Below, one piece after another: positions 1 to 64,000 of a stretch of 64,000 nucleotides of DNA (position 1 is the first letter of the stretch; each line of letters starts with the position of its first letter). The stretch comes from Macrostomum lignano (Eukaryota): contig NIVC01003267.1 of assembly GCA_002269645.1 (NCBI GenBank), positions 1-64,000 of the forward strand, in the 5' to 3' direction. The position numbers and the translations under genes are program-made. The notes beneath the pieces are model-generated. The model worked only from the letters and a program-made list of their open reading frames with translations, searched no databases and was not told the DNA's origin.

Positions 1-588
1 GTTCTCGACGAATCAAAACGTCTGATGTACCAGTTCTTCTATGGCATGAAGCAGCAGTACAAGGATAAAATGAAACTCTTGTACACCGACACAGACAGTT
101 TTATTATGGAAATTCAAACAGAAGACATTTATCAGGACATGCTGCAGCAAAAGATTTGTTTGACTTGTCTGAGTATGATGAATCTTCAGGACACAGAATG
201 GCGATCAAGTGTTTGACGCACTAACAAGAAAGTGATTGGGAAAATGAAGGACGAGATTGCTGGTGACATAATCACTGAATTCATTGGTTGAGAGCAAAGT
301 CCTATTTTGTAAAATGTGAGTCGTCAGACCCAATAAAAAAATCAAAGGGAATTCCGAAACGCGTCGTTAGGAAGGAAATTAATGAAGCTGAATACAGAGA
401 CGCCTTGAATTGCAACAAAAAGACATCACATGAGTTCTCAAAGCTACAATCAAAAACCATATTATTCACACAATTCGCAAAAGAAGATTGGGCTGTCAGG
501 TGCAGATAACAAGAGATTCATTTTTGATGACAATATCAACAGTCTACCGTTCGGGCACTGGAGGTTAGGTTTAGGAGGTGGAGATTAA
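1..588 (+). pseudogene. pPolB: Protein-primed family B DNA polymerase, C-terminal part, with several single-base frameshifts
   Basis: Motifs LLYTDTDSF, NKKVIGKMKDE, LRAKSY, KKSKGI and DNKRFI..SLPFGH are spread over different frames. Confidence 0.9.
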
Positions 589-661
589 GCTTAGGAGGTT
601 GGGTTTAGGAGGTGGAGGTTGGGTTTAGGTTTAAGATAAAGTTTAATAAACCTCATAAAAA

Positions 662-1063
662 ATGACAACAAATAACTTTCTCGAAGATTTGGCTAACGAA
701 CTGGAAATCCCAAACTTTAGAGGAATATTTATGAGGGACACTCTGCCTGATTTTCCTCTAAGAAAGGAATGCGGCATCATGAACTTTGACACCACCGATA
801 AGCCAGGATCTCATTGGGTTTGCTGGGTGATTGATCCCGATCGCAAGCACAAGTGTTATTACTTCGATAGCTATGGGACGGCAGTACCAGAAGAGCTAAG
901 AAATTATATGAAGGGGAAAAATAATAAAAAAATTTATCGCTCAGACTTTATTCTCCAAGGTCTTAGCAGTGATATTTGCGGTGAGCTGTGCATGACTGTT
1001 TTGTATGCAATGACCAAAACACGAAAGACCTACAAGGAAATTATTCTTGGCTGTGTTTCATAG
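662..1063 (+). CDS. Adenain/Ulp1-like cysteine maturation protease
   Basis: GSHWVCW (His), YYFDSYG (Asp) and Q..SDICGELC (Gln/Cys) in the order typical of Polinton proteases; 133 aa, open. Confidence 0.9.
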   Translation: MTTNNFLEDLANELEIPNFRGIFMRDTLPDFPLRKECGIMNFDTTDKPGSHWVCWVIDPDRKHKCYYFDSYGTAVPEELRNYMKGKNNKKIYRSDFILQGLSSDICGELCMTVLYAMTKTRKTYKEIILGCVS

Positions 1064-1066
1064 GGT

Positions 1067-1814
1067 TCATTGTGCATTCCTCGTCGTCCTTCTTGCCGAA
1101 TTTCTTGCCGAATTTTTCGCCGACTTTCTTTCCACATAATGTTGAAAAACTTTCTCGAGTTCATTTTTCAGCTGACTCATGTCATCAGTACCGACCATGT
1201 TCAAGTTCATTCGAATTGATTGTTCATAAAGATCCTGAATGGTTTTGAACTCATCCTCTGAAATGAACTTATCCTCGATTGCCCTTGAAATGTACCCTAT
1301 GATTGATGTGTGCACCCTTTCTCTTTTACTTGCTTCTCCTGTAGCTGCTTTAGTTTTTTTCGCCTGTTTCGCGCTACTGCTCCAGTAATTGCTGAAATAA
1401 GTCCACATGCAGCACCTACTGAACCAAGTGGAATTGCGATTGGGGCTGTGATGGCTGGCAACACTGAGACAGCTGCAGCAGATCCAGATAGAACAGACAC
1501 AGATCCTAGAATCATATTGCTGTAGTCGAAAAATTTACAGTGGTTGTCATAGCGCCTAATTTTCTTTGTGTTGTGGAAAATATTTTTTCAAGATCATCGC
1601 GCATTTTTTGAATCTCCACCAGTCGAAACTGTTGAGAGTTACAAGTAATGACGGGGTAAAGTCGGTCTGAATATTGAGGTGCATTCAGATTCGATGCATT
1701 CAGATTCGGTGCCAGGTTTTGTGTGTTCGAATTCGGTGCCATTGAGTTTGGTGCTGTCGGTATTTTAGGTTCAGCATATTGAGACTGATCGTATAGAGAA
1801 TTTTGTTGGGCCAT
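1067..1814 (-). pseudogene. Conserved Polinton membrane-active protein (GasderminX-like in adintovirus nomenclature), split by two frameshifts
   Basis: ORFs 1512-1814, 1297-1515 and 1067-1408 join into LYP..QQFRLVEI, a hydrophobic Gly/Ala hairpin (GSVSVLSGSAAAVSVLPAITAPIAIPLGSVGAACGLI) and ISRAIEDKFISEDEFKTI, matching the recalled family pattern. Confidence 0.7.
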
Positions 1815-2724
1815 TTTTTTCTCTAGAAAAAATAAAAAAAATTATAAAACTATCCGGTTGAAAGATCTGTTTTCTTTTTGATAATTCCATCTGCACCGCC
1901 GGTTGTCTAGGCGGCTCTCTTGACGCCGGAGGATCGCGAGTCCAGCAGGCAGCGGCTGGCGGCTGACGTTTGAGAGCGTGCCGGATTACTCCGTCGGGGT
2001 CCAGAGCTCCTTCTACTCGATCTGTAGACATGACCGGACGAGCAGCAGATTCTGCTTCATCAATAGCAATATCACGAAGATTGAGTGTTCTCTCCAGACG
2101 ATCAAGCCTCCTTATTATTTTACCCCAAGAGCTATACATTCCGTTTAGATAGCTACTGTGTGATACATCGTTTCTCTCTAATGCATCAAGTCTTTCTTTG
2201 ATTCGATCATGCAACGATGTTGACTGAGTCATGAACTCTTCTAAAGTATTGACTTTACCTGTGTTGGTTGCGACGTTTTCTTTAATTCTATCATGCAACG
2301 CTGTTGACTGGTTCATGAACTCTTCTAAATTATTTACTTTAGCTGTGTTTGTGAAAACTCCTCCTTCGAGAATACGCATCCGTCTATCAGTGGAATTTCC
2401 CAGAAGATTAACTGATGATCTCAAGCCGTTGATTAGCGAGACTATCGAAGTTATTTCTGACCTTAGTTCATTAGTTGCGTTTAACAACGGCGCATAAAGC
2501 TTATCACTTTCAAACTTCTGCCTAGCTACTTTAAGCCTGAGATCTTCCATGTTTATTTGCAACTGGTGCATGGAGCGCTCTAGGGCTTTCAGTCTGTTTT
2601 TATTCAGTTTGATCTCTGGGATCTTTTCGTCGCTGTTGATATATCGCCTGTCAAGGATGGATATCTGAGCTGATGTAAGAGCGCTGTTGCCAGAAATGGA
2701 TTCACCTGCAAAGTTTATCGACAT
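1771..2724 (-). CDS. Coiled-coil Polinton protein of unknown function (possible fibre or tape-like protein)
   Basis: 317-aa ORF with heptad periodicity and an internal duplication NT(A/G)KVN.LEEFM.QST.LHDRIKE; A-rich context before the ATG. Confidence 0.7.
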   Translation of the reverse strand: MSINFAGESISGNSALTSAQISILDRRYINSDEKIPEIKLNKNRLKALERSMHQLQINMEDLRLKVARQKFESDKLYAPLLNATNELRSEITSIVSLINGLRSSVNLLGNSTDRRMRILEGGVFTNTAKVNNLEEFMNQSTALHDRIKENVATNTGKVNTLEEFMTQSTSLHDRIKERLDALERNDVSHSSYLNGMYSSWGKIIRRLDRLERTLNLRDIAIDEAESAARPVMSTDRVEGALDPDGVIRHALKRQPPAAACWTRDPPASREPPRQPAVQMELSKRKQIFQPDSFIIFFIFSREKNGPTKFSIRSVSIC

Positions 2725-2740
2725 CTTTTAATAGCAAATT

Positions 2741-3541
2741 TTAAATTACAGTTCTTTTTTCTTTGCTGATAATCACAAACTGGTAAGGCTGATTCCACTT
2801 GTCATAGCAAAGATTAACGAATTCCTCTTGTGAAATCTTTCTGCTTGAGTTTTTTGTTGGATTTATGAAATAGGCAGGCGCAATGACCTCATTGTAAAAT
2901 CTTTTTAGCCTGTCCTGTGGAATGGTTGGAAACAGGAGAATCAGATTGCAGTTCCCACGAATTGTTTTGTTCGGGAGCTCGAACCAATTCTGTGCAATGT
3001 AAATTACATTGCAATTGTTATGTCGCCCTCTTGTAAAATAGTTTTCTATCTGCTTCTGTGGGCCTGTCATACAATCATCAAAGACGATCAAATGCTTTCT
3101 CCCCTTTTCTAGCTCATCTGGTTGGGGTAGAAGTTTGGTCTTTGGATCAGCCTGTGGATCTCCATAGGTGAACACTTTAATGTTCTGCCATTTTTCATTG
3201 TCTTTGAGGTGCTTTGCATATTCAGCAGCTACAATTTCAGGGTTACTGGGAAGGCTCATTTGGTTATTAAAACATGCAATAATGTCCTCTTTGTGCAGTT
3301 TGTTTTGCAATCCAGAAATCAACATTTTATACTCATCTTGATACAGTGTGGGAGAGTAGATGTGCAGAGTGTCATAGTCGATAAAGCCAGGTCTAAGAAG
3401 CATGTTAAAGACTCTGAATGTTTTACCTGAACCTGATGAACCAACAACAATGCATCTGAAGTGACTCGGAATTGACTCGTGATGAGAAAACTTAATCTGA
3501 TTACGCGTCCAGTGAGGATTGAAGTCGTTTGAAAAGTCCAT
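2741..3541 (-). CDS. A32/FtsK-like genome-packaging ATPase
   Basis: Walker A GSSGSGKT, Walker B LIVFDD and the FTRGRH..CNVIYIAQ motif; 266 aa, open. Confidence 0.95.
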   Translation of the reverse strand: MDFSNDFNPHWTRNQIKFSHHESIPSHFRCIVVGSSGSGKTFRVFNMLLRPGFIDYDTLHIYSPTLYQDEYKMLISGLQNKLHKEDIIACFNNQMSLPSNPEIVAAEYAKHLKDNEKWQNIKVFTYGDPQADPKTKLLPQPDELEKGRKHLIVFDDCMTGPQKQIENYFTRGRHNNCNVIYIAQNWFELPNKTIRGNCNLILLFPTIPQDRLKRFYNEVIAPAYFINPTKNSSRKISQEEFVNLCYDKWNQPYQFVIISKEKRTVI

Positions 3542-3580
3542 TTTTTCTATGATGAAAAAAAAATTTAAATAATAAATAAT

Positions 3581-3727
3581 TTAGATGTGTCATTTCGGGA
3601 CTTAGATGTGTCATTTTGGGACTTAGATGTGTCATTTTGGTACTTAATTGTGTCATTTCGGGACTTAGATGTGTCATTTCGGGACTTAGATGTGTCATTT
3701 TGGGACTTAGATGTGTCATTTCGGGAC
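3581..3727 (+). repeat. Seven copies of a 21-bp tandem repeat upstream of the ATPase gene
   Basis: Unit TTAGATGTGTCATTT(C/T)GGGAC starts at 3581, 3602, 3623, 3644, 3665, 3686 and 3707. Confidence 0.97.
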
Positions 3728-3754
3728 TAGTCTTGTACCCTCGGAAAGTACCCT

Positions 3755-4144
3755 TTAGTCAAATTTGAAACCACTTCCTTTTTTAATGCTAGCCCTCATC
3801 TTCTCATAGACTGCAGGGTCCACACTGTCTGGATTTGGGGCCAATGGAGCCAGCGGGGCCAGTGGAGGCTGAATCTCTTGTTTAGGTGTTACAGTATCCT
3901 TTATCTTTTTGGCTGCTGTGGCTACACTGCCAGCCGCTTCGGCAACGTTCTTGATGTTCTCTTTGTTCTCTCCAATGACCTTAAAAATCTTGGCCCCCTG
4001 AGCGATCAAATCGGCAAGGCCATTCCCAGAGCGTTCTTTTCTTGGATAGTGGCCTGCAGGGAAAAGTCCAGATCCGCGTTTAATGAGATTAAGTTCCTCT
4101 TTGTCGTAGTATTTGTCCACGTCTTTCTCAAAAATAATCGGCAT
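3755..4144 (-). CDS. Small basic putative core protein with GxG motifs
   Basis: Likely start MPIIFEK at 4144 after an A-run; contains KRGSGL, RSGNGL and C-terminal KKGSGFKFD. Confidence 0.7.
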   Translation of the reverse strand: MPIIFEKDVDKYYDKEELNLIKRGSGLFPAGHYPRKERSGNGLADLIAQGAKIFKVIGENKENIKNVAEAAGSVATAAKKIKDTVTPKQEIQPPLAPLAPLAPNPDSVDPAVYEKMRASIKKGSGFKFD

Positions 4145-4160
4145 TTTTACTTGAAATAAA

Positions 4161-5378
4161 TTATTTTTTGTTGAACCGCGAAAGCAGAAGCTCTCTCGCC
4201 CGTTTGTCAATATACTTCTTTTCCATCATTTTGTCCAGGATGTTGACAAATTCTTTTCTATTTTCATCTTTCATTCCGGTCTTTGCTGCTCCTAGAAGAA
4301 CCGCTACTCGCTTGTAGATTTCAGAAATTCCTTTTCCTGTTGAGGGCGGTTGGTCTTGGGGTTGTGGAGTTGGTTGGGCTTGTAGCTGCTGGGGAGGTGA
4401 TGCAAAAGACTGCTCACTTTCAGAGATGGAACTGTCATGTGGTGCCTGTCTTTGTTGAGGTGTGAAAACTCTTTGCTTGATTCTGTTCATTCGATCTGGA
4501 GAGTGTTGTTCTAAGTGTTGCCAGGCATCTGGGTGATCATTTTTATATTTAGCTACTTGAGTCGGATCTGCATTTTCCAGTTGCCTGAGTACTTCTGTGA
4601 AATGTTGCTGCTGCTGTGGTTGTGGTTGTTGTTGCTGTTGTTGTTCTAGATATTTTATGACTTCCGCCTGATCTGGCAAATCGAACCATTGTTTAAAGTG
4701 CTTGTACTTTTTGAATTTAGTCAGGTTGACACCGCTATCGTACATGTGTTTCAGAACTTCTGGGACCTTTAGTATTTCTATATCTCTAACAAGAGAAAAA
4801 GTCACTAGATTTCTGTAGTTCTTTAGCTGCTTCTCGGAGATTTTCTCTTGGTTCTTGGTCATAAAAGTCAGTAAGGTGTCTGTGAAAGGAATTTTCATAG
4901 TTTCTGAGCCTTTGACAACAGAAATATTTTCCTTATTTATGTCGATATAATATTCCACTGGTTCATTATAAATGTTTTTTCTCCACATACTTATTCCAAA
5001 TACATATTTCCCATCATGTTCGACACGCTCTACTGGTCCAAAAATATTATCTGTCACTTTTAGTTGCTGTTGTGGTTGTGATTGTTGTTGTGATTGTTGT
5101 GGTTGCGGTTGTGTCTGTGGTTGCGGCTGTATCTGTGGTGCTTCTGGAATTTTGCCCAAAACCTTTTGCACTTGGGTTTCCTGTATGTCGTCGATAGTTT
5201 CTTTGACCTGATCAATATTTTTCTTAGCTTCTCCATACCCGGGTTTATGAAACTCTGTGGCTGCTTGGACAAACTCATTGTAGGATTGTTGCTCCTTATT
5301 TATTAGCCCGGTAACTCGTTTCTCTGCTTGTGCCAGCTTCTCCAATTCAGATATTCGCTGTGTACTTTTTCGCTTCAT
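4161..5378 (-). CDS. Gln-rich Polinton protein with a conserved C-terminal helical domain (putative core protein)
   Basis: 405 aa, open. C-terminus GKGISEIYKRVAVLLGAAKTG..EFVNILDKMMEKKYI resembles the recalled Maverick motif (L..A..AGN..NE...ILD.L....I). Confidence 0.75.
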   Translation of the reverse strand: MKRKSTQRISELEKLAQAEKRVTGLINKEQQSYNEFVQAATEFHKPGYGEAKKNIDQVKETIDDIQETQVQKVLGKIPEAPQIQPQPQTQPQPQQSQQQSQPQQQLKVTDNIFGPVERVEHDGKYVFGISMWRKNIYNEPVEYYIDINKENISVVKGSETMKIPFTDTLLTFMTKNQEKISEKQLKNYRNLVTFSLVRDIEILKVPEVLKHMYDSGVNLTKFKKYKHFKQWFDLPDQAEVIKYLEQQQQQQPQPQQQQHFTEVLRQLENADPTQVAKYKNDHPDAWQHLEQHSPDRMNRIKQRVFTPQQRQAPHDSSISESEQSFASPPQQLQAQPTPQPQDQPPSTGKGISEIYKRVAVLLGAAKTGMKDENRKEFVNILDKMMEKKYIDKRARELLLSRFNKK

Positions 5379-5408
5379 TTCTTATTTTATTTTATTTTTA
5401 GTTAAAAA

Positions 5409-6695
5409 ATGAACGACCCACTGACACCAGTTTTCTACAAAATTAACAAGCCTATTTTGAGTGATGATAGCACAATCAAAGCGACTCAGGTAAGAGTTCC
5501 CAGTCAGGAAAATCAGAATGAAACTAATCTTGGTCCTGGCCAAACACTGACATTCACATACAATGGATGTTCGTCTTTGGTTAGTGTGCACAGTCTTAAG
5601 AGCGGCTTCCATATGACATTTCAATTCAAGACAAAAGGTGGTGCGGATGCGGCTCGTGCTAACGTTGACAAGCATGATGTGGATGTGGCTCTGATCAGTA
5701 ACTTTTGGGCGTACATGTTCAAGGAGTTTAGTGTATCGAATGGGAGCACTGAGTTGGAGCGAATCGCCAACTTTGGAATTGTCTATGACGCTCATTGTTT
5801 GATCGAGAATCCTGATTTTATTCAATTGGGAAGTGGTGCGGGTTTTATCGCAGATGAAAAAGAAGGAGACATCAATGACAGTGGCTATAAAAAGAGGAAG
5901 AAGAGATACAACTATGCATTGCAAGGTGCTGATGATGCTGCTAAGAACCCGCTGTATCGGTCTGTTGATGTATTTGTACCATTGAGATTCATGAGTGGAT
6001 TCTGTAATACATTTAATCGACTGACTAGTAACTTTAGCTACACATTTAGACTGACTAGAGATGATCGCAGTAGAGTGTTGTGGACTGGGGCGGACCACAC
6101 TGGGATGGCTGTGAAGCTAACCGGAATCGAGCTGTATTTGGAAGTCATTGAGCCAAAGACTGCACTAAAAGCAGACTATCTTAAGGCAATAGAGAAGGAC
6201 ATTGATGTTGCATACACGGCCTACATGTGTCGAGATGAGCGAAACGAAACTAGAACAAACATCTGCATCAAAGAGGGATCATGCAGCAATCCAAGGTATA
6301 TCATTATTAATATGAGAAACCCAAATAGCATTATACGCTACATGCATGGAGACGTGCGGTCCATTCAGCATGAAATCAGTGATAATCTTTACCCTGCACT
6401 GCCACAAAATGGAGATTTCAGTCAGAACAAGATTAGCAAATTTTACAGCGAGTTAGTCGACTTGGCTGTGAAAGAGAACAATGGAATTGCTATCACTGCT
6501 CTTCAATATGGAACTCTATATCCGATGTTTGGCGCTGATGTGTCTGCCAGACAAATGCCTACTGATAACAGCCCTGTGAATATCGTGACTAACATTGAAA
6601 GGACTGCCGCAACACCCGTGGACCTGTACATTGTCTATGCATTTGAGAGGAAGGTGAAGCTTAACATGATCAACAATTCATCCAGTAAAGTTTAA
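5409..6695 (+). CDS. MCP: Major capsid protein (double jelly-roll)
   Basis: 428-aa beta-rich ORF with LYPALPQNGDF..KFY and LYPMFGADVS motifs typical of Polinton MCP; adjacent to the minor capsid gene. Confidence 0.85.
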   Translation: MNDPLTPVFYKINKPILSDDSTIKATQVRVPSQENQNETNLGPGQTLTFTYNGCSSLVSVHSLKSGFHMTFQFKTKGGADAARANVDKHDVDVALISNFWAYMFKEFSVSNGSTELERIANFGIVYDAHCLIENPDFIQLGSGAGFIADEKEGDINDSGYKKRKKRYNYALQGADDAAKNPLYRSVDVFVPLRFMSGFCNTFNRLTSNFSYTFRLTRDDRSRVLWTGADHTGMAVKLTGIELYLEVIEPKTALKADYLKAIEKDIDVAYTAYMCRDERNETRTNICIKEGSCSNPRYIIINMRNPNSIIRYMHGDVRSIQHEISDNLYPALPQNGDFSQNKISKFYSELVDLAVKENNGIAITALQYGTLYPMFGADVSARQMPTDNSPVNIVTNIERTAATPVDLYIVYAFERKVKLNMINNSSSKV

Positions 6696-6718
6696 ATATT
6701 TTTTTGTGGGTGAAAAAA

Positions 6719-7582
6719 ATGGAAGCTATAGCCGAAAGACTAAACAACATTGTTTCACACTCTAAGGAGAGCATTCCTATTACAATAACCGGGCGAATTA
6801 ATGACTCAAACGGGATGTTTGTTGAAAAATTAGAGCAGGCGATTCGCCTGGATCCTGGCGCTAATTACCATGTCTATCTTAACGACTTCACTGGTTGGTC
6901 AAACGTTCCCAATGTGATGGCAGCAAATAATAAGTTTTATTACAAATGGAAAGGTGCAGCAGCAGACCCTGTGGTATTCCATGTGAGCACGCAAAGTGTG
7001 GATACCTACAATAACTTTCTAGAAAATGTCTTTACTAAGAGAGGCCATTTTGAGACACCTGATGCGAGTAAGCCAGAGAAGAAACTGTTCCCTGTCAAAC
7101 TAACCTATGATCTCACTGTAATGAGAGTGGTCATGCAAGTTCACAAAGATGCGGAGGTTGAGTTTAAAGATGACACTTGGTATAGGGAACTGGGATTCGA
7201 GAAGAAAGTTTATAAGGCAGAATCCGCGGCGCGGACCGCCACTCAAGCATCGGGGACCGTTAAAATGGCCCGGGAAAATGTAAGCGGTTTGTTCTTAGCA
7301 CCCAATATTGCAGACATTGTAAAGGGTTTGAATATTCTAATCAGAAGCAATCTCAGTCTTGATTGGGTATTTAAGGGAAAGCGAACGAATATTTTGTACA
7401 ACATCTCCAACTCTGTTGCTGGAGGACAGATGGTGGTAGAGAAACCAAATCCAGTGAAAAGAGTTGTATTGAGTAATAAGGAGATTCACGAGATTGTGCT
7501 ACAGTTTGAGACTGAAGATGGGATGGGCGTTGATTTTAATGGGGAAGAGTTTGTATTGACGTTGATCATTGAGAGAATGTGA
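6719..7582 (+). CDS. Minor capsid protein (penton, single jelly-roll)
   Basis: ATG at 6719; C-terminal EIVLQFETEDGMGVDFNGEEFVLTLII fits the Polinton penton pattern D.dG..vDF.Ge...l.l.i. Confidence 0.8.
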   Translation: MEAIAERLNNIVSHSKESIPITITGRINDSNGMFVEKLEQAIRLDPGANYHVYLNDFTGWSNVPNVMAANNKFYYKWKGAAADPVVFHVSTQSVDTYNNFLENVFTKRGHFETPDASKPEKKLFPVKLTYDLTVMRVVMQVHKDAEVEFKDDTWYRELGFEKKVYKAESAARTATQASGTVKMARENVSGLFLAPNIADIVKGLNILIRSNLSLDWVFKGKRTNILYNISNSVAGGQMVVEKPNPVKRVVLSNKEIHEIVLQFETEDGMGVDFNGEEFVLTLIIERM

Positions 7583-7850
7583 TTTTAAAATAACTTAATA
7601 TTTTATTTCAGTTCTATTTCGAATTTTTAGTATATTTTTTCTAGTCATATTACTTATTAATAGGCAACCTCACGCTTTTTAGACTGACCAAGCATTATTT
7701 TTTTTTCTAACCAGTATTTAGTGAAAGGATTGAAAACACAAAAGAAATCGGATACAAAAGGATAGTCTGTGCTCAGTCTATTGTTTTATTATGTCAAAAG
7801 TTGGTTAACTTCGCAAGTATTCGCACATAACAAACACAAGTCTGTCATTG

Positions 7851-7997
7851 GTCTTTCTCAGAAAAAAAGCTTTTTTTGCACAGTTGAATTCGTGCGAATT
7901 CCTGTTAAGACAGGAAATAGCGCGAATCCAACTGCGCACTAGTCTTTCTCAGAAAAAATGCTATTTTGCACAGTTGAATTCGTGCGAATTCCTGTTA
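7851..7997. repeat. Duplicated palindromic module with GAATTC-GTGC-GAATTC cores, forming a 60-bp imperfect hairpin
   Basis: GCACAGTTGAATTCGTGCGAATTCCTGT at 7878-7905 and 7968-7995; a diverged inverted copy at 7910-7937. Confidence 0.9.
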
Positions 7998-8000
7998 TGC

Positions 8001-8158
8001 ACATGATTTTTACGAACGTTCGTGAAAATCATGTAACCACTGAGAGCCGCTTTATGCTGCACATGATTTTTACGAAAGTTCGTAAAAATCATGTAACCAC
8101 TGAGAGCCGCTTTATGCTGCACATGATTTTTACGAACGTTCGTGAAAATCATGTAACC
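8001..8158. repeat. Three 60-bp tandem units, each with a 34-bp near-perfect palindrome; a fourth degenerate unit at 8398-8462
   Basis: ACATGATTTTTACGAA(C/A)GTTCGT(G/A)AAAATCATGT at 8001, 8061 and 8121; identical 26-bp linkers AACCACTGAGAGCCGCTTTATGCTGC. Confidence 0.97.
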
Positions 8159-8282
8159 AGTGGGAATCGAACCATGCGGGGCAGACTGAGACCGGTTTCG
8201 GGCTTGTTTGCCCTCGTCAGTCAGTCATAGCCACACGAGGTCGGCTCCACCTCTAGCCAGCTGAGTGGAACTGCTATTTATA
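8145..8282 (-). promoter_or_regulatory. Putative Pol III transcription unit around the hammerhead (TATA box, weak A box, perfect B box, T4 terminator)
   Basis: Minus strand: TATAAATA at 8282-8275, A-box-like TGGCTAGAGGTGG at 8259-8247, GGTTCGATTCC at 8173-8163 and TTTT at 8148-8145. Confidence 0.55.
8184..8226 (-). ncRNA. Type I hammerhead ribozyme with a minimal palindromic stem III
   Basis: Minus strand reads GACUGA-CUGACGA-GGGC-AAACAA-GCCC-GAA-ACCGGU-C-UCAGUC: complete catalytic core, perfect 6-bp stem I, perfect 4-bp stem II and a GUC cleavage triplet. Confidence 0.92.
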
Positions 8283-8798
8283 CGCCCTTGCACCAAGTCC
8301 TTGCCTTGCACATGGCGACATTTTCTAGTCCACCATGTGAGGAATTCGCGCCATGTTCAAATAGCTTTACTATCAGTAAGCTATCGCTTACAAATACGAG
8401 CCGCTTTATGCTGCACATGATTTTTACGAACGTTCGTCTAATTAATGTAACCAATAAGAGCCACTTTCGTGCGCTTTAAAAGATATATTTGCTTCAACCA
8501 ATAGATACAGCTTAAAGGACTACTGTAGACGAAAGAAACTTGCCAGTACAAATAAGAGTATATTACGAGTATTTTAACACACAGAATACGCTGAAAAATG
8601 TGAAGTAAAAGCCATCACTGTTTAACGTAGAGAATAATCATTCATAGTCAGTACTTCGTCTTCATCAGTTCAAGACCTCCGTTGTGGTCGCTTCGTCTTC
8701 TTCTATCTATGCCTAAAAAATTGTTTATTCGACTTGTATTGTTTGTTTGTACAAACTTTCTTTCAGAATTTGTTACAAAAAAAATGTTATGTATTTAC

Positions 8799-9652
8799 TT
8801 TCTTCATCTTCTCTTCATCTTTGTCTTCTTCTTCGGCCGCTTCGTCTTCTTCTATGCCTAAAAAATTGTTTATTCGACTTGTATTGTTTGTTTGTACAAA
8901 CTTTCTTTCAGAATTTGTAACAAAAATGTTATGTACTTACTTTCTTCATACCAACACCTGACATCCTTCTCATGTTGTTCATCCAGGGAAATACCCTCGA
9001 TTTGCATCTTCAATAAGTCCGCAAAGCGTTCATCGATTTTCGCCTTCTCTTCAATCGCCGATTTGTAGCGAAGCAGGGTTCCCATTGTGTAACTTGAAAA
9101 TATTAGACCTGGGTACATGATACAGAGAGAGTAAAATTTGTCGTAGTCTCCCACTGTTCGCTTGCTGATGTTGAAAGTGGTGGCGAGCTCTTCCACATTC
9201 ATTTTGTGCTTGTAGACCAAAACTTGAATTAAGCGCCCCTGCTCAAACTGCATCATGGCCTTCGCAGTTGACAGGTTCTCGATAGAATAGGTCAGCTTCT
9301 TAAACCTCGCTTCCAAGTCTACCTTTGTCGTTCCATTCAAATTCATGGCGACCAAGTTGAGACCTTCGGAAATTGCACCCAGAGACAACATTACACCACG
9401 ACTCTCATTCTCTTCCAGCTTCGCGTATATCCTCGCAATAACTCTCTCTCGCTCGCTCTCTTCCTTTTTCTTGGGAAGCGCCCTCTTCTTATCCGGAATA
9501 CCTTCAAGCTTTTCCAAGCTCTCCTGAAACCTTACCAACTCTTCTTCTTTCCAGCTGCTCAGTCTGCTTCCCATTGCCGACCTTTCTTTAGATGACAGCG
9601 TGACCGCCAGTTCAGCAATCGTTGCAATTCTTGTCTCTTTTGACATGGCCAT
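8799..9652 (-). CDS. Helix-turn-helix protein, probably spliced at its 3' end to an acidic tail exon
   Basis: Likely start MAMSKET at 9652; HTH-like MNVEELATTFNISKRTVGDY at 9202-9143; GTAAGT..TTTTTTAG intron at 8940-8858 followed by IEEDEAAEEEDKDEE. Unspliced, the ORF stops at 8870. Confidence 0.65.
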
Positions 9653-9782
9653 GATAAAAAGTATTCCTTTTATTGAAGAAAGTTTCGGTTTGACTTGCGG
9701 GGCGAGGTCCGGTGTGAATCGGTTGTTTTTATACCTTTGGTGGTATACGGTAGTACTCGGAAATCCCTGAATATTATCTATC

Positions 9783-9955
9783 GGATATCCAGAATATTCT
9801 AGAATATTCCCTTCTAGAAGGGAAACCCGCATGGCATGGGTTTTATTTTTAGATCTTACGTCTGCACTCTACAGGGTACAACCTTGTAATTGCCCATGCC
9901 ATGTGGGTTTTATTTTTAGATCTTGCGTCTGCACTCTACAGGGTACAACCTTGTA
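9783..9955. promoter_or_regulatory. Overlapping perfect palindromes plus a 52-bp direct duplication upstream of the HTH gene
   Basis: GGATATCC at 9783-9790, GAATATTCTAGAATATTC at 9792-9809 and TTCCCTTCTAGAAGGGAA at 9807-9824; duplicated 9837-9888 and 9904-9955. Confidence 0.6.
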
Positions 9956-10027
9956 CGAGCGTAGTTGCCAACTACAACTGTCTTATGACTTCAGCAAAGT
10001 TATAATAGCTGTTAAAATCATTAATGA

Positions 10028-10210
10028 CTATACTCCGTATTTAAGAAACCAGTGTCTTTGGAGAGCTAGATTAATATTAGGGACATTGATATGAACGTCG
10101 GGCCAATATTTTCTCATGTATTCGCTGCATTCAAGTTTGCATCGGTACTTGGATTTGTACAATGGATGAGGCTGAGTATAATAGGAACCTGGAGAGACAA
10201 CTGGAAACAT
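10028..10210 (-). CDS. Small 60-aa Polinton ORF of unknown function
   Basis: ATG preceded by the same A-run seen before other viral genes; aromatic- and basic-rich composition. Confidence 0.45.
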   Translation of the reverse strand: MFPVVSPGSYYTQPHPLYKSKYRCKLECSEYMRKYWPDVHINVPNINLALQRHWFLKYGV

Positions 10211-10379
10211 TTTTTTATTAAGAATTTAATTTTTTTTCAAAGGGTAAGGACCCTGGGTTAGGGGGTTTAAAGTCTTTGGGATCTGGTTTCGTGTTGCGAA
10301 TTGAATGTGGGGAGAAGAATGCAGATTATTTTCAGATTGTTTCTGGGTGGATGTTAGTGGATTATGTCAGTGTCAATGA

Positions 10380-10632
10380 GCATAACAGGTGTTAGTGGAC
10401 ACCTGTTATGCACTGATTCTGTCAGGGATAATATGGATGGATTTAATACGATTATGTTCGACGTTTTCGGAGCAAGTGCGACCCCTCCACTTTTTCATGA
10501 TTCTGTCGGGGATAATATGGATGGATTTAATGGGATTATGGAGGACGTTTTGTGAGCGAGTGCGACCCCCCTTTTTTTCTGATTCTGTCAGGGATAATAT
10601 GGATGGATTTAGGTGGATTATGGAGGACGTGA
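10380..10632. repeat. 13-bp-stem hairpin followed by three direct repeats of about 83 bp
   Basis: GCATAACAGGTGT-TAGTGG-ACACCTGTTATGC at 10380-10411; TGATTCTGTC(A/G)GGGATAATATGGATGGATTTA at 10414, 10498 and 10580. Confidence 0.9.
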
Positions 10633-13214
10633 AAAATTTTGTCCCAAAAGCCCCCTCATGCCTTCTACTCACGAGAGGTCTCTTTAGAATGAGACGCATT
10701 AAACCTTTGGTGGTACACATTCCGACGTTGAGAGAGAAGTCAGGACGTTGTACAAGCCTGCTTGAGCGTTTGCGCAAAGGACTGATGTGTATTCGTAAGA
10801 CGGTTCGAATTCCGTCTAATCGTATATTTGTGTTAATAAAAAGGAGCGGAAATAATTCGTTATCGTAGGAGACCTTGTCTCGCTCCGCTCGTTCGTTAGT
10901 TAATTTCATTTTCCCTCGTGCGCCCAGCTCTTTAGTAACTGTCTGGGTCTTCGAGAATTATGACCATACGCTCGTAGATAGTTCAATCACATGCGCAAAA
11001 GTTCATAGTTAAAATCCATATCAACAACAGTGTTCCATAGCGCTGTGTTATACAGCAGTCTTTTCGTCTGCGTACGCATCCATGTGCTTTTGCTATTTTA
11101 GCCGAAAAATTCGGCTCGTGTTTTGTCGAGTCCAGATTCGTCTCTTGACGGTATGTATTCATTACCGCCATCATCCATATTAAGAAAAATAATGAAGAAC
11201 ATTGCTGAAAAAACTGTGCATTCTTTTGTGATTAGTAAATAAAAAAAAAATACAAGTTTTTTTCATTTCTGTGGCTTTCATTAAAGCTAATACACTTGCA
11301 AGTTTCTCTTCCTCTCGTTTTTCAAATATATTTTATTCAGACTAATTAAATATTAAAATTTTTACCAAGGACGACTTAAGTCGTCCTTGATTTTTACATT
11401 ATTATCAATTATAATCATTGATGGTAACTTGACTTGACTCTTTCTGAAGTCAAATCAAGTCGCACTGACGGTTTTGCATCAAGTTTAAGAATTATCTTAT
11501 TGAATTTGAAGTAGTGCCTTTTTGATTTTTAGGTATTTCTCTTTTTTTCTGCTTACCTAATGAACCTCTCACTCCAGAGTTGCTCTGTTACATTTTTAAA
11601 AAATCTTTTTTTCAGTTTTCGCCTTCACTTCATTGTAAATTTTCACTTTTTGTTGAAGCAAGCAAGTAGCAATAGTTTTAAACTATTCATCTAATCATGT
11701 TTGTTCATTAGGCCTCCTATGTAAGAGGCTAAGGGTGCAGTCAATTTTAGCAAATTTTAATTTTGGCAAAAGCATATTATACTCATAGTTAGGGATTGCA
11801 AAATCCCATTTTTTGCAATCCTGGGATCCTGGGATTTAATCTCAGAATTTGGCCAATCCCAGGATTGAATCAGAAAATCAGAAAAATACAGATTCTTAAG
11901 CTTCTTGGTTGAAATTTGAAGGCAAAATATGCATTAAACATATTTTTGCTTCCATTTTTTATTGTTATGGACATAGTTGCCACACCTGCACTATTTTAGC
12001 ACTACTGTACTATTTTGTTTCAGCTGCACTACTGCACTATTATCTTTAAAATGCTGTCAATTCTATACTAAATGAGTTTTATAGTTAAATAGACTAAGTC
12101 AACCATGTTTCATTGTCATTGGACAACCTTTGTGGCTGCATCCTGACATGCTTTGTCCAAGAAGACATTGTTAATGAGACCAACTGTCTGTCAGACCTTG
12201 CTAATTATGCCAAGGAATGCTCTAATCAGTTGGATAATGCAAGTCTAATGATTGGTAGCATGAGACTATTGACAGACTATTGCCAATGAGACTATATGAG
12301 ACTATATGAGACCTATGAGACTATTGACAGACTATTGCCAATTGATTGTTACAATTGATTTTACAAAAGCATTTGCAATTTGTATTGTTAGTTAGTGCAA
12401 AGGCAGATCATATCTGCTGCTGCAGAACATATCCTCCAAGCTCTTTGCTTTGTTAGCCCTGACTAGGCCTACTTACTCAGAGAGGACTTTAACTTTGGTT
12501 GTGTCTATGAACTGTGTCAATGGTTGCCAAATCTATTAGCACCATCATCACAGTTGATGAGCCTAATGAGCTGCATCTTGAAGTCACCAGGTTCTGTGCC
12601 TCAAACTTGGAGCTCAAAAGGTCAAATCCTGAGAAGTTCTGGTTTTTAAAGTGAATATCCAACAACTTAACAAAGCAGTGGAACAAGCTTTCTGAGTTAA
12701 TGCTCAACTCTCTGCTCACTATTAAGACTTGGTGTAAGGCAAATTTGGCCACCACATACAGTCACAATTGAACCAAATAAACCTAATTGCCAGCAGCTTT
12801 TAAAGACTAAAGTAAAGCAGCTGATTGCGCTCAATTAGAACAATAGCAGCAGGAGGAGGATTTAGTGATGCAGCAGCAGACTGATGACGAGATTCAAAGA
12901 AAGGCACAAGAAGAACAACAGCAGCAAGAGGAGGATTTAGTGACACAGCAGCAGACTGTTAAAGAGATGTGAAGGAAGGTGCAAGAAATTCTGGCAGCTA
13001 CATCAAAGGTGGAAGCTGCATTACAAAAATGGCTTGTGACAGAGCATGTCCAGTCAGCCTAGGGGAGTCATTAGTCAGATTGTCATATTCCATTTTGCCA
13101 TATCAGATGACGAAGTGACTAGAAGCAAAGTAGCTTGAAAAATAATATGACAAAGTGACCAAATATTTAGTTATGCTAGATACTTTGTCATCAACCAATC
13201 AATCTGTGTGGGAG

Positions 13215-13512
13215 CATACATGTGCAACCTCCAAAATTCGGTCAGCCGTGCGACTTAGTTTTAACAAAAATGCGACGTAGTTTTTGGCCAAAAATGCGAC
13301 TTACATATAAAAAAACCCGAAAGCAAAATTAATGCAACTTTGGGTAAACGGCAGGAGTAACTATGACTGTTTTATTAAGCTAAAATGCCTCGTCAGCTAC
13401 TTAGTACTACTACTCGGGTTATTTTTTGGGTGGGCATTTTTGCGACTTCCTTGATTGGCCGCCAAATCGGTCGGCCGGATCGGCCGACTCGGCCGACTGT
13501 TGCGCATGTATG
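13215..13512 (+). mobile_element. MITE with a 28S rRNA-like core, copy 1
   Basis: TIR CATACATG(T/C)GCAAC, 8-bp TSD TGTGGGAG; 28S-like segment at 13342-13405. Confidence 0.92.
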
Positions 13513-14367
13513 TGTGGGAGTTAAGTTAGTGTAAACTATTTTTTGTTTATTAACTATAAGCTGCAGCAAGCAGAACCAATTGATTGACAGGTTTTATCAA
13601 TCAAGATGACAAAATGACTGGGATCATTAGGATTCCAAGTAAATATGTTTGATTGCCACATTAATTCACTTGAAGTTGGAACTAATATGATTGGTAGATG
13701 ACAAAATGACTCTCTACAGATAATGCATGCTAATTAAGATGATGAAGTGACCATAGTCAAGGTGAGCACCCCAGACACCTAGATGAGAAAATGACTAGAA
13801 CCCCTAGGGGTGGTAGCAAAATTGCGCAAATTGAATGTGCCACTGCCACTGGACCCTCTAATAATTGTACAAACTAATAATTCATTTGCTAGTGCTTATA
13901 ATAGAATGTTTGTTAATAGACTTAAACTTTGCTGATCCTATTATACATGCAAAAATTGCTTAAACTACAGTAAAATTGAATTAGCGCGAAAACTAAGAAA
14001 CACTATTCTACTTTGTTTTAAATAGCAAATTATAAATGGTAAATAATTTTTGTTATAACTTAGCCTTTCTGAATCCTATATATGTGAGTGAATTTTGCCC
14101 AAATAAAAGTAACCTTTTTTTTGCTCTTGAAATATTTGTGCGCTATAACATTGGTTCATTCTATATTCTCAGATAAACTTTGAAATCTTATTGAGTTAGT
14201 TATTTTAAGGAAAGAGGGAGCAACAGTGCTCAGAAAATTGCTAAGAGAAGGGATTGAGAGATATACAAGGGAAATTCAGAGAGTTGTGCCGTGACCCTCT
14301 AATCCTGGTAAAAGCCCGACTAGGACAATCTGATAAGTTCATGTGCCAGTACTTGACTGCTCAGGCC

Positions 14368-14728
14368 ATACATAAGATGCTACCAGACTAATACATAAGA
14401 CGCTACCAGACTAATACATAAGACGCTACCAGACTAATACATAAGACGCTACCAGACTAATACATAAGACGCTACCAGACTAATACATAAGACGCTACCA
14501 GACTAATACATAAGATGCTACCAGACTAATACATAAGACGCTACCAGACTAATACATAAGACGCTACCAGACTAATACATAAGACGCTACCAGACTAATA
14601 CATAAGATGCTACCAGACTAATACATAAGATGCTACCAGACTAATACATAAGATGCTACCAGACTAATACATAAGATGCTACCAGACTAATACATAAGAT
14701 GCTACCAGACTAATACATAAAATGCTAC
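14368..14728 (+). repeat. 23-bp minisatellite, about 15 copies
   Basis: Unit ATACATAAGA(C/T)GCTACCAGACTA. Confidence 0.95.
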
Positions 14729-16014
14729 AAGTATATTCAAATGAAATTCTAAGAAACAGTTAAGGAGTCAAAATAGAAGTGCAATTAGGATAGACTTTAA
14801 TTGGCAGATAGGAACAACACCTGTACAACTTTGGTGGCAGCTCGTAGGATATTTAATTAACACTAGCATCAATAGTTAGGAGTTTAGAAAGACAGAGCCA
14901 AAAGGCACACACAACATACAACAGTTGTTTGAAATTCAAATTCAAACTAAGTTCTAACTCAGCTCAGTTAAGTTCTTAGGGCAGCTCAGTTGATATAAAA
15001 GTCAAGCTAGCAAAATGTCACTGCTCACTTCAATTTATAACTATCTTTAGTAATTTAACCCTTTCCCTAAAGTTATCAAATATCCATCAGCTATTTCTCG
15101 TCTAGGAGCTACTCGTAAAAAGTTATTCATATACATGTGTACAAGTATGTGTTTGAGCTATATGTATGTATTTGAGCTATATGTATGTGCTTGAGCTATA
15201 TGTATATGTACTTGCTATGCAAGTGCAATCTATCCAATTGTCAGTAACAGAAATAAGTTTTATTTATTATTGTTTTTTCTCAAATAAACAGGTTAATGTA
15301 GCTTTTCAGTTTCCTAAAACTTGATTCAATTTTATTAATTAATCTACTTTTTAATGGTTATTTATTTAACTTGAATTGAAACTAATTATTTTATGCTGCA
15401 CTAAATCTTCAGTGCTGCGCTAATATTCTTTTATTTTCCTTTGGCAACTATGGTTGTAGAGATAATGATCTTTTTTTAGATCAAAAAACAGCATGATCTT
15501 GTGACATTTAAGTAAATAGTTTAAAAGTACTAATTAGTAGTAAAGAAGCAAATCATATTTCAAAATTTACATTGAAATATATTTCACATTTTAATCTATG
15601 ATGCGGGGGTTTAAAAAGGTGCCATACAATGTGAGGCAATTAACAGAAATTAGCACAGTATAGTATAATGAACTTGTAAGCCCAAAAATGTTTATATTAT
15701 AACACTTTTTGTAAAAATAATAACTAAATTAGTCTCGGGATTTGGGACTTCAAATCCCTGGACTGGAAATTCTGGGATTTGGATTTTGGGATCCCGAGAT
15801 TGCAATCCCTACTCATAGTTTTTACATTCTACCACTTTTTTGGAATAGTAGAATGTATAATAGAAATATATTAATATTGTAACAATTGTAAAAAGGGTAC
15901 CTAAAGGCTATTGCAAGTAGCTATAGGAACATATATTCTTATAACCATGACTATGAATATGACTACTTATTAAACACTAAATAATCAAATGGAAAATCAC
16001 GTGCAATGAAATGA

Positions 16015-16290
16015 CAATGGCTAGAGTTTTGGTATTGGAACCCATTATTTAATGGCTATGGATTTGGTAGTAGTATTCTAATACTGCAATTGATGGGTAT
16101 AATATAGCAGAAACATTTTGCTTTTTAATAGGTGGTTAATATTAAGATTTTATTCAGGATAAGATCACAACAAAATGATAGATTCAAAACATGTTCAAAG
16201 ACTTCATTAGTAGATAACTGCCTATAGAAGACTGCTAGATCCATAGCCATTATAAAATGGGTTCCAGTGTTGGAACTCTAGTCATTACCC
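16015..16290. mobile_element. Degenerate MITE-like inverted repeat
   Basis: ATGGCTAGAGTT..GGAACCCATT..AATGGCTATGGAT is mirrored by ATCCATAGCCATT..AATGGGTTCC..AACTCTAGTCAT. Confidence 0.55.
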
Positions 16291-17554
16291 AATGAAATGA
16301 ATCATTTTATTTTTAGCTACCAGTTTTTATATATAAATTTTAGTATCACCTATCTTAAATTAAAGGCTAGTCTTTGTGTCATTTTGTATTTTTAGTGCTT
16401 TTCACTTTTTACTTCTTAGGATTTTTCACTTTTCACTATATTATATTAGTTATAATAATTTTCTAACTATATATAGTATAGTATTATTTATAAAATAAAC
16501 AGTCTAACCTATTTTATAATATCATTGTTTACTAAACAAAAAATAAATTATTGCTAGAATATTTAAGTTTCAACTACTATTAAAATTATAGTCAAAGGTA
16601 AATGAAATTGAGTCAAAGATCATAACAAAAACATCTATAAATATTTGCTAAAGCTTTTTGCCAAAACATCTTTTACCAAAATGACCCTAACATTTTATAC
16701 AGTAGGGATGCTATAACATTTTATTTTTCCAAATTGTATATTGAGATTAGACCTTTTTAGAAGCCTAGCACTAGCAAAAAAACAAAGCTAAGTTTTTTTA
16801 GGTTTTTATGCAATCTAAATATACTAAATCTATAATAGTAATACTATTTAATATCTTGGAATTGGAGCTTAGATATGAATTTATATCTTATTCCTAATGC
16901 TAGCAGAAAACCTGTTTGACTTGTTGTGGCCAAGGGTCAAGCTACACTAGATTTTAAAAATACTAAACAAAATAGAAAAGAATGCCAGTCATATATAAAA
17001 TCTTTTCTTTCTTTATTATAGATATTTAAGCCTTTGTGTACTAGCTAAGTATACAAAGCTAGTATTTTATACAAAGCTAGTTTTCTTGGCTGCAATAAGT
17101 AATTTATTTCTTAAGAATGTAGTCCATTTTAGTGATAATCAAATTTACTGACAACCATTTTAAGGATTGACCATTTTGGCAATTACTATTTTGGTAAAGA
17201 CTAAGTATATTCAATATAATTTCAATAAAGAGTAAGAAAAATAGTATAATATAAGAGATTTAGTATATTTGGATGGATTATTGGCTAGGTGACTTTTTCA
17301 ATTATCCTTTGTCTAATTCTATTTCAATGTTTATTATTTTAATTAGTTCATCTTAGATGCTAAGTCTATCTTAGTTCCAACTTTCTACCTCAATAGCTGC
17401 AATATTAGTGGAAAAATGGCTAGAATTTCTCAATTGTTAAACTATCTTTCACATTTAAGTTTCTAAAAAACGTGTAGCCAATAAGGCGGGGGCAGACTGA
17501 CAGATACCTGCCCATCTTGCAGAGAATCGCGCCAGCGGACTCTTGCTGCACAAG

Positions 17555-18913
17555 ATGAACCAGCTGGCCAACAGTAGAAACGGCAGTGGCGGCAATGCCA
17601 CAGCGCCACCCATCTTCATCAGCGTGCCAGTCGGCAATGTTGGCATGCAGACCTTCTGTGCAGTCTTCATTCCCATAGTGTGCGGCCTGGGCATCATTGG
17701 AAACAGCCTGGCCTTCATCCTGCTCAAGGAGTCGGCCAGCCGCGTCTCCAGCCATTTCTACCTGTGCTGCCTGGCAGTGGCCGACTCCGTCACCCTGGTG
17801 TCAATCATGATGTCAATCTGGCTGGGAGTTATCATGCAGGGCTATTACTATGTGATTGGGCAGTTCACCGCGGACAACTGGGTCCGGGTTGCCACCGGCA
17901 TCTGCTGGTTCACGCAGTTCAGAGTGTACCTGTCATTCCTGTGCCGCATGGTCTCCGTGTGGCTGGTGGTGGTGCTCTCCATCGAGCGGTGCATCTCCGT
18001 GCTGAGCCCGCTCAAGTGGGGCACGCGGCTCTGCACGGTGCGCAACGGCGTCAAGGCGGTGGTGGCGCTGGTGCTGGTCTCCAGCCTGCTCAACATCTAC
18101 GTGATCATCGGCTTCGAGCGCAAGCAGGTCGGCAAGCAGCACAGGTGCGTGCCAAACGATTTTTTCATCATCGGGCGCCTGGCCGGCAAAGCCGTGCTGT
18201 CCGTGGTGCCCTGGATCATCATCTGCATCGCCAACGGCCTGCTGGTGGCTGTGCTCCGGCGCCGAAACCGCCGCGCCACGTCCGGGGGCCTGTCGAACAG
18301 GCAGGAGCGCCAAGAGATGAGCATCACCGTCCGCCTGCTGGCTGTGTCGGTGGCCTTCCTGCTGTTCACCCTGCCCATCACCGTCATGAGCGCCATCCAC
18401 TCCTATCACGAGATAATCGACTCCACGGAGCACAAAGGCGGCGTGCTGGCCAACCTGTGGCTGCTTGCCTTCGCCATGTTCACCTGCAACTTCGGCTGCA
18501 ACTTCCTGCTGTACTGCTTCACCGGCCAGAACTTCCGCCGGGCGGCCGCCGCCCTCCTGGCCTGCCGCGTCGAGCGCATGAAGCGGCTTCGCGACCGACT
18601 CGACCGCAGCGGCAGCCAGACGGCTAGCGGCGGCGGCACCAGCAGCGGAGTCGCGGGCGTCACCGTCAGCGGCAGCGAAGTGCCGGTGGGCCGGTCGGAC
18701 AGCGGCAATAGCCGGACGGTGGTCACTTACCTGTCCGCGAGTCCAGCGACCTCAGCGGCCGGCAGCGGCTGCTGCGCAAGGAGACGCGTATTTGAGCCAA
18801 TTTCTGCGATTCAATGCTGTTTTCTGCTGCGTAATGTTGTTAGGTGCTTCACTTTGCTCTGTTTTTTCTGCAGCCAGACTGTCCTTTGTTTTTGCTCTGT
18901 ATGCCCGTACTGA
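17555..18913 (+). CDS. Rhodopsin-family peptide GPCR (FMRFamide/sex-peptide-receptor-like), intronless as far as visible
   Basis: Seven hydrophobic segments, GIIGN in TM1, LAVAD in TM2, SIERC, CNFLLYCFTGQNFR and N-terminal NGS/NAT sequons; the extreme C-terminus is uncertain. Confidence 0.88.
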   Translation: MNQLANSRNGSGGNATAPPIFISVPVGNVGMQTFCAVFIPIVCGLGIIGNSLAFILLKESASRVSSHFYLCCLAVADSVTLVSIMMSIWLGVIMQGYYYVIGQFTADNWVRVATGICWFTQFRVYLSFLCRMVSVWLVVVLSIERCISVLSPLKWGTRLCTVRNGVKAVVALVLVSSLLNIYVIIGFERKQVGKQHRCVPNDFFIIGRLAGKAVLSVVPWIIICIANGLLVAVLRRRNRRATSGGLSNRQERQEMSITVRLLAVSVAFLLFTLPITVMSAIHSYHEIIDSTEHKGGVLANLWLLAFAMFTCNFGCNFLLYCFTGQNFRRAAAALLACRVERMKRLRDRLDRSGSQTASGGGTSSGVAGVTVSGSEVPVGRSDSGNSRTVVTYLSASPATSAAGSGCCARRRVFEPISAIQCCFLLRNVVRCFTLLCFFCSQTVLCFCSVCPY

Positions 18914-19154
18914 TAATTTTTTATATCTGCGAGCTTGCTGCCATCTGTGACAACCGCTGCTGATCAATCACTAGCTTTACATTCACCTGCTCAGTACGAT
19001 TAGTTCGCAAATTCGAATTCTTGAAGCAGTGAATAGAGTAAGTTTATTAGGCCGGTAGTCCGACCAGTTTTTCGCGAGTTGTGTAAGTTTCCCGCGGTTT
19101 TCATCAATTTATTTCTAGTTAACAGCCAAAACTAATTAACTATAAGAGAACCCC

Positions 19155-19612
19155 AGCGTGCCCCAATCAGCCCCCCATCCCAGTGTACACACTGCCCCAG
19201 TCAGCCCCCCACCCCAGTGTACACACTGCCCAATCAGCCGCCCCATCCCAGTGTACACACTGCCCCAGTCAGCCCCCCACCCCAGTGTACACACTGCCCC
19301 AGTCAGCCCCCCACCCCAGTGTACATATTGCCCCAGTCAGCCCGCCCCCCCCGCCCTAATCAGCCCCCACCCCAGTGTACACACTGCCCCAATCACCCCC
19401 AATGTACACACTGCCCCAATCAGCCCCCCACCCAGTGTACACACTGCCCCAGTCAGCCCCCACCCCAGTGTACACACACTGCCCCAATCAGCCCCCCTCC
19501 CCAGTGTACACACTGCCCCAATAAACCCCCAGTGTACACACTGCCCCAATCAGCCCCCCATCCCAGTGTACACACTGCCCCAATCAGCCCCCACCCCAGT
19601 GTTACACTCACT
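19155..19612 (+). repeat. C-rich minisatellite, unit about 33 bp
   Basis: CCCAGTGTACACACTGCCCCA(A/G)TCAGCCCCC repeated. Confidence 0.93.
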
Positions 19613-20221
19613 GCCCCGGTTGTTTTTATTGTACATTTTCTATTGTTGTTTCTTACGTATTCGGAATATTATGTGGCAAACGATAATGAGCCGAACACTA
19701 ACCAGGTGATATATATCATGTATATACTTGTAGTTACTAACACAATTATATCTTTTCATCTGGATTTAATTGTATTTACTCAGTGCACAGGCTTGCGCGT
19801 CACCCTTCCCGCCGTGATGTGATCTGTGGTTTTTGGCTGTGCTTTTCAGCAGCAGTTTTTTACAGGCCAAGTGGCCTGTGAATTCAGCGAATCACCTGAC
19901 TGGCTGTGGTAGTGGCAATTTTTACCTGTCTTTTAATTATTCTTATGCTGCTCTTTGTCGAACAAAGACTGTTTTTACCGTCTTCAGTGCCGGTTTTGCG
20001 TGCACGAACCGATAAATTAACAGATAATATCATGTACCCTGCGCAATGCTTATAAATGTACATTGAATGGTTAGTGAAACATGCAAATATGATATGAAAT
20101 TTTACAAATTTTCTTATCGCCAGTTTATCCATCGAGCTGTTTGCCACTTCGGCTGCAACTAATGTCTGCTTTTAGTTCTCTTCTATGTAAATGCTTTTAT
20201 CTTATGTATTGCGTCTGCCAG

Positions 20222-22129
20222 TGCCAGCTAGGCAGGCAGCACTGGGCAGTGGACTGGGGACTGGCAGTGGACTTGCACTGGCACTGGGTCGTGGACTGGG
20301 GACTGGCAGTGGGCCGTGGACTGGGGACTGGCAGTGGACTTGCACTGGCACTGGGTCGTGGACTGAGGACTGGCAGTGGACTTGCACTGGCACTGGGTCG
20401 TGGACTGGGGACTGGCACTGGGCCGTGGACTGGGGACTGGCAGTGGACTTGCACTGGCACTGGGTCGTGGACTGAGGACTGGCAGTGGACTTGCACTGGC
20501 ACTGGGTCGTGGACTGGGGACTGGCACTGGGCCGTGGACTGGGGACTGGCAGTGGACTTGCACTGGCACTGGGTCGTGGACTGGGGACTGGCACTGGGCC
20601 GTGGACTGGCTGGCACTGGGCCGTGGACTGAGGACTGGCAGTGGACTTGCACTGGCACTGGACCGTGGACTGGGGACTGGCACTGGGCCGTGGACTGGGG
20701 ACTGGCAGTGGGCCGTGGACTGGGGACTGGCAATTGGACTGTGCAGTGTACTGGAGACTGACACTGGCACTGGGCATTGGACTAGCACTGAGCAGTGGAT
20801 TTGGCACTGGGCAGTGGACTGGGCACTGGCACTGCCACTTAGAGTTTAATGAACGACATGCACACCTGGCAAATTTTCTGAACTAACTGAAGCAGAGGAG
20901 GCGGCCCTGCTGATAGCAGGTGATGAGGCGCGATTAATCATGGCGAGATTTGGCCTTGGCAAGCCGTTTCCGGACCTCGTGAAGCATCGTGGCGGTAAAC
21001 AGTGGACTGGCAGTGGACTTGCACTGGCACTGGGTCGTGGACTGGGGACTGGCACTGGGCCGTGGACTGGGGACTGGCAGTGGACTTGCACTGGCACTGG
21101 GTCGTGGACTGAGGACTGGCAGTGGACTTGCACTGGCACTGGGTCGTGGACTGGGGACTGGCACTGGGCCGTGGACTGGGGACTGGCAGTGGACTTGCAC
21201 TGGCACTGGGTCGTGGACTGGGGACTGGCACTGGGCCGTGGACTGGGGACTGGCAGTGGACTTGCACTGGTACTGCACCGTGGACTGGGGACTGGCAGTG
21301 GACTTGCACTGGTACTGCACCGTGGACTGGGGACTGGCAGTGGACTTGCACTGGCACTGGGCCGTGGACTGAGGACTGGCAGTGGACTTGCACTGGCACT
21401 GGGCCGTGGACTGGGGACTGGCAGTGGACTTGCACTGGCACTGGGTCGTGGACTGAGGACTGGCAGTGGACTTGCACTGGCACTGGGTCGTGGACTGGGG
21501 ACTGGCACTGGGCCGTGGACTGGGGACTGGCAGTGGACTTGCACTGGCACTGGGTCGTGGACTGGGGACTGGCACTGGGCCGTGGACTGGGGACTGGCAG
21601 TGGACTTGCACTGGTACTGCACCGTGGACTGGGGACTGGCAGTGGACTTGCACTGGTACTGCACCGTGGACTGGGGACTGGCAGTGGACTTGCACTGGCA
21701 CTGGGCCGTGGACTGAGGACTGGCAGTGGACTTGCACTGGCACTGGGCCGTGGACTGAGGACTGGCAGTGGACTTGCACTGGCACTGGACCGTGGACTGG
21801 GGACTGGCACTGGGCCGTGGACTGGGGACTGGCAGTGGGCCGTGGACTGGGGGACTGGCAATTGGACTGTGCAGTGTACTGGAGACTGACACTGGCACTG
21901 GGCATTGGACTAGCACTGAGCAGTGGATTTGGCACTGGGCAGTGGACTGGGCACTGACACTGCCACTTAGAGTTTAATGAACGACATGCACACCTGGCAA
22001 ATTTTCTGAACTAACTGAAGCAGAGGAGGCGGCCCTGCTGATAGCAGGTGATGAGGCGCGATTAATCATGGCGAGATTTGGCCTTGGCAAGCCGTTTCCG
22101 GACCTCGTGAAGCATCGTGGCGGTAAACA
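20222..22129 (+). repeat. Compound GC-rich minisatellite with a tandem segmental duplication
   Basis: GCACTGGG(C/T)CGTGGACTG(G/A)GGACTGGCAGTGGACTT units; a 163-bp unique block is duplicated at 20839-21001 and 21967-22129. Confidence 0.93.
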
Positions 22130-22394
22130 ATTTGGCGCTGAAACTTCTTTCCGTTTAGAGGGCCGCACAAACAGTTTACTAATTTTGTCAATTAATCTGT
22201 TAAAGCTGGATAGCGTTTTAGTTTTCCGCAGACACGGCTTTAATTTTCACAGTTTGCATGGGAAACTTTAAAATTCTACTGCGTCACTGGCATTTCTACT
22301 AGAATTGCCTATTGCCGTTGTTCACCGGAGCCCAGTTTGATGCTGTCTGAGCTCGCAGTTCCTCGGTGCATTTTCAGCTCACAGACACCAGAAA

Positions 22395-23310
22395 TTCACA
22401 GCCCACATTCACTGCCTTCTCTGTCCCGCATTCACTGCCTTCTCCGTCCCGCATTCACTGCCTTCTCCATCCCTCATTCACTGCCTTCTCCATCCCACAT
22501 TCACTGCCTTCTCCGTCCCGCATTCACTGCCTTCTCCATCACACATTCACTGCCTTCTCCGTCCCGCATTCACTGCCTTCTCCATCCCTCATTCACTGCC
22601 TTCTCCGTCCCGCATTCACTGCCTTCTCCATCACACATTCACTGCCTTCTCCATCCCACATTCACTGCCTTCTCCGTCCCGCATTCACTGCCTTCTCCAT
22701 CACACATTCACTGCCTTCTCCATCCCACATTCACTGCCTTCTCCAGCCCACATTCACTGCCTTCTCCGTCCCGCATTCACTGCCTTCTCCATCCCTCATT
22801 CACTGCCTTCTCCATCCCACATTCACTGCCTTCTCCAGCCCACATTCACTACCTTCTCCATCCCTCATTCACTGCCTTCTCCATCCCACATTCACTGCCT
22901 TCTCCGTCCCGCATTCACTGCCTTCTCCATCACACATTCACTGCCTTCTCCATCCCACATTCACTGCCTTCTCCATCCCACATTCACTGCCTTCTCCAGC
23001 CCACATTCACTGCCTTCTCCATCCCTCATTCACTGCCTTCTCCATCCCACATTCACTGCCTTCTCCGTCCCGCATTCACTGCCTTCTCCGTCCCGCATTC
23101 ACTGCCTTCTCCATCACACATTCACTGCCTTCTCCATCCCTCATTCACTGCCTTCTCCATCCCACATTCACTGCCTTCTCCAGCCCACATTCACTGCCTT
23201 CTCCATCCCTCATTCACTGCCTTCTCCATCCCACATTCACTGCCTTCTCCATCCCACATTCACTGCCTTCTCCAGCCAACATTCACTGCCTTCTCCGGCC
23301 CTCATTCAGT
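22395..23310 (+). repeat. 23-bp minisatellite, about 39 copies
   Basis: Unit C(A/G/T)CATTCACTGCCTTCTCC(A/G)TCC. Confidence 0.96.
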
Positions 23311-23725
23311 GCCTTCATAACGAAAATAAATTTATTTACGTTTTGTTTTTTGCCTTCTAGAAATTAGTTCAACATGTGAACAGACATATGTAAGCAGCTT
23401 TAAGCAACGTGAGAAAGCGTTTATTGTGTTTTTTCAACAGACTACGACTACTACTACTTTAAACAGTGTACATGTAAATACTAAACGAACCTGCGTAATG
23501 GAAACTTCCGATTTAACTAAAAAGCGAAAACATTTTGTTTTAACTATGAGTATTATCGAAGATGCCAGATGCCCATTTGTTAATTTTAAATATAAGCTAC
23601 TTTAGTCACGCTTAAATGATGATAAGTGGGACCAATATTAGAACATGCGGACGCGCATTTACACGCACCCGCGAAGACCACAGAGACAGATTTAAAGCCT
23701 GAAGTTGGAGGTACCGCCAGCACGA

Positions 23726-24277
23726 TCAGTCCAGAAACCTGATGTTCAGCAGGTCCTTCTTGTCCGCCATCGCCCTCTCGAAGTCGGCGAAGGTGATGAA
23801 GCTGCCGCCGTTGCTGGCGTTCGCGATGGTTTGCTCAGCCAGCTGTCGCACATTCTGCGGATTCGTGTCCTTGCCGAGCAGGTCGCGGAGCACAGTCTGC
23901 AGGTCGTCCACGGAGATGACTCCGTCGCAGTCGCCATCGTAGAAGTTGAAGAGGAAGCGCAGCAGCTGGCCGCGCCGCAACTCCTCCTGCTTGGCGTCGC
24001 CGTCGGCCCTGAATATTGACAGGAGCCGGACAAAGTCCGTGAAGTTGATTCGCTCCTGAGCGGCGAAGAAGCTGGCGACCACCCGGCTGCCGACCGGGTT
24101 GATGCACACCTCAGGAATTCGCTCCAGATCCACCGGACTCAGCGCCCCGTCGCTGGTCTTGTCCAGGCTGATGAACCGGCTGTACAGGCGCTGCAGCTCC
24201 TCCCGGGTGAAGCTGCTTTCCGCGGACAAGCGGTCCGCGTCCTGCTCATCCAACTGCACAGACTGTGAGCTGCCCAT
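23726..24277 (-). CDS. CHP: Calcineurin B homologous protein (EF-hand Ca2+-binding protein), intronless
   Basis: N-myristoylation start MGSSQS, LYSRFISLDKTSDG, INPVGSRVV, INFTDFVRLLS and an EF-hand FYDGDCDGVISVDDL. Confidence 0.88.
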   Translation of the reverse strand: MGSSQSVQLDEQDADRLSAESSFTREELQRLYSRFISLDKTSDGALSPVDLERIPEVCINPVGSRVVASFFAAQERINFTDFVRLLSIFRADGDAKQEELRRGQLLRFLFNFYDGDCDGVISVDDLQTVLRDLLGKDTNPQNVRQLAEQTIANASNGGSFITFADFERAMADKKDLLNIRFLD

Positions 24278-25078
24278 GGTGTTTACTGGGTTGTAGTACG
24301 GCTCTGGCCGGGCCTGTGCCTCACGCCCCCGAGCCCCACCATTATACAGAACTTGGCAGGCTTCTCTGCCACTTCACTCCGTGCAGCTCCGATAAAGCTA
24401 CTGGCTCAGATTAGACAGCAGTTACTCGTGGAGAAGGGGAGCTTCTTGTTTACACGTGATTAGAACAGTGTCCAGGCAGTCACGCAGATAAAGACTGCAC
24501 AAGCTGTTGGTGCCGATGCAAAATACTGTAGCTCTATGTACACGCAACACGCACGTGACTTACAAGTACAACATATTTCGAGCTTATTGTTATCTCGCTT
24601 TCGTGAGCACAAGGGTGCGCAACTACGGTACACACAGTGTTAATAGCTGTTGAATACTAAATAATGTCCGATATGTACAGTACAGCGTCACTACCCACGT
24701 AGTGTACCTCTAGTTCGCACAGTGAACCTTTGTTTTGGTATCCAGGAACTACAACTATGATAACTACTTCAACATAGAGTCCTGGGAGCCCAGCGGGGAT
24801 GCCAACTGGACCCGAAAATGGAAGCGTCTCAGTCAGCGCTAGTTAGTATAACATTGAAATTTGGGGATCATCATCACTATGGGATCAGACAAAGAACCAA
24901 CTTCCCTATCTGGGACCAAGTTAGCCTCTCTTTTAACTATTTTTGGCCACCAAGAGCAGATCAGTTTGCAATGCCGCGTACAAAATTACAGCTGCCTAAT
25001 ACTAGAGCACAATTTTATTATTTTACGAGTACAATGCAGATTCCACCAGATGCAGAACCAGATACTGAGTATCGCTGC

Positions 25079-26056
25079 TTAATTGATGATCCCACCATCG
25101 ATGCAGTTCAGTGCCGAAATCAGCGGGTGTGCCAGCTGCACCAGGTGCATGTTGAAATCGTGCACCCCGAACGACTGGTAGCCGCAGGCGCTGCACCGCC
25201 AAACGCTCTGCGGATCGTGGTACTGCCTGTGATGGCTGTACAGGCTCTTGTCGGGGAAGCCGATCCCGCAGTAACTGCACAGCCATTGCTGCCTGCCGTA
25301 GGCTTCGTCGTGCTGCACCGGCTGCTGAGGCTCTGTGTCATTCGGCTGTGGCCGCGGACGACCTCGGCCGTTTGGTTGCGACTGCTTCTTCGAGCTCAGC
25401 TTGCGCCGGTATGCCTGCGGCTGCGTGCTGGGCGGCGCTGGCGTCGGCTGCAGCGGGCCTCCAATCCACGGGGCCTGCTGCGTGCAGCTCCCGCCTTGGC
25501 TTGGGGCCGGCTGGCAGTTGGAAGCGCAGGGGCGACTGGAACCGTAGGTGCAAGGATACGGCTGGTAGCGGTCCTCCCTGTGCTGCATGTACAGAGAGCT
25601 GTAAGGGTCCATGAAGCCACTGTAAGAGATCTGTTGCCGCTGGTAGCTGTGATATCGATGAGGCTGGTATGGGTTCGGCTGAAGCTGCTGAGCTGGCAGA
25701 CGCTGTGTCTCGTCGGAGCTCGGAATTCTTAATGAGCAGAGATTCTGGCTACTTCCATTGCTCTGCCGGCGGAGTGGCATTGGCACCTGCTGCGCGGGCG
25801 CTGGCAGATTGGCGACGCTGGGCACCGCCACGGATGCCGCTGGCGTTGAAGTGCTCGGTGCAGGCTTTGCGACTGTCGACTTCTGGGCTGCGGACTGCAG
25901 GCGGCGTCCCTCGCTAACTGGCAGCTGGTGGTGCGTGTCACCATTGTCCGTTAAGCAGTGCATGCGGATGTAGCGCTTGCTGGGCGATGGGATAAGCCGC
26001 CTAAGCTGCATCTCCATCACGTCAAGCGGGTGGCTCTTGAAGAACTCCTTTGTTGC
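25079..26056 (-). CDS. Terminal exon of a C2H2 zinc-finger protein with an Ikaros/Hunchback-type C-terminal finger pair
   Basis: CSYCGIGFPDKSLYSHHRQYH..WRCSACGYQS..DFNMHLVQLAH; acceptor TTTCCAG at 26057; in-frame upstream exon ending at 26676 (GAG|GTACGA). Confidence 0.75.
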   Translation of the reverse strand, partial: ATKEFFKSHPLDVMEMQLRRLIPSPSKRYIRMHCLTDNGDTHHQLPVSEGRRLQSAAQKSTVAKPAPSTSTPAASVAVPSVANLPAPAQQVPMPLRRQSNGSSQNLCSLRIPSSDETQRLPAQQLQPNPYQPHRYHSYQRQQISYSGFMDPYSSLYMQHREDRYQPYPCTYGSSRPCASNCQPAPSQGGSCTQQAPWIGGPLQPTPAPPSTQPQAYRRKLSSKKQSQPNGRGRPRPQPNDTEPQQPVQHDEAYGRQQWLCSYCGIGFPDKSLYSHHRQYHDPQSVWRCSACGYQSFGVHDFNMHLVQLAHPLISALNCIDGGIIN

Positions 26057-26094
26057 CTGGAAAGTGCGTTCGAGTTGGTAAAATTTTGTGAATG

Positions 26095-26682
26095 ACTACA
26101 AGTGCCTTATTCGGATGTATGACAGCTGTACTGTTTCACTCGTACCTCAGCCATGACTAAGTGCCTTACTCAGATCTATAACAGCTGTACTGTTTCACTC
26201 GTACCTCAGCCATGACTAAGTGCCTTACTCCGATCTATAATAGCTGTACTGTTTCACTCGTACCTCAGCCATGACTAAGTGCCTTACTCAGATCTATAAC
26301 AGCTGTACTGTTTCACTCGTACCTCAGCCATGACTAAGTGCCTTACTCAGATCTATAACAGCTGTACTGTTTCACTCGTACCTCAGCCATGACTAAGTGC
26401 CTTACTCCGACTATAATAGCTGTACTGTTTCACTCGTACCTCAGCCATGACTAAGTGCCTTACTCAGATCTATAACAGCTGTACTGTTTCACTCGTACCT
26501 CAGCCATGACTAAGTGCCTTACTCCGATCTATAACAGCTGTACTGTTTCACTCGTACCTCAGCCATGACTAAGTGCCTTACTCAGATCTATAACAGCTGT
26601 ACTGTTTCACTCGTACCTCAGCCATGACTAAGTGCCTTACTCCGATCTATAACAGCTGTACTGTTTCACTCGTACCTCAGCC
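26095..26682 (+). repeat. 59-bp intronic minisatellite, about 10 copies, containing the exon end and splice donor
   Basis: Unit AGTGCCTTACTC(A/C)GATCTATAACAGCTGTACTGTTTCACTCGTACCTCAGCCATGACTA. Confidence 0.95.
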
Positions 26683-26800
26683 AGAGTGTCCACCTTCTCG
26701 GCCAGAATCTTCGGTGTCGACGGCAAAGCCTCCTCGCTGGTGACGTCGGCGCTTACCAAGACTGGAGGCTTATCTGGAGACAAAATGGAAAGATTTCGTC
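26676..26800 (-). CDS. Probable upstream exon of the zinc-finger gene (5' boundary uncertain)
   Basis: DKPPVLVSADVTSEEALPSTPKILAEKVDTLAE joins in phase 0 to ATKEFFKSHPLDVMEM. Confidence 0.5.
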
Positions 26801-27089
26801 TTCTATGGCTTGAAGATTTCTTTGCAAATTCTGCTGCAGCAAATAGCATAAGAAAAGCACCCAGCAGTTTGTCTGCGGTGAAAACCATGTTCGCTTGCAA
26901 ATCAAGGTCTCTGGGCCCTGGCGCAAGTCAGGGAACAGTCGACCCGCAGCCAGCGAGGAGACGGGCAGCCATGCACACTCCGCCTACTTTCTCATCGCCA
27001 GGCATGTACTGTCTTGAGGGTTGGCCCCCATTGACGGGAATCGCACAAGCCTCCTGGCCAATTTCCCACACGAGCCGGGAATCAATGCT

Positions 27090-27148
27090 ACTGCGCACGG
27101 AATCGAACCCGGGATACTTCGGCGCGAAAGCCAGATCGACGCGTTAAT
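27090..27148 (-). other. tRNA-derived fragment with a B box (possible SINE head relic), truncated by a MITE
   Basis: CCCGGGTTCGATTCC on the minus strand; no complete cloverleaf. Confidence 0.35.
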
Positions 27149-27149
27149 C

Positions 27150-27473
27150 CAGGGGCGTCGCCACCGGGGGGGAGAGAGAGGGGGGGGGGCGCCAATGCTT
27201 TGTCCCCCCCCACCAAACCTTGTGACCCGTTATGGAAATCAATAATTTTGCTTCAGGGCGAGAGCCTGCGGCGCTAAAATGAGTGGCCAGCGGCGCCAAA
27301 ATGAGTGCCTGTGGCGCTAAAATAAGAGCCTGTGGCGCTAAAATGAGTGCCTGTGGCGTCAAAATGAGTGCCTGTGGCGCTAAAATAAGAGCCTGTGGCG
27401 TCAAAATGAGTGCCTTTGGCGCTAAAATGAGTGGCTTGTGGCGCCAAAATAAGCGCTGACAACGCCGATTCTG
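27150..27473. mobile_element. hAT-like MITE with internal 21-bp repeats
   Basis: Left end CAGGGGCGTCGCCA; (G/A)CCTGTGGCG(C/T)(T/C)AAAAT repeats at 27265-27455; right TIR degenerate, no TSD found. Confidence 0.5.
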
Positions 27474-30400
27474 AACATAATGTTACATGTAGAATTCTTG
27501 GCTTTGTCTCCCACCACCGCTCCTGGCGTTAACCTCTGAGCTGCTCCGCCCTGAGCCTCTTACCGCTAGTCTGACTGTCTGTTCGCTCGTCCAGCTCCTG
27601 CGGGTTTACTTCGTCAATGACAAAAAATTCTCCCTCAGCGATGCTCAGGCTGTCATCCTCGTCTTCGCACTCCTGCTGCCTCGGCAAGCCGCCAGATGCT
27701 GAAGACGTCGGGTCCTTCCTTGCCACCGCGGCGGGTCCTGACGAGTCCTGTTGGTTGGTTGAGCCGCCCCCGGTGTCCATCAGGTCTACAGGTGGGCCAG
27801 TTCTGTGACAGAATCGCGGCATCTTTTTAGCTGCTCCATGTCGGAATTGGGGAGGCTCAGGCTGCGAGCCGCTGGGAAGGCGGGTCATAAATGCATCCCC
27901 TGCCGGCTGTATGGATAATCAGCCTGCATGGTCTGGCTTGTCATTTGGGCCTCTGGGAGCTGGGAACGGTAGCAGAAGGCGGAGGCAGGAGGGGCACGCA
28001 CCAGAGACCCAATCGGCTGAGCAGGTGGGCTGGGCCACGCTGCAGAATAGGGTAGTCACGCAAACACGGAATTGGCGGAGGGACGTCGGGGGGAGTTAAG
28101 TTCTGCGCTGCTAGAGATGCATCAGATGGGAGAAAGCTGGGGGTAGCAAAAGATAGGGGGAATATACACAGTCTCTTCCCCTTCCGTATGCATTTTAACT
28201 GCAGGAGTAGATCAGTGCACTGCAACCACATCAGAGGTGTGGAGCTCAGCATAATGCAGCACGCCTCTCTCTTGCTTCTTTCAGGGGGAGCCTGGGGAGC
28301 GCCCCCCCCCCCGACCCAGCGCATATTCTGCAAACAACTACCGGCCCTGGACTACTGTACTCCCATGGATACCCATTGGGCATGGTAAGCTCCAGCTTGC
28401 GCCCTCACACCATCCAATAGGCGAGTTCCGCGTCGCAGCCGGTGCGATCGCTGCTCTCATTAAAGACTGGCATTAGAGCGAAATTTGACACCCACCTCAA
28501 TATCGCTAATCGTGTAGAGCAGCTATAGCTATATTCTCCCATGCATATTCTTGCGAATTTGACTATTCATGCCGTTAGCAATGGCCGGATCGGGCGTGCA
28601 TCAGCCTAGCTCGTACTAGGGAATTGTGTACTCTGGACTAGGGGCAGAAGCTTTTCAGGTTACTGCAAAAAGCAGTCTACTGCACTCAGCAGCATGTTCG
28701 ATCAAGTTTCCACTGGGAAACCATGCAGTGGTCAGTCAGCAAATGGTAGCTTTCATCCAACTCTAGCCACAGCTCTCCACTCTCTCCTCACCAGTCTGGG
28801 GCCTTGTGACGCAATTATTGCATCACCCACAGTGAGGTGTGAATTGCACCACTTTGGGGCTGAGATCTGAGACTTGTTGAGCACTGCATATATAGCTGGG
28901 TTCGGGATAGAAAATTTAGCCTGTTTCTGAAGTGAGTTTGCTTCAATTGAATCTTGTAGAATTCAGTGAAGAAATATATAGTGTATAATTCCGAGACCCC
29001 CAGAGCTCGCCAGCGCAAGGTCGAATCTCCTTTGCTTCGTCCTTGCAATGTCGATGCATGCCATTTATAATCTCAGCAATGTTCCTAATTATCGGCTATG
29101 ATATTGACAGCAGAAAGAATTCCCTGGCAATTAGCAGGTTGGCTTGGAGCCTGCTCGTCTAAAACAAGATTTCGAGAGAGCTGGTTCGATGAGCCAATTC
29201 ACACGGGTTGGTGGCGGGTGGATTAGCTTTTATAATATCCGGATTAGCTGATTTCTGCGTGTGTAAGTGTGTGTAATTTTTTGCGTCTATGGCGAAACGG
29301 CCCATTCATGAATGCAGCTATATGCATTCTCAGATCATACTATTTATGATAGTATGCTGATGCTATTGACTGATGCTATTGGTAAGACAAACGAGTATAT
29401 ATTTAGCGGTCATAAACTCCTAACTAAATTCGATGCAACGTTGAAAGTGCATCGGACTACTCAAACCATGATTTGCCGAGTATTTCGTCCCAATTTTTTG
29501 GTTAAAATTAAATATATATATATACATGTAGTAGTACTATAGTCTGTGAAAAGACCCCTCCCTGACTGCGCGATACTTGAGCCATAGTGAGGGCAGATCC
29601 GGTGTCTTAGAACTTTATATGGCTCGGTTTGACTCCTACACAAACCTTCTCAATCAGAGGGGACTCAAATTTACTCAAGAAGAAGCCACTTTTCTATAAG
29701 CGCAATTTGTTTTAAATTCTTCGCAAAATCGTTGTATTGGCAGCGAATTACTGACAGTAGCCCGAAGTGGGTTATTTTTCATTATGTAAAAGTAGCAAAT
29801 TATAAAGGCCTATTTAATTCAGTAGAAAAGCAGCCGCTCAGCGGCTCAGCGGCTGATTGTAGCGGCATTAGTGTAGACCGCTCAGCCAGAGCTGACTGAC
29901 AGACGGCCTACTCTCCACTAAGGAACCAGACAGTCGAAGCATACCCATTCCTGAATCCAAATTTGTTTGAATCTTTATGGAAATTCAACGCGCGCTTTCA
30001 AACCCGCTGCGTAAGTTCTGCCATGAAAATTAAAGGTTGGAATTTGAAGAACATGGTTTGGAGCGCTGAAAGCCAAATAGATCAACAGCAACGACACTCA
30101 AAACTCCCCGGACCATAATATTACCACTCGGAAAATTAAATTTTGTGAACCAGGCACGCACAGTCAAGGGGAAAATTAATTTTTTGCTGAGATACTTTTA
30201 CTAGCTGTCTGCTTGTATTGTCTTGTCTTTTAATTACTAACTACACTTTGACTTTAGCCTTGAGCTTGAGACGTTAAATTGTGTTGCATCAGGCCGATAT
30301 TACTAGCGTATGAGTTAATAATTGTCTGTTCATTAGGCCTCACTATTAGTATTAATTTTCTCATTGCTAATGCTATTTAGTATTTGATAGGCCTACTGAT

Positions 30401-30747
30401 ATTAGTGTCTAGTGATAGGCTATCAATAAATATCAACTTTTTCTTGTCAATAGGCTCTAGTCTAAGAGCCTACTTATCAATCACTATTGCCAAAAGGCCT
30501 TTCTTAAATGCAAATATTAACAGAATCCTTAGCTTAGGTAAAACCTAAATAAATATAAAGAATATAAATATTTTTGTCTCTGGGTCTTTATGTTTAAGAC
30601 AAAAAACTCATAAGCTATTTTTTCCTTTTTCTAATTGAATTAATGGCAATCTTTTGGATGATGATCATTTCTGAACTTACTAGTTTTGGTAGACAATCAC
30701 ATTGAAGTTTGTCTCTATTCTCTGTTCAAACAAAAACTAAAATGTTT

Positions 30748-31619
30748 GGCAATCTTCAAGTTTCGTTCTTTAAATTATTTTTTCAATGATTTCTGAACTG
30801 TCTTGCTCTGAGATGATTATTTTCGAGCTCTCCAGTGTACCCAGCCCTTTCCTAGCTGAGAAAGTAGCAGTTTTGTTAATATTGTATATCTAATGTACTG
30901 TAAAGCCATTGGTAGGCAAAGGAATGTCTATGGCCCATATTATGGTAACGTAATGATGACGTGGCTTTCACTGACGTGGCATTTTAGCAAAGAATGTCTA
31001 TGGGGAATAAAGATGCTACTGTACGCAGCTTTAGGAGTGGCATGGAGTAATATCATAAGCAGTTAATAGACAAGCAGCTAATACACTATAAGACTAATAC
31101 ACTATGGTAGGACAACCAGCGGCACCCACTTTTATTGTACCAGTAGCACAAGTGCAACCAGCTGCAGCTTTGTGCGACATCACCTTGACAATGCGGAAAC
31201 TGGCTGTGATTACGGCAACAACAAGGGATACCATGAATTGGATGGCCAAATACCATCTAATTGCCAACCAGCAAGTGTGTGCCAATTGTCCGGCCACTCA
31301 ACTTTGGCTGCAGCTTCGTCAAGGTGACCGCTTTACTGATGGCTACGCTTGGGCTTGCACCAACTGCCATGGGCAGGTGTCCATCCGAAATGTCAGTGAA
31401 AGCCACGTCATCATTACGTTACCGTAATATGGGCCATAGACATTCCTTTGCCTACCAACGGCTTTACGGTACATTAGATATACAATATTAACAAAACTGC
31501 TACTTTCTCAGCTAGGAAAGGGCTGGGTACACTGGAGAGCTCGAAAATAATCATCTTAGAGCAAGATAGTTCAGAAATCATTGAAAAAATAATTTAACAA
31601 ACGAAACTTGAAGATTGCC
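30748..31619 (+). mobile_element. Non-autonomous Merlin (IS1016/ISXO2-like) element with TIRs of about 240 bp and a retained N-terminal transposase ORF (31104-31427)
   Basis: GGCAATCTTC..GAAGATTGCC termini; 8-bp TSD AAATGTTT (30740-30747 and 31620-31627); ORF with LIANQQVCANC..DGYAWACTNC..VSIR zinc ribbon. Confidence 0.88.
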
Positions 31620-32031
31620 AAATGTTTATATAGGCCAAAGTTATAAGTTATTTAAGTATATCACTATATCAGTCTACATATATTCATTCAGTTTTAGAAG
31701 GTGATTATTTAAATTATAATATCAGGCAATTATTATAGGGATATAGACCTATGTATGCAACCTTGGTCTTAGGAATCATCTAGCCATTTTCTATTGGCAT
31801 TATGCACATAATTTGCTTTTGCCTAAGAGTAGTCATATGACTACTATTCTATCCAATAAGAACTTACATATATATTTTGCAAATAGAAATAGCCTGGTAA
31901 ATCCATAGGTTATACCCAAGCATAGGCAATTATATTAAAATCCTATATTTAGAATATTCTAATTGTTTGCTAAATAAGTTGGACTATACTCTATAATTTC
32001 ATTTAAACAATTAACATGTATTAAAATTGTT

Positions 32032-33130
32032 GGCAATCTTCAAGAATTGTTTGCCGAACTCAAATTTGTATGAAATTTATACCAAAATCTAGCAAGAGAT
32101 GGAAACAAGGTTGATGGCCTAGGACTAAACTAAACCAAAGCTATTTAGTTAAGACAAAAGGCAAGGAAATCTAAAAATCAATGTCTATAGTAAACTAATG
32201 AAAAGGACATAGAGAAGCTTCAAATTCTTGCTATTGACTTTTTACTAGATTTTTTATCATGGCTAGGCCTAGCAAAGACATCTTGCAGCACCAAGTTTTA
32301 TTGTCTAACCAAATTTGGTTTGGAATACTCCTAACCTAACCAACTAGAACTACTTTCTTTGAGCTTAGTGGTAAGCTATAAGACATGGTCAATGATCAGT
32401 TGTCTAGCAATGTATTGTTTAATTTGGAACTAGCACTACTGCAGTGTTTATCAAGCTGGCAATAGCAACATGCACCTTTAACATTGAGTAGATAATTGGT
32501 ACATTGATGGCTTTGTCTGGGTTTATAAAGATTGTTGGTTGTTGGCTTCAATCTACAAGGACTTGTTCTTTAAAGCCTTGAAGCTCAACCTGGCAGAACT
32601 AGTCTAGCTCATTTACTGGTAGTTGATTGAGATAAAGCAAAGAGAAGCTACTCACTAGGTACTAGGAACCACGAACACTTTGATTGGCATAATTCCATCA
32701 GAGACATCTGTGCCCAAGTACTCCAATCAAACTAAGAGGCCCTAGGCAAGAGGTCAAATTAGATAAGTCCTATTTTATATACACCAAAAATTTCATCAAG
32801 ATGCACATCAGCCTGGCCAAATGGGTGCTAAGAATAGTAAGAGTATGGCACTTGAAAATGCATGATGGTGCCAGTTAAGGATCAAACTGTGGCAACCTTG
32901 TTGCCAATTATCACTTGGCATATTCTTCTGGGCACTCTGTAAACCCGCAAGATATGACAATTCATGCAAAACTTATTGAAAGCACATGGGCTCATGCCAA
33001 AGCTCACTTCTACACCATGCATGGTATAAGTATTGACCTCTGAATTGCATCTCAAAGAATTCCTTTAGCACAAGATATACCCACAAAATGCATTTGACAA
33101 CATCATGTATTAGATTGGGCATCTTTTATT
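32032..33130 (+). pseudogene. Decayed Merlin transposase
   Basis: Second GGCAATCTTCAAG end at 32032; fragments GPRQEVKLDKSYF, MVPVKDQTVATLLPII and LIESTWAHAKAHF..HLKEFL, with stops and frameshifts. Confidence 0.75.
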
Positions 33131-33773
33131 TAAATGGATCATGCATCTATAGTTATAACTTATTATATAAAAGCTATAAAATATTCTTTCATTTTTTCTG
33201 TAGGACTAATATAGTATTAAATTTAATATTGCTTTTTAAAGCCAACTACCCAATATTTAAATTTTTATGTATACATCTAGGTTAAGTAATGTAGTCAGAA
33301 TTATCTAAATCAATTATAGCATTATGATTTTATATAAAGTATCCTTGTACTATATATATATTCTAGCTGTTTTAAAATCATATTGGATATAAATTTGTTT
33401 ATTATTCATTCTATTAAATATAAATAATCATACAGTAATATTTTTGTTAGTGCATAAATAAGAAAAAAATAAACCTATAGTCTAGATAATGCACTAGCTA
33501 TTTGTCTAACCATGGGGCAATGTTATATAATGCTTACCATTTAAATATTTTCCTTCTAACTCTAGACAGTCAATGATCTTTTTTGCAAGTTATGCCTCCC
33601 GAAAAACTTTACCTCTAAATTAAATTTCTTAGTCTTTTCTTTATTCTCTTTTTATCATTTGCTTGCTTGCATGCAAGCTGGGCCCTCCTTGTGTACTCTT
33701 TGTCCTATGCCTGTCTCCAATTCTAGACTGTATTAGACTGGATGCTATCTGCAAATGTGGACTTATTTCTATG

Positions 33774-34128
33774 GATCCTCAGGCTGGGCCATCACCTTCC
33801 CTGATCCTCAGGCTGGGCCATCACCTTCCCTGATCCTCAAGCTGGGCCATCACATTCCCTGATCCTCAGGCTGGGCCATCACCTTCCCTGATCTTCAGGC
33901 TGGGCCATCACCTTCCCTGATCCTCAGGCTGGGCCATCACCTTCCCTGATCCTCAGGCTGGGCCATTACCTTCCCTGATCCTCAGGCTGGGCCATCACCT
34001 TCCCTGATCCTCAGGCTGGGCCATCACCTTCCCTGATCCTCAGGCTGGGCCATTACCTTCCCTGATCCTCAGGCTGGGCCATCACCTTCCCTGATCCTCA
34101 GGCTGGGCCATTACCTTCCCTGATCCCT
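33774..34128 (+). repeat. 29-bp minisatellite, about 12 copies
   Basis: Unit GATCCTCAGGCTGGGCCAT(C/T)ACCTTCCCT. Confidence 0.96.
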
Positions 34129-34278
34129 GATTTATGTCCTCGGAATCCCAGCTGCTGTGCGCTACCAAAGTTTCAGGTCCTCAGATCCTCAGGCTGTGCC
34201 GCCACAGGGGTTAGATAATCATACTGCAGCAAGCGCATAAAACTTCACTCTCCAGTCCAACCCGGCGCCAAGGAGACC

Positions 34279-35790
34279 ATGCCAAGCCTGCTATCAGACG
34301 CCGATGACAGGCGCCGCCGCTGCTGGGTCTGCTACTCCTACGATGGCGACGAGCCCATGGCCGAGTGGGTGCGGCCCTGTCGCTGCCGAGGCGACACCAA
34401 GTGGGTGCACCAGCACTGCGTGCAGCGCTGGGTAGACGAGAAGCAGCGGGGCAACACGGCGCTCACCGTGTCCTGCAACGCCTGCAACGCCGAGTATTTG
34501 ATCTTCTATCCGCCGAAGGACACTCTGCTCTATCTGATGGAGCGCGTGGACCAGATGGTGATGCACATCTGCCCGTTCTTTGCTGGCATTGTGCTGGTTG
34601 GCTCCGTCTACTGGACTGCCGTCACCTACGGCGCCGTGTCTGTCATGCAGGTACATGATATGAGATTTGTGTCTGTGGGATTTGTGTCTGTGGGATTTGT
34701 GTCCGTGTGGGATTTGTGTCCGTGTGGGATTTGTGTCTGTGTGGGATTTGTCTGTGGGATTTGTGTCCGTGTGGGATTTGTGTCTGGGATTTGTGTCCGT
34801 GTGGGATTTGTGTCTGTGGGATTTGTGTCCGTGTGGGATTTGTGTCCGTGTGGGATTTGTGTCTGTGGGATTTGTGTCTGTAGGACTTGTGTCTGTGGTT
34901 TGTGTCTGTGGGTTTGTGTCCGTGTGGGATTTGTGTCCGGCGAAGATTTGTGTCCGGCTAAGATTTGTGTCCGTCCGTGTGGTGCCCGGCTGAGATTTGT
35001 GTCAGCGTGGGATTTGTGTCCGGTTGAGATTTGTGTCCGTGTGAGGTTTGTGTCCGCGTGGGATTTGTGTCCGCGTGGGATTTGTGTCCGCGTGGGATTT
35101 GTGTCCGCGTGGGATTTGTGTCCGCTTGGGATTTGTGTCCGCGTGGGATCACTGATGTGTCACTGACAGTCCTGTCCATGTGATGACTGTCAGTGATATC
35201 AAAGTTATTTCACAGGATAACCAGCCAGGCAATTGTGAAGCACTATCTCCAGATAGCGTCAATGCCGCCTTCCCTGTCCGCAGGTCCTCGGCCACAGCGA
35301 CGGGCTGCGCTTCATGGAGCGCATGGACCCGATGATGCTGCTGGTGGGCCTGCCCTGCATCCCGCTGGTGCTGGTGGCCGCCAAGATGGTCCGCTGGGAG
35401 GAGGCCCTGGTCCGCTTGGTGCGCACCTACGGCCCCAAGCTGTTCCGCCTCCGGTCCCGCCCGGCTCCGCGACAGTCCCTGCAGCAGCAGCAGCAGCAGC
35501 CGGTGCAGCCGCCGCCGCAGCCTCCACCCGTGGAATTCGGGCTGGCCGCCCACCCGGTCTCGGTGTCGCGCGTCCTCTGCGGCGCCCTGGCGCTGCCCAC
35601 AGTCAGCACCGTGGTTGGCAAGCTGCTGTTCCGCCGGGTCTCCTCCAGTCTGCAGCGGACGCTGCTCGGCTGCTTCGCCTTCGTTGTGCTGAAGGGCCTC
35701 ACCAAGCTGATCTACCATCAGAAGAAGTGGCTGTTCGTCACGGACCGGCGGGTGCTGAACCACCCTGACGGCACCGATGAGGACACCTGA
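34279..35790 (+). CDS. MARCHF5: Mitochondrial RING-CH E3 ligase MARCH5/MITOL, two exons (34279-34650 and 35284-35790)
   Basis: RING-CH CWVC..WVRPCRCRGDTKWVHQHCVQRWVDEKQ; GT-AG intron at 34651-35283; exon 2 VLGHSDGLRFMERMDP..SRVLCGALALPT..QRTLLG. Confidence 0.93.
34661..35148 (+). repeat. Intronic short-unit GT-rich repeat
   Basis: GTGGGATTTGTGTC(C/T) variants. Confidence 0.9.
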
Positions 35791-36569
35791 GTCCCTGGCT
35801 GACTGGCCCGGCTGCTCTGAGCTCAAAACTGTTTATGATTATTTCACTCTGGCTTTGGCTCGGTGTGCAGCGCTGAAGCCAATCATTTTGGTGACCTTTT
35901 TCCGCTACAGCCTACTGGCAGTAGAAGCGTTCGCTTGCGGTTGTTTATCAGTCCAGTTCATTTGAATGCGCGAGATACGCCACCTTAGCAGCTACCTTCA
36001 ACAAGAATTGACCACTTTGTGTTTAGTCCAGTCGCGCTGCTACAGTTGCTATGCGGCTTCTCTGGCGTATTTCGCAGAACATAATTTTAGGAGCAGGATA
36101 AAGATGATCCGTAACCATGGTGACAGGATTTCCGTGCTAAATAAACCCTATCCAGATTATTGCCTGTCTCTGGGATTCCAGTTCGACCGGCACTTTGCTC
36201 GCCTGTAATTTTTTCTTTTGTCTCATTTTTCTTTTGCTGCACTGATCTTCTTGTGAATGTTCAACTGTCAGTTTCGCGTGGCCCATGCTGTCCTATTAGA
36301 CTTTGAATCAGTTTTTTCTAAAAAAAAATTTATAAAGAACTTCCTTTAACTTTCTTGATTGCTGCCACCCAGACTAGCGAGCCCAGATCCCAGCCCCTGC
36401 TCAGTTTGTGCGGCTCCCAAGTTGATTGACTCTCGTATTTGTACAGAAGCATTACTGATGGTTTTACAGATAACCTGATGTCTGCTGCACAGAATTATAA
36501 AAAACGATTAATTAATGCAATGCTTTATTGAGTCTATTGTCTTCTGGGGTTATTCTATTATATAGGTAC

Positions 36570-37195
36570 GATTCTCAGGTTCCCAATTGCCAACCCCAGG
36601 TGAGATTCTCAGGTTCCCAATTGCCAACCCTAGGTGAGATTCTCAGGCTACCAACCCCAGGTGAGATTCTCAGGCTACCAATCCCAGGTGAGATTCTCAG
36701 GCTACCAATCCCAGGTGAGATTCACAGGCTAACAACTCCAGGTGAGATTCTCAGGCTACCAATCCCAGGTGAGATCCTCAGACTGGCATCCCCAGGTGAG
36801 ATTCTCAGGCTACCAATCCCAGGTGAGATTCTCAGGCTACCAATCCCAGGTGAGATTCACAGGCTGCCAACCCCATAAGAGAGTCTCAGGCTACCCAACC
36901 CAGGTGAGATTCTCAGTATACCAACCCAGGTGAGATTCTCAGGCTACCAACCCAGGTGAGATTCTCAGGCTATCAATCCCAGGTGAGATTCTCAGGCTAC
37001 CAACCCCAGGTGAGAGTTTCAGGCTACCAACCCAGGTGAGATTCTCAGGCTATCAATCCCAGGTGAGATTCTCAGTATACCAACACAGGTGAGATTCTCA
37101 GGCTACCAACCCAGGTGAGATTCTCAGGCTATCAATCCCAGGTGAGATTCTCAGGCTACCAACCCCAGGTGAGATTTTCAGGCTACCAAACCCAT
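36570..37195 (+). repeat. 27-28-bp minisatellite, about 22 copies, each containing CAG|GTGAGA
   Basis: Unit CCAGGTGAGATTCTCAGGCTACCAA(T/C)C. Confidence 0.94.
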
Positions 37196-37260
37196 GTGGG
37201 TTTCTCAACTGAGGCTTGCTACCCCAGTCAGCCTGGGTGATCTGGCATCGCATCCAGCAG

Positions 37261-37689
37261 AACCTCAAGGCCACGCGAACATTGCTGGATTCCGAGGGCC
37301 CCACTGTGACGCTGGGCGACCAGCTGAACATCAACAAATTTGCCAAGGCCAACGTCAAGTTCAAGGAAGAGTCCAAGGTGGTCGAGCTTGCCAAACAGGA
37401 GCTTCAAAACCTCGAGGATGCTGAGAATGACCTGATGCTGCTGGATGATGAAGATGGCCTGCATCCTTACCTGCTGGGCGAGGTCTTTGTTCACCTGCCG
37501 GCCGAGGAGGTCACCGAGCGGCTGGAGCGGAAGAAGCTCGACCTGCAGCAGAAGTGCCGCGAGCACGAGGAGCGGGCGGCCAGCCTGCGTGGCGAGATGG
37601 CCCACCTGAAGAAGGTCCTGTACGATAAGTTCGGCGACAGGATCAACCTGGACGAGAACCCGCCGGCTGGTGCGCAGCGCGCGGGCTGA
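37261..37689 (+). CDS. PFDN4: Prefoldin subunit 4 (no genomic in-frame ATG before the conserved domain; start uncertain)
   Basis: VTLGDQLNINKFA..NLEDAENDLMLLD..YLLGEVFVH..LKKVLYDKFGDRINLDE. Confidence 0.88.
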   Translation, partial: NLKATRTLLDSEGPTVTLGDQLNINKFAKANVKFKEESKVVELAKQELQNLEDAENDLMLLDDEDGLHPYLLGEVFVHLPAEEVTERLERKKLDLQQKCREHEERAASLRGEMAHLKKVLYDKFGDRINLDENPPAGAQRAG

Positions 37690-38459
37690 GGCCGCAGCTG
37701 CCCCGGACTTCCGCATTCAATTCTGCGCTTGTTTGCTTTTTATAATTTCCTTTTTTAACGCCAAGAGCTGGTGGTCTGAGATGCGGTTGGGAAAGTAATT
37801 GTTGGTCTTGGGCGGACCTCTGTGCGAATGCAAACTGTGCTAGAATTAATATTATATGACAATTATTATATATCTCAAAGCTCATCCTGCCTTGTTTTTG
37901 ACGTTTAATATTTGCTGTTAGACTCCTGCAGCAAAAAAAGCATCGGAATTCTTGCTTTCGATTATTTTTCAATGCTTAACAACGTGCATGATGTACGCGG
38001 ATGTGGCTTGCTGAACTCTAAGAGAGCCGCCTGGCACCTTGCTCATACCTGAATTCAAACTACGTATGCACTGTTCAAAGCAGTAGAGGTGAATGTGCTT
38101 GAGCAGTATAGAATTACTTACGTGGATGGAGAGACGGAGCTACTTTTCTGATAAGAATTCATACTTAGTAGGCACATCGTAGCTGTGTACATTTAGTGAA
38201 TGCAAAATAGTTGAATTGAAAAACAAAACAAGTGGGCCGGACACTTCGTTTATAATTGTACATGTACATTTAAACAATGAGTAAATTAATCATGTATCGT
38301 GGAAGCCATATCAATCTTTAAGAAATATTTAGCTGATCTTTAAATATTCCGTTACCTGTCTTATTGCTCATTTTTCTAATTTCCAATTCTTAGGAAAATA
38401 AAAAATCATAACTTATCCTACGCCAATAACTACTTAAATGACTTGATAGAGCCCCACAG

Positions 38460-39090
38460 CAATTTATTTCAGCAGTGTATTAGCTCTAAAAAACGCCCTG
38501 TTGTGGGGGCGGCAAGAGCGTGGCTGCTGGTCATTCAAAGTGGACTGGCCATCCTTGAACCGTTGGATCCATCATTAAATAGCTGTTTTCTTAATGCTGT
38601 TCTCACCGTGGATTGAGAAAAGATGATTGGCAATTTTGGATCCACTCCATCCTGCAGACCACAGGGGCGAAAAACTTGACTCCACTGACTCTCAAGGCTA
38701 TGGAGAGAACTCGTATTTAAACCTTTAGCGAAAAGCAAGCACTTGGCATGGAATAAGCAAGCGCTGGCACCACTAGATGATCTGATCAGTCATTTTACTG
38801 GTTTCATCCATAGACGTTTCCACATCTTTCTGACAAATTTAAAGTTGAATTTTGCAAAAAATTGATGATGGAAAAAGGACACCACAGACATTAGATCTAG
38901 ATGTTGTGTTGATTTTCCTTCACATTTCTTAGTGTAACTCAAAACCGAAACCATGCAGATAGAAAGGAAATTTAAATGACAAGTTTTTTGTTGAAAAATT
39001 ATCTCTAGTTTGACACATAAAACAAAAATTGGTCAAGGTACTGAGGAGCTAGAGCAAAGATTCCGGGAACTTTTGGGACACCCCTCGTAT
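38460..39090 (+). pseudogene. Tc1/mariner transposon relic
   Basis: FQQ and DWPS..LNPLD-like fragments; right end CTTTTGGGACACCC..GTA resembles a Tc1/mariner TIR. Confidence 0.45.
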
Positions 39091-42000
39091 TAAAAGCACT
39101 TAGGCCTACTATAAATAGGCCTAAAAACGGTTTAAAATATGCAGCAAAAATATAATTTATCAAAATATCACTGAGCTATTGATCTTTCAATAAAAATATA
39201 TCGCTATTGTTGAAAATGAAAAGTTCTAGACCATATCGGATCAGACCGAATAAATTTTTATAACAACAGCCTGCAGCTTGGAGCTCGCGCGTCGTCGTAT
39301 CTATACATATATACATGTATGTACAGTTACATATGTTGTCGGTCCATTGAGTCGTCAACCAACCCTGCCCACGCCTTACGTAGAGCCATAAGCTTCAAAG
39401 AAAATTTTCCCCGTCGTACAAGTTTTTTGATACATGTGCATACATCATTTACATGTATTAAACATCTTTAGTTACAGCACTGACAGGCCAGTATTAATTT
39501 AAATGCCGTTGAACCAATTATAGTCATCTTCGAAGCGTTGAAAGAGCAATTAAATAATAAATAGATTCAACGATTTTAATAATCTATATAAGAAGATTAT
39601 TAAGAGCATGGGTCGACAAACTGTCAAATTATTCTAATAGTCAAGCGATAAAATCTTTCAGTTAAAACAGAACGGACTGGACTTGAACTCATAAATGCTA
39701 ACCAATAACTTAAACCATTAGTGGATTTTATTATTGCGTAAAATTCCTACGCAATGTAATTATACTTTAAGGCTGGTTTCCCATTACTGACTGACTTGAT
39801 TTGATGCACGGAATTCACAGGAACACTTTAAAGCATCCAATTGTAACTCACGGATGTCACGGAACGCTCAATGGCACAGTATATCTTTACCTTCCTTCTT
39901 AGAAAAGTATAAATGCCTAAGTAGCTGACTAAAGTTTATTAAAAAAATTAATTTTAAAAAAATTGTTAAGTATTAATATGATATTTGAAAATCTCTTACC
40001 GAAAAAATGTACATTTTTGTTTTAACTCTATTGTAGTCGTCTTTTTGTAGTGAGTTTTATGTTTCTTTATTCCGTTTTCATTGCCCTTGCGTTCCAAAAA
40101 TAAGTCTTGAAAACCTATCCGCTTGCATCGGAATTCGTTGCTTTTCCGCTTAGTCACGTGGTGAGGACATTTTCATCTTGTTCTCCAAAAGTAAGTATAA
40201 ATATCTGAAATTGGTTCCTTGTCTACATGAAAGACATGGGTAGTGAGATGCAGATTAAAGCGCAGCTCAATACCCCGTCTTTTGTGCTGACTTGGATTAT
40301 TCGGCTTTGCTGTCTATCCCGATTTGTGCTGCGCGTTGTACTTGTACCTAACTAAAATGGAATATTGGAGCTACACTTGTTTCTGCTGGCTGTGCGACAA
40401 AGTCGTATCATGTATCACAGCCCTGCTTGGAACAAATCATGCCTCCATATGCATCGTTTGCCCTGGTCCTATCCTTGCGTTTTTAACATAAGTAGATACT
40501 GATAGTGATAGTTAATTAGTGATACTATACATCCTAGACCTAGGTTTTAAGGTTTTTTACATTTACATTTTATATATTTTGAATTGTACGTATTGAACTT
40601 CAATAAATGCTTACTTATAATAGTAAAAACATGGTTCTGCTCTGCTCTACTTACAATATAAGTTTTTGTTTTTTATAGTTGTAAAATTAGGCGGTATATG
40701 TTCTGTAGATCTTAATGACAATCCATTTCATAGGACTTAAGGCTAAGCTTTCAAAGGTAAGTATAGAATGGAGATGGAAAATCTGGCATAGATCTAGGTT
40801 TTTTCATGAGCACCAAGATGCAATAATCGCATCCAAGGTCTAATTTGAGGATGGGATTTTGAAAGCATCCCTATCGCACAATAAATAAACCCAGCTTGGA
40901 ATATAGTTAAAGCCTTTGTCTTTGGCCTTGACTTGATCTAGGACTAGACTAGGCTTGACAGTGACCAAGGACTAGGCTACTATTGAGTGTTGTTGAAACC
41001 TTAATAAATTAAATAAATAGTTAATTAAATCTGTTGTTCTTAACCAGAGAATATGAAGGGCTAAGGCTAAGCCGCTAAGTGACTGAATAAAATTAGAAGC
41101 CAATTACTTGGTTGGTAGGCTAAATCGTACGTACGTTTCGTAGGCTAGGGAATTACCATTGTAGTCTCGTCAGCCAAACTGTTAAGACATTAAGCGTTAA
41201 GCCTACGGTTTGGTAATAAGCAGTCACCTTACTATAATAGTTCAAACGGAATGCATTCTTGTATGGAACTAGGCTACTAGGCTAGGCCTATATTTCTTCC
41301 ACTAGACTTGCCTGGAATCGGCAGCTTACCACATTCACAAAAGACCTTAGGCTTAAGTTCGATTTTTACTGAGGCACAAATTTACGATATAAGAATTCTC
41401 TGCATGTACCCTGTATTTAAAACGTACTTGCTATAGGTTAATTAGTCGAAGACTTTACGTCGTAACTTGGTGTGTTTCGACTCGATTGTACTTTGTACGG
41501 AACGGAAATGCGGACAAGTGGCTACTGAGCTGAGCTGAGCTGGAGCTGTCAACTAGCATTTATTAACGAAAAATCTAGTCTGAGCTTTGCATGAGAAAAT
41601 AAAAAAGCTGCCAGTCAAATTAGAAAAAATAATCCAAGGGTGGGAGTTGCAAATGCCCACATCTGGCCAAGCTTGCTGTACACTGGCTGTCTGCGACTGT
41701 ATGTACAGACTTCCTTTCAGTTAAGGATCCTGAAATAAGGATTTTGACATCAATTGGAATAAACCAGCTTGGCTTCAGTCTGATGCAACTGTACTGTAAG
41801 TAGTATAGTAAGCAAGCAAGCGCTGTGAGCAATCTTACGAATTTAATTCCGCTTGCTACCCTGTACTACAAATTTTGCGTGGATTTCGAAATACGCACCT
41901 GAGCGTCAACATAAAGTAAGTGAATGTAAGAAATTCGGTGATTCACTCCTGTTTCGAGGTGCTTAAGATGAAGCAAACTATTGATTTTATTTTCAGGACG

Positions 42001-42995
42001 CAGAAAGCTAAGCAGATGAAGCAGAGCTGTTGGATCCAACAACTCTGAAATCCTAGGATGCAAAGAGCTGAATGGGGGCAGTCAGTTGGGGTCTCAGAGA
42101 CAAAGATCCAGAGCGATTGCTGTGTAACACCTGCCCCCAACTGCTCTCTTTATTCTCTGAGTAAGCAGTCAGTTCAGTGAAGGGGCTTGACGGGCCAGAA
42201 GTGAGTCATCCGTTCTATATAAGCCGCAATGCGGTGTCTGACTCATGGACGACTATATTTAAGGCAAGCACCTAGGAGTCCATGTCTGACTTCAGGCACC
42301 CTTGTGTAGGACTCCGACAGCGACTGTATGGGGCTGTTTTGCTGGCCAGTTAAGTTTTCTGCTTGCATACAGAGGGAGGGTATCAAGTTTGATATTAAAT
42401 TCACTTGTTGAGTCGGCCTACAACTACAATTTGAAAGGTAGCCACTTGAGTTCGGGAGGAATTTCGTGAACGGAGGAGTGACTCGCCGGTAGGCTCCAGC
42501 CTCCATGCAGCATGGTGTGATTCAGATTCCTCTCAGAATGTTTCATGCAGCCACCGCCACAGCAGTTCCTTCCTTCAGCTGATTCAGTTAGAGACAATAA
42601 ATTTTCTTGAATTTCTGCGCTGCAGTTTTTGTTGTCGAGCAGCCATGCGGCTGCCCCCTGCAGCTCGGCAGTGATGCAAATTCACTTCAACTGCGCGCAG
42701 TTCCACCAGCTAAAAGTGCAAATCCAGCTGCACAGAAACACGCAGCAGGATTGGAATCTCGGCTCCCCATCTCGAAGGCTGCTGCCGTAAGCTCTCGGAG
42801 CTGCCAGCAAGGAAGTCGGCCGAATTCGGAACAAGCCATGGACGGAACCGCTTGCCTGGCATTTCCTCCCGCCAGGACTCGGCTGGTTGGCTGCAGTGCA
42901 AGGAGGCGGGTGGGCCGGGTTGATAAGCAGACAGCCGCGCTGCACTTATTCTTCTACCTTGAGGGATCTGATCGCACTTCCCGCCCCCAGCCAAG

Positions 42996-44141
42996 ATGAC
43001 GCAGCCGCCAGCGCACGTCATGAACACCTCTGGGGAGCCGGACGCGTGTCCCGCCTACCAGTACCGCGGCCGGGCCGCCACAGGCGCCACCTTCTTCGTC
43101 ATCTACGCCGTGATCTGCGCAGTGGCCCTGGCCGGCAACAGCTTCATCATCGGGCTGCTGGCCCGCCGGCCCAGCGCCATCCAGAGGCGCAGCTTTCGCT
43201 TCCTGACGCTGGCGCTCAGCTGGTGCGAACTGGCTGAGGCCGGCCTGCTGCTCGCGCTGCTGTTCCGCATCGGCGTCGGCTACCACAACCGGACCACCGG
43301 ACAGCGGCTCGTCAGCGTCCACTGGCATGCCGAGACGGAGAACGGCTTCGACCTACGGCGGGTGACCTTCCTGAGGCTGGTGCTCAGCCTCCGCGACTTC
43401 GCCATCGGGGCTGAGATCTACGTCTACGGCGTGCTGGCCCTCGACCGGCTGCTGGCCATCGCGGCCCCGGCCAGCGCGCGCTGGAGCCGCCGCAAAGTCC
43501 GTTTGATCTTCGCTGCCGGCCTGGTTGCCATGGCATCCGCCGAGCTGGCGCTGCAGGCCTGGCGCTGGATTGGCGTCATGCGCGCCGCCACGACCGCGGC
43601 AGCTTGCGATCTGATGGCCGAATACAGCCGGGTGAACACCGTCACCAAGGCGATCGTGTCCATCGCCAGCTACCTGCTGTCCCTGGGCGCCTACGCCGGC
43701 ACGGCGGCGCTGCTGCTGATGCGCGCCCGGTCCGCGCCACCCGGAGCTGGGCAGGGGCAGGGGAGGCAGCGCGGCTCGCTGGAGCAGACCCGATGGCCCC
43801 TGCTGGGCCTGGTGCTGGGCAACCTGGTGCAGTTCGTCAGCCTTATGCCCATGGTGCTGGACAACATGCTGGCCATGGGCATGGACTTCACACTGTACTA
43901 TTGCTTCTTCGTGAGCTCGGCCGCGGTGCCGTGCATCACCGTCGCCTTCAATGCCGGCCTGCGCCGGGTGCTGCGCAAAGCTGCGAACAGCCTCCGCCTA
44001 CACGTCTGGCACGCCCGACGGGTGTCGATCCGCGGCGCCGGCGAAGCGGCGGAGATCAGCGGCGGCGGCCAGCCGGAGCTGCCGGACCGGTCGGCGGTGA
44101 CGGAAATCCGCGGTCAGAACGAGCCCGGACTCGAATCTTGA
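42996..44141 (+). CDS. Divergent rhodopsin-like 7TM receptor, intronless
   Basis: ALAGN in TM1, LALDRLLAI (DRY-like) and seven hydrophobic segments; no canonical NPxxY. Confidence 0.75.
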   Translation: MTQPPAHVMNTSGEPDACPAYQYRGRAATGATFFVIYAVICAVALAGNSFIIGLLARRPSAIQRRSFRFLTLALSWCELAEAGLLLALLFRIGVGYHNRTTGQRLVSVHWHAETENGFDLRRVTFLRLVLSLRDFAIGAEIYVYGVLALDRLLAIAAPASARWSRRKVRLIFAAGLVAMASAELALQAWRWIGVMRAATTAAACDLMAEYSRVNTVTKAIVSIASYLLSLGAYAGTAALLLMRARSAPPGAGQGQGRQRGSLEQTRWPLLGLVLGNLVQFVSLMPMVLDNMLAMGMDFTLYYCFFVSSAAVPCITVAFNAGLRRVLRKAANSLRLHVWHARRVSIRGAGEAAEISGGGQPELPDRSAVTEIRGQNEPGLES

Positions 44142-46216
44142 TTGATTTGAAAAGCAAAAACGTATGCTAAAGTTTTCAGTTGGATCGATCGATGCATGTA
44201 TTTTATATAGAGTTTAGTTACTGCGGAGAAGTCAAGTAGGCTGCTGAACTCGAAAATGCTGCAAACTTTGTTGAAGACCATGCAGTTTTGGCAGTAGAAT
44301 GAATGCATTAGCGAGTTAGGAAGAGTTAATATTATATACTACACTCTCGTAGCACTCGAGTCCCAATAAGAGCATGTCACCCTTTTTTACATGGAATTTC
44401 CGAATTGCAAAGGACTAAATTAAGAACTATTATTATTTTTACAATGACTGCACAGGACATTTTATCAACGTATTATCAATTAACAAATTTTCCTTTATGG
44501 CTGCTACTAGCAGAGTTATCTAACAAAAGTTAATTTTAAATTATTTTATACAGGTAATACTCTGCTATTTTTACTATAAGTACAATATCAAGCCCACAAT
44601 TTTCTCGTCCGAATTCGCCAATGGCGAATCGTGTGATCTTTATCGTACTTTAGTGATAAACTGAAAACTCCCACTTCGCTTATGCGTTATTTTTTACCAA
44701 TAACACTGTCGCCACTGGTAACTTTGCTTGATAGCAGAATTTTAGTGCATCGGCTCACGTCCATGTGTGCATGTGAACACTCGACATTTTAAATTAAATA
44801 CGTTTTTAACAAAAATCATTTTTTATTTTTTAGCCTTAGAATTTCGTTTTTTTCCGAGAAACAAAATGCAATTACCAGCGGGAAAATAGTTTGAGCCAAG
44901 GACAGATCAAGCCATTTGCTTTGTTTTCATTGGGTTGTCACTCAAATCATCACTGGGATTATGCCAGGGTAATCATTGCGCTAATGTGTGCAGTGGATTG
45001 ATGGGCGTGTGCAGGGGATGGATGTGTGTGCGTAGGTCGATTGATGGATATGTGCTCAAGGACCACACTGCATGTGCTCGTGCTGCAGGTAGATTGACAT
45101 GAATGCTGTGGCTGCAAGCTGTAACAAACCCGAAAAATCACAACTCCGGAAATCGCTTTGCATCATGAACCCGAAATATCACAAAGTAACGCCCAGTTTT
45201 CGGAGTGATGACGACCCCATGTAACCTGCATCATCTTCTGTCATCTAAAAATCACCAAGTGACTCAGAGAATGTACAGTATTCCACACTTGCACTGGTGC
45301 ATGCCTACATGCATGCAATGGGAACACCCGTTGTTTGCCCACCGCACATTCAGCGCTCTTGAAAAGCATGTAGCACTTATCATATATGTAGGTTAATTAG
45401 GCAAGTAGACTTAATAACTCCGCAAACATGACCCGTCCCATGTAATGGTCTGCCTGCCGTTCGGTAAGCAGGTCAAAAATTTGTCCGGAGGTTGTCTGAC
45501 GATTTACAGCGCCACGAAGGCACCGAGTGCACATGGCTGACTACCGCTTGTTGTGGGTCGTCATTGGTCAGGGCGCCCCACAGCCTTCCTGTAAACATTT
45601 GAGTTCCCCAGTGTCCCATTTTTTTGCATGGATGCGCGTCTGATACTACTGACAGAAAAATCATTTTGCCACTTGCTCACTAAAAAAAGCAAAAAGCACA
45701 GAGTCAAAGGTGAAAGCTTGAGTTTTGATGATTCATCAGTTTATTAATAATTTCACAATCGTCGCGGCTCACTTGTTTGTCTAGCTAACAAAGTTGTCTG
45801 TTCGATAGAGAGAGCTAAGTGGGTAGAAAATGAAAAGGGACTGCGGGAACACAGTAATATGTAAATATATATGCGTGCATAGATTAAATAAATAATATAT
45901 GCATTAAGAAATCACTGCTCGCTCCTGACACAGAGAGCACTTTGCTGAGTTGCTTAACCAGAGCGCCGCCTCAGATCCGAGGGAGTAAAAAACAGGAGCA
46001 AAAAGAGAGCCGGGCAGACCCGGCTGTGTGCCAATTAAAAAATCTTCTCCCCCACGCCTTGAAGCCTTCGGAGAACGGAAAATGCCATATTCGAGTCAAG
46101 GTGCGCCGGGGGAGAAAGCGGAGTGCGCCGAACAGAACAATCAAAGCTGCTGGTCTCTGCTGCTACACGAAAGCAATGCAAGAATAACAAGTAAAATTTT
46201 CGGTCAGACACACTGG

Positions 46217-47205
46217 GCAGGGAGCGAGTCGCAGGGATTGAGAGCAGCCGGGGGGGGGGCAGGGAGCGAGTCGCAGGGATTGAGAGCAGCCGGGGGGGGG
46301 GGCAGGGAGCGAGTCGCAGGGATTGAGAGCAGCCGGGGGGCAGGGAGCGAGTCGAAGGGATTGAGAGCAGCCGGGGGGCAGGGAGCGAGTCGCAGGGATT
46401 GAGAGCAGCCGGGGGGCAGGGAGCGAGTCGCAGGGATTGAGAGCAGCCGGGGGGCAGGGAGCGAGTCGCAGGGATTGAGAGCAGCCGGGGGGGGCAGGGA
46501 GCGAGTCGCAGGGATTGAGAGCAGCCGGGGGGGGCAGGGAGCGAGTCGCAGGGATTGAGAGCAGCCGGGGGGGGCAGGGAGCGAGTCGCAGGGATTGAGA
46601 GCAGCCGGGGGGGGCAGGGAGCGAGTCGCAGGGATTGAGAGCAGCCGGGGGGGGCAGGGAGCGAGTCGCAGGGATTGAGTACAGATGGGGGGGCAGGGAG
46701 CGAGTCGCAGGGATTGAGAACAGAGGGGGAGCGAGTCGCAGGGATTGAGAACAGAGGGGGGAGCGAGTCGCAGGGATTGAGAACAGCCAGAGGGGGAGCG
46801 AGTCGCAGGGATTGAGAACAGCCAGAGGGGGAGCGAGTCGCAGGGATTGAGAACAGCCAGAGGGGGAGCGAGTCGCAGGGATTGAGAACAGCCAGAGGGG
46901 GAGCGAGTCGCAGGGATTGAGAACAGCCAGAGGGGGAGCGAGTCGCAGGGATTGAGAACAGCCAGAGGGGGAGCGAGTCGCAGGGATTGAGAACAGCCAG
47001 AGGGGGAGCGAGTCGCAGGGATTGAGAACAGCCAGAGGGGGAGCGAGTCGCAGGGATTGAGAACAGCCAGAGGGGGAGCGAGTCGCAGGGATTGAGAACA
47101 GCCAGAGGGGGAGCGAGTCGCAGGGATTGAGAACAGCCAGAGGGGGAGCGAGTCGCAGGGATTGAGAACAGCCAGAGGGGGAGCGAGTCGCAGGGATTGA
47201 GAGCA
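46217..47205 (+). repeat. G-rich minisatellite in two sub-arrays (unit 33-38 bp)
   Basis: GGGAGCGAGTCGCAGGGATTGAGA(G/A)CAGCC with variable G-runs, then a homogeneous 35-bp variant. Confidence 0.96.
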
Positions 47206-47963
47206 GATTGTACAGCCAGAACAGCCGGGGGTGACAGCAAATTAAGTGAAAACGAACTGAGATCGCGGTGAAATCAGAGAGCGGCTCTGGCCAGCCCCGC
47301 CTGGGCACCAGCAGATCCGGAACTGCCTATCCGATCCCTGTTGAGATTCTAATTCTGGTTAGTTCTAAATTTCTGTGCTCGAAGCTCAGAGCTCAGAAGG
47401 TCCAGACGGGAACTGCTGCTAGTAGCAACCAATGCAAGCAACACGAAAAACCCTACCTACACTACTAGCTAAGGGAATGCCTCCCCAAGTTCCGCCGCCC
47501 AGCTGTGGGCGGGAATGCTCGAATGCGGCCAAGAACTGGCATCCAGATGGACTGGGCGGCGGCGGGGCGGGCAGTGCGCGATGAGGGGTGACAGTGCGAG
47601 GCGAGTAACTGAAAGAAACCTCCTTGGAAAACAATCGAACAGAAGCGGATGTTGGACGAGGAAAATTCAGTCATTTCTATGCAATCGTCTGCAGTTTTTA
47701 TAGAAACAAAACCGACTGCGACTTCGGGGAGGGCGGCTCGCCAGCCAGCTAAACTGCCGGTTGCTGGGCCGGGGTAGCAGGAGAAAGAAATATTCGAAAT
47801 TGTGCTACTTATAGCAGTACTAAGGTCAGCAAATAGCGGTAAAATTTCAGACAGCAAAGCGAGATTAAGATGAAAGGCGTCGAGACTTCGGGCTTAGGGA
47901 GGGGGCGAGAGAAGACACGGAGATGAGGCGGACAGCCTCCTGCTTCATCGCAGAGCGGCGATC

Positions 47964-54984
<7,021 letters not shown>

Positions 54985-55230
54985 CCAAGCCAGCGGATTA
55001 TCACTTCCGGCTTGTTTTTAAAATTTATTTCTCTTCGAAGCGATGAAGTGCACAGTCTCCCGTGCGACAGACTCGAAAGCACTTTGTTTCTCGTAGATTT
55101 TGTCAATGCAGAAGCATTTTAAGGACTTGACTATAAGCCGGCTCTGGGCCGCGGCAGCCAAAGTCCGGCCATAGACAGTAGAAGCTTGGGATAGAGATGG
55201 GGGGAGGCAAAATATAAAAATTCGCCTTAC

Positions 55231-55324
55231 CTTCTGTTCGTGTTGCCGCCGAGCTTGTTGTTGGCCGCGGCCGCTTTGAGGCGAGCGTTCTGCTTGCTGC
55301 GCTTCTTGTTCTGCCGCACCAGAG
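55231..55324 (-). CDS. SRPK: Probable additional 5' coding exon of SRPK
   Basis: Flanked by TGTAG and GTAAGG; encodes ALVRQNKKRSKQNARLK, similar to the SRPK1 N-terminal VLALQARKKRTK. Confidence 0.5.
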
Positions 55325-56294
55325 CTACAGAGGACGGAGGATTGAAGACGTGAACTGGCAAAGTTTTGCCAAATTTTAGGATAAACAATAATGTTTAGCT
55401 ATCGATTGATCCATTTCAGTCTCCATTTCAGTGGGGTATATATAGAGTATATAGTCTATTTTTAAACCCATTAACTCTCTCTGGGCCTTGATCGGTAAAG
55501 AGGCAGGTGGAAGTTAGGGTGGCTGCCTTGCTCACAAAAACAGTCTAACTTTAAAAGTGCACAGCACCATTCAAGATTAACTTTAAGACTTGAAATTTTA
55601 CATGATTGCGCCAAAATAGTTCAAGATTGTTTATGTCAAATTTGAAGACAATTGGTAAAAGTGGAGTGGCGCTATGGAGGATTTAGTGAAAAATGTGCAT
55701 TTTGAGTAGTTTTTTTTGCAGTAGAAAGACTTGAGTTGAGGAAATTTTAAGATAGCCTAAGACATTTTCCATAGTGAGTTTAGGGTGGATGCTAACTTGA
55801 TATAATTTGGTTAAGAAGTTTGGGAGTCCATAGTGATCAAATTTGTCTACAGACAGACATAGTTTTCATTTTTATAGGTAGAGATAATATGACCAATTAT
55901 TTAACATAATAGAATAAGATTTCTTTTCTCATTATATAACTATTGTTATCAATATTATATAAAAATTGCAAGCTGCATAATAATAGTATAATTACAATTA
56001 CTTACTTGTTTTATATCCCTATTATTCATAGTTAATGACTCAATTATCACTGAAATTTGCTTGCAAAAGATTAGCCTGCCAAGATTGTACCACCAAGATT
56101 TGCCAATAGTGCATTTTGCCTATGATTGAATTGCCTGCAAGCAAATTACTGGCTAATTTTTTCTTGCTTACTTTGCCTAAAATGCTTTTTTTCTATAGTA
56201 TATACTAGATTTTGTCTGCATTGCTTCCTAATGCTTAGAATTTTTAAGTATTAATAAAAAGATTTAGGAATCAAAGTGACCCCTGGCTTTAAAA

Positions 56295-56563
56295 AGCCAA
56301 TCTGGCCAACCGATTTGGTGGCCACCAAGGTAAGTTGCAAAAATGCCCACCCAAATAAATACCCAAGTAGTACTAAGTAGATAACGAGACATTTTGCCTT
56401 AATAAGATAGTCATAATTACTTCTGCTATTTACCAAAAGTTGCATTAATTTTGCTTTAGGGTTTATTTTATATGTAATTTGCATTTTTGGACAAAAAGTA
56501 CATCACATTTTTGTTAAAACTAAGTTGCATGGCCAACTGAAGTTTGGAGGTTGTATATGTATG
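56295..56563 (-). mobile_element. MITE with a 28S-like core, older degenerate copy
   Basis: Colinear with copy 1; one TIR degenerate (GTTGTATATGTATG), the other lost. Confidence 0.75.
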
Positions 56564-56949
56564 GATTAACTCATGACAAGGTATGGCCAATATGTAACAA
56601 AAAAATTATTTTTTTTAGTAGCTACATATAGTATTATTCTTATTAAGAAATTTAATTTAATTTAATTTTTTATTTTAGTTAAAAAACTTAAAAATTCAAG
56701 ATGCAAAAACTTCTATTTGCTAAAAAATTCAAATTAAAAAGCTCTGACTACTTGGGATTTGAACCTTGCTATACATAATCACAAGGCAATTGACATATCC
56801 ACTTAAGCCACCATTTGCCTATAAGAGAGCCCTACAGAATACACATTTTATATTGATAATTATAGCCATGCCTATAAGCTCAAATAATATAGACACAGCT
56901 ACTATGCCTATAAGCTCCATATTTATAGACATGGCTGCCATGCTTATAA

Positions 56950-59316
56950 GGGTCCCTAGACATTTTGGTGACAAGACATTTCAGTGACAGCCTTTTTGGT
57001 TACAGTTTAGGATGTTTTGGTGACAAATTTAGACAATTTGGTGACACATTTTAAAAATATAAGTTAATTTTGTCTGTAAGATAATATACTCATGAACAAG
57101 AGTTAATACTTAAAACTTATCATATTTTATTGTTTTATGTTGATTTTGTCACTGACATACTTACTTTGCTATATCTATACACTTAATTGGGTCCTGCACC
57201 TGTTTAGATAAAAGGTCAGTTGGCCGAGGTGACACATGGCAAGCCGCTTATTTTATACACTGCATCATTGTGACATAATCTGCATTGATATACTTATATC
57301 CAGGGCAACATGTAGCATATTTTTACTGCAAAATTGATGCAAACAAATGTTGTGGTTGTACATGTACATACTATACTTTACATGTATATCAGTATAGTAT
57401 TACCTCCTGATGATTGCAAATCTCAACAGTAAGCTTGTTGAGTAAACCCATTGTGCTTACTGGGATTTCAATATCTATATGCATTTACTAACAATGCAAA
57501 TTCTGGAATGGCAAGCACCAATGATTTGGTTGTGCATTTGCTACCATTCTAAAGCAAAATCTTTGTTAGCAGACAAGCATTGCGCTCATGGTGATATAAT
57601 ATTTGTTTTGAGGGTCTTCCCAAGTGCTAGTGTTTGTAGCTATAATTTTCACTGGACTCAAGCAGTTTGGCACAAAGTCCAGAACATAGGACTTCAACAG
57701 TTCTATCAAGAAGATAAAGGCATACAAAAGTTTGTCTGGAAAATTATAGCCTTGCTTTATTTGCTTGCGGACACTATTGTGGCAGCCTTTGATGAGCTTT
57801 GGTCAGAAAATGCCATTGCAGCTAACGAACTGATGGGTTTGGCCTTTTTAAGCCTATAGCTTTGGGCCTCAGAACTCAGAAAGGAATCTCTTAGAACTCT
57901 GGCCTCTTATTCCTATCAGATGGTCAGTCCTAAGGTAGCTAGATTGTGGGCAAGCAGCAATATCCTATAGCTGAGAGAAGAGAGCGAGAGACAGACACTG
58001 GCTTACCAAACTGGAGCTATCAAAGTCGGACTTCCAACTAGAGGGGCACTGCACTTGCCATCTAGAGGGGCACTGCACTTGCTTGCACGCTAGATGGCAC
58101 CTGCCATCTAACATCTTTTAGCTGTCTATCTTGAAGTCATAGCGGAATAGAAGGGACATTGCTAGGACTAAGATTGCATTGGCCATGCAGGGACAAAGAC
58201 AACTTTTGCAGGGGGTTCTTGTGCTGGCAAGCCTTTATGGCAAGCCTTAACACGTCGACAGATAGTGATGATATAGGTATATTGTCACATTTGGAGACCC
58301 TTAGCCTAACATTTAACTCGTTCTAGCTGCTTAGCTGCTTGAGACTGCATGAAGGCACCAGTCTGGCACTTAATTTGCATGCTTATCATGATTACCTAGA
58401 TCGACTAATTGACTAGGAACTGTGTTGCTTCTGGTCAGCTGTGACCTTTGCCTCTAGATCAAGTCACTCGTCTTAGCTAGCATTGCGAAAAATAAAGAAA
58501 AAACTAAGTCAAAATTTTCTGAATGGTCCAGCCAGGGATGGTCAGGTCAACTTTGATTGGCTGAGCTCAAGACCCCAAGGAAGTTGACAAGTGCAGTCAT
58601 AAATCATGAAAAAAACTGAATAAAAGTCACTTGTCTAGACATCCTAGCACCAAAAGTGATTGCAAAAAGCCCATAACTCGAAGGAAAAGGTAATAGAGCA
58701 AGTGGGAAAGAGACTAGAAAGACCTCCTTGACCCAGACAGGCTGGATCCAAAAGTGACAGCTAGACTGCAAAAAATCACTAAAAATAGTGAAAAAGTCAC
58801 AAATCAGGGGGTCAGAATGAGATAAAAACATTTTTCCCAGACTTAGTATTGCCTGTCTAGAGTGTTAGAGGTCATTCTACCTCAGACCCAGATAGCCCAA
58901 CCTGTAGCCACAGCACTATAGCTATATGAGCTAATAATTAACTAACAATAACTGTTAAAATATACTCATAAAAATATTATGCTTTTGACATAAATTTCCT
59001 TGATTTTGCAATAATCAATAAGGCCCTAGACCTACTAAATCATAAGCCCTTAACTTTCATAAAATAAATTTAAGTGTAGAGATATAACAAAGTCAGTGAC
59101 GAAATCAATACAAAAACAATAAAATATGATGAGTTTTGAGCATTAACTCTTGTTTATAAGTATATTATATTAGAAACAAAATCAACTTTAATTTTTGTTT
59201 AAAACATATTTTTAAAACCTGTCCTTGAATTGTCTTAAATTGTCACTGAAACATCCAAAATTGTCACTGAAAAGGCTGTCACCAAAACGTTTAGTCACCG
59301 AAATGTCCAGGGACCC
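56950..59316 (+). mobile_element. Decayed MULE/Mutator element
   Basis: TIRs GGGTCCCTAGACATTTTGGTGAC and GTCACCGAAATGTCCAGGGACCC with GTGAC subterminal arrays; transposase relic FHWTQAVWHKVQNIGLQQFY..IVAAFDEL near 57640-57800; no TSD found. Confidence 0.75.
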
Positions 59317-59757
59317 CAGTATATTGAAATATATATATATATAAAACAAAAACTGATCAAATAGTATAATTTTCATGAAAATAAGTTATGCTATTTTTCT
59401 GAAACCAATCATATAATATATGGACAGACAAACCTTTATACTTTAGTAGATAAATAAAAAGCAGGCCTATGGCTATGTTATAACTATTGTATGTGTATAC
59501 TATCAAATAAATTATTTTTCAAATTACAAACCTTTATTAAATACCTTTTAAACTTTGTCTAACTTGGAATATTCCAACCATTATTCTAACTTATAATGTG
59601 GTTAACTTACAAGTTGGAATATTCCGACTCTTATTTTGACTAATAATTTAATGTTGCAAAATCTAATTTATCATTCCAATTTTTATTCTGATTGATTATT
59701 AAATACAGGCACCATAGTCAGGAAGATGGCATTTTACTTGGAAAATTCTGGCATACA

Positions 59758-60054
59758 CATACATGCGCAACAGTCGGCCGAGTCGGCCGATCCGGCCGAC
59801 TGATTTGGCAGCCAACCAAGGAAGTCGCAAAAATGCCCACCCAAAAAATACCCACGCAGTAGTACTAAGTAGCTGACGAGGCATTTTTGCCTGATAAGAC
59901 AGTCATAGTTACTCCCGCCGTTTACCCAAAGTTGCGTTAATTTTGCTTTAGGGTTTTTTTACATGTAAGTCGCATTTTTGGCCAAAAACTACGTCGCATT
60001 TTTGTTAAAACTAAGTCGCACGGCCGACCGAATTTTGGACGTTGCGCATGTATG
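59758..60054 (-). mobile_element. MITE with a 28S-like core, copy 3
   Basis: TIR CATACATGCGCAAC, 8-bp TSD GGCATACA. Confidence 0.93.
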
Positions 60055-60877
60055 GGCATACACAAGGAAATTTTGGGCCAATTTTGGCATACACGGTGTA
60101 CCACAGTTTAAAGAAAGTACCCCATGGCATGCAATGGCATGCCACAACACACAATTGTATGCCGCGCCACCATGGGCGTAGGGCTCTGCCCACCCACAAT
60201 ATCCAGAATCCTGATGCATAAAATATATTAAAAAAATTTTTTTTAAACTGAAAAGGAAAGAAAAAATGTTTTTTTCCAGTGCTAATTTTTTTGTTAACGT
60301 CATTAAAATTTCAACACAAATGAAAACTTTGTTTAAATTTGACTATTATAAAGAGATGTTCTGAAATTTTGATTTAAATTTCAATTTTCCAAAATTTGGA
60401 TTTTTTAGAGCAAATTTCGATTTTGAAAAAATTAGCAGTAAATTAAAAGTAGAAAAGTGAGTGTTTGTTGTAATAAACTTTGTTTTTCTAAATTTTGATT
60501 ATGGAAAATTTTGATTTCGATTTCAGAAAGTAACAAATTTTGATTTCTAATCCTTCATGTGCACTGCTACCCCACCCCCCCCCCCTAGTCCATCCAGGTT
60601 CCAATCTCAGTGTACACGGTGTAGCACTTTTTTTACCAACTTTATATTCTGGCGTACCCGTGCCATGATCCTGACTATGGTATAGGCAATTGAATCAGAA
60701 TTTATCAATTGATATGACCATCTTTCTGGCCTTTTAAAAATGCCATATAGAGTCAAGGACATTATTTACTATAATGCTATATTAGCCAATCACAGTAAAA
60801 AATCTGAGGCCACAATTGTATAGATTGTTTCATACTTCTGTCAATTAAATGAAAATGCAATTTATCATAAACTAATT

Positions 60878-61164
60878 CATACATGCGCAACAGTCGGCCA
60901 AGTCGGCCGACCGATTTGGTGGCCAACCAAGGAAGTCACAAAAATGCCAACCCGAAAAAACACGGAGTAGTAGTACTAAGTAGCTGACGAGGCATTTTGG
61001 CTTTATAAGACAGTCATAGTTACTCCTGCCATTTACCTAAAGTTGCGTTAATTTTGCTTTTGGGTTTTTTACATGTAAGTCAAATTTTTGGCCAAAAACT
61101 ACGTTGCATTTTTGTTAAAACTAAGTCGCACGGCCGACTGAAATTTGGAGGTTGCGCATGTATG
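60878..61164 (-). mobile_element. MITE with a 28S-like core, copy 4, nested in another inverted-repeat element (about 60600-61260)
   Basis: TIR CATACATGCGCAAC, 8-bp TSD AACTAATT. Confidence 0.93.
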
Positions 61165-61492
61165 AACTAATTGTAGACCCATAGTCAGGATCATGTCATG
61201 GTATACGCAGGAATAAAAAGTCCCCTAAAAAAATCTATGCCACTTCATACTGAAATGTACACCAAGGTCCTAGGAACTTGCGCCAGGTTTTCTAGGCTTT
61301 GCGACAATAAATGACCTTTTTTGCGTGTTACACATTTTTAACAATAAAAATTTAACAAATGTGTGGTTTTCATTTAAAGTAAATTGGCTTATAGATAATG
61401 CCAACAAAAATCAATTTTTTGTGTAAGTTTTTTTCAGAAAATTTACATGATTAGTTTGCGTGGAATTTTAAATTTTTATAAATCACAAATAG

Positions 61493-63465
61493 GGGTGCAC
61501 AACAATTGACTGCCACAATTTGACTGCCACAATTTGACTGCGATCAATTTGACTGCGGACAATTTGACTGGCGAGCAATTTGACTGCGAACAAAATGACT
61601 GCAGGCTCATTCCATATAAGCATGGTCGTAACATGACAGGTTATTTTTACTTATAAAATGAAATCTAATAATAGAATATACTAAACCAATATTTTAAATG
61701 AAAGATTATTTTGTCTAGAATATATTTATAGAGTTTCATATAGATATCATCATTAGTATAGATGCTATTAAACCTTAAATGACACTTATGGTCGTAACGA
61801 CAGGATTTTTGACATATAGAAACTAAAAAGTAAAAGTCTTATAACATTTTTCATTTTTGATATTTTGCAATACATTTTTAAAATTTTGACTAAGAACATC
61901 TTTAGAAATCATACTCTTTTATTAGAATATATAAACTCAAAAGGCAACAAAGATACAAAAGAAAAGGCAGCCTTATGGTCGTAACATATTTTTTTCTGTC
62001 AATTCAGTAACTTTGAGGTACTAATACATTAAAAATATAATAGATTATTTGGTCACTAATGCTTTTATCTGATGATGCAAGTACTATACTTTTATCTATA
62101 GTTTGTTTCAACCTTCAAAAGCTTTCTATTTGTTTTTAAAAGGTACAAAATCTTAATGATGTCTTTTGCTTTGAAAAATGTCCAAATTTTTACAAAAATG
62201 ACTTTTTGCTAATTGATAACATACTAATCCAACATTTTACTATTCCTTTATTTTTAGATTGTATATATTGCACAATATAAACATTTGGTAAAAAAATAGG
62301 CTAATTAGGCAATGGCAAGCAAAAATATTGACTTTTTTCTATTTTCCAAATATGTCCATCTTATATGGAATGAGCCTGCAGACAAAATGACTGCGGAAAT
62401 TTGACTACTGACAATATGACTGCGGCAATTTGACTGCCAGCAAAATGACTGTGGCAATTTGACTGCCGAGCAATTTGACTGCCAGCAAAATGATTGCCAG
62501 AAAAATGATGCTCCTAAAGTTTAGCACTCTGTCAACCCTTTTAAGTCTATGCATTTGTGAAATATTGTATTTATGAGCTAGAATAATGCAGAACAGAACA
62601 CATAACTTTTATATAACAAGCTATAACAGCTGTTGAAACTTGCGGATTTTGAACAGTGGGAAATGGGAATTCCAATCTTAGGAACCATTTTGCATATATT
62701 CTAAAATCTGAAGTTAAACTCAAGCAAAAACTTTTATTATTAGAGTTAAACATAACATATATTACATTCGTGTAAAATTAGGATTGGAGGCAAACTATTG
62801 ATATTATTGGCTGGGGTGCGGCGCAGAATGTCAGAAAAACTCTGGCCTCTACTTCTGCCTCTTGATCCCTATGTTCCTTGCATCCTTTGAACCTTCTATC
62901 TTCTCTTCTGTTTTCTCATTTCTCTCTCGTCTCTTCTTTCTTGTCTCTGCTCTCTCATCTCCCCTCTCTTATCTGTCATCTTTACTCTTTTATACTGGTA
63001 TGTTCTCTCACCTTTCTCCTCTGTACTCTTCTCTTTCCCCTCTTTTGACTCCTTTCTTTCCTTAGTCCTTTTCTTTTCCCTCTTCTATACTCTCTCCCCT
63101 TTATTCACTTCTCTCATCTTTCTGCACTCTGCTCTCTCCGCCTTCATCTCTCATCTCTCTCTCCTTTTTTGCATAACTAGAATGCGCCTAACATTGAGAG
63201 AGAGGCGAACATTGAGGGACTAGGGGAGAGAGGAGGAGGAGTGGCCTCTTGTTTTTTATATTGTCGGCAGTCAAATTGCCACAGTCATTTTGTTGGCAGT
63301 CAAATTTCCGCAGTCATTTTGTCGGCAGTCAAATTGTCGGCAGTCATTTTGTCGGCAGTCAAATTGTCGGCAGTCATTTTGTCCGTAGTCATTTTGTTTG
63401 TAGTCATTTTGTCGGCAGTCAAATTGCTTGGCAATCAAATTGTGGCAGTCAATTGTCGTAGACCC
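61493..63465. mobile_element. Non-autonomous Mutator-type element containing a nested TIR element at 61604-62376
   Basis: GGG..ACAATTGACTGCC and GGCAGTCAATTGTCGTAGACCC ends, 15-bp subterminal arrays, 9-bp TSD CAC(A/G)AATAG. The inner element has TIR GGCTCATTCCATATAAG flanked by TGCA on both sides. Confidence 0.75.
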
Positions 63466-64000
63466 CACGAATAGTTATGAACTTTCATCTTACGAGTTTT
63501 ACGGTTTTTATGATTTTATAATAAGATTCTGAGGTTAAGGCATTATGCCAACAATTGTTAATATTAACTTTGGCATGAAGGTTGGAGTTGGCATACGCTG
63601 CTTGGCGTATTTATGCCACGGCATTACGCCAAGAGGTATGCCAAATATATTTTGCCTCATTTTTTACACCAATTGTACGCAAAAAAGTAAAATTTTCAAT
63701 TGTTCGCCGGATATTTCTGGCATAATTTACATCATCCTAACTATGATTGTAGACTTGAGGTTGACTTAAAACAAAATATGCATAAAATGAAGCAAAGTTT
63801 AAAATAATTGTTTGCCTAAATTTTAAAAATAAATTAAATTAAATTAAATTATGGGTTGGATTAAGAGTCAGAATGATATTTATACTCTTGCAATTGTATT
63901 TAATAATCACTTGGAATAATAGTTGGAATATTCCAACTTGTAATTTAACTGCATTACAAGTCAGAATAATGGTTGGATTATTCCAAGTTGGACAAAGTTC

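Follow-up and report, generated by a model that had tools for sequence, protein, structure and literature searches.

The hr regions of baculoviruses (the IE1 system) contain imperfect palindromes arranged as tandem units, the number of which varies. In the F SopB/sopC, RK2 KorB/OB and P1 ParB/parS systems, short inverted repeats are set in longer iterons adjoining the gene of a dimeric HTH protein, as described in PMC5016525. The EBV oriP has several palindrome copies bound by EBNA1, a viral protein whose N-terminal part is separate, and serves in episome tethering (PMC9813422). Type I hammerheads in tandem monomers of 150-450 bp are described for Schistosoma Sm-alpha and animal non-LTR retrozymes (PMC7229834), and flatworm repeats combining a polymerase III promoter with a hammerhead in PMC6765202. 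Palindromic repeats and small repeat arrays are also marked in one figure of mosaic small DNA viruses (preprint 10.64898/2026.10.13.758929). No description of a Polinton HTH-plus-palindrome module was found in a literature search at title and abstract level.

Here we analyze a window of 64,000 nucleotides from Macrostomum lignano, in which a dyad array adjoins a gene for an HTH protein. On balance we favor the reading that the dyads are likely the sites of the neighboring predicted dimer, that the gene and its downstream sites form a swappable near-end Polinton module, and that the ribozyme between the dyads is an inserted host retroelement. New here are the pairing of genes with sites throughout the family and the derivation of the ribozyme cassette from the host. 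With type Ia partition systems the module shares inverted repeats in iterons beside an HTH gene, and residues 130-219 of the predicted protein align with the DNA-binding domains of KorB, ParB, VirB and SopB (Z 5.6-7.2). In contrast to those systems, neither the ParB N-terminal CTPase (ParBc) domain nor a ParA-type motor was found, and the element is a eukaryotic nuclear one with introns and a heat-shock promoter. The fold is unrelated to that of EBNA1; the Polinton integrates and has a putative protein-primed polymerase, and no chromatin-binding domain was identified in the HTH protein. Unlike the dispersed hr clusters, the array occupies one locus per element (in three whole elements) and is tied to one accessory gene. 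The module would thus function like a known kind without being a member of it, as it has no ParB CTPase domain, dispersed hr clusters or promoter operator.

Polinton setting of the locus

The start of the window lies inside a Polinton, the features of which are as follows.

662-1063, protease gene (Peptidase_C5, Pfam)
3541-2741, A32 packaging ATPase gene (Pox_A32, Pfam)
5409-6695, double-jelly-roll capsid gene (Pfam DJR-like, E 1e-4, below the cut-off)
6719-7582, plus strand, minor capsid (penton-like) gene converging on the array; the ORF after the capsid gene, called penton-like from its position
10040-10669, unstranded, right terminal inverted repeat, ending CTACT at 10669 and matching both ends of full-length copies

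We take positions 1-560, together with the long upstream ORFs, to be the polymerase end, judging by their location and by sequence motifs. An rve integrase gene is present in a sister copy and was matched in full-length copies of the same Polinton family, so that the Polinton/Maverick gene set (capsid, packaging ATPase, protease and rve integrase) was found across the window and its sister copies. Long terminal inverted repeats beginning AGTAG and 6-bp target duplications were present in all five full-length copies examined. Within the right terminal repeat lie a 32-bp hairpin (10380-10411) and 84-bp tandem repeats of variable number (10413-10630), and a perfect 24-bp palindrome is located beyond the element end (11366-11389). 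Remnants of the penton 3' end were also seen adjoining the terminal repeat of the opposite end (L064:8004-8060, L066:7343-7399 and L056), which shows that subterminal segments have been swapped between the two Polinton ends.

Organization of the dyad array

The array is positioned 3' of both flanking genes, the penton-like gene and the HTH gene.

8001-8034, unstranded, dyad unit 1, one arm mismatch; perfect three-unit nGAAn word at 8013-8027
8061-8094, unstranded, dyad unit 2, perfect 16-bp arms
8121-8154, unstranded, dyad unit 3, one arm mismatch; T4 at 8145-8148 on the minus strand
8415-8448, unstranded, dyad unit 4, right arm imperfect; CCAAT word next to it at 8449-8458
8439-9652, minus strand, HTH gene and transcript; main coding exon from 9652, GT-AG intron at about 8858-8940 (83 bases), second skip at about 8711-8798

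A sequence-only reading of the window had described three 60-bp dyad units and a degenerate fourth, and position, TRF and shuffles all bear this description out. Units 1-3, each of 34 bp, repeat with a 60-bp period (TRF, 96% matches). An arm length of 16 pairs, as observed here, was not reached when the 10.7-kb element was shuffled 30 times (13 pairs at most). The arm mismatch of units 1 and 3 is a G at position 24. The form of unit 4 recurs in L052-L056 and is thus a shared variant rather than decay private to the window copy. The same reading had placed the 60-bp spacing close to six helical turns; it amounts to 5.71 turns, and related arrays are spaced by 40, 66, 70, 84 and 119 bp, so helical phasing was dropped. 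A loxP-like recombinase site (13-8-13) was likewise abandoned, given the 36-bp dyads of families B and C and the rve integrase of the element, as was a Helitron 3' end, since the other families have no such end.

The pattern CATGATTTT-N12-22-AAAATCATG occurs at 103 sites in the 764-Mb genome (reversed control, 0), and all of them fall in 29 of the 32 Polinton loci checked, 98 in the window's family and five in family B. One dyad cluster per element was found in three whole elements; type I dyads are confined to the array in two of them, and the third has one stray match. The number of units per array ranges from 1 to 24. Such variation would be expected of a near-neutral hairpin minisatellite, whose symmetry is self-repaired by template switching, whose linkage to the gene is passive and which expands by slippage like the other repeats of the element. 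Other local duplications of 67, 84, 90 and 145 bp, two independent breakpoints inside a left arm, and arms conserved no better than the spacer (12/32 variable positions versus 3/26, from 75 units at 21 loci) are in line with this explanation. The dyad has no copies in the host genome, which speaks against it, and the comparison among families below bears on it further.

Dyads accompany HTH genes in other Polinton families

Sixty loci were surveyed, 59 of which had an HTH match; the family of the window is named A. In most families the dyads lie 40-800 bp behind the HTH domain, wherever in the element this is located. In families B (40% protein identity) and C (53%) the domain is followed, 210-490 bp on, by two 36-bp dyads that keep the same outer arms. 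The flanks in B and C give no blastn match to the window, and the dyad is the only conserved island among A, B and C; this conservation, and the presence in many paralogue families of a dyad on the same side of the gene, argue against a minisatellite, which we regard as improbable. In these dyads two positions change on both sides, an observation of little weight because it comes from five related sequences. Family D has 4-7 copies of TTTACGAAGCTTCGTAAA, with the same inner core as the window dyads, and clade II genes carry dyads of the CTG..CAG type (protein tree split 92/97). Extra half-sites in direct orientation often accompany the clade II dyads and were seen in families G, J, N and P, an arrangement that suits a protein and not a hairpin. 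At L033, L036, L104 and L121 there are outer arms alone or nothing, several of these loci being broken or rearranged. Dyads beat shuffles in six of 18 family representatives, and in 1/18 gene-body controls.

A prediction of dyad type was fixed beforehand and applied to 20 new loci and five further ones. In the first coding, which included a flank filter, the predicted type was found at 8/22 clade II domains and the other type at 0/22, with 5/26 in upstream windows. The second coding, devised after the outcome of the first, demanded six paired bases and had no flank filter; it placed dyads within 600 bp downstream of 15 of the 22 clade II domains and in none of 26 gene bodies, the 22 rows representing about eight families and not 22 independent cases. 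Under this coding no clade II domain had the other dyad type, and three more showed imperfect dyads by eye. The clade I hold-outs numbered four, all fragments, with one weak match. Five family D arrays were found by DNA alone, two with a remnant of the family D gene and none with another HTH gene; all five adjoin the terminal repeat of one or the other element end. Across these comparisons most paralogues have a dyad of their own behind the gene, and its core changes with the protein clade, a pattern in support of a module of gene plus binding sites. The argument for co-evolution is limited, because the clades represent one deep split and plain linkage would also make a neighboring word follow the gene tree.

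Predicted fold and dimer of the HTH protein

A profile search returned 119 relative clusters at E 0.001 or better, and the protein family is wider than this genome. Pfam gave no common family among the relatives (no match in 93 relatives at E 0.01), and the HTH matches that it returned were all sub-threshold. PHROGs and PDB sequence searches yielded nothing informative, and no relative was found in viral contigs. For one homologue, the Atlas annotation was HTH_3 (0.93) and DUF3102 (0.89), the latter a lead only.

The deep-alignment model, built from 93 sequences, reached a pLDDT of 88.4; a shallow model (pLDDT 73) had weak ParB and Raf1 matches. In the model, helices are placed at residues 153-160 and 164-179, with 164-179 as the recognition helix, and the N-terminal 50 residues form three helices, for which one structural match (Rho N-terminal, Z 5.0) was obtained while the other searches were blank. 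The structural matches included DeoR (Z 8.1, rmsd 2.2, 56 aligned) and SorC (Z 7.5, rmsd 1.6, 47 aligned), and over longer stretches KorB (Z 7.2, rmsd 3.2, 80 aligned) and P1 ParB (Z 7.2, rmsd 3.8, 80 aligned). The Z values of the ParB family tie with those of other HTH proteins, and values of 7-8 fall within what common helical arrangements give. No Foldseek match had an E below 0.001, the ParB-type matches being at E 0.5 or worse. The protein is described here as a predicted HTH fold with ParB/KorB-like flanking helices.

Homodimer prediction scored 0.79, and the best of three controls 0.00; contacts agreed by at least 65%, with pLDDT of at least 73. The same mark was reached by 21/30 solved microbial dimers and 0/23 monomers, and by 17/29 solved eukaryotic dimers and 0/30 monomers. 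The predicted interface is an antiparallel pair of the helix at about residues 110-149, through which a homodimer would present two recognition helices. The earlier proposal of a dimeric viral HTH regulator that binds the dyads thus gains a predicted HTH fold, a predicted homodimer and the linkage of dyad and gene in other Polinton families. From the models and the sequence patterns together, we consider it probable that the HTH protein binds the dyads sequence-specifically.

Transcript and promoter of the HTH gene

Contigs from all four public runs, which come from four studies, contain the 83-base GT-AG skip; the RNA nature of these runs is the tool's guess, not on record, and the evidence consists of assembled contigs. 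The ORF product of 9652-8870, for which structure prediction had been suggested, does have a predicted HTH fold; the 3' end of the gene is spliced, so that the mRNA does not keep this frame to its end. In a 145-bp duplication there (8686-8949), one intron and one small exon are repeated, and C4948 has this segment in single copy. The transcript contigs reach 8439-8459, at unit 4, with little coverage of units 1-3.

Contigs that end at unit 4, and dyads situated at the 3' end of the gene, would be compatible with a role as RNA hairpins, by which the 3' end of the HTH mRNA would be set or protected, and the units do fold at -13 to -17 kcal/mol. However, the gene-proximal unit 4 folds at -3.3 on the mRNA strand and the units of family D at -4.6; the strand favored by a T-G arm mismatch is that of the mRNA in family B and the opposite one in family A, and family C has an inverted pair. 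We give the hairpin explanation little credence. A DNA-binding protein is favored over it because symmetry is kept through divergence, half-sites occur in direct orientation, the hairpins are weak or on the wrong strand, and the dyads match the protein clades.

9726-9810, minus strand, HTH gene promoter; TATA at 9726-9733, perfect heat-shock elements at 9791-9810

The heat-shock consensus is nGAAnnTTCnnGAAn. Heat-shock elements precede the HTH gene in seven of 14 family representatives, including L105, L108, L113, L120, L127 and L131 and excluding families B, C, E, F and K. Perfect heat-shock words number four in positions 1-11000 of the window (two in the array and two in the promoter) versus one in the other 53 kb. 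This clustering raises the alternative that the array is an enhancer for the host heat-shock factor, since units 1 and 3 owe their perfect three-unit nGAAn word to the G variant, which is the commonest unit. Yet the downstream word is present in only one of the 14 representatives, family B shares the G without the word, and the first base of the pentamers is C or T, which is less favored in heat-shock elements. As a general explanation it is very unlikely, and a role of the heat-shock factor is possible for the window family alone.

No dyad was found in the promoter or upstream region of the HTH gene. A phage-type operator, as had been envisaged, does not agree with this layout, in which the dyads are 3' of both flanking genes and the promoter holds heat-shock elements.

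Gene-less copies and the possible role of the array

Four of the best 25 array-plus-cassette loci have the HTH gene beside the array (two of them at one insertion site), and 21 do not. In about 20 gene-less loci the left arm of unit 4 is joined to the subterminal region, and three gene-less full-length copies gave no HTH match in the stretches examined. The gene-less copies have 14 distinct right flanks among the 17 listed, plus C869, and occupy at least 15 distinct sites, which indicates that the HTH gene is not needed in cis. The expectation that HTH gene, array and hammerhead would co-occur in related Polintons thus held in part: gene and dyad are linked across families, while the gene adjoins the array in only 4/25 loci of this family and the cassette is absent beside the dyads of the other families.

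The HTH protein might bind the dyads for local transcription alone, either damping its own gene by looping or a 3' polymerase block, or insulating it from the converging penton gene. The position of the dyads behind the domain in most families, whatever the place in the element, agrees with such local control, as do best fold matches that include the repressors DeoR, SorC and KorB, and the end of the transcript contigs at unit 4 is a weak hint in the same direction. The promoter without a dyad, and arrays that persist and grow to 24 units in gene-less copies, are harder to accommodate. Local self-regulation is a close rival of the role proposed next, although as the sole function we judge it rather unlikely.

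By analogy with SopB/sopC, ParB/parS or EBNA1/oriP, we tentatively propose that the bound array may work as a cis-acting handle on the excised element, a role which we hold to be a fair way short of probable. Under stress, the heat-shock promoter would switch the HTH gene on; the HTH dimer would bind the dyad array with its two recognition helices; and the bound array could act in retention of the excised element or in licensing it for replication or packaging. Gene-less copies would be served in trans by the HTH protein, and the number of units would shift by slippage or unequal exchange. The handle role is favored because the sites adjoin the termini and outlast the gene. A further and more speculative step, which we doubt, would be that animal Polintons carry plasmid-style centromere modules, each with a stress-induced ParB-like dimer and a cognate array; such modules would form co-diversifying specificity groups, be exchanged between element ends and be used in trans by copies that lack the gene. 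If true, the centromere-module reading would directly document an extrachromosomal phase, as well as competition among Polinton families, in an animal germ line. The many natural gene-and-site pairs in one flatworm allow a simple swap-controlled binding test bearing on Polinton regulation and extrachromosomal persistence.

Host origin of the hammerhead cassette

8155-8392, minus strand, captured host retroelement piece; TATA at 8275-8282, A-box at 8247-8259, type I hammerhead at about 8184-8226, B-box at 8163-8173

The ribozyme cassette was found between units 3 and 4 with its T4 inside palindrome 3, just as the sequence-only reading had it. The type I hammerhead core with stems I-III, and the A-box, B-box and TATA-like words on the minus strand, were read from sequence motifs; neither Rfam nor ARAGORN made a call in the cassette. 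Positions 8159-8392 are about 89-91% identical to 390-392-bp tandem monomers and to solo copies at non-Polinton loci. The tandem monomers are present in 2-4 copies in C201 (371782-373167), C3053 and C4118, and the solo copies at five further non-Polinton loci. All eight host loci have the same start base as the Polinton copy and the same short tail at the end. A 5-bp duplication, AATGT, borders the cassette on both sides in L056 and repeats the end of a dyad unit. On the basis of these host tandem and solo copies, the common start and tail, and the duplication in L056, comparison of the copies shows the cassette to be a hammerhead retroelement from the host (Sm-alpha or non-LTR retrozyme kind), inserted into a pre-existing array. 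The likeness to that kind consists in a motif-read type I hammerhead in 390-392-bp tandem monomers; the difference is that a single truncated monomer, devoid of its original terminator, has here become fixed in a Polinton family.

Ten bases that carry the T4 of the host copies are missing from the Polinton copies, and the first minus-strand T4 past the B-box is the one within dyad 3 (8145-8148). This next T-run may now terminate the cassette RNA, and the T4 of palindrome 3 would thus be borrowed. The dyads had been regarded as operators that switch the cassette, in keeping with their position on both sides of it, the only nearby T-run being theirs, and a cassette identity of 88-100% at all 25 loci of the window's Polinton family. 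Control of this kind is hardly credible now that the cassette is recognized as an insertion with a target duplication whose host copies have their own terminator; in the other Polinton families, the dyads were found without a cassette next to them. It is possible that a bound protein incidentally interferes with the cassette.

As read from motifs, the host repeat is a polymerase III unit of tRNA-like design in which the hammerhead lies between A-box and B-box; it forms a small family and is fixed throughout one Polinton family, which recalls the adenovirus VA RNA genes. A 56-bp match to the hammerhead only (89%) adjoins host gene exons at L050:1050-1105 and L051:1116-1171.

A relic dyad of a second paralogue family

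7863-7997, unstranded, relic dyad of another paralogue family; 62-bp hairpin at 7877-7938, core at 7899-7916, partial second copy at 7953-7997

The hairpin at 7877-7938 is the dyad of clade II family H. The same hairpin is located directly 3' of a clade II HTH paralogue converging on the penton gene in L119, L120 and L133. The family H gene in the same slot at these three loci, together with the relic hairpin here, indicates that the slot has held two modules in turn. Separately, a 5-kb deleted element (L074:22-4960, C1391) retains both terminal repeats, a dyad of the unit 4 type and a clade II HTH gene, and L074 also has a gene of 125 residues that may be distantly related, with the same fold.

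What the first reader, a model, noticed from the sequence alone, without database searches (positions are those of the whole stretch)
8145..8282. Hammerhead ribozyme in a putative Pol III small-RNA gene of a Polinton/adintovirus
Seen in sequence: the minus strand has a complete type I hammerhead (stem I GACUGA/UCAGUC, core CUGACGA, stem II GGGC-AAACAA-GCCC, GAA, palindromic stem III ACCGGU, cleavage after GUC between 8190 and 8189). Upstream lie TATAAATA and weak A-box candidates; downstream lie a perfect B box GGTTCGATTCC and a T4 run. The predicted transcript is about 105-120 nt, and cleavage would release a 3' product of about 44 nt. Established knowledge: minimal type I hammerheads with palindromic stem III occur in Penelope-like elements and cleave as dimers; Schistosoma Sm-alpha repeats combine a CUGACGA hammerhead with Pol III boxes; adenoviruses, relatives of Polintons, express Pol III VA RNAs. 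Inference: this could be a self-cleaving VA-RNA analogue of a Polinton virus. I know of no described example. The alternative is a host SINE or retrozyme that inserted here.
Basis: partly seen in the sequence, partly recalled or inferred. Interest (0 to 1): 0.92.

Follow-up and report, generated by a model that had tools for sequence, protein, structure and literature searches.

The report
Hammerhead ribozyme cassette inside flatworm Polinton
A complete self-cleaving hammerhead ribozyme motif, flanked by RNA polymerase III-like signals, sits at the same place in every copy I could sample of one virus-like Polinton transposon family in the flatworm Macrostomum lignano. This is a setting not described before for this ribozyme, but whether it is transcribed or useful to the element is untested.

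Summary
The minus strand at 8238-8172 carries a type I hammerhead with all core nucleotides. It has a 6-bp helix I extended by an internal loop and an 8-bp outer helix, a 4-bp helix II with a 6-nt loop, and a loop-less palindromic helix III (ACCGGU). The predicted cleavage site lies after C8190. Rfam's HH9 model scores 32.7 bits, below its cut-off of 52. A strict descriptor found no hit in 1000 simulated windows.

The window is Macrostomum lignano contig NIVC01003267.1. Bases 1-10669 are the right part of a Polinton-like element holding protease, A32 ATPase, double-jelly-roll capsid and HTH genes.

The 229-bp cassette (8390-8162) lies in the convergent intergenic region. It sits between units of a palindromic 60-nt repeat array. 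It is present, 99.6-100% identical, in all four sister copies examined (three independent insertion sites). It is absent from a divergent Polinton family that keeps the array.

So it is a lineage-specific passenger or acquisition of the element, not a private insertion.

Pol III transcription is plausible but unproven: the B box is exact and T4 lies 14 nt after it, yet the A box is weak, the TATA box is misplaced and no tRNA fold exists. The VA-RNA analogy is speculative. No copies were found outside Polintons, but the host genome could not be scanned.

The parts
8172..8238 (-). Type I hammerhead ribozyme motif. It comprises the outer helix (8238-8231 with 8179-8172), internal loop 1 (CUAU 8230-8227 / UGCC 8183-8180), helix I (8226-8221 with 8189-8184), core CUGACGA (8220-8214), helix II with a 6-nt loop (8213-8200), GAA (8199-8197), and the loop-less palindromic helix III ACCGGU (8196-8191).
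   Evidence: Sequence. HH9 model 32.7 bits, E 4.4e-6. Strict descriptor 0 of 1000 simulations. Pair probabilities of helices I, II and the outer helix are mostly 0.9-1.0.
8189..8190 (-). Predicted self-cleavage site, 3' of C17 (8190), before U1.1 (8189).
   Evidence: Position relative to the conserved core. Cleavage itself is not shown.
8163..8173 (-). Exact B-box-like motif GGTTCGATTCC. Its first two G's are the last pairs of the outer helix.
   Evidence: two matches in the window, 0.07 expected. In L006/L008 the first G is T.
8145..8148 (-). First run of four T on this strand after the TATA box, 14 nt after the B box. It is a possible Pol III terminator and lies inside the first palindromic array unit.
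   Evidence: The next runs are T5 at 8088 and T4 at 8028.
8250..8267 (-). Weak A-box / tRNA D-arm-like motif CACTCAGCTGGCTAGAGG.
   Evidence: Read. By my own count it matches about 8 of 11 positions of the A-box consensus used, which has no exact match here. No tRNA by ARAGORN.
8275..8282 (-). TATAAATA box upstream of the ribozyme.
   Evidence: Sequence. Function not tested.
8162..8390 (-). The 229-bp cassette that interrupts the 60-nt repeat array. It holds the upstream region with the TATA box, the A-box-like motif, the hammerhead and the B box.
   Evidence: Unit spacing is 60, 60, then 294 nt. The cassette is 99.6-100% identical in L004, L006, L007 and L008 and occurs nowhere else in the DNA held.
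7984..8161 (.). Three tandem 60-nt units, each with a 34-nt near-perfect palindrome (ACATGATTTTTACGAAC / GTTCGT.AAAATCATGT).
   Evidence: Unit number varies among sister copies.
8398..8467 (.). Fourth, degenerate unit of the same array, on the other side of the cassette.
   Evidence: 89% identical to the reference unit.
8870..9832 (-). Open reading frame of the HTH / 'DNA-binding' protein family (NCBI BOX15_Mlig029811g1). It lies upstream of the cassette on the same strand. AATAAA signals are at 8874 and 8729.
5409..6695 (+). Double-jelly-roll major capsid protein gene.
   Evidence: Pfam DJR-like domain, E 1.3e-4. Homologues carry PF21738.
6704..7582 (+). Gene next to the capsid gene, a putative minor capsid (penton) protein. 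It converges on the cassette region.
   Evidence: Conserved position after the capsid gene in L001, L002 and L130. No family match, so the name is inferred.
2741..3541 (-). A32-like packaging ATPase gene.
   Evidence: Pfam Pox_A32, 27.4 bits against a cut-off of 22.8.
662..1063 (+). Adenovirus-type cysteine protease reading frame.
   Evidence: Pfam Peptidase_C5, 21.9 bits against a cut-off of 21.3.
1..10669 (.). Right-hand part of the Polinton-like element. The left side is cut by the end of contig NIVC01003267.1. The right terminus is at 10669.
   Evidence: All four copies become alignable at the same base and have unrelated flanks (three sites).

Best explanation
The feature is a roughly 230-bp non-coding cassette that belongs to one Polinton (Maverick) family of the flatworm Macrostomum lignano.

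Location. It sits in the 1.3-kb region where the capsid genes (plus strand) and an HTH-protein gene (minus strand) converge. It is lodged between units of a palindromic 60-nt repeat array that is older than the cassette.

Ribozyme. The minus strand encodes a type I hammerhead with a fully canonical core and HH9-like geometry: a 6-bp helix I with an internal loop, and a 4-bp helix II with a 6-nt A-rich loop. Helix III is the loop-less palindrome ACCGGU. One molecule therefore cannot close it. Two transcripts must pair through it, as in the dimeric newt hammerhead, to cleave after C8190.

Inferred mechanism.
- The cassette is a small tRNA-related Pol III transcription unit (exact B box, T4 14 nt later, no earlier T4, weak A box, nearby TATA box).
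- It would make an RNA of about 105-130 nt.
- That RNA would cleave in a concentration-dependent way into a 5' piece ending in a cyclic phosphate and a 3' piece of about 45 nt.

Inferred origin. The ancestor of this Polinton lineage acquired a hammerhead-bearing, SINE-like small-RNA module once, of the kind known from schistosome Sm-alpha elements. It has since been copied along with the element.

Shown: the motif, its significance, the Polinton context, its presence in all sampled sister copies, and its absence from a divergent family.

Inferred: transcription, the polymerase, dimeric cleavage and origin. Benefit to the element is unknown.
For: Motif and significance.

HH9-like geometry. A metagenomic hammerhead (L077) has the same helix III and loop 1 (CUAU) and a similar loop 2, but different, still complementary helices I and II.

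Polinton context:
- Protease, A32 ATPase and capsid protein.
- Capsid homologues.
- A sharp shared terminus at 10669 with three different flanks.

The cassette is integral to the family. It is identical or has one change in L004, L006, L007 and L008 at the same position.

It is lineage-specific. The distant paralogous element L005 has an HTH protein 52% identical and a pPolB fragment. It keeps two inverted 36-nt units right after the HTH gene but has no hammerhead.

Pol III signals:
- The exact B box is improbable by chance so close to the ribozyme.
- The first T4 follows it by 14 nt.

Precedent in flatworms: Sm-alpha and Sj-alpha are tRNA-derived SINE-like elements with hammerheads (PMC2770079). 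Dimeric action with an unstable helix III and an extended helix I is documented for newt hammerheads (PMC6155905, PMC7229834).
Against: - No expression data could be consulted.
- The A box is weak, there is no tRNA cloverleaf, and one search listed no tRNA match.
- The TATA box is too close to the A-box-like motif for both to act in one promoter.
- The T4 is part of every array unit, so it would be there anyway.
- The B-box region shares 12 of 20 bases with the corresponding part of an array unit (my comparison of the sequences). The right edge of the cassette is therefore fuzzy.
- There is no poly(A) tail and no target-site duplication, so classical retroposition is not visible.
- No copy outside Polintons was seen, so the donor is hypothetical. 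Only about 145 kb of host DNA was available.
- Sister copies differ by only about 1% in this region. The absence of changes in the cassette is therefore uninformative, and no covariation exists.
- The minimum-energy monomer fold uses an alternative pairing (-27.5 against -24.1 kcal/mol for the active scaffold).
- The 129-nt rod is only modestly more stable than shuffles (z = -1.75).
- In L006/L008 three uncompensated changes fall in the B box, outer helix and 3' flank.
Confidence: 0.5

Rival explanations
1. Inert passenger. A hammerhead-bearing fragment (a SINE, retrozyme or other host repeat) entered the ancestor of this Polinton family by insertion or recombination. It is simply replicated with the element. 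It is not transcribed as its own unit and does not matter to the element.
For: In animal genomes hammerheads are overwhelmingly parts of retroelements (PMC7229834, PMC6155905). The cassette is absent from a divergent Polinton family. Sister copies are too similar for conservation to indicate selection. L006/L008 carry three uncompensated changes at the B box, outer helix and 3' flank, and a 4.2-kb non-coding insertion about 400 bp away. A single loop-less-helix-III hammerhead is a poor self-cleaver on its own.
Against: The core, both helices and the tertiary-loop geometry are all intact. The exact B box sits next to the ribozyme. No related copy was found elsewhere in about 145 kb of host DNA or in the ORF-based look-ups. 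There is no poly(A) tail or target duplication to mark a retroposed insert.
Confidence: 0.25
2. The hammerhead processes a Pol II transcript. One possibility is that it cuts read-through transcripts of the HTH gene downstream of its poly(A) signals, acting as a co-transcriptional cleavage or termination device before transcription collides with the converging capsid genes. The other is that it removes the capped leader of a TATA-driven minus-strand RNA that runs through the hairpin array antisense to the capsid genes.
For: The ribozyme is on the same strand as the HTH gene and downstream of it. It lies about 490-640 nt after the AATAAA signals at 8874 and 8729. The region is a convergent 3'-3' junction. 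The HTH gene is the only gene of the element called in the public annotation of the four copies. A strong TATA box lies about 45 nt upstream of the ribozyme.
Against: This model leaves the exact B box unexplained. A ribozyme that needs two molecules to pair is ill suited to co-transcriptional cleavage. The divergent family does without it. No transcript data were available.
Confidence: 0.15
3. The cassette is a functional, self-cleaving analogue of adenovirus VA RNA: an abundant Pol III RNA that the Polinton uses against host defences or to regulate itself.
For: The same Pol III-like signals as above. The predicted 129-nt RNA folds into an imperfect rod whose ends pair. Adenoviruses are related to Polintons and make Pol III VA RNAs (established knowledge). 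No such RNA is described in the adintovirus paper, which contains neither 'VA RNA' nor 'polymerase III'.
Against: The Rfam E-value-mode search of 7600-8800 listed no VA match. The rod is barely more stable than shuffles. There is no evidence of expression, abundance or function. The cassette is restricted to one lineage.
Confidence: 0.07
4. Chance resemblance: the hammerhead motif is a random occurrence.
For: The match is below Rfam's gathering score. The loose core pattern alone is found in 11 of 100 shuffles.
Against: With the observed helix lengths there were 0 hits in 1000 simulations. The full-length alignment to HH9 has E = 4.4e-6. All invariant core nucleotides are present.
Confidence: 0.01

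Closest known systems
Sm-alpha / Sj-alpha SINE-like retroposons of schistosomes (flatworms)
   Same: Same phylum. They combine a type I hammerhead with tRNA-derived Pol III promoter elements in a short non-coding unit (PMC2770079).
   Different: Sm-alpha is a very high-copy dispersed or tandem repeat whose tRNA part is recognised as tRNA-Gln by tRNA finders. Here there is one copy per Polinton and no cloverleaf. The ribozyme lies between the A-box-like motif and the B box. No copies were seen outside the DNA element. Sequence comparison was not possible because no Sm-alpha sequence was held by the tools.
Newt/salamander satellite 2 'extended' hammerheads and axolotl non-LTR retrozymes
   Same: Type I hammerhead with an internally looped extension of helix I, specific loop 2, an unstable helix III, and much better cleavage as a dimer (PMC6155905, PMC7229834).
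   Different: Those occur as tandem 170-400 bp repeats that yield unit-length linear and circular RNAs. Here there is a single ribozyme per locus, so no monomer can be excised and any dimer must form between two transcripts.
Minimal hammerheads of Penelope-like elements and Terminons
   Same: Type I, helix III missing or very short, thought to work in pairs (PMC6155905, PMC7229834).
   Different: PLE hammerheads lack the loop 1 / loop 2 tertiary contacts and lie in PLE terminal repeats next to a reverse transcriptase. Here the loops are present and no reverse transcriptase is nearby.
Rfam Hammerhead_HH9 (RF02275)
   Same: Best-scoring family. Helix I, loop 1, helix II and loop 2 have the same lengths, and the alignment runs end to end.
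   Different: The score of 32.7 bits is below the cut-off of 52, because the helix III loop is entirely absent. The genomic setting also differs.
Metagenomic hammerhead in L077 (Ga0157569_1055819)
   Same: Same helix III (ACCGGU) and the same loop 1 5' side (CUAU). Loop 2 is similar (CAACAA against AAACAA). It scores 38.6 bits on HH9.
   Different: Helices I and II differ in sequence but remain paired. The flanks are unrelated and lack a B box. The organism is unknown.
Viral Pol III non-coding RNAs (adenovirus VA RNA; Pol III-driven BLV miRNA cluster)
   Same: A small structured RNA gene with internal Pol III promoter elements inside a virus or virus-like genome (PMC3643585, PMC12498455). This is an analogy only.
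   Different: None of these contains a ribozyme. No VA match was listed. Pol III transcription here is unproven.

Membership tests
Hammerhead ribozyme, type I | Conserved catalytic core (CUGANGA ... GAA ... A15.1-U16.1, H17) | tested here: met
   All core positions are present at 8220-8190(-).
Hammerhead ribozyme, type I | Helices I and II flanking the core, with loop 1 / loop 2 geometry for tertiary contact | tested here: met
   6-bp helix I plus an internal loop and an 8-bp outer helix. 4-bp helix II plus a 6-nt loop. It aligns without indels to HH9 in these parts.
Hammerhead ribozyme, type I | A closed helix III within one molecule | tested here: not met
   ACCGGU has no loop. It can only form as a 6-bp intermolecular duplex (-8.3 kcal/mol).
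Hammerhead ribozyme, type I | Score at or above the curated Rfam threshold | tested here: not met
   32.7 bits against 52 for RF02275. Nothing was reported at gathering thresholds.
Hammerhead ribozyme, type I | Self-cleavage activity | not testable with these tools
   No biochemical or RNA-end data were available.
Hammerhead ribozyme, type I | Compensatory base changes among relatives | tested here: inconclusive
   The four copies are identical in the ribozyme. L077 keeps the pairing with other bases, but I selected it with a filter that required pairing.
Pol III type 2 (tRNA-like) gene | B box | tested here: met
   Exact GGTTCGATTCC at 8173-8163. 0.07 expected per window.
Pol III type 2 (tRNA-like) gene | A box at the right distance from the start | tested here: inconclusive
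   There is only a D-arm-like match of about 8 of 11 positions at 8267-8257. The spacing from A box to B box is about 95 nt. There is no exact consensus match.
Pol III type 2 (tRNA-like) gene | T-run terminator shortly after the B-box end, and none before it | tested here: met
   The first T4 is at 8148-8145. However, it is part of the array unit.
Pol III type 2 (tRNA-like) gene | Pol III-dependent transcript | not testable with these tools
   No expression or occupancy data were available.
tRNA-derived SINE (Sm-alpha type) | Recognisable tRNA-related head | tested here: not met
   ARAGORN finds nothing at default settings, with or without introns. Only junk calls appear at lowered thresholds. 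One search listed no tRNA match.
tRNA-derived SINE (Sm-alpha type) | Many dispersed copies with tails and target duplications | tested here: inconclusive
   There are no copies outside the Polinton in about 145 kb of host DNA and no tail or duplication at the cassette edges. The whole genome could not be scanned.
Metazoan non-LTR retrozyme | Tandem 170-400 bp repeats, each with a hammerhead | tested here: not met
   There is one hammerhead per locus. The only tandem repeat is the 60-nt array, which has no ribozyme.
Penelope-like element hammerhead | Location in a PLE terminal repeat next to an RT / GIY-YIG gene | tested here: not met
   No reverse transcriptase domain appears in the neighbouring reading frames. 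The neighbours are capsid and HTH genes.
Adenovirus VA RNA | Match to the VA RNA family (sequence and structure) | tested here: not met
   The Rfam E-value-mode search (up to E = 10) of 7600-8800 listed no VA match.
Polinton / Maverick (adintovirus-like) | Morphogenesis module: double-jelly-roll capsid protein, A32-type ATPase, adenovirus-type protease | tested here: met
   Pfam matches are at or near the cut-offs. Capsid homologues carry PF21738.
Polinton / Maverick (adintovirus-like) | [quoted passage not shown] | not testable with these tools
   The element is cut by the contig end at window base 1. The 1.3 kb further held in L007 has no match. The distant relative L005 has a pPolB fragment.
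Polinton / Maverick (adintovirus-like) | Defined termini and multiple insertion sites | tested here: met
   A sharp shared terminus at window 10669, with three unrelated flanks. The other terminus and the target duplication were not seen.

The most novel reading that the evidence does not exclude
A virus-like Polinton encodes its own Pol III-transcribed small RNA whose hammerhead cleaves only when two transcripts pair through the palindromic helix III. The RNA would then act as a dosage-dependent self-cleaving regulator, or as a VA-RNA-like counter-defence molecule. It would be the first ribozyme-containing non-coding RNA gene of a eukaryotic DNA virus lineage.
Probability: 0.1. Interest if true: 0.85.

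Novelty: new variant of a known kind. Interest (0 to 1): 0.45.

Why it matters
Animal hammerheads are known almost only from retroelements (Penelope-like elements, retrozymes, schistosome SINE-like repeats) and a few domesticated intronic copies. The library searches found no paper linking a hammerhead or a Pol III RNA gene to Polintons, Mavericks or adintoviruses.

If the cassette is expressed, it would show that these DNA virus-like elements can carry small non-coding RNA genes. It would also give a natural case of a hammerhead whose activity depends on the pairing of two transcripts.

If it is inert, it still documents capture and spread of a ribozyme module by a DNA element. It also provides a clean marker for one Polinton lineage in a model flatworm.

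Tried and rejected
- Rfam at curated thresholds found nothing in the window.
- No tRNA was found, even with introns allowed. At lowered thresholds ARAGORN gives scattered junk calls, so I rejected the tRNA-like fold.
- The sub-threshold microRNA-family matches over 7998-8167 and in L005 only reflect long hairpins formed by the palindromic units. I did not treat them as family membership.
- Pattern scans of the viral contig collection found nothing for the ribozyme or the palindrome. Protein-anchored scans of the same collection also found nothing.
- The metagenome scan with the exact helix II found nothing. The general scan returned mostly chance matches, and 10 loci passed my pairing filter.
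- Metagenomic and Logan relatives of the capsid gene (71-77% identical) sit on contigs too short or differently arranged to show the region. In L001 a coiled-coil gene follows the penton gene.
- I used open frames across the cassette as protein queries to find other copies. There were no hits.
- Exact look-ups of the window's own proteins were not on record.
- Conservation among sister copies is useless as a test of selection, because background divergence is only about 1%.
- The inverted repeats at 13205-13515 and around 56-61 kb are not Polinton terminal repeats. They are copies of a short interspersed element.
- The HTH protein has no solved relative and no convincing family beyond weak HTH matches.
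- The Sm-alpha paper (PMC108972) is not held.
Full report
**1. What is in the sequence**

Read on the minus strand, 8238-8172 spells a complete type I hammerhead.
- Outer helix: 8238-8231 pairs with 8179-8172.
- Internal loop: CUAU (8230-8227) opposite UGCC (8183-8180).
- Helix I: GACUGA (8226-8221) pairs with UCAGUC (8189-8184).
- Core: CUGACGA (8220-8214).
- Helix II: GGGC/GCCC closed by AAACAA (8213-8200).
- GAA (8199-8197).
- Helix III: ACCGGU (8196-8191).
- C17 at 8190.

Around it lie TATAAATA (8282-8275), a D-arm-like weak A box (8267-8250), an exact B box (8173-8163) and the first T4 (8148-8145).

**2. Is it more than chance?**

- Rfam at curated thresholds reports nothing in the window.
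- In E-value mode the only ribozyme match is Hammerhead_HH9: 32.7 bits against a cut-off of 52, E = 4.4e-6. It aligns from the first to the last model position, and the only gap is the missing helix III loop.
- The bare core pattern is common (11 of 100 shuffles).
- A descriptor with relaxed helix lengths hit 9 of 200 simulated windows. With the observed helix lengths it hit 0 of 1000.
- The exact B box is expected 0.07 times per window and occurs twice, once directly abutting the ribozyme.
- The motif is therefore real. Catalysis is not shown.

**3. Folding**

- Helices I and II and the outer helix have high pair probabilities.
- The active scaffold (-24.1 kcal/mol) competes with an alternative fold (-27.5 kcal/mol).
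- ACCGGU cannot close on itself. As a self-duplex it contributes -8.3 kcal/mol. Activity therefore requires two molecules, as documented for newt hammerheads (PMC6155905, PMC7229834).
- A 129-nt RNA from 8273 to 8145 folds into an imperfect rod. It is only modestly better than shuffles (z = -1.75), while the antisense strand gives z = -0.42.

**4. Where the window comes from**

- The reading frame at 8870-9832(-) is 100% identical to a Macrostomum lignano protein.
- The locus fetched for that protein is identical to window 1-19700. The window is therefore the first 64 kb of contig NIVC01003267.1 of assembly GCA_002269645.1.

**5. The element**

- Window 1-10669 holds an adenovirus-type protease frame, an A32-like ATPase, a double-jelly-roll capsid gene and its neighbour (a putative penton gene). 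It also holds the HTH-type gene.
- The element is cut by the contig end, so no polymerase or integrase can be seen.
- A distant relative in the same genome (L005) has a pPolB fragment next to homologues of two of the window's genes.
- Four sister copies become alignable at exactly the same base, window 10669. Their flanks are unrelated, except that L006 and L008 share flanks and so are a duplicated locus. This gives three independent insertion sites and a defined right terminus.
- I did not audit the reading frames for breaks.

**6. The cassette in its setting**

- The ribozyme lies in the 1.29-kb gap between the stop of the penton-like gene (7582, plus strand) and the stop of the HTH gene (8870, minus strand).
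- The gap is full of repeats: a 145-bp duplication of the HTH gene's 3' end, two 90-bp-spaced repeats, and a 60-nt array whose units each hold a 34-nt palindrome.
- Array units are spaced 60, 60 and then 294 nt apart. About 229-234 nt (8390-8162) therefore interrupt the array.
- That segment is the cassette: upstream region, TATA box, A-box-like motif, hammerhead and B box.
- Its edges show no poly(A) tail and no target duplication.
- The B-box region shares 12 of 20 bases with the corresponding part of an array unit, so the right edge is not sharp.

**7. Sister and distant copies**

- L007 is 98.8-99.4% identical to the window. L006/L008 are about 96% identical over this end and 89% over the capsid region.
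- All of them carry the cassette at the same place. It is 100% or 99.6% identical. The single change is the first G of the B box.
- Background divergence in this part is only about 1%, so the lack of changes is not evidence of selection, and there is no covariation.
- The divergent element L005 (HTH protein 52% identical) has two inverted 36-nt units with the same ends (ACATGA.TTTT ... AAAA.TCATGT) directly after the HTH gene. It has no hammerhead.
- The array is therefore old, and the cassette is a later, lineage-specific acquisition that now travels with the element.

**8. Copies elsewhere**

- None of the roughly 145 kb of M. lignano DNA held contains another hammerhead or any piece of the cassette.
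- Viral and metagenome collections have no copy.
- Open frames across the cassette have no protein-database relatives.
- The host genome itself could not be scanned, so a high-copy host repeat is not excluded.
- The general metagenome scan shows that hammerheads with the same palindromic helix III exist in other, unknown eukaryotes. One (L077) shares the loop sequences and the HH9-like geometry but has unrelated flanks.

**9. Which polymerase?**

For Pol III:
- The exact B box.
- A T4 14 nt after it, which is tRNA-gene geometry.
- No earlier T4 on this strand.

Against Pol III:
- The A box is weak.
- There is no cloverleaf.
- The TATA box ends 7 nt before the A-box-like motif, so the two promoter models conflict.
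- The T4 is part of every array unit.

A Pol II reading is also possible. The ribozyme is downstream of, and on the same strand as, the HTH gene, about 490-640 nt after its AATAAA signals. That gene is the only one called in the public annotation of these copies.

**10. Comparison with known systems**

- The nearest functional analogue is the schistosome Sm-alpha/Sj-alpha family: flatworm, tRNA-derived Pol III unit plus hammerhead (PMC2770079).
- The ribozyme's own architecture is closest to the extended, dimer-acting hammerheads of newt satellite 2 and axolotl retrozymes, and to Rfam HH9 (PMC6155905, PMC7229834).
- It is not a PLE-type minimal hammerhead, because the loops are present and no reverse transcriptase is nearby.
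- It is not a retrozyme, because it is not tandem.
- It is not a VA RNA, because one search listed no VA match.
- The library holds no paper that links a hammerhead or a Pol III RNA to Polintons, Mavericks or adintoviruses.

**11. Verdict**

- The cassette is an integral, lineage-specific part of this Polinton family.
- Its reading as a Pol III small-RNA gene is plausible but unproven, and the VA-RNA analogy is speculative.
- I rate it a new variant of a known kind (a hammerhead small-RNA module in a new carrier), of moderate interest.
- Public RNA data and a whole-genome copy census would decide between the explanations.

Noticed in passing
window 7984-8173 and 8398-8467; L005 10942-11043: A palindromic or inverted repeat array with conserved ends (ACATGA.TTTT ... 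AAAA.TCATGT) follows the HTH-protein gene in two Polinton families whose HTH proteins are only 52% identical. The inner sequence differs but stays self-complementary. It could be binding sites for the adjacent HTH protein or an RNA hairpin. Unit number varies among sister copies.
   Followed up: partly
window 8648-9700 (gene range in L004 10001-11053); L006, L007 and L008 at 10001 onward: In the public annotation of all four Polinton copies, the HTH gene is the only gene of the element that is called. The capsid, ATPase and protease frames are not annotated.
   Followed up: no
window 8706-8781 and 8851-8926: A 145-bp tandem duplication of the 3' end of the HTH gene, including its AATAAA signal. 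The sister copy L007 lacks about 141 bp here.
   Followed up: partly
L006 11982-16232 and the matching part of L008 (window equivalent 7763/7767): A 4.2-kb non-coding insertion with a 23-nt minisatellite of about 108 units, about 400 bp from the ribozyme. It occurs in the duplicated locus L006/L008 only.
   Followed up: partly
window 13205-13515, 56296-56563, 59755-60064, 60878-61164; L006 1039-1336: A roughly 310-bp interspersed repeat with short terminal inverted repeats (MITE-like), 84-94% identical among copies. It is not part of the Polinton.
   Followed up: partly
window 10413-10630: An 84-nt tandem repeat (2.6 units) just inside the right terminus of the Polinton (10669). This terminal region is the most divergent part among sister copies.
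   Followed up: partly
window 27099-27109 (-): A second exact GGTTCGATTCC in a G+C-rich region next to 21-nt and 59-nt minisatellites. There is no hammerhead and no tRNA call nearby. It may be a tRNA-derived relic.
   Followed up: partly
window 19159-23316, 26100-27450, 33774-37207, 46305-47206, 49050-49376, 52075-53616: The host DNA beyond the element is unusually rich in long G+C-rich minisatellites, for example 34 nt x 45, 23 nt x 40 and 35 nt x 25. It alternates with A+T-rich stretches.
   Followed up: no
window 17525-18913 (+): The nearest annotated host gene is a 7-transmembrane receptor (Pfam 7tm_1), about 6.9 kb beyond the Polinton terminus.
   Followed up: no
L001 2915-3571 versus window 1771-2724 (-): In a metagenomic relative (capsid protein 73% identical) a coiled-coil protein gene follows the penton gene. 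Its homologue in the window lies on the other side of the ATPase gene, so gene order is rearranged between relatives.
   Followed up: partly
L050 998-1159, L062, L080, L117 (metagenome Ga0116226): A family of hammerheads with the same ACCGGU helix III recurs on several contigs of one metagenome. In L050 it appears as two copies on opposite strands about 130 nt apart.
   Followed up: no
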